Of a stretch of DNA of 64,000 nucleotides, positions 1 through 64,000 are shown in pieces; the stretch's first letter is position 1; the number at the start of each line of letters is the position of its first letter. The translations under genes and the position numbers were made by a program. The DNA lies in assembly GCA_030704615.1 (NCBI GenBank), contig CM060732.1, positions 79,546,001 through 79,610,000 of the forward strand, read 5' to 3'. The notes under the pieces were generated by a model that had not been told where the DNA came from, made no database searches, and worked only from the letters and a program-made list of their open reading frames with translations. The DNA comes from Takakia lepidozioides (taxonomy: Eukaryota > Plantae > Bryophyta).

Positions 1-354
1 GGAAGCTTCTTAGGAAAGCTTCTTAGTAGCCAGTATATATAGGAGGCGAGACTTGACACTTTTTAGTCTCGCCAACACCAATTCAAGCTACTCTTGTTTC
101 CAATTCCCAGTACTCCAGTCCAGTTCCCAATACTCTAGCCCAGTTTCCAGTATTTGGTACTCCAGTCCAGTTTCCAGCATTCCAGTATTCAAGTCATGTT
201 CCAATATCTTATACTCTTGTTCATTGTTATAAAGATCGTCTTGATTCCTATTTACTCATCGTAAATACGGCCACGCCGACCTTGACTTCTTGTCTAGTCT
301 TGTACCTCTAGTCTGATTTCTTGTTTGTGTTCAGTCATGTTCTCGTCCTTGACA
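1..354 (+). mobile_element. Probable 3' part of an LTR (different family from copies A/B)
   Basis: TATATATAGG at about 34-43, then a 9-bp hairpin GGCGAGACT(45-53)/AGTCTCGCC(65-73), short CCAGT-rich repeats and an end at ...CTTGACA (354). The start lies outside the window. Confidence 0.45.
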
Positions 355-604
355 GATGATAGAAGTCTGAAAAAGGTGGCAGGGCGAAGCTGGATATAGA
401 TCACACCACAAACAGGGGAGATCTTTCCAATCTTGAAACATTGCGGAAGGGGATGAAAGAGAGGATACGCTTCTGACACATTTTGTGTTGCGTACTCTGG
501 ATTAAGTGCAGAAAATGGTAGTCTGTATATGTGGAGTCCTCGCATGGACCTTGTCTCTGATGGTAAAAAAAAATACAAGACCTATGCAGGTTGCAGCCTG
601 AAGA

Positions 605-850
605 CAAGGCTTTTGGATCGCCAATTTTTACTCAGGCGAGGAGAAGCTGTGGAATGAATACTTTTCTGACCCCTGTTAATGGTGGGACAATCGAGGCAAA
701 AAAGTAAATGCATGTTGGATAACAGAGAGTAGCAGATGCAATTGAGCATAAGAACTAGTATGATAAGTTGAGTTGGGTATTTCCTAGAACAAATCTAGGC
801 TGTCATTGTTGGCTGCTAGCAGCAAAACAATGATGTATGCATGAGTGGTT
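605..850 (+). pseudogene. PDF-motif (OSB-type) coding remnant directly upstream of PPR fragments
   Basis: Translates as EEKLWNEYFSDPC*WWDNRGKKVN (638-709), the N-half of a PDF motif. 638-845 aligns by eye to the reverse complement of about 18325-18540. Confidence 0.65.
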
Positions 851-854
851 GAGC

Positions 855-1327
855 AAAGGGAGTCTTTGACAATGTGGCTGAATGAAATGTGGTGTCGTGG
901 AATGCGATGATCGTAGGATATGCCCAGCATGGTTGTCAAGGTCCTGCAACTATTTGAAGGAATGCGAAAGAACGGCTTGAAGCCGGACAGTATCACCTTT
1001 ATATGTGTTCTTTCTGCATGCAGCCACACTGGCCTACTGAAATCCAGATGTTGTGGTGTGGGAGGCCTTGCTTGGTGCCTGCAGAATCCATGGCAATGTG
1101 GAGATGACGCGACTTATGTGTTGCTATCAAACATCTATGCCGCAGCTGGCAGGTGGGATGATATTGCAAAGGTGAGAAGAATGATCACGGTCAGAGGGGT
1201 TAGAAAGGAATCAGGAGCCAGGTCGCTGCTGCATTGAGATTGGCAACAGGGTGCACACCTTCATGTAGATGACAAGTTGCATCCCAGAATTAAGGAAATC
1301 CATGCTGAGCTGAGAAGATTGTCTGGG
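855..1327 (+). pseudogene. PPR E1/E2/E+ pseudogene fragment with internal deletions
   Basis: KPDSITFICVLSACSHTGL, VVWEALLGACRIHGNVE, ATYVLLSNIYAAAGRWDD...GVRKE and IEIGNRVHTF...HPRIKEIHAEL, in shifting frames. Confidence 0.85.
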
Positions 1328-1391
1328 TGGAATGACTTTGACAAATAACTGCCAATGTGGCAGCAAGAAAGTATCCAAAAACAGATAACAG

Positions 1392-2020
1392 TGTTCAACA
1401 ATGTGGCTGAATGAATTGTGGTGCCGTGGAACGCCATGCTTATGCACAACATGGGTGCGGGATGGAGGCTTTGGAGACCTATGAGTAAATGATGGTGGAA
1501 GGGGTGAAGCCCGACCATATCACGTCTGTGCGTTTGCAAGCCTGGCAGCCCTGGAAAAGGGCAAAGAGGTGCATGGTTGCATCGCGAAAGCAGGAATTGT
1601 ACCAGATGTGATTTTGAACAATACCCTCGTGGACATGTATGCCAAATGTAGGAGGCATTTCAGCATATTCAGATACGTTTGTCTGTCTTTTGCTTAAGTG
1701 CATCAAGATGAAAGGTCTCGAAGCTGGAAAGCAGGTGCACAATCACATTATCCAAAGTGGATTCACGCCAAGTGTTTTTCTCCTCAGCACCCTTGTCAAC
1801 ATGTCAAACCTGGGAACTCTGGAAAAGGGGAAAGAGGTCCATGGTGACATCGTCAAAGCTAGAATTGTACCAGATGTCATTCTGAACACTGCCCTGGTGG
1901 ACATGTATGCCAAATATGGGTGCATTAAGGATGCGAAGGGAGTTCTCAACACTATGGCTGAACGAGATGTGGTGTCATGGAAGACAATGCTTGCAGGGTA
2001 TGCACAACAAGGACGTGGTA
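1392..2020 (+). pseudogene. PLS-class PPR pseudogene, part left of the copy A insertion
   Basis: P-L-S motifs ([15 protein letters not shown]...VSWKTMLAGYAQQGRG). The frame resumes at 12849 once the insertion is removed. Confidence 0.9.
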
Positions 2021-2347
2021 TGTCAAGTTATTTTACCACTAGTGTGAAACTAGCTAGGAAATAGCTAGCTTTTACATATTGACATTTGGGATTGGCCCAA
2101 GTGTCAATCCAGGGGTCAAGGCAGATTTAGGCCCTAGAGTGGTTATCTTCACGGCAAGCGCGGGAGGCTCATCTTTCTCGAGTTGAGCCTCACCGCGCCT
2201 AGCTATGGCGCCGTAGTGTGGATTCCCCATGGCGTGGGGTGCATTTGGCTTGACTTGTATTTGAGTGATGAGGTTATATATGCATGAGTTTATGCTTCAG
2301 CTTTGTGAGCTCGCATGAGCTTGTGCTTGTATTCTTCTTCTTTATCA
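2021..2347 (+). repeat. 5' LTR of copy A
   Basis: TGTCA...TATCA. 2123-2347 recurs at 12442-12666 with 2 mismatches in 225 bp. Homologous to 56124-56489. Confidence 0.9.
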
Positions 2348-2359
2348 CTCGGGAAAGAT
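2348..2359 (+). promoter_or_regulatory. Putative self-priming primer-binding site, copy A
   Basis: CTCGGGAAAGAT is complementary to LTR 2171-2182 (ATCTTTCTCGAG) with one G-U pair. There is no TGG tRNA-type PBS. Confidence 0.7.
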
Positions 2360-3749
2360 GAGCTCGTGTCTGTGAGTGCCAGATACGAGTTAGTTGTAGC
2401 ACTTGTGGTTTTTGCTTGAGAATGAGAGAAACCAGGTTGTTATGCAAAGAGCACTGTGGAGCTCTTGGTTGTTAGAAGCGGAGGCGATGTGGGTTACGAG
2501 GTGGTAGACCTTGGCATTCGATCTTCAACTTCAGAGATGAAAGCACCATGCTGCAGGTAATTCCAGAGCACCTTGATGGTTTCAGATTGTGTACATGCAT
2601 GAGCAAGCACGATTGGGAAGAGGACCAGTCAAAAGCAGGTTATAGTGGCTTTGGTGGTAAATCTGAGAACTAGCCTTGGGAATGCGAGCTTTCATTGTGT
2701 GAAGGATTGCAAGACCAAACAAAAGGGCTGATTTGGCTTGGGGCAAATCAGTGCACTTTGTGGAGTATGTCGAGATTGGGTTTCAATCTCGAGCTATAGC
2801 ATTGAGAGGGCTCTTGTCATGGCAAGAGCAGGGTTGGAACAGGAGCTAAGAGGTGCGGCAAGGCCATGGAATGTGCACCTAGGGTTTCAAAGCTTGGAAG
2901 AAGTCTTGCACCACAAGAGGAGTGTCTTGTGGCTGGAAATGTAAGCCTTAGGGTTCAAGAGCTTGGCAAGGGCTGTGGAGTGCTTAGTCTTGTCTTAGAG
3001 AGCATCAAGGAGCGAAGGAGCCAAGATAGGGGGCTGATACCTCTTGTCTGAAGAGGTTGCATGTGTGGAGCATGTATTCAGCTCATTGAAGCTTCCATCT
3101 TCAAGCTTGGAGGGCAAGCAAGAAAGGAAGGAAGGGGCTGGTTTCCATGTAGGGCATGTGTGGAGCATGCTTCCAGCCCGCTGAAGTGTGTATTTTCAGG
3201 TTGGTGGGTGCAAGAAAGAAAGCAAAGGGGCTGATTCTCTTATGGTGAGAGTGGGGCATGTGTGGAGCATGCCTTCAGCCCATTGAGGCTCTTGTTTTCA
3301 AGCTTTAGAGAGCTAGAATGGAAGGTCTAGGGCTGGTTTCCACTTGGAGTGAAAGAAAAGCACTTGTAGGGCCTATGTGAGTTGGGGTTTCAACTTCAAG
3401 CTTGAAGGGAGCGCAACTCTTGAAGCAGCAGGTGTAGGGGGCTAGAATAGGCTCTAAGACAGATGCTATGGCCAAGGAGAGTGCTTGAATGAGTGCTCAC
3501 AAGGGCTGGGAACCAGCAGGGCTTGGTTGTTTGCCATTGAGAAAGAAGGCTTGGTTTGTGGCAACCACCTCATGGCTTAGGGCTACTATGGTGGTGTGTG
3601 GGAGCCGAAAGAGCAAGAATACCTTGCTGATTTCCTCACAGCCGCCATAGCTCGGTGGAAAGAAGCCTAGAGTCCAAGAGACACAAACCCTAGCTTGGCG
3701 TGGCTAAACCCCTTGGAGAAATGGCTAAACTGCCAGAGCGGCCATGGAT

Positions 3750-4530
3750 GGGGCTGTGACAGGCTGTGGCCTGTGGCCTGTGGGGCTGTGAGGGGCTGTG
3801 ACAGGCCGTGCCTAAGGCCATTGGGGCTGTGACGGGCTATGAGGGCTGTGTCAGGCCGTGCCTGAGGCCTTTGGGGCTGTGAGGGGCTAGAGGCTGTGGC
3901 GGGCTGTGACAGGCTGTGCCCAGTGGCCTGTGGGGCTGTGACGGGCTGTGAGGGCGGGCTGTGTGGGGTGGGGCTGTGACGGGCTTAAGGGGCTGTGACA
4001 GGCTGTGCCCTGTGGCCTGTGGGGCTGTGACGGGCTGTGACACTGTGGCCTGTGGCCTGTGGGGCTGTGACGGGCTTGAGGGGCTGTGACAGGCTGTGCC
4101 CTGTGGGGCTGTGACAGTTGTGACAGGCTGGCTGTGGCGAGCTGTGACAGGCTGTGATGGGCTGTGATGGATGTGGCGGGCTGTGACAGGCTGTGCCCAG
4201 TGGCCTGTGGGCTGTGACGGGCTGTGACGGCTGTGCCCTGTGGCCTGTGGGCTGTGAGGGCTATGACAGGCTGTGGCGAGCTGTGATGGGCTGTGAGGGC
4301 TGTGACAGGCTGTGCCCAGTGGTGGGGCTGTGACGGGCTGTGAAGGGCTGCTTTGCCCTGTGGCCTGTGGGCTGTGGGGGCTGTGCCCTATGGCCTATGG
4401 GGCTGTGAGGGGCTGTGATAGGCTATGGCCTTTGGGGCTGTGAAGCTATGATCTGTGTAGGGTTGTGACAGGTTTGTGACAGGCTGTGGCTTGTGTGGGC
4501 TGTGACGGCTGTGACTGTGAGCTGTGGGCC
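3750..4530 (+). repeat. Degenerate GGGCTGTGAC/GGCCTGT tandem array in the copy A leader
   Basis: Dozens of copies of GGCTGTG-based 7-10 bp units. Confidence 0.95.
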
Positions 4531-5175
4531 TGTGCTAGTCTGTGGCGGCCCGTGGTGACGGCCTGTGCTGACTCGTGGAGGCACTGGTGGACTGCCTAAG
4601 GACTGACCGAATTTTGAAGCTCGTGGAAGGGCGGTTTGAGGAGTATCCATGGTCATGCAAGTGAGGGAAGAGAGGAGAGAAGAGTGTTGGGATGAGGGCA
4701 TGCTGGGGTTAGGCATTTCTTTAGCTTCTTTCCTTGTAGTTTCCACCCTCTCATTAGGCCAAGACCTTTCCGTAGGTGGAGGCAAGAGTCAGTTTTGGGC
4801 TGGGGTGTCTTTGCAGGAGCAACACCGTGGAGTTGTTTTTGGTGTGGGGGAGTTGTCTTCTGATTTCTTGTGTTTGGATCCCCTCCATACCTGCATGCTT
4901 GACTGTGCGCCATGCTAGTTTGTGTGGGCGCTTGTTTTTATAGGTGATTGGTCCAGATTTGATCACCGTCCTAGAGCATGCTGTAGATGGTGAGGCTGGG
5001 TGATGACCAGCCAGACCATCATTGTTTCTCCTGTGTGAGGTTAGAGGTGATGACCAGTGCTTGCGGTGGATGCAGGTATAGGTGTAGGCTATGTTAGGAA
5101 CTTAGTATTCCAAACCATAAGGTTTCTCTACCCGGTTACCTTGTGGAGAGGGGTTAGGGACATGTTCATGACCGG

Positions 5176-6930
5176 TTGAGTGTCAACACGGAGGTGCCAC
5201 TAGTTGTTGGGGACAGTGCCGGTTCGAGCACTAGAGACACGAGTGTGCGGTTTAGGCCACCTTCACCTCCTGTGTCTTCTACGGAAGGTTCTGATTCGGA
5301 TTGTGAATCAGGAGGACTCACCGGCAAGTTGTTTCTTTGTCATTGTTGTGGGACACAATGGAGGAGATGTATGGAGCTACCAAGGGGCCACGAATGTACT
5401 CTGGGGCGGTGGGCACCATCGAGTTGGATGATTTTATTTGCCAAATTCCATTTTTTTCATGGCATGGAAGGGGCTGTTTCAGCACCTTGAGGGCCGCCTA
5501 TGGATGATTACCATGAGTTCAGGCGGGGGCATGAGGTTGAGATCGAGGAGTGGAGGATGTATTGGTCACCTGACTATGTCTCCATCACTAGGGGCACTAG
5601 AGCCACGAGGGCAGTGGCTACACCTGCCGTTGCACCAGCAGCTTCAGCGAGTAGCAGTGGGACTAGTGGGACTGGTGGTACAGTAGCTACGACGTCCACC
5701 CAGCCACTACCGCACCAGCACTAGTACCCGTGCCTGCCTTCAACCCTGTTGTGGAGTTCTTCGAAGAGTTGAGAGGGAACTACCAAGGGTGAGGACAGAG
5801 AAGTTGCGGAGCTTGCAAGAGTTCCAACGGAAGCCGACCGAGAGCTTGAGGGAGGCTTTCACTTGCATGAGGCGCTTGATAAATGTAACCCAAGGGGTTA
5901 CGGAAGCTCAGGCAGTCCAATTCTGGTATGGGATATTGGACAAGGAGCTGAGGAGAAGGGTGCGGGATGCAACTCTCCTACAAGCGGCCCAACCCACCTT
6001 AGCAAATGTATTTTTGCTGGCAGAGCGAATAGAGCTCAACATGGTGGAGGAACGAGTGGTCATGGTGGGATTTGCTAAGGAGACACCACGGGGTAGTGGT
6101 GCTCCTAGCCAACCACTACCTCAACGTGCTCAACGCAACAGGGGGCTCAGGTGAAGCTCAGGGAAGGGCAGAGAGGACCTCAGATGCAGGGGTCTCTCCC
6201 TTCATTTGCTGGGCAACAACGGGCGGATGTGGTGTGCTGGACATGTGGAGGACCCCATGTCAAGAAGGATTGCCCAGAGGGAGGCAAAGGGCCGGCACAT
6301 GCACAGCCTGCACAGTTGCAGTGTAGGCATTGTGGCAAGCACGGGCATGGAGAGGCCCAGTGTTATGGTTTGCATCCTGAGTTGCGCCCAGGCCAGTTCG
6401 AAGGGAACAATGGTGGCCGGGGCGAGGTGGAGCAGCCCAGAGAGGACGAGGTGGCCAGCCACAAGGTGCAGGCCAAGGGCAAGCTCAACATGGCCAAGGA
6501 CGCGGAGGTCAGGGTGTTGACCAAGGCATGGCCAACCGGCTTCAGCAGCTAGAGCAAAGGCTCGCTGCCATGGCTATAGCTCAGGTGGTACCAACTCTAA
6601 GGCCGGATGGTCCACCTCCTGCTTCTGAGGGAGGAGATATGGGAGGCATGGGATTCATGTGTGGAGCAACACTACCACTAGTGCAGGTGGAGTCTGCTGC
6701 AGCCGTGACTCAAGGAGCAGCACGAGTTCCTGAGCCATGAGGTGCAGAGGTGGAGTTGGATTCACAGCATGGGGAGGCAAGCCGTCAGGCTAGGCTTCCT
6801 CAGTCGTTCACATTGGTGGAGACAGTGTCGACGCCATCCATGGCACCTAGTTCTTGCCCGACTGTTACCGAGGCGGAGGTTACTATGCCATTGGGGAGAG
6901 CTACACGGGTAGCACAGAGTGCGGAGTACA
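5176..6930 (+). pseudogene. gag: gag of copy A (frameshifted)
   Basis: FQRKPTESLREAF...AVQFWYGILDKELR. Zinc knuckles CWTCGGPHVKKDC and CRHCGKHGHGEAQC. Collinear with 58987-60794. Confidence 0.85.
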
Positions 6931-7197
6931 CTTCCCTCGATGGTCTCTTTGCCTACGGAGCCGGTACAGGCAGTGAGTGGGAGCGAGCATGTGAGGACCA
7001 CGGGGTGCAAGCATCCATGGCACACGTGGGAGATGCTCGAGGTTCAGAGGGAGTTGGCAGCCAAGGTGGCGGTGAAAGATGAGGTTGGGGATTTTTCTCG
7101 GGTGGAGGAAGTCCTTGAGGATGAGATGATGGGGCAGGATGAGGCCTTGTCACTGACTGAGCAGGTAGGGAGTACTGCTCAAGAGGTTGCAACATAG

Positions 7198-10128
7198 CAA
7201 CCACTGGACACGTCATCTACCTCTAAGCCCACTGGACTTAAGGTTGCAGTTACGGAGGACAATTGGGAGCCTGACATTGGACCCATTGTCACCGGAGGAG
7301 AGAGACGACGTATACGGCGGTTCCTGAGGGCTTACAGGAATTGCTTTGCCTTCAGTTTTAAGAACTTGGGAGCACTGAAGGGTCAAAAGATCTGTATTGA
7401 GTTAGCCACTTACACGCCAATCTTTTGGAGACCCTATAGATACAGTGACATGGAGAGGTCTTGATTCAGATGAGGACTCAAGATCTCTGGGAGGCAGGTT
7501 TGGTGGAGCTCTCTGGTGGAGAGTATGCTTCAACCACAGTGATGCCAGCCAAGAAGGATGTCTATGGCAATTGGACGGAGAGACGTATGTGCGGTGATTA
7601 TCGGCCTGTAAATCGTCAGACCAAGTCCAATAAGTATGCCATTGCCAACACCAGAGGAGATTTGATGCCATCGGGCATGCTAAGGTCTTTAGCACTTTGG
7701 ATTTACGATCCGGATATCACCAGTTGCCAATCAAGGAGGCGGACAAGCAGAAGACGACATTCTGGGGGATCAATGAGCACGGCAAGGATTGCCTATATCA
7801 GTGGCGGTTCTTACCATTTGGGCTTAAGAATGCTCCTGCAGAGTTTTAGAGAGTCATGGATAGGATTCTAGCAGGGGTGGACTTTGCTCGGTGCTACATA
7901 GATGACATCATCATCTTTAGTGTTACGATGGAGGAGCATGAGAGACACCTTCAGGTGGTATTTGGAGCGCTTGAGAGCGCACGGATTGAAGTTGCATCCG
8001 GGGAAGTGCAAGTTTTTCCACAACCAGATTGAGTATCTGGGTCACATGATATATCTTGGAGGATTGGGGGTACAGCAGACTAAGGTAGAGGCCATTGCAC
8101 AAATTCCACGCCCCACGGATGTGAGCCGAGTTTGAGCTTTCATGGGGTGGCAAACTATTATAGACGGTTTGTCAAGGGATTTAGTACCATTGCAAAGGCT
8201 CTAACCAAGCTGACCAAGGTGGACCAGGAGTGGCAGTGGGAAGATGAGCAGGAACGAGCTTTTCAAGAGCTCAAGGCGAGGTTGACCTCGGTGCCTATCC
8301 TGAGACGACCTATCAGAGGGCATCCCTTTCAGTTGCATACGGATTGGAGCATGCTGGGGCTTGGAGCGGTGCTCACACAGGTGGATGATGAGGGAAGAGA
8401 GTTCATAGTGGCTTATGCTAACCGCTCGAACAACGCTGCAGAGGCTAAGTACAGCTCTCATATGAGGGAGAGTGCTTAGCTGCAATGTGGGCCGTGGCAC
8501 ACTCAGGTGCTATCTATACGGCAATCTTTTCACCGTTATCACGGATCACCTGCCACTCAAGTGGTTGATGGAGTCAGACAAGCTTACGGGGAAGCTTGCA
8601 CGGTGGGCACATACTCCAGGAGTATGACTTTCAGGTTGTGCATCGACCGGGTTTGGTCAATCGGATGCGGATGGATTGAGTCACAGTCCATGCATGAGCC
8701 AGCAAGATGACACTGAAGCTCGGTGGCATGGTAAGACGGACGAGGAGATGGTGCCGGGATGGTACGCATCTGCATTTTTGTGTATCTTGGCATCGGGAGG
8801 TCAGGTTGGATCTACAACAGGGATGACTATAGATGGAGTGTGTCTGAGGACCCCGTGATGAGCCAGGTGGTGCCAGAGATATATATGAGGATTCGGCTGT
8901 ATTGGACTATCTCCGCACAGGAGACACGACAGCCACTGTCACTGCCAGGGAGAGGGATCGGATCCTGCAACGAGCCTAGAGGTTCAAGTGGGAGGGGATA
9001 CACCTACTTCGAGTGTGGGAGGATGGTCGGGTGAGGATTGTGCCTCACCCCACACAGCGTGCACGGTTAGTGCGGCATGCCCATGAGGAGTTGGGGCATT
9101 TTGGAGTGCGACGCACTCACAGTTTACTGCAAGGGCAGTATTTGTGGCGTGGTATGCATACAGAGGTGCAACAGTTTGTGGCTAGGTGCATGGTGTGTGA
9201 CAGGGTGTGTGCTTCATTCAACACCCCTATACCACAGTTGCATCCTTTACCAATCATGGGATTGGGCTACAGGTGGAGTCTTGACTTCGCAGGACTGTTG
9301 CCACTGACTATGCGCCACCACAGATATGTGTTGGTGATGGTGGAGCACTTCTCCAAGTGGATTGAGTTGGTTCCATTGCCTGACAAGGCTAGTGAGGGGG
9401 CTGCGTATGCATTCTTGGATCGTGTGCTTAGCCGATTTGGTGCTCCAGCTCAGGTACTCACGGACCAAGGGGAGAGAGTTCTTGGGGGAGTTTCAGGCTT
9501 TGTGTGATAAAGCCTTGATAGACCACCGCACCACTTCTCGGGATCATCCTGAGGCCGATGGCTTGGCAGAGAGAGTTGTTCAGACGGTGAAGAGGGGTTT
9601 GCGCAAGTATGGCTTGCAAAAGGGACACCTAGGAGATTGAGATCTTCAGGTTCTTTGGTTAGTCATGGGCTACAGGTTCAGCAAACAAGCATCACTTGCC
9701 TCCTTCTCACCATATTTCCTTCTCTTTGGCCGAGAGCCGGATTTGCCTGCAGCCATTCGTAGGGACACTGCTCAAGTCCTTAACCTTGACGATCCGGACG
9801 TGTGGGTACGTGCATGTGATCAGCGTGCAGAGTTGTTCAAGAAAGTCATGCCCATGGCTTTTTGAGAACCTTGTCATTGCGCAGCACCGTGATACGTTGA
9901 GGTATGCCACTATACGTGGTGGAGGATATCGTCCTGGGTTCGGAGGTTTAGCCCTGGTGACTATGTTTATTTGCAGCAGACTGCTCCTACGACTCTGGAT
10001 GTTACTGCAGGGCGTGTTATTCTGAGGGTTCGAGAGGTGTTGCCCTCAGGGGTCCCGATCTTGGAGGGTCAGGATGGCATGACTTGGAAGGACTATGTGC
10101 GTAATTGTGTGCCATGTCACCTTCCCAA
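7198..10128 (+). pseudogene. pol: pol of copy A: RT, RNase H, integrase (frameshifted, cut by the gap)
   Basis: RMCGDYRPVN, YIDD at 7895-7906, LHTDWS...LGAVL. HHCC motif HAHEELGHFG...CMVC and DDE core WSLDFAG / LTDQG / ADGLAERVVQ. GPY/F-like GGGYRP region. Confidence 0.95.
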
Positions 10129-10628
10129 NNNNNNNNNNNNNNNNNNNNNNNNNNNNNNNNNNNNNNNNNNNNNNNNNNNNNNNNNNNNNNNNNNNNNNNN
10201 NNNNNNNNNNNNNNNNNNNNNNNNNNNNNNNNNNNNNNNNNNNNNNNNNNNNNNNNNNNNNNNNNNNNNNNNNNNNNNNNNNNNNNNNNNNNNNNNNNNN
10301 NNNNNNNNNNNNNNNNNNNNNNNNNNNNNNNNNNNNNNNNNNNNNNNNNNNNNNNNNNNNNNNNNNNNNNNNNNNNNNNNNNNNNNNNNNNNNNNNNNNN
10401 NNNNNNNNNNNNNNNNNNNNNNNNNNNNNNNNNNNNNNNNNNNNNNNNNNNNNNNNNNNNNNNNNNNNNNNNNNNNNNNNNNNNNNNNNNNNNNNNNNNN
10501 NNNNNNNNNNNNNNNNNNNNNNNNNNNNNNNNNNNNNNNNNNNNNNNNNNNNNNNNNNNNNNNNNNNNNNNNNNNNNNNNNNNNNNNNNNNNNNNNNNNN
10601 NNNNNNNNNNNNNNNNNNNNNNNNNNNN
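10129..10628. other. Assembly gap (500 N)
   Basis: Run of N. Confidence 1.
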
Positions 10629-12441
10629 AGTTGATGTTGCGGGCAGCTGGAAGATTAGGGGATCCTAGCAAAATAGCGCGGGCAGTGAGCATATGTGCAG
10701 ATGGCACCCCTCTCGTGGGAAGAGTTCCCCATCTGGAAGGCGAAGAGAGATTCGGGTCTTGCAAACGGAATCGGATGCAGATTCCCATAGGGCGGACAGG
10801 GTCAACTTCTCGACGCCACGTGTTCCCTTGGATCAGAGATGGAATTGCGGAACATCCACAGGTGAGGGCTACTCTGCCCCAGACCGGACCCCTGCATCAA
10901 GCACTGTCACTGCAATGGTTGAAGACCAGAACGTGGTGTCGCATATAATCGAGTCTGAGGGCTTGGACGATGTTTGGCATATAGAACGCACAAGTGCTGG
11001 ATCGCGTGTGAAATGCGCGGCGATCAGGGCCACCAATCATGAAAATGTACATCATTAATATCCAGAGGGAAAAAACGCACTGCAGCTCCTACATTCACGG
11101 GTTTGTTTCTCCCTTACGGACAAGGCGAGGCAAAGAACCACAAGTTCTGTTTCTGTGCTGACGATTGTGGGAGATGTGTGCATGGTACAGTGAGGCCTTC
11201 CGTGGTAAGGAAGCCTACTCCACCAACCGTGTGGCCTGTGAAGATGGGCACAGTTCTCACTCACCGAGAGAATCGCAATGCTGGAAGAGGCGGGTTTCTC
11301 CCTAGCCAGACATTCCATTGCACGTGAAGGTGCTTCAAGTGGAAGCGGTTCACGGGTACCTCCGCCTGACGCTCACTTGTGGCCAACCAGACGGAATGGG
11401 AAGTTGGTTCGACGATTCCCTCCAACCGCAGAACACTACGGAAAAATTGAGTCTGCCAGAATGCTTCACGTTCGTGTTGCGGGAACAATGGAAGTGCCTG
11501 ATCCAGGGTATGGTCGGGTCTTCACCATGATCTCATCCGCATCTCCGCTGCAGGACAGGACGTACGAAATCACTGTTTCCAATTTTCCCAATTGTACATG
11601 TCCTGATTTTGTTGGTATGCTTTCAAGTAGTTTGGGAAAGAGAGGGAAGTTCATACCGTGCAAACACCTTTATTTCGTCTTCTTGAGAAGGATGGTTTGT
11701 GATCCAAAGCGGGACTTCTTCATTCACCAAGCCACTATGAGTTTCAACGAAGTCAACACACTTCTACAGCGGGATACAAGCCCATAAAAATCTATGTTTT
11801 CTTGACTACAAACTTGTAATGGAATGACTGTTCAAGTCCAGTGACTCTCAATGTATGTCGTCTAACATCTTTGCTATGCGTGGGTCAATGCATTTGTCGC
11901 ATTGGTTGTCATTCTCTTTTCATTAGCAAACACAAGAAACTACCTTCAGATAGACAGATGATCAAATCAACCTCGTCTCAACACGAGGTTTACTTGAAGT
12001 TCTCCAAATCCTCCTGTGTTGACACAAGGATGATTTTAGTTCTCAGAAAACAACATCGTGTCAACACGAAGTTCATTTTTGTTCCAGGAAAACAACCTCG
12101 TGTTAACACGAGGTTTTGTTGAAGTTCTCCAAATCCCCCTTGTGTCGACACTAGGTTCATTTCAGTTCTACGAAATGAAGCTCCTGTTAACAGAAGGTTG
12201 AACTCCAGGAAAGCCCAAAACCCTTCATCCGTTTCACCTTCATGTGGGGAAATCAGCAGTTGGGGGCTCCACGGTTATAGGCCCACCTTCTTTGTGGTGA
12301 CGTGGCATGACCTGGACCAGGCTCACGCCCCGTCAGCATCAGCGCCATGTCAGCAGCGTGAGCGTAGGCTCACGCCACGTCATCATTGTGTGAGCGTACG
12401 CTCACACGCTCACGCGCCAGGCTCACACGGTAGCGTCGTTG
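10629..12441 (+). mobile_element. Unclassified SWIM zinc-finger element, apparently nested in the 3' LTR of copy A
   Basis: Frameshifted coding region ending in a SWIM motif NCTCPDF...PCKHLYFV (stop at 11787), then a palindrome array and GCTCAC repeats. Abrupt junction into LTR sequence at 12442. Confidence 0.6.
11969..12200. repeat. Six palindromic CCTCGTGTTAACACGAGG-like sites with about 42-bp period
   Basis: Centres at 11979.5, 12020.5, 12062.5, 12104.5, 12146.5 and 12188.5. The copy at 12094-12115 is a perfect 22-bp palindrome. Confidence 0.9.
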
Positions 12442-12666
12442 AGATTTAGGCCCTGGAGTGGTTATCTTCACGGCAAGCGCGGGAGGCTCATCTTTCTCGA
12501 GTTGAGCCTCACCGCGCCTAGCTATGGCGCCGTAGTGTGGATTCCCCATGGCGTGGGGTGCACTTGGCTTGACTTGTATTTGAGTGATGAGGTTATATAT
12601 GCATGAGTTTATGCTTCAGCTTTGTGAGCTCGCATGAGCTTGTGCTTGTATTCTTCTTCTTTATCA
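12442..12666 (+). repeat. Visible part of the 3' LTR of copy A
   Basis: Direct repeat of 2123-2347. Confidence 0.95.
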
Positions 12667-12844
12667 TTGTGTGGACTAATGACTGCCATAGTGGGCAGCA
12701 TAGTGGCAGCCTAGTGACTGACTAGTTGTAGCCTAGTGGTTGGACTAGTGGTTGGACTAGTGGTATACTAGTGTGTGGTGTGCACATGTGTTGTGTGGTT
12801 TTGGACAGCGATGTAGTTGTGTAGCGATATGTATGCGCACGACA

Positions 12845-15800
12845 GGTATGAAGGCTTTGGAGACCTATGATCAAATGATGGGGGAAGGGGTGAAACCCGA
12901 CCACATCACATTTGTGTGCATTTGCAATGCGTGTGCAAGCCTGACAGCTCTGGAAAAAGGCGAAAGAGGTCCATGGCGACATTGTCAGAGCTGCAATTGT
13001 ACCAAGTCCATTTTGAACAATACCCTCGTGGACATGTATGAAGGGAGTGTTTGACAATATGGCTGATTGAGATGTGGTGTCGTGGAGTGCGATGATTGCA
13101 GGATATGCATAGCAAGGGCGCGTGATAGAGGCTTTGGGACCCTCTGAGCAAATGATGTGCGAAGGGGTGAAGCCCAACGACATAACGTTTGTTGCATTGG
13201 CAATGCGTGTGCAAGCCTGGCAGCCCTGGAAAGGTGCAAAGAGGTCCATGGTGACATCGTCAAATCTGGAATTGTACCCGCTGTCATTATGAACACTGCC
13301 CTACTGGATATGTATGTCAAATGTGAGTGCATCGAGGATGCAAAGGGAGTGTTCGACAATATGGCTGAATGAGATGTGGTGTCGTGGAGTGCGATGATTG
13401 TAGGATATGCACAGCAAGGATGCGGGATGGAGGCTTTGGAGACCTATGAGCAATTGATGTGCGAAGGGGTGAAGCCCAACCGCAACACATTTGTTTGTGT
13501 TTGCAATGCATGTGCAAGCCTATGAGCTCTGGAAAAGGGGAAAGAGGTCCATGGTGACATCGTCAAAGCTGGATTTTAACCAGATGTCATCCTGAACACT
13601 GCCCTGGTGGACATGTATGCCAAATGTGGGTGCATGAAAGATGCGAAGGGAGTTTTCAAATGGCTGAACAAGATGTGGTGTCGTGGAACGCGATGCTTGC
13701 AGGGTATGCACAGCACGGGCGTGGGATGGAGGCTTTGGAGACCTATGAGCAAATGATGGGGGAAGGGGTGAAGCCCGACCACATCACATTTGCAATGCGT
13801 GTGCAAGCTTGGCAGCCCTGGAAAAGGGCAAAGAGGTGCATGGTTGCATCGCCAAAGCTGGAACTGTACCAGGTGTGATCCTGAACACTGCCCTGGTGGA
13901 CATGTATGCCAAATGTGGGAGCATTGAGGGTGCAGAGGGAGTGTTCAACAATATGGCTAAACGAGATTTGTTGTCGTGGAACGTGATGCTTGCAAGATAT
14001 GCACATCAAGGCGTGGGATGGAGGACTTGGAGACCTATGAGCAAATGATGGGGGAAGGGGTGAAGCGCGACCACATCACGTTTGTGTGCGTTTGCAGTGC
14101 GTGTGCAAGCCTAGCAGCCCTAAGGGCAAAGAGGTGCATGGTTGCATTGCCAAAGCTGGAATTGTACAGATGTAAACAATACCCTAGTGGACATGTATGC
14201 CAAATATGGGAACAATATGGCTGAACGAGATTTTGTGCATGGAACGCCATGCTTGCAGGGTATGCACAGCAGGGGCGTGGGATGGAGGCCTTGGATCATA
14301 CCTATGAGCAAATGATGGGGGAAGGGGTGAAATGCAACCACATCACGTTTGTGAGCGTTTGCAATGCTTGTGCAAGCCTGGCAGCCCTAGAAAAGGGCAA
14401 AGAGGTCCATGATGGGGAAAGGGGGGAAGCCCGACCACATCACGTTTGTGTGCATTTGTAATGCATGTGCAAGCCACATTCATTTGTGTTTTCAATGTTG
14501 GTGCCAACATGGTGGCCCTGGAGAAGGGCAAAGATATCCATGCTAACATTATCAAAGCTGGAATTTCGTCATACATTAATTGGGAGACTGCCCTTGTTAA
14601 CATGTATGCCAGATATAGGAGTGTAAGGGAGGCCTATCTAGTGTTCAACAATATGGTGGCAAGATATACCAATCATGGTTGTGGTAGGAATGCCTTCGAG
14701 ACATATGATCAACTGATACAGCAAGGGGTGATGCTAGATCAGGTCACATTTGTTTGCATTCTCAAGGCTTGTGCGAGACTGGCAGCCTTGGAAAACGGCA
14801 AAGAGGTCCATGCTGACATATGAAAGCTGGACTTGTACCAAATCTGATTTTGAACAATAGCCTTGTTGACATGTATGCGAAATGCGGGAGCATGAAGGTT
14901 GCAAAGAGAGTATTTGACAACATGGCTGAACGGGATGTGGTGTCGTGGAATGCGATGATCACAGGATATGCCCAGCATGGGTGTGGGATGGAGGCTTTGG
15001 GGACCTATGAGCAAAAGATGCGGAAGCATTCAACAGAATGCCTCAACGATCTTGATCACGTGGAATATAATGTTGGCAGGATTTACCAAGCATGGGTGTG
15101 GTAGGAATGCTTTTGAGACCTATGAGCAGATTTTGCGCAAAGGGGTGAAGCCCAACCACATCAGATTTGTTTGTGTTTGCAGTGCGTGTGCAAGCCTGGC
15201 AGCCCTAGAAAAGGGCAAAGAGGTGCATGGTTGCATCGCCAAAGCTGGAATTGTACCAGATGTGATTCTGAACAATACCCTCGTAGGCATGTATGCCAAA
15301 TGTGGGGGCATCGAGGATGTGGAGGGAGTGTTCAACAATATGGTTGAACGAAATTTGGTGTCATGGAACGCCATGCTTGTAGGATATGCACAGCAGGGGT
15401 GCGGGATGGAGGCCTGGGGGAAGGGGTGAAGCCCGACCACATCACGTTTGTGTGCATTTGCAATGCGTGTGCAAGCTTGGCAGCCCTAGAAAGGTTCATG
15501 GTGACATCGTCAAAGCTGGAATTGTACCAAATGTCATTCTTGACACTGCCCTGGTTCACTTGTATGTGAAATGTGAGTGCAATGAGGATGCAAAGGGAGT
15601 ATTTGACAATATGGCTGAATGAAATGTGGTGTTGTGAAATGCGGTGATCGCAGGATATGCCTAGCATGGTTGTCATAGGGAGGTCCTGCAACTATTTGCA
15701 GGAATGCAAAAGAAATGCTTGAAGCCGGACAGTATCACCTTTATATGTGTTCTCTCTGCCTGCAACCACACTGACCTACTGAATAAAGGAAGATGCTACT

Positions 15801-16394
15801 TCGATTCCCTGAGTGAAGATCATGGTATCAATCTGACAGTAAAGCACTTTGGCTGCATGGTGGACCTTCTTGGACGCGCGGGACAACTGGATGAGGCAAT
15901 GGACCTGATTAATAAAATGCCAATCAATCCAAATGTTGTGGTATGGAAGGCCTTGCTTGGTGCCTGCAAAATCCATGGCAATGTGGAGATGGCTGAATGT
16001 GTGGCAACATACTACAAAGGTGAGAAGAATGATGAAGGTCAGAGGGGTTAGAAAGGAGCCAGATGACAAGTTGCATCCCAACTGGATAAGGAAATCCATG
16101 CTGAGCTGAGAAGATTGTCTGGGCAGATGAAGGAGGCGGGATATGTGCCTGACACCCGCTTTTTATTGCATGATGTGGAGGAAATGAATTTTCTCTTAGC
16201 CACCACAGTGAGAAACTGGCCATTGGTTTTGGGCTGATCAGCACGGCTCATCAAGAATCTTTGAGTGTGTGGAGACTGCCACACCTCCACCAAATTCATC
16301 TCAAAGATTGTTGGCCGAGCAATTGTTGTATGGGACGCTAACTACTTTCCACCACTTTGAAGATGGGATTTGTTCTTGTGGTGATTACTGGTGA
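12845..16394 (+). pseudogene. PLS-E-DYW PPR (C-to-U editing factor type) pseudogene
   Basis: About 10 near-identical P-L-S triplet remnants, then KHFGCMVDLLGRAG, HHSEKLA (16201), KNL*VCGDCH and CSCGDYW* ending at 16394. Many stops and deletions. Confidence 0.95.
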
Positions 16395-17085
16395 ATGGAT
16401 GTTTTCTTGGAAAGATGCTAGTGTCTTGCTTCATTCATTGATCTGTATAGCTACTCAGACCATCCACCATTTCCTGATAGTGGGGTCTAACCAGCATAGG
16501 TAGGAAGTCAGCCCACAATTGCACTTGACTAAAGGGGTGATTTTTTACTGATTCTGGTGACAGTGGAAATCAGATTGTTGTCCTAATTCTGGGTTTGGGT
16601 GGTGGAGCTTCTCCAAGCTTGAAGATGGAAGTGAATATGATTTTTAATGAGCTTGATGAGAGGGGCAGCCCTGTGCACAAGTTTGTTCAGCATCTTAAAT
16701 TTGGACATGTTTGTTTGTTTCTCGTGGTGTGGCTTTGGATGGAGCCCTTGACGAACTTGCATGAATATTGTCAAAAGCTAGCGTTAACCCACCAAGATCC
16801 AACCCCCCGGTGGATGCTTGAAAGTTCATATAGTGAATGTAAGGGTATTTGGGTATGTTGATATTGATTGATGCGGCTTGTGAAAATTGAACATTGAAAT
16901 GCAGATCCGCCATTTTTCTTCCGGAAAAAAACAAAACACAGGATCTCTGCATGTAACACAGTAGGGATGACCCACCTTTTTTTTGTGAAAAATTGAACGA
17001 AGTTCTCAGAATTCGTCGCTAGTAGTGCGGAGCAACGCAAAGCCCTAGTTTCTTAGAATTAGGCACAAGAGAAGAGAAGCACAAT

Positions 17086-17316
17086 TGGCTGGTAGCTCAG
17101 CTGGTAAGTGCACGGTGTGTGTCGCCTTGGTGTTTCGGGGTTCAAACCCGCTGCCCTGCCCCGTGTGTGGGATTGTTTGAGACGGTATGTCTGGGCGTTG
17201 ATCGTCTTGTAGGCCTCATGGCCAATAAATGAAAGTGGGTTAATTTTTCCCCATCCTCAAGGGCTTGAATTGTGGGCTGTCGCTCCCAGGTTTCCTTTAT
17301 TTTATTTTAAAAAAAC
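17086..17316 (+). mobile_element. tRNA-derived SINE
   Basis: Pol III A box TAGCTCAGCTGG (17093-17104), B box GGTTCAAACCC (17139-17149), an unrelated body and a T/A-rich tail. No proper cloverleaf. Confidence 0.7.
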
Positions 17317-17989
17317 ATTTATTTTCTTAAGAATAAAATTACAAAATAGACACCCAATGCCCATGGGCCCTTCCAGGCTCTAGCTACCTTTCATTTCCTT
17401 TGAAACCCTAAAAATGCCCCTCTTTGTTGTACGCGGTGTTCCAAGGCTCAAGCTGGTACAGACAAACCCTCCCTTCGCTCTCACATTTTAGGTGAGTTCA
17501 ATATTGATAGTCCACACTAGTGTAGGCACGTTGGTGCAGGGCTTTGGTCCATTGGTCATTGGGTAGGCATGCTAGTTCAGGGCTTTGATACATTGGTCAT
17601 TGGGTACAATGGTTTTCATATTGGTATGCTGGTGCATGGTGAAATCTCTTATATAATGGTCCTCTTGAGTTGTGGTAGGCTAGTTATTTCCGCACGCATA
17701 TATTTTGTATTGATTTTTGTTCAAAGAAATTTTGATCTTATTACAAACAACAAGAGGCTTGCAAGTTTTTGGTGGAATTTTTGGGCATTAGGCACTTTGG
17801 TCCCATAATTTCCCCACAATTAGGCCAAAATCTGAAAAATTCACAGAATTCATTAGGCACTTTCATTTTGAATTAATTATCGCCTAAACGGTTGTCCAAG
17901 GACGGTATATGTACATAAGACCCTAAAATGGCGGCAGGTTGTTCAAAACGAAACCCTCCTTTAATAATGAATCTTGCACTAGGCCCCTG

Positions 17990-19260
17990 CTTCCTGCCCC
18001 CTGCTTCCTGCCCATACTCGAAGTTGAGATTCTGTAGATGTCACTCTAATATCCTCTCTCATGCTGGAAATCGGAGACGGTGGATGAAGTTGCACTTGCT
18101 TGTTTTCTCTTGGTCTTTTGGTCCATCCCGAGAATGTGCCTTCATTAGTAGTGCCTCGCTCTATCAATTGTGCTGCCGCCGTTGATGTTTCCAGATGATC
18201 ATCTACCCACAGGTTTCTTGTAGCTATTGATTCATATGAAACCAGAAGTAATTTTGTGTTTGAAATCCGGTCCTCTTGGATGAATCCGTCCACCTCTATC
18301 CTGGTCTTTCAGCTATCTCTGCCTGTGTACAAATCATGAATACATCCTTAGCCTCGTTGCTAGCAGCTGACACTGACGGCATGAAGTTCTTCCAGCAAAC
18401 ACCCCAACCCTACTTATTACAGTAGTTCCAATTCTGAATTGCATCGCTTCTCTCTGTAGTCCAACGGGCATTCACCTTTTTGTCTCCATTGTGCCACCAT
18501 TGATGGGGTTGGAAAAATGTTCATTCCAACGCTTCTCCTCATCTCTGTTATCTGTTTTTGGATACTTTCATGCTGCCACATCGGCAGAAACTTGTCAAAG
18601 TCCCCCCAAACCACCACAAATCCACCCCACGAGCTAAGTTATAGAATTCAATATGCATCTTAGGGCCGAGTCTGATGAGAGGGCAAAACAGGCTGAATAG
18701 GTTGAAGAGGAAGGTGCCCTCATCACATTGTCATGGAGGATTTGACTGACCATTAACCCAAAATGACCTCGTGTGTGCTGCTTGTGTCTATAGTCAGGTA
18801 ATGTCGGATTGGTTTGTGAGAACCACCATGGTGCAGCTGAGCAGACATAGATTGAAACACGACCTGCTAGGACCAAGCTGACTCTCCCAAGAACCTTGTA
18901 AGCAAATCATGATACTAACATGAGCCAAGAGCCCACATTTGCAGGATCGACAAACTCCTTCACATCGTACATTAAGAAAAAACTACACACTTGCCACCAC
19001 CGTGAATGATCTTTAAAAAACTCACGCCAGTTCTGCTCCGTGCTCCAAGGTAGAGGTTTGTGCTCGAAAATCCGACAACATGATCAACATTTCGACAATG
19101 TCATTTACAGTCAGTGTCGTGCGGCTGACCCCTGATGCCATAAACGCTTGCAACAATAGGATATGGGTGACGATTTCGTCTTCAATGTCCTTCCCGCATC
19201 ACTTGCTCATATCTCTTCATAGCCTCCATCTCTAACGCTCCCTCTACCAAGCGCTCCCTC
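17990..19260 (-). pseudogene. Decayed gene with a PPR-like motif followed by tandem PDF (OSB-type ssDNA-binding) motifs
   Basis: Minus-strand translations: MEAMKRYEQVMREG (about 19230), NWREFFKDHSRWW (about 19030), NPTLPDYRHK (about 18810), RIHPRGPDFKHKITSGFI*INSYKKP (18288-18211), and DFQH (about 18070). Confidence 0.7.
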
Positions 19261-20099
19261 TCCCAACACTTTGACGAATTTTGGCGAAGGACATACTTAG
19301 TCTTCAACCCTTAGATCCTTTTACATCTTGACGACTACAAAAACTTGACCATAGCACGATCTAACCTCCTACATCCTATGACCTAGAATCCTTGAGAAAG
19401 ATGAAGATATTTAAAAAATGCAACAACCACGCCTAATTCACATCATTTGCCAACCAAAGAGAGACTAAACCCTAATGTTTATGAGTCGCACAAATAACTA
19501 AAATATATTAGAATACTCCACGTCATGAGCCACGTACAACACGGTCATGAGCCCCACGTACAACACTTAGGGAAATTTCATCTTTAAATAGTGTGTGCAA
19601 TGAATGCCTATTTGTTACAGGAGTGCAAGTACAAACGACTATATGTTCACCCCAATTAAAAAATATGAAACTAAATTTATTGGGAATATACGAATTTTGG
19701 TTTTCGAGTCGTTTCTCCGGTGCTTAAAACCACTCCGAATAATTGCGATTTATATTCATTTTTTTTTCCACAAAATAAAGATTACCAAAAAAATGACATC
19801 CAACTCGGCGTTGTTTGTACAACTTCCATGCACGATGAATGCCGCCACAGTGGCATGAAATTATCTTTTACGACTGTCCAGTAGTAAATTTTACTCCTGA
19901 GTAGTGCCCGTAGTGCTTTCGGACACCCAGTCGATTCGGAAAAGACACGATTCCTTCTAGAGGCTCAAATTTGGAGAGCCACTGCTCTACCGCATCAACT
20001 GTACAAACCGACTCTGTACCCGTATATTTTGGTGGACTATAGTCCTTCATAACACTAGTCGTGTGACCTATTTGCATTGTTCCCTAATTGGCTTGTTTG

Positions 20100-20870
20100 T
20101 CCAATCCTAATACTTGGCTAATCTGCGCTATGCTAGCCTTCATACTCTATATTTTCTCTAACACTTGTTTGAACAATACGTAGGAGATTGATTAAATTCG
20201 GGCCTAACCTCCACTAGTGGCCTAAGCCCAACCAACATGCCCAACCTTACTATCCACCTTACATAATGCAATACAGACCTCGTCAAAAACTTTCCCAAAC
20301 CCACCATCATCTTTGGCCACCCAACTGGTGGTACATCACCCTGACTCCCTTGATCTGTCATCTATATCGCTCTGATAACAAATGTAACGATCAAACCTCT
20401 TATGGAAAGTGCTGAACAACTAAGCTACCTTTGAGCAAGAGCATAACCTCCCAACCTTAGAGACCTCTCTTGTCTACTTGCTAAAGAGTACATTATCTCT
20501 TTTGGTGCTAAGATTGCCTTGCTCTCGCAAGACACAGAGTAACCACATTTGATCATCACGCTCTCTCTTACTACTTACTTGTCATTCAGTTCTCTCTATG
20601 TTCTCCTCCCCTAGACTCAGCACCAGATCCCCTTTAAGTACTGTTTGAGGTCTCACCCCTTGCTCTTAAGATATCCAAGCTGTAGCTATTTCTGATATTT
20701 ATTTATTTTCCTGATATTCCTTCATGTTCTTTTATGTTTTATTTATCATTTATTATTGAGCCTACAAAAAAGTGCCAAACATTGTCACTCCAGAAGTACA
20801 GGAGAATTATGACTATTCGACATCTCCACTGAGCCAAGGGAGATCTCCCGATCTATGATTAGAACATAGT
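20100..20870 (-). mobile_element. LTR retrotransposon fragment (LTR, tRNA-Met(i)-type PBS, start of gag)
   Basis: Minus strand reads ...CGTTACA-TT-TGTTATCAGAGC (PBS at 20369-20380, one mismatch to TGGTATCAGAGC), followed by ORF 20361-20158. Outer limits are uncertain. Confidence 0.55.
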
Positions 20871-21602
20871 AAGATAGAAAGACATCCCATTGAGATACGT
20901 CCCAAAATGTCCAAAGTAATTTATTAGAGCATCATCAAACCAAATTTGTACAGCCATTGAGGTCCCTGGCTATGGGCACTAATCAACCATCACCATCCCA
21001 TAGGACCCAAAACCATGTCCTTCGACGCAAACCAATCCTGAACATAGTCTCTATAGAAGCCAATCATTCGAACAGTTCGGCTCCAATGCATCAGCCCTTC
21101 GACAGGACTGTCTTTCTCTGTCTATCATTGTCCTCGAGTCTATCATTTATGCTCTTAAACTTACTTTTTGCTTTACTTGGCTCTAGCCTTTTTTTAGACA
21201 TTTGCCAATCTTGACTTTGCTTAAGTCTATACATATACTTTTTACTGTATATGGCTTTGCTTAAGCCCTTCCTATAATTCTACTATTTATGGCTTGCTTA
21301 AGCCCAGAATTGACCTTTGCTAATCTAGGCTGTGACACAAGTATTTTTGCAGGCCTCTCTCTTTTTTCTCTTAGCAAGCTTCCTTGATAAGAGAGACATA
21401 GGTTGAGACATGCCGGAAAATGAAACCTAAATGAAATAGGAAAAAGCTTGATCCATGGAAAGGCCGAGGAGGTGGAAACCAAGAGCTCCAATGTTACGAG
21501 ATTTGAATGCCTTCTGGTCTAATCCAAATAGAAGTCAGGTAGTTCAATGTTCAAACGACATAAACTTGGAAGATGCAGGGAGAAAAGGAAGGGAAATGTC
21601 CT

Positions 21603-22872
21603 GAAATGAAATGAAATGGTATGGTGCTTTATAACGTCCGCAGAAAGCTCATAGAGCTTATGGGACAAAATGGAACAAAACATGAGAGAGGAAACAAAAC
21701 CACAACCCAAGAATGAGAACTAATGTTCTAAGGGTGAAGGCCTCGTGCAGGTAAGCTACCAAGCATTTCTGATCCTCATAGTGGAAGACCTCAGTGAGAG
21801 ATTGGGTTCCACGGAATAAACAGTGGAATCTCCAACGGATCTCGTAGTATAGAGGGCAGTAGAAGAAGAAGTGTTCTTCAGTTTCAATTTCTAAGCTGCG
21901 CCCTATGCAAGCTGGATAGAGACGGTCCTCCCGATGCAAGGTTTTCCCATCCGCCAGTCTCTATCCGTAGGTTGTGGGAGCCCACCGGCCTGAACCGCCC
22001 CAATGCCCTCAGGAGGGAAGGAGATAAGGATGCTGAAAGGTAATTTGGTCTCAAGATTCTATCATCTCGAAGCACCAAGAATGTCTCTCGATAGAAATGG
22101 AGCTTTGTCGTGAGATTGGGTAGCTTCCAAGTTCTCTTAACATGTAATTCCATAAGCGCTCTCCTAATGAGTCTGTTGCGGTCATGTCTGGATGTGATGT
22201 CCACCCCTTCTGGATTTGTTGGTAATAGGGAAGAAGTAGAGAGCCCGTTGCGCTGAAATAAACTGTCCACTCGATCATACCAGGAGTGCCTGAAACCTGA
22301 AGCTTTGAGCCTCATAGATGTTGCGAGGGCTCTTGCCACGAGCCCCTTGGGAGGAAGGGCCTGTAATCTATGGAGAAAGATTGTAAGCCGGAAGAGGGCC
22401 TCCGTTTGCAATGGTACGCATGCAAACTCTGCACCTAGGATATGAGATGGAGTTGTGCTTCTGGCGCCAAGCATTGCTTGGAGAAAAGATGACTGCAATG
22501 GTTCCAGATTCTTTTCCCACCAGGAGACAGGGACACCAGGTGCCTAGAACTCACAACCATAGATGGTAGCAGGGCTGTCGACAGTGTCAAAAAGCCACTT
22601 TTTGGTTGGGGGGTGACGCAGATGTATTTGTTTGCACTTGGCCTGAAGGCGGACTGAGGCTGCCTTACCTTTAGTCAATCTGTCCAGGGCAGTGGCTGCA
22701 AATTGGAATTTGGGGGAGTGGATAACCAGACCCAGGTACCGGTGTGATTTGACAATCTCAATTTCCTGCTGGTTGAAGATGAATCTACGGTCAGCCTGGC
22801 CATTGAAGACCATGATCTTGGTCTTGCTAAGATTGACCTGCAGCCCATAGTCTTTGGAGAACTCTTCCAAAA
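21603..22872 (-). mobile_element. 5'-truncated LINE (RTE-X-like), C-terminal ORF2 and (CATTT)n tail
   Basis: GLQVNLSKTKIMVF...RYLGL, IYGCEF, SHNLRIETG and a Cys/His motif ETEEHFFFYCPLY. The 3' end is a CATTT microsatellite. Confidence 0.85.
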
Positions 22873-23388
22873 TGTGGAGATGGCGTTGCAGGAAGACCGG
22901 ACATGAAAAGAAAGAATCTTAAGGATGGGAAAGGACAGAGGTATCAATTGAATTTGTTACTTGACTCATGTACTGGCATCCCAGATCAAAGGCCATCATA
23001 TTCAGAGGAATGATTCAAGAATTGATCATAACATTATGCATGACTTGATACATGAAAATCTGATACATTCATTTTGAAGATGAGGAAACTTTCTATGAGA
23101 CAGACCGCAACTTATATATCCTTGTCTTCCCCTCCACGACTATCGATGCCCCTACATGCGTACAGAGGTTAGGAACACCCATGTTCTAGAGAGGGCTCAG
23201 GCTGTTTCTTGACTGCAGTATTCAACTTGCCACATATCCTCACTTCAAGAGAAATCATCATCTTTCCGCAGGTCTCACCATCTGAATACTATCCAGGAAG
23301 GGAACAGAGGCCGATATGAGAGAATGACATGCCTCTTCTTTCCATGAAAAACAGAATGGGAAGAGAGAGGGAGAGTGAGATAGAGAGT

Positions 23389-23470
23389 GACGTTGTTTGC
23401 CGTAGCCTTGTGGCCATAGACCCCGTGCCTAGTTCAATGGGCGAAACACAGAGAGATAGAGAGAGGGAGC
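23389..23470 (+). repeat. Short dispersed repeat with GA-rich tail (also about 35049, 35686, 35802, 42943)
   Basis: Core GACGTTGTTTGCCGTAGCCTTGTGGCCATAGACCC, seen five times. Confidence 0.7.
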
Positions 23471-24170
23471 TTGAAGGGGGTTGGGGAGCAGTTGCTCAGA
23501 TAAGACCCCCCTTTATTACCTGTAATCACTACTGTGTCCTTGAAGATGGCAGATTTATGAAGAAACAAAAAAGTCTACACTTCCCTGCAATGAATCTCAA
23601 TGCTTCCATCTGAGTTCTATAATTCATATAGCTCCATAATGGTCTAACATTTTGCTGAGTCCTTAACTTACAACATGTGACCTGTAAATTCTATAAACCC
23701 CTATGATGAAACTTCACCTGGGGAATTATAAGCTTCAGGAGCCTGATCTGTAATCCGAATCCTCATTATATACATGTCACTTAAAGCTCCATCTCTAGAA
23801 GTAGCACAAGAAACAACATATATGTCCTACATACAGCTTTATGCAGATTGTTTACATACTCTGTAAGGAGATATGTGGACCAGGTTATGTCTTTCTATAA
23901 TAGACTGTTCCTCGACTGTTCCCTGCTGTGGGTAGCAGCTCCTTTTGTAAACACATGCATGGCTTCAATCCAATATAGTAAGTAAGCCCCAAGTTAAAGC
24001 GCCTCTTAGATGCACAGGTGTGCGATTTTTCCAGTAGTCAGGAGAAGGGTTCTTCACCCTTGAGCAAGTCTTGTAGACCCAGATTGTGCTATTCTCTGTT
24101 GGGTAGCTGAACCCCATCCCCAAAGATTTTTGAGAATGTGATCCTAACCCCACTAGCATGGGAGGTCCAG

Positions 24171-24968
24171 CTATGTAGTATCTCGTCTTTTGTATGCCAT
24201 GGTAAATGAAGGGCCCGAACTTGCAGTCGAGATATCATAAGCTCCAGGCCCGGGACCTAAGTCCTTCTCTGTCCTAGGTTTTGAACCCTTGGAAGTGATA
24301 GAATAAGATGGACCTGAAGATCTGACGTCCGTGTTATAAGTTCCTGGTCCAGGTGTATTACTTTTGTCATTACTGAGGGTGTTTGATCCCATAGACAAGG
24401 AAGGAGGAGAGGAATTTGACCGCCTATGAGCTCCTGGCACTGGGATAGGTGAAGAGAGATCAGACGTCCTGGAGCTTATGCTGAAAGAGGGCCCAGTTTT
24501 GAGGTTTCTAGGGATGTTATACGCTCCAGGACCCGGACCGTGGCTGTTGTAGCTGGACGCAGAGCGTCCGCCCATAGAGAAAGAAGGTGCAGCTGTCTTG
24601 GTGGACCCAGTGTTCACAGCGTTGTAAGCTCCAGGGCCTGGCCCAGTTGAGCGTTCAATCTTATCTGACCCCCGCATGCCAAAGCTGAAGAATGGGCCAC
24701 GTTTGTTTGCTTCATAGACATCATATGACCCAGGACCTCTCCCCCATGTGTCCTGACTCGTTGGTTTTGCTCGCGAACCCATGGAAAATGCGGGACCAGA
24801 GGCCGAAACTACGGGGTTGTATGATCCTGGACCACGACGATTGTCGCCAGCCTTCAATTTCGTGCGCATGCCCATGGAGAAGGACGGCCCTGCTGTCCCA
24901 ATTGGCCTGATCTGATCGACGCTGTAAGTGCCCGGCCCAGGAGTTTTCTCTCTGCAGTCTCCTACCAT
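24171..24968 (-). CDS. ODF3/SHIPPO-repeat (sperm-tail PG-rich repeat) axonemal protein
   Basis: Seven PGPG(A/S/T)Y-type repeats, each followed by a P(S/A/F)(F/Y)(S/T)-type motif. First ATG at 24968. Upstream exons are possible. Confidence 0.85.
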   Translation of the reverse strand: MVGDCREKTPGPGTYSVDQIRPIGTAGPSFSMGMRTKLKAGDNRRGPGSYNPVVSASGPAFSMGSRAKPTSQDTWGRGPGSYDVYEANKRGPFFSFGMRGSDKIERSTGPGPGAYNAVNTGSTKTAAPSFSMGGRSASSYNSHGPGPGAYNIPRNLKTGPSFSISSRTSDLSSPIPVPGAHRRSNSSPPSLSMGSNTLSNDKSNTPGPGTYNTDVRSSGPSYSITSKGSKPRTEKDLGPGPGAYDISTASSGPSFTMAYKRRDTT

Positions 24969-27227
24969 GGTGTTAGCTTTTGGAGTTGAACCAGGTTGAA
25001 TCACGGTACATCAGATGAGCTGCGATATGTGACTGATGGAGAGAGTGTTTCACCTAAATGCAAGCCAAAAGCTGCGTCCGTTGGGCGCACATACTCGTAT
25101 GAGAGAGAGGGGTCGAAATTCAATGAGGAGAGAGATCAGGCGTGTAGCGATTTCTTCTGAGTGAAGCAGCTTCAGCTTGTCAACCCAATAATACCCCGGT
25201 CCGCTTCAATACTCGTGATACTTCATCATGTGACTCCCTTCAGAGTCTCGTACATGAATCAGCATTTGTAGTGTGCTGTTTCGTGAGAGAGAGGAGACAA
25301 CTAGTCGAAGACAGTGTGCATATAAGAAATGGATGGCAGTTGAAGTCAGCTGAATGGGAACTGTGACAGTTAAGAACCCATTTATATCTCTGTACCAGCA
25401 CTCCCACCCAATCACAATGCTCTCTCCTGCAACGGAAGACCAAGACTAGTGTGGGAACTCTCATAGAACAAGAAAAGGTTCTTCTTGAACTTGGGAACTT
25501 AGGTCAGAGATCATGGATTTTCGTAACGCCAGGTTGAGCCTTACCATATGAAGTGAGAGAGAGTCACTAACCACTCAGGATGGGGAACTACTAAGCTGAT
25601 GTTACCCACAATAGTTGAAAGATCCCACCAACCATACTTCGAATCCCCTTCTAACTGCCAAGCCCTTTCATACTTCCATGAAAAGGGCGCCTCTGTGCTT
25701 GTATGTCTTATCTGTCAATCTCAGAACCCATCTCCTTCTTTGGTAAATTATGCAAGTTCCCCCCGTCAAATTGTTCAGCAAGTACAGTGGCAAACAGAGT
25801 GACCTTCACCTGTTGCCATTCCCCGATCAATTCTTTTTCCGTATTTCTCATGAGGTCAATCGAGCAAGGAGTAGGTGGCATTGACAAGCACCCAAACTAG
25901 TGGGTTTTCTAGTACGCAGCTGCTGTATGTGGCTATCCCTGTCGTTGAAGAATGGGTTCCCTATGATATGCGTGACTAAAACCCTATAAGAGATGGTACC
26001 TGCAGCGAACATCTCTCTTTGATGAGTTGGAGAAGATTACCAGCAAGAAAAATCTGAATTGAGTGTTGTGGCCATGTTACCGAGCAAATGTCTGTGTGAT
26101 ATCCAGGTTAACAAGTCTATATTTTCTGGCTACAAATTTTGCTGAGTGTTCAGAAGATGGCGGCAGGGACTATCAAGTTGATAAACTGTATCCATGTACT
26201 GCCATTATAGGCACTGAAAGCAGACTCAAAGAAATGATTGTGGTTTGAGCTTGGAGATGGCAGAAGGCAATCCGAACCCTGTTGACCTAAAGAGGGAAAC
26301 TATGGGAACCACATTATTATCAAACAAACATTGAGACTCCCTCTTCTTGCATGCCGGCAGGATCAGTCACTGGGAGTTAGTCGAACTGGGCTGAGGACAG
26401 AATTTCCTCAGCAGATTGCAATGGGAAATCCGAGGCCACTCCCTTCCCATTCACTTGAGGCCAGCTGAATTTCTTGACTCTATACAAGCTGTTTTGACTG
26501 CGTACCTAGAGATATTTTATTCTCTCAGAGAACCAACTCGGCGTTGGCACAGGTTCAAATTGGAATTGATTCACCCCGTAGTCGATATTGGGCAAGCCTA
26601 AGCCATGCAAAATGCTTCAACAATACAGTGCCAGCATTCGCCTGCATGACAGAGAGGAAATTCTATCATGGGAGGTACACACTCTCGCGACCATGTTATT
26701 AGCCGCCCCCGCACTTCCTCGTCTGCGGAATGCAAGGATAAATGCCGCGATCCAAGTTCCGGTCCAGTCATCAAACGGAGAAGAAGCTGGGCTGTACAGG
26801 TACTACCTCACACCTCACTTCCCCTTCTCGATCATATTTCATGCAAGCTCGAAATCTGCTTAAATCGAAAGTGTGTGTATTGGAATGGGACGAAGGTGTG
26901 GTGTGGAGATATCTAATCCATGACGCACCTTTGAGGATTTAGGTCCCACGGTGCACTTACCGAAAATGAAGGCATGCGTAGGATTGCAACCCAGTATAGG
27001 AAGAATTTCAGACAATTCCATAACGCTCACACAGCCGACAACAATGAGATGAGAGGGGATTGAGCGATCTATACAGTAAGGCATGGTATGGAGGGTATGA
27101 TGTTCTGTCCAGCATTGGGGTTTGCAGAGAAAGAAATGAAATGAGAGGAACGGAAGAGAGACAAGCCAAGGAACTGGTGAAAAACTGGCAAGGGAAGGTA
27201 ACCAAGCAGACAGAAGTACTGATCTAG

Positions 27228-30200
27228 TGCTTCTAATGTACTTGACTTGGGAGTTGGTCTGAAGGACACTTCGAAATTCACGCAAAAGTCAATCAAAGAT
27301 ACCTTGCATTGTAAGCTTGAGGCCCTAGGCTCGTTCCGAGGATGCCGGTGCGAGGATTACTCACAGCAGAAGGGGAAAGGTGCTTTCATTGGTCTCCACA
27401 GCAACTGGGTCTCTCCTAACATTCTGGCTGCAGCGCGGCCATCAGATTGGCTACTCAGTGAACATCATCTTATTAGCCAGGTTCTTTTGAGCTCCCTCTC
27501 TCTCTCTCCCTCCATAAGCTCCTTGGGCTTTCCAAAGACACTAAGAAGTGCATTTTTCCTGCTTTCTTCCACAATCTCCTATGTTATGAAGTACCATTTC
27601 ATTTCATTTCCACAATCTCCTACAGTGACAGTCTAACAGCCACTTGCAAGATCAGTTTCCTTTCTTCACTTATGTCTTGCTCCAGACTTGTGAGTAAGGG
27701 GTCATTGCTCCCATGATATTCCAAAGTAGTGCAATGCCCTGCATGCCAAGCAAAAGGTGGAGAATCAACAAGGACCATACTGAAGCTTTCTACCAGCCCT
27801 GGTAATTCACAACTAGATAGATAACCTCAGCATCAAGCAGTCTGCCTTTTGTGAAGGAAACTATGGGGCAAACATCATGTTGTAATAACATAGGGACCTG
27901 CATCTGGGCAGTTCAAATCCTCTGGGATAAGCTCCATCTTCAATTTGCAAGAGCCAGGCGAGCATGCTACTTGTGGGCCTGGTGTCAATCACGACAGTGG
28001 ATTTTCATACACCCCCGAAGTCTTCATGGAAAACAATTGTCAGTAGTCCCCTCCCTCCTACCTTCACCATACCTTCACCAGGCTCCCATCTTTGTCCAGT
28101 GATTTAGGCTTAGTTCTAATACTGTGTCTGTTATGTGTTCATCCCATATGTTGTTTCTGTCTTCTTTTGTTTCTTTATATACATTTCTTTCCCTCTTTCT
28201 CTCTCCCTTTCCCACCTTGACACTCTGGTTTGAAAATTAGTGGGATTTGACGATTACGTAGGAACCAGATTCTCCATATGATAGTGCCTTTTGTCTCAGG
28301 GGTCACAACTGTAGGGGTTTAGAAGTACCTAAATCAATCAACTGTTGGGTGGAGAGGGTAGATATCAGGAAGAGCACAAGTGCATGTGGTTGGGGAGAGA
28401 AATGAAATGAAATGGTGCTTTATAACGTCCACGGAAAGCTCATAGAGCTTATGGGACAAAATGGAAGAAAACATGAGAGAGGAAGAAATCCAGAAACCAA
28501 GAATAACAATTAATGTTCTAGCGATTGTCTAAGGGTGAAGGCCTCGTGCAGGTAGGCTGCCAAGCATTTTTGATCCTCATAGTGGAGAGAGAAAGACCAT
28601 TTAGTAGATTCTCTGGGGTTGAATCCCTGTGCAGTTCAGTGACATTATTACTTCATTTCAAGAGGATGACATGTTAGAATGGAAGGGGGGTGCAGTATAC
28701 TACTACAACTATCCATGGAGGGACATGCAGTGCCCCAGCATGGAGCATTGCCTTGATATCTGTCAAGTCATGGTCTCCCGCATTTCCCTAGGAGAGAAGG
28801 TCAGACCCTTATATTTGTTACACAGAAACAGCAATTCCTCACCTTGAATTGGGTGGCATACTCTGAAGTGAAGGATAGAGGTTACCACGAAAATGGAACG
28901 TCCCCTTACTAGCGGGAACCCTTTCTGCAAATGCTAACACTCTAAAGAAATCACAGCCATCTAATCACTGGTTTTGCAAGATACATGGACCTTAAACCAA
29001 AATCTACTGTTTTTGTATCTGTTCTGGCCAAACATGTAATGACTAGGGAGAGGCTTTGTTTGGAATGTGGGGGTTTTTCTTGGGGCGCTTCACACAGGTT
29101 GCAGTGCACTGCCATTCAGGGCTGGGTGAGCATGCATCACATCTGTGCCTGTTACGACCACTGCCCACCATGCTCTTGCTGTCTTTCCTCTGCCTCTTTA
29201 CTACCGAAGCTTCCCATCTCACTCCATTCTTCCCTGGCCACGCTTTATGCAGAGACTGAATTGGAAACACATTGTAGTATATGTTCTGTGTTCTCTTTCA
29301 TTGGGCTTTCCATACACATAGATGTCTAAATGCAGATAACCATCTGAGATCTATGATGCCTTCATAGAAGATTCAGCTTGTTCACAGCCTTAGAAGTATT
29401 TCACAATGTTGTATCCCTTGATAAAAAAAATGGATGAACCCATTTTGACTGCCAAAGGAACATGAATTGTCTGGAGTTGCCCTCCCCCAACTCCCCATAC
29501 TCTCTTATATTTATGTAAGAAATATTCAACATTCAGCTATTCACTTCAAGATTGGTCCACTTGGGCTTTGCGATGGCAGTGATGACCAGCTAACCAGATT
29601 CTCAGCCAAGTTTTAAATAACTGACAAATTATTCTTCACATTAACGACTGATGGAAAGTCCTGGTTGTGATATTCAGGGCGCACTGGGCTCATCATTGCA
29701 TGTTACTTTGTCTACACCAACCACTGCCATACCTTCGATGAGGTATGTGTCTTTGCATGTGTAGAGTCTAACCAGAATGTGATGCAGCAGCCTATGTGCA
29801 CAGGCCATGTGAGAGGGCTCATATTTACTTGCAAGTGTCTTTCTACACAGATAAATATGTCAAAGACCGGGAGAGAGAGAGAAAGAGTTTGTGTGCATGT
29901 AGTTGCAGTACCAGTGGGATGAGGCAGAACCACACACACAACAAAGCCCGAGACCTGCCTCTATTATAGCTCATGGCCCTTCCTCTGCAAAAAATGAAAA
30001 TAAAACAATTAGAGAGGGTGTGTGGATAAGTAGTAGTTGCTGCCCAGGATTCTGCTTCTTCGGTTCCATTCTTTTTCTCAGAAGCTTTCTGTGCCTGGTC
30101 ACTCTTCTCTGGTTAGCAGCAAGGGTGAACCGTGGGATATGCCACCTGCTGCTGACCGGGGTTGCGTCTCCACCTGTTATGACACTTATTGACACTTATG

Positions 30201-33200
30201 ACACTTAAGTCATATCTCTTCATCTCTTATTTACTATAGATTTATTTGGTCTCTCAGTATTGACAGTACCATAGAACAGCACCTAATCAATCTGTTTGGG
30301 AAAGATGCAGACAAAGAGAGGTTAATGAAGGGTCACATTTTGGTTTTCATTTTGACAAATTTGGGGTTTGGGTGGTGACTGGATGGCAGGCAATACGAGC
30401 CGTGCGCGATTCTAGGTATGCATGCTATTCCCTTCAAAATGATATATTGGCTACTATTATGTTGGGGACCTTTGGCCATATACTTGCATATTCATTCCCC
30501 TCCTTGTATTTCTTGCTCTTCAAATGGATGCAATGGGATCTTGTAAGCTTGATAAGATGAGCTCAACCATGATCAGTAAGGCCTGGTCCTCAAAGACTCG
30601 CACTGCTTTCCACTCAATGATTTTTAGGGCCCCTTCACCACCCTACTTCCCGCATCCAAAGGCCATTTTGTGAACTCTTCCATCCTGTAGCTTTACGATT
30701 TGTTGTATGCCCTGAGTCAGACTCCATATCATGAAGGGTACCATTCCAGAACCTTGCAACTAGAACTTTCTCTAACATCATCTGAAATACTATGATTGTA
30801 GAAATGCTGAGTGGATGCTTCTCCGGTGCAGACCTGGATCACTGCCAACCCGTAGTCAAGTACAGCATGTGAAGCATTTTGAGGACTGGTTGAAAGATCT
30901 ACGCATTATTTTTGGGTATCCAAGACACTTCTATAAGACAGGCCAAGACCTACTTGGGTTCATGGTCCGGCAGCACAAGTTTTTGCATGGCCAAGAAGCC
31001 CGCGACCTGCGCTGCATACCCAAGGTCTCCCTCTCTTCTCCCTCTCTCTCAAGTATTTCTGGACAATCTTATAAAGTTGTCTCTCGCTGTCCATTTTGTT
31101 CTACTTGGTACCAGAGATACTGTGAACCTCCTGTGGCTATAGCAAACATCCTGTCTCGCCCGCTTCTTCTGGACATCGCACACCTTATCTCTTTCTTCTT
31201 GTGGACACAATATACGTCCTCCCTCTTCTCTTTGAGGTTCTTTCTTCAGGCAATCTCTTGAACAGTAGTTGCTTTTGGGCTGCTTTTGGCTCTCTCTTTG
31301 TGTGCTTTTGAGGCTATGGCAAACAACGTCTTATGAGTACATTTTTTGTGTGCTTTTGTCCTGCTCGTTATAAAGTACCATTCCATTTCGTTTCATTTCC
31401 CATAAGCTGTGTGAGCTCCCAGTGGACATTATAAAGTACCATTTCAGTCCATCTCATTCATTCTTTCTTTCTTTTCCCTCAACCATTCGAAACCAATACT
31501 AGCCTACAGCCAATGTCTCCAAAAACAATTTGGCAGGACTGCAACTGGATGATTCTCTAGGAAAATTCTGTGTTCATGCCTCTCAACAACCCCGAAGATG
31601 TTATAGGTTAAAATTCACAACCTTGTTCTTTGCTTCATGTAATATCAATCCTTACATTGGACTCTGCAGATTGTGTTTTGGATAACCAAGGACCTCATCA
31701 AGCGAACTAATTATGAAAGAGAAAAGAGGGAGAAGATTGCCATTGTATTTATGACAGAATTGGCATCCGAGTTTAAGACTCTGAAGGATTTCAAGTTCCG
31801 TAATCTTGTTACTGATGCCAAGGTCTTCTTCTAGCCCCACATATCCTGTCTTGTCCACACGACCTCTTTTTCTTCGACAGCTTGACTGGCAGTGCAATCA
31901 CAGCAGGTTTTTGTTTGGCTCTGAGCAAGCCATATGGCAATGCTGAGTTGAGTCCTATACACCCTGGTTGGCTGAAACCCCAAAACCGGCATCTATGGGT
32001 ACATGATGGCCAACCTTTGCAGGGGATGGTCATGGACTTGTCCGTTCCATCAAGCAAGAGTGGAAAGCTGGTCTGACCAACAATAAAAAGAAACAAGGAT
32101 GCCCATAGGGCCTATGGACACAGTAGAATTACAAGAGCTCTTAACAATTGAGTATTTTGTTTTTGAAAGTCCCATGATATTATGAAAAGACTGTGGCATC
32201 ACAGAAATGTATGAATGATCTTATCATGTGGATTACTCACAACCAAAATGCCTCGCTACACTCTGTCAACATTTTATGGGATGTCAGTGTTTGTGAGTCT
32301 GCGCATACAGGTCTCTCTCTTTGTTTGTGTGGATGAGAGCGTGGCTGGGTATCTTGTGAATGCAGCTAAGGTTGAATGCTGGCATATGGGATGATGTGGA
32401 GCTCCTAGACACGGAGGTGCTAGTGCACCTTTTGATTGATTGGCTTCGCCTTTTGCAGGTAGCTTTTCTAAATGTTCCTTCATCCCACATCTATAAAATG
32501 TTACATATTCCTGTCTTCCTGTAGTGAAAGCCCTTTGTGATCAGGTACAAGTTAATTCAACTCGAGCCGTCCCTACACTGTATGATCTTTTAGAGGCTGT
32601 GTAGAGACTCTTCCTCGGTGGACCCCAAGGACACCTGAGGAGCATGGTTGAATGGTGGATAAAGCAGACGTCACATGAAAAATAGCAGACGGCACTTTCA
32701 GGAAGTCCAAACAAACAGCTTCCATCAATGATTACCCTTCCAAGCCTATTCATTTTATGGCCTTCTGGAATTGCAGGAGCCAATAGTTCCTGACACAGTA
32801 CTATCATTGGCACTGGGCCGAGGAGAAATACAGGCAGCCGTATGGGAGCTTACCAAGTGTGGCAAGTGTACCCTTGCCACAATTCAAATATTGGCTTGCT
32901 GGATGTTTCAGGTCTCTCCTCTCCCTCTTCTCTATGGAAGACTATATTAGCACGGATCAGCATTCTTTATTTCATACAATGATGATACCGGCTCTGTAAC
33001 TGATTTACTGATATTTGTGAGCTCCATGGCCAGTTCTATGGCCTGAGTTACGGAACTTGGTGAGCGACAACACCATGACAGGTCTGGAAGGCTTAGTACC
33101 ATTTGGGGTGGAGACCAGCAATTATCAACAAGCTTATCAGAAATGCTTGGCAGCTTACCTGCACGAGGCACTCACCCTTTAGACAATCACTCGAGCAATA

Positions 33201-34305
33201 GTTTTTATCTTTGGCTCTGGTTTTGTTTCCTCTCTCATGTTTTCTTCCATTTTGTCCCATAAGCTCTATGAGCTTTCCACGGACATTATAAAGCACCATT
33301 TCATTTCATTTCTCCCTCTCTATGTGCCCTTATGGCCCACTGTCAAAGTTACACAGTTCCTTAGCTTTCTTTGCTTGTGTCAATTGATGTAGCCCTCGTG
33401 GCCCTGTGTGGACATCATAAAGTTTCTAGCTTTCTTTCTCTTTTGTAAAATGGTCCCTGGGAACACTTGGACGCTAGAAAACTGAGGCCTGAAAGGCAAC
33501 AAATATGCCAAAGGGTGATACCCTGTGAAAAGGAAGAACCACCTCACACCATGTGCCACCTCCAACAGTAGGCCAGGGCGTCAAGAGGCACAAAGGGCAG
33601 ATGCCCAAATTCATATTTCATGCACACAGAGCTGATGTGGCTACATGTGAACTGCAGATAGTACCAGTGAAGGCAAGCCTTATCCGGCGTCTGTACAGCG
33701 GATTGGCACATGTGTTGCTGCACCGATCAAGCCTCGAGGATGAGAAAGACAAGGGTTTGTTCAACCCAGGGATCTTACCAGGGAGTGTACCCTCCCAAGA
33801 CTCAAAAAATGATCCATCCTCGAAGCGTCGATCAACAATTTGGGGTAGAGATGCTTCTTTTACAAAGTACAAACCATCTCCTCTAGAAACTGAGTTCGGG
33901 TTGTTGTTAGAAGCTTCGGCGCGGTATTGGATCAAAGAGAACAAGATTGCTAGGGCGCAGCTCCAGGTTGCAAGGAGAGAGAGCTCCTTGCCCAACAATG
34001 GGGACACTCTCGTAGATCTTGCAGCCAGGGAGAAGAGACTGAAGGGACCTCTAAATGAAATTCTTGCTGGGGAACCATGGTTGAAAGACTGTGCAAGTTT
34101 GCAATTTGACAGTGAGGTTGGTTTGACCAACATCCATGCCACCCTCGCAACAAGCGAGGGACAGGCTTGGCAGCTGACTGAACCAACCAGCAGTCTCAGT
34201 GAAAAAGGAGGGCAGGCGCTTGGAGGGTCTAGCTTCAAGGGAGAGAGCCAAGCTCCGGTTTCATCAAAACCTCATCGGGGACGATCCTCGTACACATTTT
34301 GCTGA
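27228..34305 (+). CDS. PTPDC1-like protein tyrosine phosphatase (multi-exon)
   Basis: GT-AG exons with consistent phase: ?-27480, 27912-28038, 28696-28799, 29098-29125, 29678-29742, 30390-30415, 30832-31024, 31670-31822, 32366-32458, 32777-32911, 33658-34305. Motifs SNWVSPNILAAARPS, NLQEPGEHATCG, WRD and catalytic HCHSGLGRTG. The start exon was not located. Confidence 0.88.
28399..28586 (-). mobile_element. 3' fragment of the CATTT-tailed LINE, intronic
   Basis: Matches about 21603-21785. Confidence 0.85.
33136..33312 (+). mobile_element. 3' fragment of the CATTT-tailed LINE, intronic
   Basis: Reverse-complement match to the same 3' end. A smaller remnant lies at about 31370-31460. Confidence 0.85.
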
Positions 34306-35590
34306 CAGGGTTTGGCAGAGCCATCCACTAGATGATCTCACCAGTGTAACTTGAATGTGGCAGGGCCACCCTGTGAAAGTCCATCTTCCATTATCTTGGG
34401 GCTGATTGAGGTTCTACAGTAACAGGCCCTGCTGGACTTCATCATGCATTACATAATGTACCATTATTGGCAAAATTGGGGCTGGATGTTCCTCTGCCAA
34501 CTTCCAAGTGATTTTTCCTAACCTAATCCAGGTTAGGGAGTAGCCACAACTTTGGCCTCATGAAAGTCTGTTCTTAACTTCTGATATGAATGTCACAAAA
34601 GTTTCCACCCTGTAATAAAACTGAAGGGTCCTTTGCTTGAGGGGAACTGCTGGGGATCACTCTGTGTGAGGGCCTCATAGCACTACCTGGACAGCACCAT
34701 GTACAGATTTCATTACACTTGCGAACTATGCAGGGATAAGTAGGAATTTGAGCACATATCGTCAAACCTCTCTCTTCTTCAATCCAGAAAGGGCCAGAAG
34801 AAAAATGAAAGTAACCTTATAGAATAGGTGCTCCCCCAAGGGAGTTGAGGTTGATGGGGACGGGAGAGAAAGAAGGAAAGAGATTCTCTGACCACAGGAA
34901 GTTCAGAGACAGAGAGGGAGAGGGAAAAAGGCACTGCTTTGCTGTATCTGGGTTCCTGTCAGCCCTGCTGTCAGGTTGAACCAACGATGGGATGAAATGA
35001 AGATTAGGGAAGTTAGCTCTGCAAAGGAGACAAACCATCGGGAATGAGAGAATGTACTCATAAGATGTTGTTGGCCGTAGCGTGGCCATTGACCTCGTGC
35101 TCAGTTTGAGCGGAACACAATGGGACAGAAACCTTTGTCAGGGGCTGACTCTGGTAGTATGACTTACCTTAGAACAGACAATTGATCCGAGTTTTCCAGA
35201 TATCCTCTAGAAATCCCTTCACACAAGCTGAGAGAGCTATGCCCTTAGGATATAGCATGTTTTAAGCAAACGAAGCTGACCCAAACTAGACTGTTCCACT
35301 GGATTTGACAGCTCTACCTGCACAGCACCACTTGTAGTGGAAGTCACAAACTGCAGGACTGTAACGAAGCAACTGAATGTGGAGTATATCCCTTACAGAA
35401 GAGTCCCAGGAACATTTAGCTGCCACTACATCAGGACTGAGGATACAGGAGGTGGCTTGAATTAGGAAGTCACCGACTCTAAACATTCAGGGCCAAAATT
35501 CAGCTAAAGCTTCTGTGTAGTTACTGAGACTTTCTATGTGAGTATAAGATTGTACATTGCAATCTTGAACAAGACTTCGATGAAGATCCC

Positions 35591-38500
35591 CTAGTCCAAC
35601 TTGAAATCTTCAAGCCATGTCAGCACTTCATTTCTCTGCACAAAGAAAATTGACAACATGTCAGACCTGCTACACACTTCCCTAAAGAATGTACTCATGA
35701 GACGTTGTTTGCAGTAGCCTGGTGGCCATAGACCCACACTTAGCTAAGGAGAAAATCATCACCACAGAACCCAGCCTAATCCTGCTATTCTGTATTCATC
35801 AGACGCAGTTTGCCGTAGCCTTGTGGCCCTGCTCAAAGATAGAGTGAGACTAAGGGAGACATGTCAGCTGCCGACTGATCAATTTTATGCTTGAGCTAGA
35901 TGTCTTCATCTATGTTGGGACCCCAGAGAAACAACCAAACACCAAAGATTGAAAAACCATCCAGCTGGTTGTAAGTTTCCAAGAAAGGAAGTGTAAGTCA
36001 CAGTGCCTGAGTATTTGATCACCCCTGCCATTAACCCATGGAGGCTAGGACGAAGTCCAATCTTAGAGGAAACTAGCACCCACAGTGTTCTCAAGATTTT
36101 GCAGGGGTAATCCATGTATAAATTGCTCCCTCATTCTGCTACTGCGTAACCCAATCCATCCACACACATCTTGGTAACCCAGTGAGGCCAACCATCCCCA
36201 TCCCCACTAGACAGGTGACCACTTTACCAAGTAACTCCCCTTGCAGCTGGCTTGATTGCATGAGATGGGCCTACAGAATTTGAGCCAAGGACCATCTGCA
36301 AGGCCACATCCCTGTATTACTAGGGCAATTTCGTGGAAGCTAATTCTTCTAGACGGGTGACGAGTCATGAGTCAGTTTATCACCATAAACAATGGATAAG
36401 TACTGCCTGGGTCATTGTATCGAGCAAGTGCAAAGCCTGCTTTTGGCTTCAGCTCATCTTTCACCAGTGCCTCTACCAGCTGCTCCTCCTTCTCTCTCAC
36501 AATTTCATCAGTTGGCTTCCCATTAAACTTAATAGCCGCCGCAATTCTCCCTTCGACTTGCCGCACCTTCAATTCATCAGACAATGGAGAGGGCAGCCTG
36601 CATCGTCCCACCCATGCCTTGTCAGGACAAAACACAAAAAGATTCTTGAGCAAGCTCCATACATATCTGACGGAATGTCAAATCCTTACTCGGACAACTT
36701 GCTTTGCAATGGCAAAACAATCTGAATCTTTACTCCTGATGTTGATTGCTCGTCAACAGTCTCTGTGTACACAGGTGTCGTCATCTTCATCTTCTCGCCC
36801 TTGTCATTTTTACCAAATATGTACCTGTCACACGTAGGAGATTAGTATCCTAACTTAGAATCAAACCCATGACCCACTTCTACTATTTTGCATTCCCAAG
36901 TTGCTCCTTCCAGATGAAAGTACCGATTAGCATCTGGAAGAGAAATTTTACTTTAACCTGGTATACATAAAACTTCAAAGTACATAAAACCATTCCATTT
37001 GTTTCATGTATTCCTGGGATGAAGTATGCGAGTGTCAAGCCGTATCATAGCCTTTGGCTTGATCAGATATGGCTTCTTCACTTCTGTGGGCACACGTTTC
37101 AACACTGAAAGATGCAAATTGGTGCAAATATCAGTCACCTTCTGGTATTGTGATCTCTTGTAATTACCACGAGGTCAACACACTGTAAACTGAGGAACTG
37201 CTAGGGAAAGTCGAAAGACCATGAAAACAATGTGTTGAAGACAAATGGGACCAACCCTGCAATTGTATTGAATCCCTTTGAGCCAGGTAACACATCTCCC
37301 TCAGTTTCTACAACTATGAATGGCTGGTATTCTCGTACCTGCATTACAATAGAAAATAGAACATTAGAGTAGATTTTCAAGGCTCGCTGACTGCTAGAGC
37401 AATGTGTCAAGGCTTCAGCTGCAAGCAATATGAATATTATGCTATCATAGCTGTCCTTCAAGGGCTAAGAAAACTACACTGTAGCAGCAGGAGAGAAGCT
37501 GACCTCATACACAGAAGTCCGCTTCAGAACCTTGTACTTAGGAGTCTCTAAATCAGGCATCTTGAAATATTGCATCTATGAAACAGCACCCACAGCATCA
37601 GATTGTACCAGAAGATGTCGTCCACCAATCGTCCAACCGCACAAATAGCAAAGATACTTGCAGTGTATTGCGCAATCTATTCGAATGCGACCTCTTTATT
37701 CAGACACATGCAAATTCATCACCAGACGCGTAAGAGAACAGACCCAATCAGCTTACATAGATCACAAAACCAAACATTGGCATGATGCCTATTTTCAGCA
37801 CACCTGCAACAATTTGAATCGTAAAAGAAAGACAATTAGGTTATACAGCTCCTTACCTGCCTTACGACGTCCTTTGCAGCTTCAAATGAGAAATACTCAT
37901 TGTTTTTTATTGAGTCCCAGATGTCCTAGTCCAGAAGCAATACCACACGCCACCCTATGAGTACAGCCTATATCACAAGATTGCCATAGTCTGTTAAGCT
38001 CCTGAAATATTCATATTTGTGCCTCTGGTTTGCGATCCTCAATTCGAAGGGTACTAACTTTGAATTAGGGAGCTAAAGGTCACCATCTACCCCTCTAAGG
38101 TTATGAATGGACCCGAACTAGTTGATTTTAAGCAGCAAGGATGTAGAAGTTGACAGTCTCAATTTATAAACTCATGTAGGACCGTGAATATACAATCTGT
38201 CCTTATTTCCTCTGTGCAGATGCTGTAGGAAATTGCCCCTTGCATTCAAGCCTGTTTGTGGTGTGCTGATAGCTTCAGCTCATTGACCCTGCTTTGGTGG
38301 CCTCACTCAAAAACCCATATTTGAGGTGTGACCTTACTTCCTTGAAGATGCACTTTTGTTTGCAAACTCACCAGGTGTCTATGCCAGTCCACTCTGTTCT
38401 TGTTCGTCTGCTTTTAATGCCCTTTTGTTCAACCTCTAAATGCCCCTATCTCTGATGCTCTATGGTCAAGATACATTTCTTAGATACAAGAACCTTAATT

Positions 38501-40013
38501 AAGGTGTGTTTAATTACTAAATTGAGGTCATCTACCCAATTTGCACTCTAACAAGCCCAAGACCCCAATTGCAGGCATGAAAGCACAAGTGTAATATGAC
38601 ATCAGTGCGTGGCTGTAAGTGGCAGAGGTAGAGCTTACAATGTGAGAAAAAAACTTGCCAGTTTCGGGATTGATGCGCATGATTGACAAGCCTGTGAAAA
38701 TGAGCTTAGGCTTCCAGAGCAGAAGCGCAAAAGTCATTGTCATTGTCCACCTTGTTGTGATTTCATGTGGCCCCGTCTGCCATCACCAAAACAGAGCAGA
38801 ATATAGGCGCGATTGACCACCATTTTCTCTTCTTTTGTATAACCACTGCTGAGTGTGGCAGAACTATGACAAGCTTGGGGAGAACACATGAGCTTATCTG
38901 GAAACCTAAGATGATGTCAAGGAATAATGATACACCCTCACTTTAATACATAGAATGCTAACAACCCAAAGGAGCCTCTACATTCGGCAGGACTACAACC
39001 TACTTATGGTAGCAAGACCTGTCCCAGAAATTTGATTTTGATGGGCTCGTATGTGGCAATAATTCTTCAAACTTGGCCCATTACAATTGAAGCCTGAGCT
39101 TGATTAGTACTGGAGGGATTACACTAAGTTAGCTTCTAACTCCACTTCCCATTCCTTACACAAACGCCCTCTCCTTCATGAAGTGCAGCTGGAAACAAGC
39201 ATCAATCCACCATGCTACGGAATCCAGATGTCTTGTGAATTACAGCTGAGACACTACCCCAGAAACGTCCTGTAGTTTTGCATTACGAAACAGTTTGCCA
39301 ATCACAGACTGCTCTCATTTTAACAAAGAAATGTTTCCTCTTCGCTGAGTGCACCTCTCCGTATAGCACAACTAGCTGACAGAGAGTGGAATATTAAATG
39401 AACTCTGCACATGGAGGAAACTCACCTGGTTGACAGTATGGAGCTCAAATATGGGAGAAAACACCCGGCGCAATATCTGGATGTTGAAGAGGTAGCCCTC
39501 CAAGCTATCATATCTGGTAATGGGATCCCTAAATTCCACCTTTGAATCATACATGGACTTATCAATTCCCTGTTCATCAAACAAATGCGGCAAGTCTTGC
39601 CGCAAGAAGTCCTTCAGCTCCTCCATTTTATCATCAGGTACTGCCTTCTCTTTCTCTAAGGTGGTCGGCGACTGGGATGCCTGGCACAGTATATGGCTTT
39701 TCCTGTCCTTCATGTGTTTGAATGTGTGAATTGTTTGTGGTTGAACATCTCTTTGCAAATACTTTGGAGCCCGACTGTTAAAGTTCGAAGCTTTTGAGTT
39801 CACAATATGAGTCTGATCACTGAAAGCACAGCTGCACTTGAATGCGAACAAAGAACTGCATGATCCAGGATTTGATGAAGTGGATTTCACTGCAAGAATC
39901 GTATGCCTCCCTGCTTTTGATCTTGGATAGTTTGCACCTGAATGGACAAACGAAGCTTTATAGTCGTTAAATAGAGGGGCAGTGACTCTTGCGCAGGTGA
40001 GGGAGCCCGCCAT
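35591..40013 (-). CDS. SOUL haem-binding protein with N-terminal SnoaL-like (DUF2358) domain, probably plastid-targeted
   Basis: Exons translate to FLRQDLPHLFDEQGID...FRDPIT, TGPHEITTRWTM, DIWDSIKNNEYFS, PDLETPKYKVLKRT, VREYQPFIVVE...GFNTIAG, YIFGKN...MTTPV, ARYNDPG and RNEVLTWLEDFKLD*. Ser-rich N-terminus. Confidence 0.9.
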
Positions 40014-43000
40014 GGCCAATCCACTTGTGCAGGACACGAAACTACTCAAGCCCACCGACCCCTCTTTTCTGCCCAGCTCCCCGAGCTCAAACAAGAAAGT
40101 TCCACAGTGTACATGTGGAATCTGCAGTTGGGTTTCTCTCGGTTGGCAAGTGGCAGTCCGGTATCAGAGCTGCAGACTAGCCTTGTTTGCAGCGCAGTGG
40201 ATTACAAAGCAGAATGCAAGGCAGCCTGCTAACTGATCATGTGTGGAACTCGCACCTGCATATTCTGCATGTACATTCTTACACCAATGAGGACGTGAAA
40301 TGTGGCAAACTCAGAGCCAGCTATTCAGCCCATTTTCAAAGCCTTGAAACGTCTCTGAGAGGGAAAGAGTTGATGGGAAAGGCATTGCCAGTGTCTTGAG
40401 AGTCTGGGCAATCTCCTTAAAAGCATTTCATCACGCTGGACTTCTTGTTCGAAGTGCTAAAGCGGATGTGAGTCTATCTTTGGAGATTTAGTAGAGTCTC
40501 AAAATTCTTCCAGAGTACGTGGCAACCCGCTTCGCCAACTCTTCCCTTCACACTTGACGGGTTGTAGCCACACACAAAATGCAGACTCGTCCCAAAAGTT
40601 TGCTTCAAGATGGCCAACCAACTCAGACTCATCGAGATTGATGAGAGATGATTCGCGAAGAGTTCCATGAGGAATTCGCCAGAGTAGGTTTCTAGTGAAC
40701 AGAATGATCTCAGCATGGCCGTTTTTAATGGTGGCAACCAAAGGCTGGAACTTTCAGTATAGAATAGTGTTACAGTTATTACTTGTTTTAGAGTGACCTC
40801 TCTGTTTGTACGTAGCCATGGCCCAGTTTCATGTATTTCTCATGACCCAGCCCGCATCCTTGTACCATTCTGGGGTAAGAGTATCTACAAGGATTGTTAA
40901 AAGGAGAATTTCTTATGTGGAACTCGCGACTGGGTCTCATGGGATTGCGGTACCAGAATGTAAGAGAAGTAGATTCAAGCTGTTCGCTTCCGACAATACA
41001 AGTGGTGCCAGGTGAGACATTGTTTTTTGGCGTAGCGAGGGTTGCGAGGGATGTTGAGGACGAAGCATGGAGATCGACAGCTGAGATGTAAAAACTTGAG
41101 AAACGACGAGGATGTAGGGACCATCTATTTGAGAAGATTACAATTTTCGGCAATTAGATAGAAGTTATCAAATTTTCCCCGACAGTGTTACGCTCTTGGC
41201 CCTAAAAGACCAGCTGAGCATCGTAGTGGGTGCCTTTGCTACAAGAAGCAGGATAAAAGAGACAGAAGAAGAATGGACTATATGTCCACATAAAGCCAAA
41301 GAGTTAATCGGACAGCCTTTCTATTTGTCTCCAACAAGGCATCATAAGCATTGCCCTATCTGTGCTATCGTTTATTAGTTTGTCTGGTTGTTTTTACTGG
41401 CATCATACTTCAATGGTATGTAACTTGGTTACTCGTCATTCAGTGTAGAAAGAAATGATGCAGCTGCCACGGGACCGCTAATGAAGCCTGATCCAATGGT
41501 ACATTCTCTCTCTCTCTCTCTCTTTCTCTCCCTAATGTCTCATGACTCTCTCTGTCTCTCTCTGTCTGTGTCTCGCTGCATTCTTAGGGATGTAATCTCT
41601 CCATATTGGCCTCATGTCACATTAGGATATCAAACTAGATATAGTATCAATATTGATTCTTATATGGGGCGTCATTAAAGTGGAGGATCTATGGCACTTC
41701 CTTACTTAGGCCACCCACTGTGAAGGATTTATATTGTGCAAGGACAGAGGCCCAAAGGCTGTGACGTCCATGTAATGGCCAAGCATGACAGTAAAGAGTA
41801 CATCCCTCTCCCATTCCTGACATTGAACGGATGTAGTGGGTTATGTACAGCTGACAGCAGAGGATGCAGTGAAGGTGCAGATGGATGCTTTGGCATTGAA
41901 TGACGAGCCCCGTCCTGACCATGGCCTAGAGGTGGGCCTCTATCCTTATGAGTTGTGTGTTCTATGTTCTGGAAGATTGTTGATACGATATCAATAATAG
42001 TGAAAATGTTTGCTATTTTGACTACAGAGTCCCCCTCTCTTTCTGCGTTCATATTTCTCAATACTTGATATGTTGGAGTTTTCATGTCTGTGTTCAAAAC
42101 AAAATCATCGTGCTACTTTTAACATGTGCACAGGGTATTTGACTTAGCTGATTGGAAAACCCAGATGATAACCATAGACGAAACCGTAGAAATGCAAGTG
42201 GATGTGCTACTAAAGCCCCTGCCAGCAGACACCTTTGTGGAGGTCAGGTGGCAATCCAACATTTTAAGAGTCTCATAAAGGATGTGTTCCAACCTGGCTT
42301 CGAAAGTGAACCTTACAAGGGTCTCCTATTATACTTCTCTTTTGTGAAAAGCTACGCAGGTAGTGTACTACTTTGCAAATTTGGAAGGAACCCTGGATGG
42401 AGGGTCACTGTCCCAGTACTTTGGATTCGCGTCTGATCTCTATCATTTTGGCCACTTTGCCCTCAAATTTAAGACAAGGTAATGTCCCTGGGGGTCATTT
42501 CAGATTGTTTTCTGTCATTGAACTGCTCACATTCAGATTACCTTGTAGGGGTCCCCAGACACCGGTTGAATGGTATGGGTGGGAGAGAGGGAGACAATGT
42601 TCTTGTTATGTTACACTTTGCCATGCGCCCTAAGGGATGAAACCTCTCCGCATTGGGTTGGCAATTTAGGTTGGAATTGTCAATAGCACTCCTACTGTTA
42701 CCGATGTGTCATTTGGAATACTGGGCTTTCAACTTTTTGGTCAAACAGACTAGTGACATGGTGCAAATTATGTCTTTTCACAATGAAGAGCTACAGCCAT
42801 CCATTTGACCTGTTGACAGCGGTAACCAGGGCAAACATGTTTACCCAAACCTTCCCCCCAAGGACTGGAAAGGTCCAAAGTGGCCCACACATTAGGTGAC
42901 TGGTTGAAATTACTGCCCCTTTGTGGGGCAGATTGAAGCTTGAGAATGTACTCAGAAGACGTTGTTTGCGTAGCCTTGTGGCCATTGACCCCGCGCCCAG

Positions 43001-43689
43001 TTTGGAAACTTGAGAGAGAGAGATAGAAGAAGGGATGCAGGTGGGAACTATGCACAATGTCTCCAGGGGAGTTTGTATCCTAGAGGGAGGATCTGACCCT
43101 AGAGAGGAAGGTCAGGAATAGTTTGTGGGAGCCGTTGTGGTTCCCACTGCCACCCTCGGTGGCCTGACTATTCCAGCGATCTTTTGGCCCTCATGGAGGA
43201 TGAGGATGCCTCATCATTTGGTGTGTTCTTTGGGTCAGAATCTAAACCTATGGTTACGGGCACAGAGTCAATCCGTGACATTCATTTTTGCTGCATTTGT
43301 TCCAGGTACCCAGAGCTTATTGGTCATGATGGCTACCACGTCATAAGCAACGAAGAGAACATAAAAGACGATGAAGAGCATCCACTTGGGGCATCTACAC
43401 CAGTTTCTCATATCCACATAAAAGTAAAAGATGAGAGTAGCAGTGGTAGGTGGGTGTTTCACTTGTCTAAGAGTGCGAGAGGGAAGCTTCCTCCTTGTTG
43501 GCTTACTGACAGTCTCCTTAAGGATGATCAAGACGGCTGAGGCGGAGGCACTGGAAAGGTTGCAATGCTTTTGCCAGTACACTGACCATCTCATAAGATC
43601 AATTACCTCCAGTGAGCTACCATCCTAGTCTTGCAGCCATATCCTCATCTCAATCCCTACTGGTAAGGTGCCAATGTCACTCTTGGTCA

Positions 43690-44260
43690 GTGGGGGAGAT
43701 GGGTTGGATAAAGAGGGCAACACCTTGGTAGATTTGAAGATGTTCAATAACAACTTGTTGGTTAAAGCATTCTGTTTGGGCTTGTTAGAGAAACAAGTGG
43801 AAAGGTATGCCTGATGTGAGAGATCAAATTTGCTTCAACTTCCTTAACCTTCTCAGAAGTTTGATCTCAGTTTCCATCCTTGATAGGCTTTCTTTGATTT
43901 GGACCAAATCTCAAGGGTGCTTTTGTGGAAACTCAAGTACGGGTTGATTACCAAGTCAATTCTAGCTTTTCGGAAGGCACTCTGACTAGTTGGGTCTGTA
44001 GACAAACTTGAATGAATGCTTGCTGGCAGTGTGAATGTCAGATCTCTTAAAACTTTGAGGTCTTTTGTTTGTCAAGTAGGTTGGTACTTTGCTGAGTGCA
44101 CAGACAGGTGATTTCTTCTGAATTCAAGGAGGATGATCTTCCTGTAATGCTCTTAATGAAAAATGATTGGATTACGGTTCGATGATCTCATCACAATTGA
44201 CAACAGGATGATGCAACATCAGCGCACCAGAGCCTTGCTTTGGATTGTCATGGTTGTTGT
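43690..44260 (+). mobile_element. Highly degraded L1-like LINE remnant
   Basis: GGDGL...DLKMFNNNLLVK resembles the post-RT GGLG..L..FN..LL.K motif. Many stops. Confidence 0.35.
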
Positions 44261-45019
44261 ATGGGTATTTCTCCTTTTCAAAATCTTACTTGCAACTCAA
44301 ATGAAAAAAATTTCAATGTTTGATACTGCTTGTCATATTTTCATCCATCTTCAGTCCAAATTACTTTTCATCCACCTTCATCGAGTTGTAACTACTTTTC
44401 ATCGATTTTATCCACATTATGGTCTTATCACCTGCCACAGATCTACTTTCATCCACATCCATATGTTTATCTCAAACATGAGTGGTGTACTGTCATCCAT
44501 TAGCAACCAACTTTTCGTCCACTCACATCCATCCTTTTCATTCACAACATCCATATTTATCCCTGCACTTATCTCTATCTCTTCATCCATTATCAATCCA
44601 TCAGTGTTCATCCATTTTCATGAACTTGTCCTCAACTTCTTGCCCACTCTCATCCAAACTAGTCATCTCAATATTCATGCTATATCTATATACAACTTTA
44701 TATATACATATATATACCTTTGTTTATTGTAGGAGCCTTTCACAACTTATCAATAAAAGTACAATCTCTTTTTTTACCCAATTCATATTTTAATTTTATA
44801 CGCCAGTACTACTTTATTTATTTATTTATTTATTTTATTTTTAAGAGAAAGGGGACGGAGAAAGCCAGTACTTTTTTTGTCGCCCAGTGATTTAATGAAT
44901 CTATCATTTTAGTAGGGGGAAAGAAAGGGGGACTCCATTGGAGCCCTTACATGAAAAGCAAGGGATAAAAATGACTCTGCAGGGACAACATTAGGCTTCG
45001 GTAATTCCAAGGCCTGCTC

Positions 45020-45250
45020 ACAGTTTCCGCACATTTGATCGTGTGAAAGATGGCCGTGCATTTGCCGGACTCGGTCCATTTGGTTGACTGATTGTTCAAT
45101 CAATATATGGGCCCATGTGGACAAATCAAACAAAATGTCCGGGCAAAACTGACAGTTTCCGCACATATGATCGTGTGAAAGATGGCCGTGCATTTGTCGG
45201 ACTAAGCCCATTTTGGCCGACTGATCGATTAATGCCCTATGTGGGGCAAC
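45020..45250. repeat. Tandem duplication, 132-bp period
   Basis: ACAGTTTCCGCACAT.TGATCGTGTGAAAGATGGCCGTGCATTTG at 45020 and 45152. Confidence 0.85.
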
Positions 45251-46328
45251 TCGAATCAAAATATGCGGTCGTAGTCCTTTGTTGCTATGGCCTTCCGAGT
45301 TGTATTCTGTTCCCTTCTTGCAATAAAATACGGCCTCCATCCCTCGAAAAACAAAACCCCACCACTTTCCCGGGATGCTTTTCTCCGTAAAAATGTAATG
45401 CAGTAACTATTCTCGAAAAGTTTGTCGATGGAAGATTCCCGGATCTGTATGAAATCAGGAAAGGATATGCTTCGGTAACCGTGGTTAAGGCGGCGCTAGT
45501 GGACGGTAACCGAAGCCCGTTACACCACCCGTTTCGCATGAGAATATACGTATAGATCAACACCGTGTCATTCATCTGCACGTGGCGCTCCAGGATTTGG
45601 CCGTATAACACTGGACGAGATGCCCTCGGATATTCTCACGGGGCCCCACTTTTGGATATAATACTCTTTATCCATTTAATCTAATATTATTTTCAATTAA
45701 CCGCCTAAATGCTTGGGATGGGAATGAGAGCCCGGTTGGATGAATATCATTCACACTGCAATCGCTCTCAGTCAAAACTCACAACCCACAGAAACACATC
45801 TACGACGAGGATGAAAGGATTGCTTACCATCCAATAGTATTTACCAAGGATTAAAAAATGGATTGAAGTATTTCTGGGAAAAATAAGAGTGAAATAGTAA
45901 TAATTAAATCAAAAAGGTGACGAGATGCTTTAACCGCCTACCAGTCTTCCAGGGACCTGGAACCTCACTCCCGTCCTGTCCCTCTCTCTCCCGCACTCAC
46001 GGCTCTGCGTAGTCCTATGTTGCACTTGATCGTCTCTCTGCATTTTGAAGCGCAGCTGGAAAGAGTCTTGTGAATCTTGCGAGACTCGAGGAATTGGTGA
46101 TGGGATTACGAGGAATGGTGCTGTGAGCTGAAAGGATTCTGTGTAACTTGTAGTCAATGGGGTTTGTGAGGGGACTAGTCTGTGCATACTCTTCTCCTTC
46201 TGATCGAGACCAGCTGAAAGTCTCCTGCACATGCAGGCACATGCAGGAAGAAAACTTGAGAATCGAGTGATGGGCTTGCAGACGATGGTGTGAGTGCTCA
46301 AGGTTTTGTGAGAGTGTGCAGCAGGTAG

Positions 46329-49300
46329 ATGAGGTCCGGAGCTCTGATAGGGGCTGCTTCTGAGAAATCCATGGCGGCGGCTCAGGGGAAGCAGCGCATT
46401 CTCGTGGGGGAGCCAGCCCCGCCACTGTCGGTTAATCTTCTGCGTAACTTCCTCGAGGTGCAGTTGCCCTTGAGATCTTTGAGAAACCTGGCCATGGCCG
46501 TCAATTGGATCTCCGCTTTTGTGCCTGCTCGCCTCAAGCTGGAGCATCCAAGCCTGTTGAAGCTCGAGACAAAGGGGCGAGCTGACTCGGCTCCTTTCCG
46601 TTTGTCATCCGTGTGGCTTCCGAGATTTCCCAACATCGGCGTGCAGGAGAATGTGAAGGAGCTGAATGACGTGCAGGTGCGCCGAGATCTCGCTGAGAAG
46701 CCAACTAGTGTTGTGGATTCGGAGACTGAAAGACGTACATTCCCCTTTGTAAATACGCGCGGGCAAACGCTTTTCACGCAATCGTGGACCCCAGCACCTG
46801 ACAAGAACATGAAGTAAGTCGCGAGGGAGAAGTGGGAATACGTCAAAGTGATAGTCTTTACAATGAGTTCACATAATCGGCTACTTTTCTGCTTCTTTCC
46901 ATGAAGGTCACTGTTTCAAAAGCTTAGTGTCGGGTGCTTTCTTCTCCGTCGTTAACGCAATAACCGATGATGGAGCTGGATTGTAGTTTTCTGTGCTTGA
47001 ATATCTCTCGTTCTTTGTTGTCTCTCCCAGCATATTCGCCCCCTCCTTCTGCCTCTTCCTTTTGGTGTGGAGTGGTGGTTCTCATGGAAAAATCATGCGT
47101 AAGTGTTGGTGTGCTTACACATCTCAGAAGGCTTTCCTGCGCTTGATTAAACAAGAGAGGGAAAGAGGGCTCAGGTTGGAAGTAGTGAGAATTGAGGGAA
47201 GGGGATCCAGCGAGGGAGAGAGAGAAGGAAGGGAGGCAAGTGGCATGTCCAAGCCCAAAAAAACCTTCCACTTGGTGCTCTGACTATTGCAGAGTGTGAC
47301 CGCTCACAAGTCTGTAGGTGGTCGACTGAGCCTTAGTTACAGTTTTCTCACTACGGGCATGGCGTGATTCCTATTTGCAGGGCCCTAGTTGTTGTGTTGC
47401 ACGGACTCAATGAGCACAGGTACTGCACTCAACCAATTGGATGGATATACTCGGAGGTTTTGCATGAATACATGTATGAGGCTCTCTGATGGGTGCCTGC
47501 AGTTCCGGGCTTGGTCAGATGCTGTTTTCATTGATAGATGCGCAGTATGAATGTGAGTTTGGGTGGTTCCTACTGTGCTGCAGTGGGCGGTACGCACATT
47601 TTGCAAAGCACCTCAACTCAGAAGGCTATGGAGTGTTTGGCATGGACTGGATCGGTAAGCTTCTAATTCTGCTTGCAACATCTTCTTTCGTCCGAGAAGT
47701 TTCTTGTCACTTTCTTGCCAGAGTGTTGCAAGCAGCAGCTTTTGTAGAAGTTTGTAGCCCAAATGCCTAATTACCTATAGAGGTGTCATGCAGTTGGTCT
47801 TGGAAACACCCCAATACTAGTCTGGTCAAAGTACAATTACACTTGGCCAGCTTCACAGTTGTTGCTTTGCTGAATGATTTTAAGTGGAAAAGCATTGGGC
47901 CCAATTGAAGGATACGGGAGCCAGCTCACAGCTGTTTGCAAGTTGCGCACTTCTTGAAATCTTGCAAAAGTTTGGGCATCTGTTTCCTCAAGATTGGACT
48001 TAAGGGGTTCAGAGATGCACAACCCAGGAAGCTCCTTGCCTTCTTTCTTCTCTCACACACACACCCAAGATACAGAGCACTGAGTGCTTGTCATATCTGG
48101 GGGTGCATGCAGGCCACGGGGGAAGCGATGGTTTGCATGGTTATGTTGAGTCGCTTGATCATGTGGTTTCCGATGCGGTAAGCTCCCTCTAGCTGCAGTG
48201 AGGTCAATGTATTATATTCTGCCGTTGGCACGTTTGAAGTGCAATAAGCCTGCCCGTGTGACGAGACTTGGGAGATATATCATTAGGAGACTGTAACTTA
48301 GTGCCTGAGTGATTGTGACATTTGGTCTTCCGATGGCAAATTTTGAAGTTGGGATTTAGCTTCTGTTCCTTGCAGAAAGCGTATTTTCAAAGAGTGACAG
48401 CTGATCATCCCGGCATTCCCTGCTTCCTTTTTGGGCACTCGACAGGTGGCGCCATTGCTTTGAAGGTATTAAATCATGAGCGCAGTAGATATTGTGAAAC
48501 CTCCCAAAATTGTTGGATGTTTGTCAAGTGGGGTGTTTTGTACTCGCTGTCTATGTTGGCATGCTATGCTTGTGCATCTTTCCTCTCCCTCTTCTGGTTC
48601 AACCGTGTTAGGTGTGGATATTGCAAGGAACAGTTTGATAATGTTTTGAAGTGGTGGCAGGCGGCTTCACAACCTGGAATGGGAAGGGCATTAGAGGGAC
48701 TTGTTTTGACATCACCAGCTGTGCTTGTAAGGCCTGCACATCCAATACTTGGGGTAAGCCAGGCTCCCTTTATGTGTTCCATAGAAGCTGTATAATCATG
48801 TATAATGAGTGCTTTTTGCCCACCTTTTCCCCCTTCTAATTGGCTTTGGCAATGGCTTCATTGAGTTCTCTTTCAAAAACACTTAACTGGTCACGACCTC
48901 TCTGAGCATGGTCTTCCTCAATTTTTGCAGATTGTTGCTCCCCTTTTGTCAGCTCTCCTACCAAGATACCAGTTCAGAGGAGCCAGCAAACAGGTGTCCG
49001 TTTGCCGTGACCCTGCTGCTCTCGTTACAAAGTACACTGACCCCTTGGTCTACACTGGTGCCATCCGTATCCGGACAGGAACTGAGATCCTTCGACTGAG
49101 TAGCTACTTATTACAGAATTTGAGGAGAGTTCGCACTCCGCTTTTCGTGCTCCATGGCTCGGATGATCAAGTCACTGAACCTCTTGGATCTGAACAACTT
49201 TACAACCAAGCGTCCTCCAAGCACAAGACCCTCAACGTCTATGATGGGCTACTGCATGATCTGTTGTTTGAGCCTGAGAAGGAAGCCATTACCGGAGACA

Positions 49301-49377
49301 TTGTACGATGGTTGGACACCCGACTTGCGCAATCTCAGAGAAGCAATTGTATTCAGGATAGTTCAACCCATTCTTGA
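46329..49377 (+). CDS. Monoacylglycerol lipase-like alpha/beta hydrolase (Hydrolase_4 family)
   Basis: Exons about 46329-46814, 47381-47419, 47584-47654, 48112-48177, 48376-48465, 48661-48753, 48931-49377. Motifs LFTQSW, VLHGLNEHSGRY, DWIGHGGSDG, nucleophile GHSTG, LHGSDDQVT and LHDLLFE. Confidence 0.92.
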
Positions 49378-50989
49378 TGAATTCAGGCATTCACACCAAG
49401 TTGTGCTTGTATTGTATTCAGTTTTCCTTGTAGGTGTTGCACATAGAAAGGTAAACCCGTTTTCATTTCAGATTCATCTATGTCTTTGCTTTGCAACACA
49501 AACAAATTGTATACCATATCTACACCTCTGCCATTCCAACCCCAGATACAGATCCTATACAGTCACTATAGCTTATTCTCTGGGCATGTCAGGATTGCCC
49601 CTAATGTATCAAAGTGAGTTCACACAAAAAGCTGTGGCAGATTCATGACCCCAAGGTCGCCTTGGCCATAGGTTTGCAAATTCTTCAATCCATAGAAATG
49701 AACAGCTGAATTATGTTGCTAACTATAGTACATCTTCTATTTGTACATGAAATTTCACAGAATGTAGCCGAATGGAATAAATTTTTGGTGAGCTGCAACA
49801 TGGAATTCAACTGTCGTAAACTGCATGCTGCCAGCCAGAGTCAACTTCGTTTGGGAAAGCTTCAGTCCCATCTCGGGGTCAGCCTCAGGCATTGGTGATT
49901 GCCCCCAGTCGGCTCTCCTCTCCCCTTTACTGCTGTGTCCAGATAAGGCGCGGAATCCAAAGTCTACTGCGTATATATATCGATGCGATTACAGGCACGA
50001 AACGCACACGCGACACATTTCATGATTTTCCGAAGCTTTGCATTTCGACAAACGGGACTGCGAGAGAGTAAGGATCACAATTTGCGCAGCGTGATACCAA
50101 CATTTTCGGTAGCTGAAGCCTGTCACCTCCCCCCTCGCATGTGATCCCTTCCTCACAACAAAATGTAGGTTCCAAAATTATAACAAGGGTTTAAGAAAAA
50201 CGTCTCGTGACGAACATCATTGGGTAAGAGTTAAACGACAAGCCCACATCAACATTCTTCGGAACCCAACTCAGATCTCTTACTTTCCTCGCATTCTCCC
50301 CTCCCCAGGGACCAAACTAAGAATCACCCTCGTCCGTGATCACAAGCTCCGTGGGTTTGGACTCATTTGTTCCCACATTTTTTCTTCTGGTACTTTTGGT
50401 ATACACGATTTCCAATCACAGATGCAAACACGCCGCTGCTGCATTTCTCAAATCCACCCCTCCATGCAATCTCAACAAAGATATATATGTACACGCTCAA
50501 GCCTTATGACCATCGATCCACTGGAAAACAAATCCTACCAATTAAATCAAAAAACGTAATCTGTAAAATATTGATGAAAAATCCATCTACACCTGTCTTG
50601 AACTACTTTGTTCCGTGACGGAAGAGTCGTTACAATTCTCGAGAACCCCATAAAGAAAGGGAAAGTAAATCAAACCGATCTAGCATCAACTACTGCCTGA
50701 AGTAGATCAGACTACAAGAAGAAGGTGGGTCTCACTTTGCAGGTGGTCAAAGATACCCTTGACATTTTCAACCCAATAGTCCTTCATCGCCACTTCAATT
50801 GTTTGTAAAGTGTCACCCCACTGTCCCAGTGTTAAGTGCCCGAGGTCCAGCTTCAAACGGACTAGAGAGAGAGAAGAGACTCGGGCCCAACCAAGAGCCA
50901 ACTCCACCTTTGGGCTTTTGGGGGTGGGGTGGCATTGATGGGTGGGCCCTGTCGGATGTACTAATCTGGATCGGCAAAGCAACGAGAGG

Positions 50990-51341
50990 GAAATGAAATG
51001 AAATGAAATGGAGCTTTATAACGTCCGCGGAAAGCTCATAGAGCTTATGGGACAAAATGGAACAAAACATAAGAGAGGAAACAAAAAAACTATTGTTCGT
51101 GCCTCATGCAGGTAGGCTGCCAAGCATTTCTGATCTTCATAGTGGAAGACTTCAGTGAGAGATTGGGTTCCACGGAATAGACAGTGGAATCACCCACGGA
51201 TCTCATGGTATAGAGGGCAATAGAAGAAGAAGTGTTCTTCAGTTTCAATGTCCTGGTTGCGCCCTGTGCAAGCTGGACATAGGCGGTCCTCTGCCAGTCT
51301 CTATCCGTAGGTTGTGGGAGCCCACCCTGAACAGCCCCAAT
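50990..51341 (-). mobile_element. 3' fragment of the CATTT-tailed LINE with internal deletions
   Basis: Matches about 21603-22005 in pieces. Confidence 0.85.
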
Positions 51342-51360
51342 TACAGTCTGCAGAGGTTCA

Positions 51361-52473
51361 ATGGCAATGTGTGATTGTGACGGCTTCTGCATCTGCAAAC
51401 CGAGACTGCTGCGATACAATGTGAATGGCGGCATCGCCATTCCTGACCCTGCAGATGAGAGCCCCTTCCATTTCCCAAAACTGGACTGGACGACTGAGCC
51501 CAGAGTGAGGGTGTGGAAAAGGCCACCCAGGCTGAAAAGAAGGCCGGGGTTCTGGGGTTTGGAATATATCACTGTCGAGTGGCTTGGCAAAATCACGACG
51601 AAGAGTGACTTGTACAACTGGAGAGGGGCAGTCTCTATCTTATTAAATGTCGTTCTTTTCCCTTTCACTTTCATGTTGTTGTGTTTGGTCCCCGTTATGC
51701 AATTCGTAGACTACTTGTTTAGTGAGATCATACTCAATCTGAAGTCCGAGGATCTACTGCTGTTTGCCAACGGCCTGATATTGTTTTATCAGCTGCCCTT
51801 AGCACCCTTTCTGGTCTACTTCTTCATGTTGTGCATGATACCTGTAAACAAGTGGTTGTGGAGCTCGAATACTGCCAAGAGTGAAGTTTGGGCTTTCAAT
51901 TTTGTTGACGAATACTGTGGGAGGAAAGTTGCCAATTTCATAGGAAAGAGCATCCCCTTTGGTTTTTGCCACTGCACCTGGAGAGATGAAATAACCGTGG
52001 AACTCCTCCTCAGACTACACGGGATAGGGAAAACTTTGGAAACACCTAAGTCCTCCGATGTCTTCTCATATTTCATCAAAAGGGAACACAAGGGCAGAGT
52101 ACATGCAGTGTTGTTGAAAGGGGTATTTGATAGGGACCAGAAGGGTGAGACTCAGTGCACCATTACAAGCATACGAGGTTACTTGACCAATCTAAGAGAC
52201 AACTCATTGAATATGAAGGGCCAGGAGCACGAAACAGTCAGCTGTAAAGGCAGTGCCCATCAATTTCTCAAACTGAAGACTTACTTCTGTCACTTTATGA
52301 GGATGAATGGGATCACGGCAACCGTTGTGGATGACCTCGACAGGAATAAGTTTCATAGTCTGCACTCTATGGAGCTAAAAGCCTTGGTGAAAGAGATAAT
52401 GGTTGGAGATCTGAGAGTTTGGAAATTGCAAATGCCTAGGCAGGTCATGGGGGAAGAAATACCTGTTGGCTGA
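51361..52473 (+). CDS. Unknown 370-aa intronless ORF with 2-3 predicted hydrophobic segments
   Basis: Open ATG-to-TGA frame of 1113 nt with a Cys-rich N-terminus (CDCDGFCIC). No family recognised. Confidence 0.55.
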   Translation: MAMCDCDGFCICKPRLLRYNVNGGIAIPDPADESPFHFPKLDWTTEPRVRVWKRPPRLKRRPGFWGLEYITVEWLGKITTKSDLYNWRGAVSILLNVVLFPFTFMLLCLVPVMQFVDYLFSEIILNLKSEDLLLFANGLILFYQLPLAPFLVYFFMLCMIPVNKWLWSSNTAKSEVWAFNFVDEYCGRKVANFIGKSIPFGFCHCTWRDEITVELLLRLHGIGKTLETPKSSDVFSYFIKREHKGRVHAVLLKGVFDRDQKGETQCTITSIRGYLTNLRDNSLNMKGQEHETVSCKGSAHQFLKLKTYFCHFMRMNGITATVVDDLDRNKFHSLHSMELKALVKEIMVGDLRVWKLQMPRQVMGEEIPVG

Positions 52474-52499
52474 AGTTTTCATGAACAGTCTCTGCACTG

Positions 52500-53640
52500 A
52501 AAGGTGCACTTGAGAAGATGCCGATAGGATCCTGCTCCACAATTACTTGTTTTTCGGCAAAAAGGTGAGGCGCTCTACTCATCCTTAAAAGAAAGGGGCA
52601 ATGACATGCTTCACAAGAGGTTGAACTTGGGCAAAACTTTGTTCACAAAGTATAGATGCAAGGCGCAGGCTCAGCAACACATGTTCTGGTAAGGGTTGAG
52701 CAATCAGAACTTGGGCGAAAGAGTCCAGGACTGAATCTGCTAAAGAATAAGGCATGAAGAGATGCACGACAAAGACCAAAGAAGACCTGAATAATAGCCA
52801 GATACGCGTGTCCAGGAACAAACCCTTCAACAGGTTAGAGAGGGCCATCGGCTTTAAAGAGGAGCAGATAGGCATCGTAAGAAATTCAGAAGGGGGTAAA
52901 GAAATTATTGGTGGCAGTACCTGTGAGGCCACTGATGAAGAGATAATACTGAACGCGCCTCGAAACTCGGCAAAACTAGAAGATCGAAGTATAAGGAACT
53001 GCCCAGGGTAATAGCTGCTAAAGTGTTTCCGTCTCAAAGAAGATCTTCCCTGACCTACCAGGGAATTTGGGGTGCTCAAGAAGAGAATTGAATCCTTTGA
53101 GATGGCTGAGAAGAGAAAAGTCCTTCAGACGCCGGCCCCTCATCGACCCATGGCAATGCATGTTACTACAGGTGCCTTCATGATGTTGAGTATGGCGTGA
53201 GGGGAATAGAAGATCTCAATGGTGCTCTGCAGACACCGTCGAGGGTGATGTGGGGTTGTTTGGTAGCGGCAACTTGAGATTCAGAACCTGGGTTGATCTA
53301 AAGCTTAAGCAGTCCTGAGAAAGTCAAGTAGGGAAGTCTCTCATGGCAATTCTCAGTTCCCACTACAGTGATCGTGATGGCTGCTCGCAAACACTCAATT
53401 CTGGGCTTCAGTGTCATGAGTCCTGAACTGTGAGAAATGTTGATGCAATTTTTAGGTACTGCAAAAGTTGCACTAGAAAGTTGTATTGCCTTAGGACACC
53501 CGCCCCTTCCCCTTTGTTGGTTAGCAGTGACTAGGGATTCACTTGCATGGAAGGACCTAAAGACTAAAGACCTTATATCTTGAGTGGTCCCAGCTGGGCA
53601 CAGGTTTGTTGTACTCTTTATGCTCTTTATGCGTTCCATT
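52500..53640 (-). mobile_element. Possible degraded L1-like LINE (endonuclease region)
   Basis: RGRGG motif in minus ORF 53639-53298 and fragmented downstream frames. Weak. Confidence 0.3.
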
Positions 53641-54403
53641 TATGGATGAATGTGGATACTATGAGATGAATTTTGTAAATGAATCTCCAATGGATCTCAC
53701 ATTAATTATGGATGGATGTAAATCCATGGATTAGGTGACAATTTACATTAATTTCAAACATGTGGTGCGTCCTAAGGCGTAGGATGAATTTGATCGACAC
53801 AGTTAGTCAGAATTGATTGATGAATGGAATTAAGCATCATGGATGAAATCTGGTCCATAGTTGTGGAAGACTGCCATGGAGGTGTAGGTTTTCCTGTAGC
53901 AAGTGCGATGCAAAATTGGGTCTGAGCGTCTGAGCCCTGGTTCATCCTTCTCAGTGTAGTTTTCGATCAGGAGATCACTGTTCACTCATCTCACATCTTG
54001 CTCAGATCTTATCTGTTTGAAGGCATAAAATTAGGTCTTTCAGGGAGGATGACATGATGTCCCTGTTATAAACTCCGTGCAACTGATTATGAGGAGCGCA
54101 CTCATAAAATGCTCCATGGTGTTGATGGAGACTTATTCTCAAAAATGTAGGCGGAATGTGTGCTATTTCTCCCACTACCAGACCCTATTGCACCCACATT
54201 TATGCATTCATAGCCACAATAGATGGATCTGGTAAAATCAAGGCAAAGAGCTTCTTTGAGAAAATCTGGAATGCACCAGAGACATTTTTCGTTCTTGATC
54301 GCCGTCTCGCCTTCAAGTGCCCGGTCAGTCTCATGTGCATTAAGTTCTTATCTCATTTCTAGTATTCTCCTATAATGAGCCATACAAACTTGAAAAAGTG
54401 TGC

Positions 54404-54690
54404 GAAAATGAGTTTATGAGTGTCATTTAAGTGGGTTAGTGCTACATTACATGTTGATATTTCATACATATCAACAAAAACGTATAGTACATTATCATAT
54501 ATCTCACCATATGCATATAAAAAATATTGTAAAATTGGGTTTAGGAGTGTAATTTAAGTGGGTTAGTGTTACATTACATGACATGTTAACAAAATGTTCA
54601 TACATGCAGCCATACGCATATGAAAAAATGTCGGAAAATGGGTTTATGAGTGTCATTTAACTAGGCTAGTATTACATTTGATGTTGATAT
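54404..54690. repeat. Three copies of an AT-rich unit of about 50 bp
   Basis: AAAATG(A/G)GTTTATGAGTGTCATTTAA-like unit at about 54405, 54531 and 54636. Confidence 0.75.
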
Positions 54691-56123
54691 TTCAGCCTAA
54701 TGTTGGTCGAATATCAAATATCCATCTTAAATTCAGAATGCATACAAGTGTATAACTCATATAAGCCATAAACTAGTGTCAATATGCGCAAGGGTATAGG
54801 GCCCACCCCCAAAAGGGGGCATTAGCCGCATGACGAAGTGGCTCTTTAGTTACGCCGGCTTTGGCCGGAGTCTTCTCTCTCTCTGCAAGAGTACATGTGC
54901 TACACACTATGGTTTTTTTTTTCCTTATGAAACATGGGATGGTGGCCCTGATGGTCATTAACCTATCTACTAGTGACATACTTTTACGTCAATATTTAAA
55001 GAACATGTACACAATTTTATACATCAAATTTTAATGTCTCTTTCATAGCTAAGTTAAACGTCATTTGAAAGCAAAACAAAACTCATTGAATGATACATAA
55101 ACACAATACAAAAACATTATTTGTATATAATATAATAATATGTATATTAATCACATTACTCAAATATATCAAGTTCATTACTAAAATATATTGATGATGC
55201 TTTAAAATGAATATATGTACATATTTTTAAATTTTGTATGTTATGTCTCTCTCAGATGAATTTTCAATAATTTCTTGCTGATTACCCTTGCAAAAGTCGT
55301 TCACGACACGACTGCTCTGGACCTGATAATGCAGAAAGCTCTGGGTTTAGATCCACTCTTTTTAGTGTATGTACAATACATGTATGGTAATCCGGTGTGA
55401 GGCAACTTACACTAGATCATCTGCAGATAAGTATGAGAGTGTTGTCTCATTTAGAATCATCTGATGTGCATACCCAGTTTGAAAATTGTTGAATTATAGT
55501 CGTGGGACTCACCGTGTCTCATGCTGAGGATTCTTGGCAGATTAATTGACCCTTTCTGGACAGATAATGAGCTATAGTTTCTCAAGAAAATCCGCGTTTT
55601 GTGCAAAGAGTCATCGGATATGAAAGATGTCTATTCAATTCATTCAAGTACTTTGATCTATAGAGTGTACTTGGGAATACCTAGCCTGGTGAAAAGATTA
55701 AAAGGTCCCTACATGCAATCTTAAGTGAAGATCTTCATTTCTAAGTAGATCGTCATAATTAGTTAACAACACCAACATATGTTATCTTCCAAGACCCACA
55801 TAATTTCAAGTCTTCACATATTTCAATCTCCTTAGAACGATCTAAGATCCTCTTTTTGTGTCTCTTGGTGTTAATCATCTCAAGGTCCCAAATATTCCTG
55901 GAGATGTAGTTTCGACACTGGAACTCTATCACTGCAGCTAGCAGGCATGGTTATACGAGAAAGAGGGGAACATTTTCTATTTTAAAGAGAGATCTGCCAA
56001 ATGAGAAGTTCAAGATTCTATCAATGGTATCTGTGTAATGTCCGTAGATGAATGTTTAGTGGTTACTTTTGTAAAGTAATATGCTTACTTTAGACAGGAT
56101 GATACCGTCATTTTAATGACATT

Positions 56124-56489
56124 TGTCATGGTTTTAGTCACGGTTAACTAGAATTACCTACTTCTAGTTAACTAGGACATTTTGGATATTTATATTTGTA
56201 TTTTGTGTGTTGGGACTTCATTTGGTCTCACATGCCAAGTGAGGTGTCAAACCTCACTTGGGACATGGGGATGGGTTTTCCCCTTGTGAGCGTTGAGGAG
56301 GGCTCATCTTCTTGTAGTTGAGCCTCCATGAGCCTCTCTCACCTCCATAGCTCTAAGTATTGAGAGGGAGTGTGTTGAGGGCTTTGTAGGGTGGATTCCC
56401 TTAGCAAGGGTGCCCTTGACTTGACTTAGTTTATGTGATTGAGTGGATTCATGAGTGGAGTGTTTCCCTTGTGTTCACTTTCATTATCA
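56124..56489 (+). repeat. 5' LTR of copy B
   Basis: TGTCA...TATCA. Shares the GGCTCA-loop-TGAGCC hairpin and CTTGACTT with the copy A LTR. The partner LTR is outside the window. Confidence 0.75.
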
Positions 56490-56501
56490 CTACAAGAAGA
56501 T
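56490..56501 (+). promoter_or_regulatory. Putative self-priming primer-binding site, copy B
   Basis: CTACAAGAAGAT is the exact reverse complement of LTR 56306-56317 (ATCTTCTTGTAG). Confidence 0.75.
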
Positions 56502-57969
56502 CACCTTATGCTTGTGAGTGCGGAGTGTAAGGGTTAGTTTAGTACTTGTGTGTTGAAGAGCTTGGGAAGATAGCTCTTGTGTTGCAAGGTGTTACATATA
56601 TTGTAAAGGAAAATCTTTGTGGTGTTAGGGCTTTGAGAGATATTGCTTTGCCCTAAGGAGGTGGAGAGCTCAAAGATGGAGCTCTTATAGATCACAAGCC
56701 TTTGCAAGGAAAGGTACTTGTGGTGTTACACCAAGGTGTTGGGGAGCTCAAGAAGGAGCTTGTTTGCCACAAGATTTGCAAGGATTGCAAGAGGGAAGTC
56801 TTGTGTGTGTGGAAACATGGATTCTAGGGTTTGAGAATCATTTCTATGCATTATGGAGTCAATGGTATGTGCCATGGCTTGAGGAGAGCAACCAAAGGAT
56901 TGTTAGTGCTCATTTCACTATCAATCTAGGGTTAAGCAAGCTCAATTGTGGATGTTGTGGAAGAGAAGCCAAGGAGCTACATAGGCTTGGGCTTGAAGAC
57001 AACAAGGGCAAGCACTTGGAGAGCATTAGGAAGCTCAAGAGGTTTGAAGGGAAGCATATGGGTGAAAATTCTATCCATGATGATGTGAAACCAAGCCTAG
57101 AGCATTGAAGAGCTTGGAGCACATGTAGGAGATCATTGGAGGTGGTCTTCATGAAGAAAAGAGATTGTGGCTCAAGGCATGCATAGCAATTTCAACCATA
57201 CATTAGCATGTGACAAGACAAGGAAGGGGAATGTGAAGCTTATGTATTCATTCTCTTTTGGCTTAAGTTTTGTGGTGGATGGTTGATCAAGCAAATGATG
57301 CTTATGTGGAGCATGCTTCCCAAGTGTGGCTTCCAACTTCAAGCTTGATGAGAACTAGAAGGTGAAGGGAGCAAGTTGATTCCCTTGTGTATGAAGTGAT
57401 GCATGTGTGGAGCATGCTTTGGGCTTGAGCAAGCTTGAGAGGAATGGCTCTTGAGCTAGCAAGTGAAGGGAGCTTGAATGACCAAGGCTTGAGAGGAGAC
57501 AAGGCTTGGTGGCTTGCCAAAGGCGGTACAAGCTTGATTTGGAGTTCCAATGAGAAATTGAGCTTGTTGTGTGGCCAATGCATTGCTAGTTGAGTTGGAG
57601 ACAAATTTGAGTAGCTTAAGGTGAAAAAGATCAAGGTAATTTGCCTTGGTACCCCATAGAATTCATGGATGCTTGAGGGGATTAAGCATAGAGCCCCAAG
57701 GAGCACAAACCCTAGCTTGGTAAGGCTAAACCTCAAGGAAATAGAGGGGGAAGTGGCTAAAGCCTAGAGGAAAATGGCTAAACCTTGGGGGGAAATAAAC
57801 TACTCTATGAGGGGGAAATGGCAAGGGGGAATACAAAGGGAATACGTATAGGCCCAGGGGAATACTGGGGGAATACTATGGCATATTCTCAGGAATATTC
57901 CTAGGGAATTTTGGGAACCTATTGGGAACCCATTGGGAACGCATTGGGAACATAGTGACATAGATGAGT

Positions 57970-58260
57970 CATTGGAGGACTGTTTGGAGGACCATTGGGA
58001 GTCCTTGGAGGACTGTTTGGGGTCCTTGGAGGTCTGTTTGGAAGACCATTGGGAGTCCTTGGAGGACTGTTTGGAGGATCATTGGGAGTCCTTGGAGGAC
58101 TATTTGGAGGACCATTGGGAATCCCTGGAGGACTGTTTGGGGTCCTTGGAGGACCATTTAGAGTTCTTTGGAGGACCATTTGGGGTCCTTGGAGGCCAAT
58201 ATTTGGCGAGCTTGAGGAGTCTTTGGCGACTTGTGTGAGGGACTATTGGGGTCCTCAAGG
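57970..58260 (+). repeat. 33/21-bp tandem array in the copy B leader
   Basis: Unit GGAGGACTGTTTGGAGGACCATTGGGAGTCCTT and a 21-bp variant. Confidence 0.95.
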
Positions 58261-58986
58261 GCTAAGTTTTGGTAGGCTCTTGGGGCCTTGGTGTACTGTT
58301 TTGGAGTCCCATCGTGCAAGGATTGGGAGCCTTAGTGAGATTGTTTGAGAGACATATTCTTGAGGGCCCCTGGAGGGTTATTTGAGAGACCCTTGAAAGG
58401 TAGTTTTGTCTATTGTTCAAGCAAGAGAGTGTGGAGATAGGGTAATGGGATGAGAGCATGTTGTGATAGGAATTGCTTTAGTCTCTCTTCCTTGTAGTCT
58501 TCCACCCTCTCTGTAGGCCAAAACCTTTCTGTAGGTGGAGGCAAAAGTCAGTCCGGTTTGGCTGGGGTGTCATTGCAGGAGCGACATTGTGGAGTGTTTT
58601 TGGTGTGGGAGGGTTGCTGTATTGATTTTCTTGTGTTTGGATCCCCTCCGCACCTGCATGCTTGACTATGTGCCATGTTAGCTTTGTGTGGGCGCTTGTT
58701 TTCATAGGAGGTTGGTCCGGATATCACCGGCCAATCCTAGAGCATGCTGTCGGTGGTGAGGCTGGGGTGATGACCAGTCAGACCATCATTGTTTCTCTTA
58801 TGGTGAGGATAGGTTGATGACCAGTAGACCATAGGAGTGCTTGCGGTGGATGCAGATGCAGGTGCAGGTTTATGTTACGAACCTAGTAGTCTAAGCCATA
58901 AGCCGCAACAGGTTCTCTACCCGGTTACCTTGTGGAAAAGGGGATTAGAGACAGGTTTACAACAGGTGTGGTTGTGAGTTTTTGTC

Positions 58987-60794
58987 ACGGAGGTGCCACC
59001 AGTTGCTGAGGAGAGTGCCGGTACGAGCACCAGCGATACTAGTGGGTATACAAGACGAGGTGTGCGGTTTAGGCCACCTTCACCTTCAGTGTCTTCTGAG
59101 GAAGGTTCAGACTCGGAGTCAGGAGGATTCTCGCCGAGGGTGCAAGTTATTTCCATGCCATTGTTGTGGGACACAATGGAGGAGATGTACGGAGCTACCA
59201 AGGGGCCACGTAGGTACTCTGGAGCTGTGGGCACCATCGAGCTTGATGACTTCATACAAGAGTTTGACAGTTGCTGTGATTTGCAGCAGATGCGCAATCC
59301 ACAACTGTTTACGCCTTTAATGGCGTGGAAGGGGCTGTTTCAGCACCTTGAGGGGCCGCCCATGGATGATTACCATGAGTTTAGGCGGGGACATGAGGTG
59401 GAGATTGAGGAATGGCGGGTGTATTGGTCACCTGACTATGTCTCCATCACTAGAGGCACAAGGGTAGTGGTGACACCGGCAGCTACACCGGCAGCTTCTG
59501 CAAGCAGCAGTGGGACGTCAAGTGGAACAGGAGCTGGGAAGTCCACCCAAGCTCCTGCTGCAGCACCAACACCCGTGCCTGCCTTTAACCCAGTTGTGGA
59601 GTTCTTTGAGGAGTTAAGGAGAAACTACCAGGGGATAATGACAGAGAAATTGTGGAGCTTGCAAGAGTTCCAACGAAAGCCTACTGAGAGTTTAAGGGAG
59701 GCTTACACTCGCATGAGGCGCTTGATAAACATAATCCAAGGGGTTACAGAAGCTCAGGCAGTCCAATTCTGGTATGGGATATTGGACAAAGAGCTGAGGA
59801 GAAGGGTGCGGGATGCAACTCTCCTACAAGTGGCCCAACCCACCTTAGCAAACGTGCTTTTGCTGGCAGAGCGGATAGAGCTCAATATGGTGGAGGAGCG
59901 AGTGGTCATGGTGGGATTTGGTAAGGAGACACAACGAAGTGGGGCTCCTAGCCAACAACAACCACTACCCCAACGTGCTCAAGGCAACAAGGGGGCTCAG
60001 GCGAAGCCCAGGGAAGGGCCGAGAGGATCTCAATTGCAGAGGTCTCTTCCTTCATTCTCAGGCCAACAACAGTCGGGTGTGACATGTTGGGATTGTGGAG
60101 GACCCCATGTTAAGAGAGATTGCCCGGAGAGAGGCACAGGCACATCCTACACAACTACAGTGTGGGCATTGTGGCAAGTATGGGCATGAAGAGGCCTATT
60201 GTTATGACTTGCATCCTGCTACAGCCAGGCCAGTTCCAAGGGAACAATGGTGGCCGAAGACGAGGCAATGTAGTCCAGAGAGGTAGAGGAGGCAGAGGTC
60301 GTGGTAGAGGTCGTAACCAAAACCAAGGAGTACAGGGTCACGGTCAAGGTCATGACCAAGGCATGGTAGATAGGCTTGCCCAGCTAGAGCAACGTCTTGC
60401 TACCATGGCCACTACTCATGTTGCGCTAGCTCCAAGGCCTGAGGTTCAAGCCCCACCTGCACAACCTCCTATGCCTAGGGAAGACCAGATTGGTATGGGT
60501 TTCATGTATGGAGCCGCACTTGCAGGACCATTGCATGTGGACTCTGCAGCTGCTGTCACTCAAGCAGCAACGCGTGCTCCTGAGCCAAGAGGAGCGGATA
60601 TGGATTTTGATCCACAAAGACGAGAAACAAATCGGCAGACAAGGCTTCCACAGTCTTTCACATTGGCTGAGACAGTGCCAACTATGTCATCGATGGCACC
60701 CGCTCGCCCAAGTGTGTCAGAGGTAGAGCCACGAGTGCCATTGGGGAGAGTTGGTATGGCTCGGGAAATGCCAGTGGGTGGTACTGCAAAGTAA
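58987..60794 (+). pseudogene. gag: gag of copy B
   Basis: 398-aa open frame with CWDCGGPHVKRDC, then CGHCGKYGHEEAYC after a frameshift, and an RGG-rich tract. Confidence 0.88.
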
Positions 60795-61089
60795 GGTATA
60801 GCCAGAACATTGTTGGGGGCGGCTACGGAAATTTGCCAAGCTTCATTGTTTTCTGCCACGACAATTGCAATGTCGGGGATGCGGCCAGCTGCAGTGTTTA
60901 GACTAGCAGCTACACTCTGTGAGAGTGGTGATGCATCGGCACTATCTGCGGGAATAGCAGATAAGATGCAATGCATGAATGCCCTAGATTCAAGGATGAA
61001 GACAGCCACAGCTGCGCCAGCAAGCGGCAGCCGCAAGGTTACAGAAGTTGTCATCTAGGCCAGCCATTGAGCGCAGTATGGTGACTCCT

Positions 61090-61480
61090 GGGGTAGTCCT
61101 GGTGGACAATCAGGATGGTGTATCTCAGTTGGGTGGCCCAGCCGGGGGGAGGTATAGGCCACTGCGAGTCTTGTTGGACTCAAGAGCACAGCCATTGAGG
61201 TTGGGAAGAGTAGCAATTGCAGGCTTGGGCCTTACAGAGGCGGATTTGGAGCCTTGCCCTTTCCAAATTCAAACATCTTTGGGTGGTTCAGAGAAGGCAC
61301 GAGGGATTACACGCCATGAGCTCTTCATTCGATTGCAGCCGGATCATCCTATGGACGGCTCAGTCATAAGAGCTAAAGCCATTGTTACGGACGCGATGTC
61401 CTATGATGTGCTTGTTGGTGGGGCTGTGTTGTACCCCATGGGATTTACTTTGGATTTTTGGGAAGAAACGGCATCCTACA
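61090..61480 (+). pseudogene. Retropepsin-like aspartic protease domain
   Basis: VLLDSRAQ (DSG to DSR, D at 61177) and YDVLVGGAVL. Confidence 0.8.
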
Positions 61481-61890
61481 GGCCGGAATGGCAGTCAGGA
61501 GATGGCCAATGTGCACTGCTCCCAGTGCGGTTTATTGGGAATGTAGCGGTGGATCATAGGAACATAATGCCCACATTGGCTGCATTCTCAGGGGTGGTGG
61601 TTTGGTGTGGTGAGCTCTTGGAGGGCAATAGCCATGCAGATGATAGGCCATCACCTGATGAGGACAAACAATTGGCATACAAGGCTGATTTGCTTCCTCA
61701 TGTGCCTGTGCATATTCCACTGTGGGGTACGGTTGGGAATTTGCATCAAGTAGCAGGCGAGTGTGTGCACCAAACATGACATGATGCCTTTCCATTGGTG
61801 AGTGAGGGGAGTTCAGTGACATCACTTGGACCTCCTGAGTTAGCTCCTTTGGACACAGTGCCCATTACCTGGCAACCACCTGACTCAGGG

Positions 61891-62830
61891 ATTTGTTTGC
61901 TAGACTTGTTTGAAGGCATGAGCACTGGGCTTGCAGGAGTATTGCAAGCAGGGATTAAAGTACGCAAGTACTTGTATGTGGAGAAGGATGAGATAGCTCA
62001 ACATATTTCTATGCGCCACATCGCCTTGCTTACACACCGGTATCCTAAGTTGTTGCCTCTCTCAGCAATTCAAGGGTATCAAAAGGCCTTGCCAGCAGAC
62101 ATTACCTTTTTGGGGGCGGATGATTTGGACCGGCATGGTGCCATTGACTTGGTGATAGCTGGATGGCCTTGCCAAGGACACTCTCCCGCGGGTCATGAAA
62201 ATGGCTTGCATGATGCACGATCACATTTGTTTTGGGAGATGTTGAGAGTGTTGCGTGACTTGCAGACAAGGCGAGTGCAACCTCTAGCCTACATCTTGGA
62301 GAATGTTCCTCTTATGGGGGACTCTCGGGCCAGGGTTATGGCCAGTGTGCATCAGGTGCGGTCTTGGATTGGATCACCGGTGCTATTGGATGCAGCAGCG
62401 GTGGGATCACGCGCGCTCGACCTCGATTGTGGTGGACCAATCTTGCACCACCAGAGCTGCTCAAGAGAGCATATGATTCCATTCAATGGCTACCCAATCT
62501 CACGATTGAGGGCATTTTGGACCAAGGGAGGCAACCACAGAGGGTGCAACATGATGACCGTCCACCTCTAGCAATGGTCAATCGAGTGGGGCAACCACGT
62601 ACAGCCTTGCCTATGCTCATGAGTTTTCCCTCGTCTCATGTTTTTCGAGATAATGGTCTTGGGTTGATTTGGGACAGTGTGCTACAGCAATTGGTGGAGT
62701 CCAATGCGGATGAGCATGAGCGGGCAATGGGGTTTGCCACGGGCACTACAGCTGTGCCAGCTTTATCAGAGGCATCACGACGCCAGGTGTTGGGTCAGGC
62801 AATGGATCTAAATTTCTTGACATGGATAAT
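61891..62830 (+). pseudogene. C5-cytosine DNA methyltransferase domain (DNMT3-like) within the polyprotein
   Basis: Motif I LDLFEGMSTG, II VEKD, IV IAGWPCQG (Cys at 62170), VI YILENV (62299), VIII RA(H)RPRLWWTNL across a 1-nt deletion at about 62416, IX ERAMGF, X RQVLGQAM. Confidence 0.93.
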
Positions 62831-63212
62831 TGGTTTGTGCATGGCTGAGCAACGGAGATTGCAAGCATTGATAGCTACTTCTACACTCCCATTGGATGGT
62901 GCATCCTCCCTGCCAACCGGGATGGTTGAGGCAGTGAGTGGGGGCGAGCACAAGATCGTGGGTTGGAAACACCCATGGCAGATGTGGGATGAGATGCGCA
63001 AAGAGAGAGTCATTGGATCTCTCAAGCAGCAATATGAGGAGTGGGGAGAGCCATACACTGAGGATCAGTTAGAAGCAAAGGTGACCAATGTTTTTGAAGA
63101 GGTTGAGAATGTTTCTTGCTCAGAGGATGTTCTCAAGGTGGCTATGGCGGAGCAAGTGGAGGCTACGCCACAATCAGATTGGGCGGACAAGGCCCAAGAG
63201 GTTGCTATCTAG

Positions 63213-64000
63213 CAACCAAATGATTCGTCTCCTACCTCCAAGCCTGGTGTACCCAAGGTTGCAGTCACTGAGGACAATTGGGAACTAGATGTTGGACCTA
63301 CAATCACCGGAGGAGAGAGACGGAGGATCCAGCAATTTCTAAGGGCTTATAGAAATTGCTTTGCCTTCGGTTTGAAGGATTTGGGGAGTTTGAAGGGTCA
63401 GGAGATTCGTATTGATTTGGCAAGTGACACGCCAATCTTTCGAAGGCCCTACCGGTTTAGTGACATAGAGAGGTCATTGATCCAGTCACGGACTATGGAG
63501 TTGTTCGAAGCTGGATTGGTGGAATTGTCAGGCGGGGAGTATGCCTCGGCAACGGTGATGCCAGCTAAGAAGGATATCTATGGCAATTGGACAGAAAGAA
63601 GGATGTGTGGGGACTATCGTCCTGTGAACCGTCAGACTAAGTCCGATAGATATGTCATGCCAACTCCAGAGGAGATCTTTGATGCCATTAGGCATGCAAA
63701 GGTGTTTAGCACATTGGACTTGCGATCCGGTTACCACCAGTTGCCAATCAAAGAGGCTGACAAGCAAAAGATGACATTATGGGGGATTGACCAACATGGG
63801 AAGGATTGCTTGTACCAATGGCGGTTCTTACCGTTTGAGCTGAAGAATGCTCCTACAGAGTTTCAGAGGGTCATGGATAGGACTCTCATGGGGCTAGACT
63901 TCGTCCGGTGCTACATTGATGACATCATCGTCTTTAGTGCTACGGTTGAGGAGCATGAGAGACACCTTCAGGTGGTGTTTGAGCGCTTGGGAGCGCACGG
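63213..64000 (+). CDS. pol: Reverse transcriptase of copy B (open to window end)
   Basis: Uninterrupted frame after TAG 63210-63212: RMCGDYRPVN, STLDLRSGYHQ, LPFELKNAP and YIDD at 63912-63923. Confidence 0.95.

Follow-up and report, generated by a model that had tools for sequence, protein, structure and literature searches.

We propose that the two related repeats in a 64,000-nt stretch of the genome of the moss Takakia lepidozioides (the window) are copies of a self-primed, Dnmt3-carrying Ty3/gypsy retrotransposon with split repeats, in which a hairpin hides the further copies of the primer and integration proceeds from a two-LTR circle cut at an internal palindrome; we put the probability of this reading at roughly 0.65. 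Judged from the sequence, priming of this Dnmt3-carrying element is likely to be tRNA-independent and to use the element itself, and folding models make it likely that the primer is the front end of the element's own RNA and not the loop of a hairpin.

The pairing on which the priming argument rests lies, in both copies, between a 12-mer inside the left repeat and a primer-binding site (PBS) behind it:

56306..56317, forward strand: copy B, predicted self-primer with which the transcript likely begins (12/12 Watson-Crick to 56490-56501)
56490..56501, forward strand: copy B, PBS, directly after the end of repeat A (complementarity)
2171..2182, forward strand: copy A, predicted self-primer (complementarity)
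2348..2359, forward strand: copy A, PBS, with one G-U pair (complementarity)

The first-pass annotation had described a PBS complementary to an LTR 12-mer in each copy, with four differing positions that each PBS follows, and this is borne out in position and in pairing: copy B has an exact complement, copy A has 11 Watson-Crick pairs and one G-U, and the 12-mers differ at positions 6, 7, 9 and 10 with each PBS changed to match, so that pairing the primer of one copy with the PBS of the other breaks three positions in each direction. In first-order Markov resamples of the terminal region (n=5000 per copy), an equal Watson-Crick match to the 12 nt after the repeat arose in 1/5000 for copy A and 0/5000 for copy B. 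The complementarity that had been expected of further copies is kept in an intact relative, L050, where a third 12-mer core pairs at 12/12 positions with a PBS 177 nt downstream, the spacing seen in copy A. Across A, B and L050, 36 of 36 cells are paired and four pairs are altered on both sides, a covariation score reached in 1/500 shuffles, with slid controls pairing at 42-50%; this set comprises only three PBS-primer pairs, two of which (A and B) supplied the structure itself. All three PBSs start with CT, none with TGG; they differ at 5/12 positions and each fits its own LTR only. No tRNA gene lies within the 64-kb window. Since the pairing holds in A, B and L050, self-priming without a tRNA, the core of the earlier claim, is likely. 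In LTR elements generally, the PBS is rewritten from the primer during synthesis of plus-strand strong-stop DNA, and matched changes would then be expected from priming itself.

B and L050 share the 5′ A at which pairing stops. In copy A another 4 bp can form upstream, and a B-family variant at 56502, at about 30% of depth, adds 2 bp to the duplex, so the 5′ end may lie a few nucleotides upstream of the 12-mer. Primer and PBS variants are nearly absent among the variants listed, with one C>T at 12492.

The primer lies in, or beside, a hairpin:

56301-56306 and 56319-56324, forward strand: copy B, hairpin arms around the primer, predicted to mask its internal copies (folding)
2158..2198, forward strand: copy A, extended hairpin around the primer, 14 bp with one bulge (folding)
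56504..56532, forward strand: copy B, hairpin just 3′ of the PBS, predicted by folding in A and L050 too

The first-pass annotation had placed the 12-mer in the loop of a conserved GGCTCA/TGAGCC stem, and in A and B this largely stands: the stem occurs at only three sites on each strand of the window (2167, 12486 and 56302), its arms are identical in the two copies although the repeats are otherwise divergent, and only the opening base of the 12-mer belongs to the stem, where it ends the 5′ arm, leaving 11 nt within a 12-nt loop. The conservation of the arms does not extend to L050, nor to a further relative, L065, whose arms differ entirely from GGCTCA/TGAGCC; in these two, 8/12 primer nucleotides are stem-paired in a 12-bp stem with a 4-nt loop. 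Thus a hairpin is conserved but presentation of the primer in a loop is not. In nested folding (ViennaRNA, whose model does not include a loop-PBS pseudoknot) the hairpin and the primer-PBS duplex are mutually exclusive. RNA starting at the 12-mer folds into the duplex with predicted probabilities of 0.69 (A), 0.97 (B) and 0.91 (L050), and the duplex is favoured when the RNA begins at the 12-mer or within about 5 nt of it. Starts 20-48 nt upstream leave the duplex at 0.06-0.2 (A), 0.11 (B) and 0.0 (L050), with 0.72-0.99 for the hairpin. L050 has a TATA-like word at -29 relative to the primer; neither A nor B has one at -30, the only candidate being TATTT at -107 to -142. In runs guessed to be RNA (n=2), long pieces end near 12548-12575, in scattered fashion, and we draw no transcript end from them. 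Flanking ‘pretzel’ duplexes of the Tf1 kind do not clearly exceed chance, being equalled in 18-406 of 500 shuffles.

The ends of the element lie farther out than its repeats suggest:

2017..2020, forward strand: copy A, left 4-bp target-site duplication (TSD), in a PPR gene (empty site of paralogous PPR repeats in loose ends)
2021..2347, forward strand: copy A, repeat A1, made up of unique-looking X (2021-2122) and R1 (2123-2347), starting TGTCA
12442..12666, forward strand: copy A, second R (right part of A2), with the second hairpin and a 12-mer at 12490-12501 (99.1% identity to 2123-2347)
12667..12844, forward strand: copy A, terminal repeat B2 (Y), 177 nt past the 12-mer, ending CGAT-N9-CACGACA (motif and spacing also in L050/L065)
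12845..12848, forward strand: copy A, right 4-bp TSD
56124..56305, forward strand: copy B, the 182 nt ahead of the primer, with the left end (TGTCA) and the U3-like portion of repeat A (depth step; 182-nt spacing in L050)

Copy A spans 2021-12844 (10,824 bp), starts TGTCA, ends CACGACA and is flanked by a 4-bp target duplication inside the PPR gene, which it interrupts (839-2022 and 12845-15783; the PPR family is very large in this host). The first-pass label ‘LTR’ fits in that sequence is repeated and fails in that this is no canonical LTR: only 225 bp recur in copy A (2123-2347 and 12442-12666, two differences), the element extends 102 bp to the left and 178 bp to the right of them, and the borders of the 225-bp repeat show no TG, TSD or purine tract. 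A canonical LTR element nested in a 280-bp TG..CA element was considered and rejected, given the lack of TSD, TG and polypurine tract (PPT) at the R borders and given that the depth step and the junction tie X and Y to the family.

Depth here means public contigs aligned to the window and summed, which is not copy number. At 56124 it jumps from about 100 to more than 300,000 in one run (X1), which fixes the left end of the B family. Loose ends before this point carry the right-terminal octamer of copy A followed by GC (25 contigs in run X1, one in run X5), and loose ends behind 12845 run into the left end of the element (42 contigs in X1, agreement 0.54; four in X5, agreement 0.96); a junction of right end, GC and left end thus exists in both families. 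The depth of Y equals that of R and exceeds that of the internal region about 20-fold (again summed, not copy number), and the U5|B joint in the A family has continuous depth and no indel among those listed. The conserved B|A junction reads CACGACA-GC-TGTCA, with a palindromic CA-GC-TG, in host contigs, L050 and L065. At least two contig pieces break off at 12441, which would fit a deletion breakpoint in copy A; this copy is non-autonomous and has likely lost the PPT, B1, the GC and the first 102 bp of A2. Just upstream of its second repeat, at 12300-12441, the word GCTCA/TGAGC occurs seven times (49/kb vs 2.6/kb window-wide) in short hairpins that include a perfect 20-nt palindrome, and 12383-12393 is an 11-nt match to the R|Y joint of copy A.

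The relatives supply what the two moss copies lack. L050 is one of 13 loci found by a search; the other 12 are distant Gypsy elements that lack the junction. It forms a closed cycle of 9,158 bp, which could be an assembly collapse, and has a pol 64% identical to the query. It carries CGAT-N9-CACGACA-GC-TGTCA and then, as in B, 182 nt to the third 12-mer. L065, an integrated 3′ end on a second contig of the same assembly with an integrase-PHD 96% identical to that of L050, has the order integrase-PHD, G-rich PPT, B1, GC, A2, B2 and then flank without GC; its B2 is identical to B1 over 106 bp, so that B1-A2-B2 is directly visible. In both L065 and copy A the distance from the 12-mer to the start of B2 is 177 nt, exactly that at which the PBS starts at the 5′ end. 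The U5 end of L065 is not CA, as would be expected if the U5 end is no att site. In L050 and L065 the first 5 nt of B and of the PBS are identical (7 nt in L050 if the preceding CA is counted), whereas the starts of B2 and PBS in copy A are unlike. The layout A1-PBS-coding-PPT-B1-GC-A2-B2, with TG..CA ends and a 4-bp TSD, rests as a whole on L050 and L065 (from another host) together with short contig ends, since copy A is without B1, junction and PPT, and the 3′ end of B lies outside the window. Plant retrotransposon contigs, that of L050 among them (C201 and C148 of G001), have been sorted into a metagenome-assembled genome of a cyanobacterium, and in NCBI/UniRef the pol protein is annotated as bacterial, a database contamination.

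Both copies are Ty3/gypsy retrotransposons by their coding content:

58978..60794, forward strand: copy B, gag region, frameshifted (weak Retrotrans_gag match, E 0.0057; tblastn to L050 ORF1)
61000..63212, forward strand: copy B, protease-like region and Dnmt3-like C5 methyltransferase, frameshifted (PF00145, E 1.7e-13; 40-52% identity to L050 ORF1)
63213..63998, forward strand: copy B, reverse transcriptase (RT), running off the window (RVT_1, E 3.2e-20)
5158..10128, forward strand: copy A, broken gag-pol (RT, RNase H, integrase), followed by an assembly gap at 10129-10628

Copy B thus has gag, a protease-like region, a C5 cytosine methylase and RT, all in broken frames, and copy A has remnants of RT, RNase H and integrase and is, relative to B, without about 2.4 kb covering protease and methylase. 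The open frames of L050 encode gag-protease-methylase, then after one stop codon RT-RNase H-integrase-PHD, and the best PDB matches of its methylase domain are DNMT3A/3B/3C. A C-terminal PHD finger and no chromodomain are found in L050 ORF2 and in protein P0001; the corresponding region of copy A falls inside the N gap. The stop codon that ends the methylase region of copy B stands at the same place in A and L050: an in-frame TAG, with CAA next, lies between methylase and RT in each of them (63210-63212 in B, near 7195 in A, near 3490 in L050), and this single TAG-CAA is a candidate stop-codon read-through site. The long (2.5-2.8 kb) 5′ leaders contain degenerate tandem repeats (A 3744-4557, B 57852-58348), and those of L050 are shorter. 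Between the integrase and the 3′ end of copy A, the ORF at 11242-11787 encodes 181 aa that include a SWIM zinc finger (PF04434, E 2.5e-05); gene capture or a nested fragment of a MULE may account for it, and L050 has none at the corresponding place.

Among 2342 candidates (longer proteins only), 44 matched as RT relatives, among them proteins from Calypogeia, Marchantia and Sphagnum and one from Coleochaete; they often end in PHD. A quick tree of RT (38 of the 44 proteins and the 13 loci, short alignments omitted, without a Tf1 or Tcn1 reference) puts the Coleochaete protein in the same starred clade, and no named Klebsormidium nitens sequence is among the matches.

The hairpin pattern occurs in DNA of 47 metagenome-contig loci and one viral-contig locus. 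In none of these 48 does a 12/12 complement follow downstream, and none resembles the window in DNA sequence (one, L019, has a weak RT match of 27% and was judged unrelated). RT searches of viral contigs yielded one 30% match and then none, and the junction pattern there had one match, without family proteins. Among 401 genomes sampled from the phylum of the metagenome-assembled genome G001, the junction pattern was found only in G001 itself, where four 1-mismatch matches lie without family proteins. Against Rfam, 1900-2700 gave no match and 12200-12900 a single one attributable to chance (E 0.63). The PBS of B resembles the end motif of CACTA transposons, which we regard as coincidental since the PBSs of A and L050 differ. 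Elsewhere in the window, a nearby host ORF shows 54-58% identity to Sphagnum proteins, and another dispersed repeat has five partial copies (21603-22004, 28397-28586, 31386-31458, 33136-33320 and 50990-51341), in both orientations and all beginning at a (GAAAT)n run; it may represent the 3′ terminus of a minus-strand LINE or SINE.

Turning to known systems, the priming is closest to that of the Tf1/sushi group. Tf1 primes itself with the first 11 bases of its transcript, released by an RNase H cut (PMC7175516), and Tf1/Tf2 of Schizosaccharomyces pombe likewise have no tRNA PBS and an 11-12-nt PBS after U5 that is complementary to their own LTR (PMC7175516; bioRxiv 10.1101/2022.12.06.519325). 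The Ty3/gypsy domain order is also shared, but Tf1/sushi elements carry a chromodomain, whereas the moss element has a PHD finger, a Dnmt3-like domain, split repeats and a hairpin over the predicted start. In plants, self-priming has been predicted for 12% of LTR elements, mainly Tcn1 and TAR (83% and 89%, respectively, in non-seed plants), recognised as we do here (Neumann et al. 2019, PMC6317226): by the criterion in the methods of that study, at least 10 nt that begin 0-5 nt behind the 5′ repeat complement the LTR of the same element, as is the case in A, B and L050. Tcn1 has a chromodomain (100%), a 5-bp TSD (100%), a mean size of 6.4 kb and canonical LTRs, and the 4-bp-TSD lineages Phygy and Selgy are tRNA-primed (PMC6317226); PHD, 4-bp TSD and split repeats rule out membership of Tcn1.

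The split direct repeats, A1-B1-A2-B2, are shared with PAT and Ngaro (PMC4157794), but those elements use a tyrosine recombinase and the moss element an rve/DDE integrase, with TG..CA ends and a 4-bp TSD. Membership of PAT/Ngaro/DIRS is rejected on the rve and H2C2 integrase domains, the absence of a recombinase match in the three L050 ORFs and the presence of a TSD. KnitGypsy-Dnmt3 of Klebsormidium nitens likewise has a Dnmt3-related domain in a Gypsy polyprotein (de Mendoza et al. 2018, PMC5890265), and its figure legend describes repeats arranged as in DIRS elements, A-coding-B-A-B. Both traits are found here, the methylase within a Gypsy polyprotein in B and L050 and A-coding-B-A-B in L065 and host contigs. 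The comparison is by description only, and KnitGypsy-Dnmt3 comes from a charophyte alga, whereas the relatives of the moss element are from Marchantia, Calypogeia, Sphagnum and Coleochaete. The moss element is best placed with streptophyte Gypsy-Dnmt3, and is Tf1-like in its priming. As far as consulted, PMC5890265 is silent on priming mode, TSD, PHD, att junction and the mechanism of integration. The name ‘KnitGypsy’ appeared in one paper only in the literature searched, where we also found no priming mode, att junction or integration model for streptophyte Gypsy-Dnmt3 (most subscription papers and Repbase lay outside its scope, and Additional file 1 of PMC6317226 could list members). A 2026 preprint, in the part available, mentions Gypsy-DNMT3 only in passing, and the part seen of bioRxiv 10.1101/2021.11.30.470311 holds nothing specific to Gypsy-Dnmt3 priming or ends.

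The foamy-virus integrase cuts a palindromic LTR-LTR junction to 2-nt 5′ overhangs in vitro (PMC1180852), and resembles what we propose in being a DDE enzyme that cuts after CA, on both strands, at an abutted palindromic junction with a 2-nt spacer. The foamy-virus junction, however, is made anew by end joining, whereas that of the moss element is inherited inside the repeat and its cDNA ends would be without an att site.

We therefore picture the following cycle. Transcription would start at the A of the 12-mer, so that the 5′ hairpin arm would be missing from the RNA, and the 5′ end would pair with the PBS; RNase H would cut after nucleotide 12, as in Tf1. The A2 copy of the 12-mer would stay folded and be no competitor, because both of its arms are transcribed; the hairpin thus probably masks the internal primer copies, and it may alternatively have a role in 3′-end formation or strand transfer. 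Two-jump reverse transcription from the PPT before B1 would yield a linear cDNA whose true LTR is B-GC-A, the ends of which would join precisely, U5 to the start of B, to give a two-LTR circle. At one GC junction the DDE integrase would then cut both strands behind the CA, giving 2-nt 5′ overhangs, and insert A-coding-B-A-B. Circle junctions of the IS3 and IS30 families, where abutted ends with a 2-nt spacer undergo DDE cutting, offer a parallel to CA-GC-TG. Recombination between A1 and A2 would leave A-B solo units, which would fit the depth of R and Y relative to the internal region. We also considered, and rejected, a primer cut internally from a transcript starting at the left end of the element as the source of both termini, which cannot regenerate B.

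Three other accounts have to be weighed against this cycle. The earlier suggestion of a loop-presented rather than a 5′-terminal primer would place the transcription start ahead of the hairpin and have the 12-mer serve as an internal primer with a 5′ tail, presented by the loop or by the opened hairpin; tRNA primers likewise carry 5′ tails. The near-complete loop position and identical arms in the otherwise divergent copies A and B would suit it, as would their lack of a TATA at -30 and the folding of B RNA from the full left end, which still forms the duplex (0.96). It sits badly with L050, where the 12-mer lies mostly in the stem and duplex probability is 0.0 for starts at least 8 nt upstream; the shared A at which complementarity stops in B and L050 also speaks against it, and a 12-bp helix on a closed 12-nt loop would be sterically implausible. 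We accordingly hold loop presentation to be unlikely. Priming by a small RNA of the host, such as a tRNA half, with the LTR-PBS complementarity serving another step such as RNA folding or strand transfer, is more improbable still: tRNA-half priming is known in bryophyte copia lineages (PMC6317226, Additional file 5), but one conserved host RNA cannot fit three PBSs that differ as these do, each fitting its own LTR, and the TGG start is missing from all of them.

The remaining account accepts self-priming and disputes the circle: a third template switch or a strand-displacement run-on would give a linear concatemer containing A-B-A-B, which the integrase would cut internally. The 5 nt shared by the starts of B and PBS in L050 and L065 could direct such a switch, and the U5|B joint appears precise in the A family; the unlike starts in copy A show, however, that this microhomology is not general. 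Circle and concatemer are inseparable by sequence alone and both require internal cleavage; we consider the concatemer doubtful, if less so than the other two accounts, and prefer the self-primed element that integrates from a two-LTR circle.

Considering the wider group, we suggest, with a shade less confidence than for the element itself and still as the better bet, that in a streptophyte Ty3/gypsy clade the att sites moved from the LTR ends to an inherited CA-GC-TG junction in mid-LTR, entailing obligate circle-junction integration by a retroviral-type integrase and DIRS-like repeats without a tyrosine recombinase. With att sites in mid-LTR, the self-primed cDNA would have to be joined end to end and opened internally. 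Self-priming itself is a known mechanism (Tf1, Tcn1, TAR), and the internal att junction is the more interesting feature. Self-priming among plant Gypsy elements has so far been thought confined to Tcn1 chromoviruses, and the family described here, with its PHD and Dnmt3-like domain, would if true be a second lineage; the terminal layout outweighs this in importance. Whether circle junctions are true precursors for retroviral-type integrases is an old, unsettled question, and with the junction kept in the genome sequence as a conserved, 2-nt-spaced palindrome it becomes directly testable with the intact L050. In bryophyte genomes, LTR finders that need paired TG..CA LTRs would miss or misannotate this abundant family along with its A-B solo units.

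Follow-up and report, generated by a model that had tools for sequence, protein, structure and literature searches.

A land-plant Gypsy-like retrotransposon family with a DNMT3-type methyltransferase domain at the end of its Gag-protease reading frame

The window, that is, the whole 64,000-nucleotide stretch of DNA analysed here, holds two related copies of one retrotransposon family. The copy of chief interest, element 1, is a decayed, dead copy of a Gypsy-like element starting at 56124. It carries a cytosine methyltransferase (DNMT) domain between protease and reverse transcriptase (RT), which confirms the placement inside the gag-protease-RT region of a Gypsy element that was given in a preliminary description of this DNA. 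The features of element 1 are:

56120-56123, predicted target duplication flanking element 1, whose 3' end lies beyond the window
56124-56489, + strand, 5' terminal repeat A1, starting TGTCATG and ending TTATCA; a depth step falls in the bin 56001-56400, and the start motif is that of the A repeat of locus L042
56306-56317, + strand, predicted self-primer inside A1 (the transcript 5' end), whose 12 bases all form Watson-Crick pairs with the primer-binding site at 56490-56501, a match equalled in 0 of 300 shuffles
56490-56501, + strand, predicted self-priming primer-binding site adjoining A1, with no TGG-type tRNA site
56502-58977, + strand, long 5' leader containing tandem repeats at about 57850-58250
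59176-61020, + strand, gag, with capsid, two zinc-knuckle-like motifs and a linker (weak PF03732 match, E 0.006; tblastn with the Marchantia protein P0005)
61021-61530, + strand, aspartyl protease matching the protease region of P0005, its active site DSG changed to DSR at 61177-61185
61891-62870, + strand, DNMT3-type C5 cytosine methyltransferase domain, intronless and in canonical motif order (PF00145, homologs, fold of a homolog)
63210-63218, + strand, conserved in-frame stop TAG followed by CAA CCA, the end of the Gag-protease-DNMT open reading frame (ORF) and a predicted readthrough signal
63213-64000, + strand, RT with YIDD at 63912-63923 (PF00078, E 3.2e-20), in frame with the upstream ORF and running off the window

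Gag, protease and DNMT form one product, and RT, RNase H and integrase lie beyond a stop, in the same frame as Gag-protease-DNMT and downstream of it. The protease of the window gave no Pfam match. The first ORF of element 1 is damaged by four frameshifts, two premature stops and the DSG to DSR change. The frameshifts lie near 60113-60147, 60217-60249 and 61021-61040 and at a 1-nt deletion at 62416; one premature stop (60792-60794) falls within one aligned frame and the second (61777-61779) lies upstream of the DNMT. The lesions noticed earlier, at 62416, 60792 and 61777 and in the protease active site, are all real, but that list was incomplete, three frameshifts having been missed. The stop at 63210 is a feature of the family and not a lesion. 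In contigs of public DNA runs, nearly all of the depth has DSG at 61177-61185 and reads TGG where the window copy has its stop at 61777, and 14 contigs of X1 carry the extra base at 62416 (X1 and X2 are one sample, from which the window itself may derive).

Element 2 is a related copy with 76-80% nucleotide identity to element 1:

2021-12844, + strand, element 2
2021-2347, its A1 repeat
near 6900, internal deletion of protease and DNMT
7195-7203, stop TAG CAA CCA, the same as in element 1, followed by RT-RNase H-integrase
10129-10628, N gap
12442-12666, 3' part of A2
12667-12844, B repeat

This copy retains gag, the stop and RT-RNase H-integrase, and has a clean 4-bp target duplication, GGTA, in a PPR-like reading frame that is continuous when the flanks are joined. 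The segments 850-2020 and 12845-16100, which we take from their translation by eye to be a degenerate PPR-like repeat array, would be its insertion target. The pair 2123-2347 and 12442-12666 was rejected as the long terminal repeats (LTRs) of element 2, the true ends being 2021 and 12844 with the GGTA duplication. Because protease is missing as well as DNMT, element 2 is a deletion derivative; and since it is target-duplicated without either, it was mobilised in trans or deleted later, so that it may either represent a subfamily that is non-autonomous or have lost these parts after insertion. The segment 10629-12441, from the N gap to the A2 remnant, is unrelated-looking DNA with short tandem repeats, a GC-rich end and a SWIM zinc-finger ORF at 11242-11784 (PF04434, E 2.5e-5); a nested element or a join in the assembly is the probable explanation.

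The exon of a flanking hydrolase gene shares 71-72% identity with its counterparts in Ceratodon and Sphagnum, 64% with those in liverworts and at most 65% with those in vascular plants, amongst the best 120 of 624 matches. By these identities the host is an embryophyte, probably a moss, and most likely one close to neither Ceratodon nor Sphagnum. The embryophyte host proposed earlier thus agrees with a moss-like flanking gene, and algal contamination is not borne out. Elsewhere in the window there is a sperm-tail PG-rich (SHIPPO) repeat exon at 24174-25010 on the - strand (E 4.6e-38), which fits a plant with flagellated sperm, and a 380-codon open frame at 51331-52470 (+ strand) with no Pfam match. 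Two ORFs at 21887-22918 (- strand) presumably correspond to the 3' part of a LINE reverse transcriptase, which they resemble. A short dispersed repeat, possibly a SINE or MITE, occurs in both orientations at 21603-22004, 28397-28586, 31386-31458, 33136-33320 and 50984-51341, and a separate short high-depth repeat lies at about 54830-54885.

The motifs of the methyltransferase are in canonical, unpermuted order (FEG 61909-61917, PCQ 62167-62175, ENV 62299-62307, R-x-R 62418-62426, ERAMG 62718-62732, LGQAM 62790-62804), so that the intronless C5 methyltransferase recognised earlier by its motifs is indeed present at that place. The Pfam search that had been suggested matched PF00145 on the N-half with E 1.7e-13; the C-half searched alone had no Pfam match and is alignable to homologs. 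The E of LFEG is a decay private to the window copy, G being found in 36 of 39 distinct copies. A close homolog, P0001, matches DNMT3A first amongst PDB sequences (E 6e-12), followed by DNMT3B, DRM and bacterial enzymes, and its predicted structure (pLDDT 92.5) has DNMT3A/B/C as all of the top matches listed, with a best E of 1e-18. As judged from this modelled homolog, which is DNMT3A-like in predicted fold, the window domain is of the DNMT3 type. Pfam found no DUF3444 in the element proteins scanned.

The family extends well beyond this locus. Searching with the N-half of the DNMT gave 37 longer homologs, the named ones being from Marchantia, Calypogeia and Sphagnum (54-70% identity), and P0005 is a 1278-aa Marchantia gene model of gag-protease-DNMT structure. 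The metagenome scan found 54 loci carrying the DNMT family, whilst the viral contigs searched for it gave no match. The persistence in seed-free land plants that had been proposed is upheld by the homologs in these three genera, and the domain, being family-wide in the homologs and the 54 loci, is no one-off capture. Summed contig depth over the DNMT was about 82,000-166,000 versus 61 for the flank in X1, and about 71,000-74,000 versus 113-120 in X2; the resulting ~600-2700-fold excess over the single-copy flank signifies high copy but is not equal to copy number. The Marchantia/Sphagnum gene models P0003-P0006, P0008, P0010, P0011, P0016 and P0023-P0027 are parts of this retrotransposon, although their annotation calls them hypothetical proteins or DNA methyltransferases. 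A literature search for five of the gene ids found them in none of the papers searched.

A cluster-representative search gave 251 matches with E <= 1e-30. Amongst 237 proteins scored for the position of the DNMT, it lies before RT in 53 and after RNase H in 108, with 73 too short and 3 without a match. Named members with the DNMT before RT come from bryophytes and Closterium, and those with it after RNase H from Chromochloris, Haematococcus, Cymbomonas and Hariotina. The DNMT cargo is therefore much wider than the Klebsormidium lineage. No Klebsormidium-named protein was found among the matches and named cluster members. An unrooted RT tree of 44 selected rows, made by a quick method, splits the two layouts by one branch (SH-aLRT 99). 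The DNMT tree (FastTree; 65 rows selected from the loci and the 237 proteins scored, with two distant ant DNMT3s as the root) contained neither host plant DNMT3 nor DNMT-less Gypsy sequences. Of what the preliminary description had looked for in such phylogenies, a place for the window DNMT was obtained, since it groups with bryophyte sequences (0.996), but the backbone is weak and yields no root or donor, and a comparison with Klebsormidium elements failed for lack of a sequence so named. One capture followed by a move and two separate captures are both compatible with these data. P0283, P0345, P0350, P0355 and about 100 unnamed proteins are chlorophyte/prasinophyte Gypsy polyproteins of the order RT-RNase H-DNMT3-integrase(-PHD), some of which add G-patch or Tudor-like domains; polyproteins of this order are not mentioned in the available part of PMC5890265.

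Between lineages, the DNMT has a pS of 0.67-0.87, near saturation, versus a pN of 0.23-0.37, and the pN of RT (0.14-0.22) lies below that of the DNMT. In the closest copy pairs dN/dS approaches 1, in keeping with decay after insertion. For 40 distinct main-family copies, the omega of the DNMT is 0.28 for non-deamination changes common to at least 4 copies (14 N, 17 S) versus 0.88 for singletons (123 N, 47 S; Fisher p 0.006). The protease likewise gives 0.26 for shared changes versus 0.98 for singletons, and the RT counts in this comparison are smaller and lower. Eight near-identical loci, and L040, which is the same insertion as L042, were dropped before the conservation and omega counts. Every distinct copy that covers the site keeps the catalytic Cys (41 of 41), and the same holds for the ENV Asn (44 of 44). 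The substitution patterns indicate that the DNMT is under purifying selection between lineages, in place of the dN/dS near 1 across copies that had been named as evidence against the family's DNMT. CpG depletion does not differ between the DNMT region (0.50) and flanking host ORFs (0.45-0.60), and CpG/CHG depletion is uninformative here.

TAG CAA CCA stands between the DNMT linker and RT in both window elements, and an in-frame stop is present at the Gag-protease-DNMT/RT junction in 38 of 38 junctions, representing 33 distinct copies and five lineages (38 of 56 sequences cover the junction, and 18 of 54 loci do not cover it or do not match the RT start). These stops comprise 29 TAG and 9 TAA, with CAA next in 36 of the 38; a second stop follows in L034 and L038, consistent with C-to-T decay. 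Each side of the stop, the linker residues vary from lineage to lineage, and there is no conservation across lineages of the bases that precede TAG. Marchantia proteins end at the position equivalent to the stop. The TAA variants, with 7 changes for 7 copies and a G-to-A background of 20%, are scattered decay, and being unclustered they do not exclude splicing.

CAR-YYA is the readthrough context of TMV (PMC2194720), and in its strict form it follows the stop at only 5 of 38 junctions. Nevertheless, it is probable that a few ribosomes would pass TAG-CAA-CY, so that the DNMT would be produced in capsid-like amounts, well in excess of RT and integrase, and be freed by the protease in the particle. 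A less probable course, which would alter the Pol step only and leave the DNMT at Gag level, is that TAG acts as a true stop and RT-RNase H-integrase is expressed from a spliced RNA, by reinitiation or from a separate transcript. Tca2 offers a precedent, since its stop has a context suggestive of readthrough that does not necessarily bring it about (PMC2194720). With splicing, TAG would double as the AG acceptor, and the active form is indeed always TAG, never a heritable TAA. For reinitiation, the main metagenome family mostly reads TAG CAA CCC ATG, with an ATG at +7 in 32 of 32 main-family rows that could serve this purpose. However, the ATG is missing from that place in the six rows outside the main family, the lack of conservation before TAG speaks against a true stop, and CAA-CY is retained after the stop in four of five lineages, the fifth (L038) having TAG CCA, probably a decayed CAG.

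The ends of these elements also depart from the usual plan. The complete layout A-ORFs-B-A-B is found in L028 and in L042, where it reads A1 (339 bp)-ORFs-B1 (113 bp)-A2-B2; L010, L031 and L039 have B-A-B 3' ends, and L014, L016 and L036 have single-B ends. The layout is partial in element 2, and element 1 shows A1 alone. The canonical Ty3/Gypsy pattern of the same LTR at both ends is therefore not seen, the start being A and the end B. The Gypsy order protease-RT-RNase H-integrase is present, as seen from element 1 (protease, RT), element 2 (RT-RNase H-integrase) and complete loci. Thus, the ‘LTR retrotransposon’ of the preliminary description was right as to its Gypsy domains, but its ends are split, permuted repeats and not ordinary LTRs. 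The integrated form has TG..CA termini, and a 4-bp target duplication flanks six of six elements with both ends, the TG start being decayed in two of the six. The integrase has rve (PF00665) and H2C2 domains, with no tyrosine-recombinase-type DIRS/PAT/Ngaro assignment. A PHD finger follows it in L042 (E 4e-10) and in the complete relatives translated; in element 2 the equivalent part falls in the N gap, and in element 1 it would lie beyond the end of the window.

The TGG start of a tRNA primer site was seen after A1 in 0 of 16 copies read by eye. The bases after A1 pair with a stretch inside A1, over 12 nt in element 1, 16 nt in element 2 and 16-20 nt in L004, L033 and L042, and 0 of 300 shuffles reach each strong case. 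Across 16 copies, A1 self-complementarity is strong in five, moderate (10-11 nt) in three, weak (9 nt) in two and at chance level in six. The paired primer sequences (12-20 nt) differ across three lineages, and the pairing stops at the repeat boundary. The pairing of Tf1-type self-priming stops at the same place. In three lineages (L042:1830-1864, window 56300-56324 and 2165-2189) the predicted self-primer lies within the short motif GGCTCA...TGAGCC, which, on base complementarity, could fold into a hairpin where the transcript starts. In 9 of 9 cases the first B has a G-run before it. Reverse transcription is quite likely to be self-primed, with the transcript 5' end pairing with the site after A1 and the plus strand starting from the G-run before B; because of that start, the working LTR would be B+A.

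The joint between B1 and A2 is GACA-GC-TGTC or a decayed form of it in six of six cases, with GC, AT or AC as the spacer, whilst the joint between A2 and B2 has extra bases in two of six loci, those in L032 including primer-site sequence. Retroviral integrases are able to cleave 2-LTR circle junctions (PMC1180852, PMC1905944). There is about an even chance that the cDNA of this family circularises and is then cleaved by integrase at GACA-GC-TGTC, the internal palindrome where B meets A; such a cut would produce the integrated A-ORFs-B-A-B (or A-ORFs-B), bounded by TG..CA and a 4-bp duplication. Against this, the product expected from a cut at the circle's other palindrome, A-B-A-ORFs-B, was not found, and no B match lies upstream of any A1. 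Recombination between B1 and B2 could be a source of the single-B forms.

The reading preferred here, with a probability of about 0.58, is that of a high-copy moss Gypsy-like family whose first ORF encodes Gag, protease and a DNMT3-type enzyme that is likely to methylate the element's own cDNA in the particle before integration. Its parts differ in strength. The DNMT is likely to be packaged with Gag and released by the protease, it is very probably active on DNA, and it is somewhat more likely than not that its substrate would be the double-stranded cDNA intermediate. New copies would then arrive pre-marked, and the PHD finger of the integrase would steer their integration by histone state. 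Element 2, whose integrated copy has no DNMT, counts against this reading, as does the Klebsormidium domain, which gave no methylation in yeast, a result called inconclusive by its authors (PMC5890265).

The enzyme might instead act on chromosomal DNA, at the insertion site or on existing copies, and so hold the family or competing elements in check and spare the host some of the damage. A Gag-level product would be abundant outside particles as well, the PHD finger points to chromatin, and slowed transposition has been discussed as a benefit by de Mendoza et al. (PMC5890265). However, Pfam found no chromatin-reading domain within the Gag-protease-DNMT product itself, the PHD finger being on the integrase end instead; fusion to Gag would place the DNMT with the cDNA; and the family attained high copy number. 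Action on chromosomes seems unlikely on this balance, and it is less likely still that the domain owes its retention to binding, or to RNA as its substrate (particle RNA, or circle DNA ends), and not to 5mC formation on DNA. The inactivity of the Klebsormidium domain in yeast (PMC5890265) would suit the latter, as would the greater tolerance of amino-acid change in the DNMT than in RT noted above, yet the catalytic Cys and ENV are kept, the predicted fold is that of a DNMT3, and de novo CG methylation is established for the domains of the related SymbioDIRS-Dnmt3 (PMC5890265). That a retrocopy of a host DNMT3 was captured just once, or that the DNA is an algal contaminant, to which the domain-less element 2 in the same window might have pointed, is refuted by homologs at the same position across mosses, liverworts and Closterium, by the 54 loci, the moss-like flank and the purifying selection, element 2 being a deletion derivative without protease too and DUF3444, a C-terminal mark of host plant DNMT3s, which are multi-exon genes (PMC6453930), being absent.

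Methylation of cDNA in the particle may belong to a larger picture, which is put forward only tentatively: an ancient green-plant lineage, at high copy in mosses and liverworts, would combine self-priming, integration of a circle through an att palindrome in a permuted LTR, a readthrough-loaded, capsid-level active DNMT3 that methylates cDNA and a histone-reading integrase PHD finger, the DNMT having moved once between a post-protease slot (streptophytes) and a post-RNase H slot (chlorophytes).

Why a transposon should carry an enzyme of the class that silences it has been a question since 2018, and the sole Gypsy-type domain tested was inactive in yeast. Marchantia is a genetic model with host methylation-machinery mutants, and the presence of the family there makes self-methylation testable in its own kind of host. 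The first ORFs appear intact in Marchantia; if so, self-methylation by a transposon is directly testable in a genetic model plant. The conserved stop predicts the amount and location of the enzyme made. Because of the split repeats, standard LTR finders would be likely to miss or mis-bound such elements, and family ORFs annotated as host hypothetical or methyltransferase genes can distort DNMT surveys.

Split direct repeats are the layout of the DIRS, PAT and Ngaro elements. These, including SymbioDIRS-Dnmt3 (PMC5890265), share with the present family the A1-ORFs-B1-A2-B2 arrangement, a methyltransferase cargo and a probable circular intermediate, but this family has a DDE integrase (PF00665) in place of a tyrosine recombinase, a protease, TG..CA ends and 4-bp duplications. 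The self-priming Gypsy elements Tf1/sushi and Tcn1 (PMC6317226, PMC2864245) resemble it in having no tRNA primer site and LTR-derived sequence just downstream of the 5' repeat; they have ordinary LTR pairs, and Tcn1 a chromodomain, whereas here there are split repeats, a PHD end (in complete relatives) and a DNMT. The readthrough retroelements MuLV, SIRE1 and Tca2, with the TMV signal (PMC2194720), have an in-frame stop between ORFs and a CAR-YY context, but here the stop follows the protease and an enzyme cargo, where those elements have it immediately behind gag or ahead of env. The host plant DNMT3s (PpDNMT3a/b) and DRM (PMC6453930) have a DNMT3-class catalytic domain as well, from which the present one differs in being embedded in a polyprotein, without DUF3444, introns or the DRM permutation. 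Troyka (PMC12440569) is unrelated, being confined to animals, with CG..CG ends and a 3-bp duplication.

A literature search for elements of this kind, over mostly open papers and without Repbase, found only PMC5890265 and no land-plant description; Marchantia does not occur in the text and supplements of PMC5890265 so far as these were available. A review (PMC6338049) has methylase-encoding transposons absent from land plants such as tracheophytes, and Sarre et al. 2025 (PMC12344493) speak of ‘streptophytes’, and their supplementary trees could include bryophyte copies. What appears to be new, from sequence comparison, is the conserved stop, the split repeats with a 4-bp duplication, the self-priming-type site and the chlorophyte post-RNase H DNMT.

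The nearest known system is KnitGypsy-Dnmt3 of Klebsormidium nitens (de Mendoza et al. 2018, PMC5890265), which has an intronless, unpermuted DNMT3-like domain, Gypsy domains, a DIRS-like repeat structure and purifying selection on the DNMT. The available part of that paper mentions no readthrough, self-priming, target duplication or PHD finger for KnitGypsy-Dnmt3. In contrast to that element, the window family is hosted by land plants; and whereas the DNMT of KnitGypsy-Dnmt3 shares the Pol ORF with RT and RNase H (PMC5890265), here it ends the Gag-protease ORF. Thus, with a stop between DNMT and RT at every junction covered, the family is a variant, not a member, of the KnitGypsy-Dnmt3 type: a land-plant variant of the same kind.
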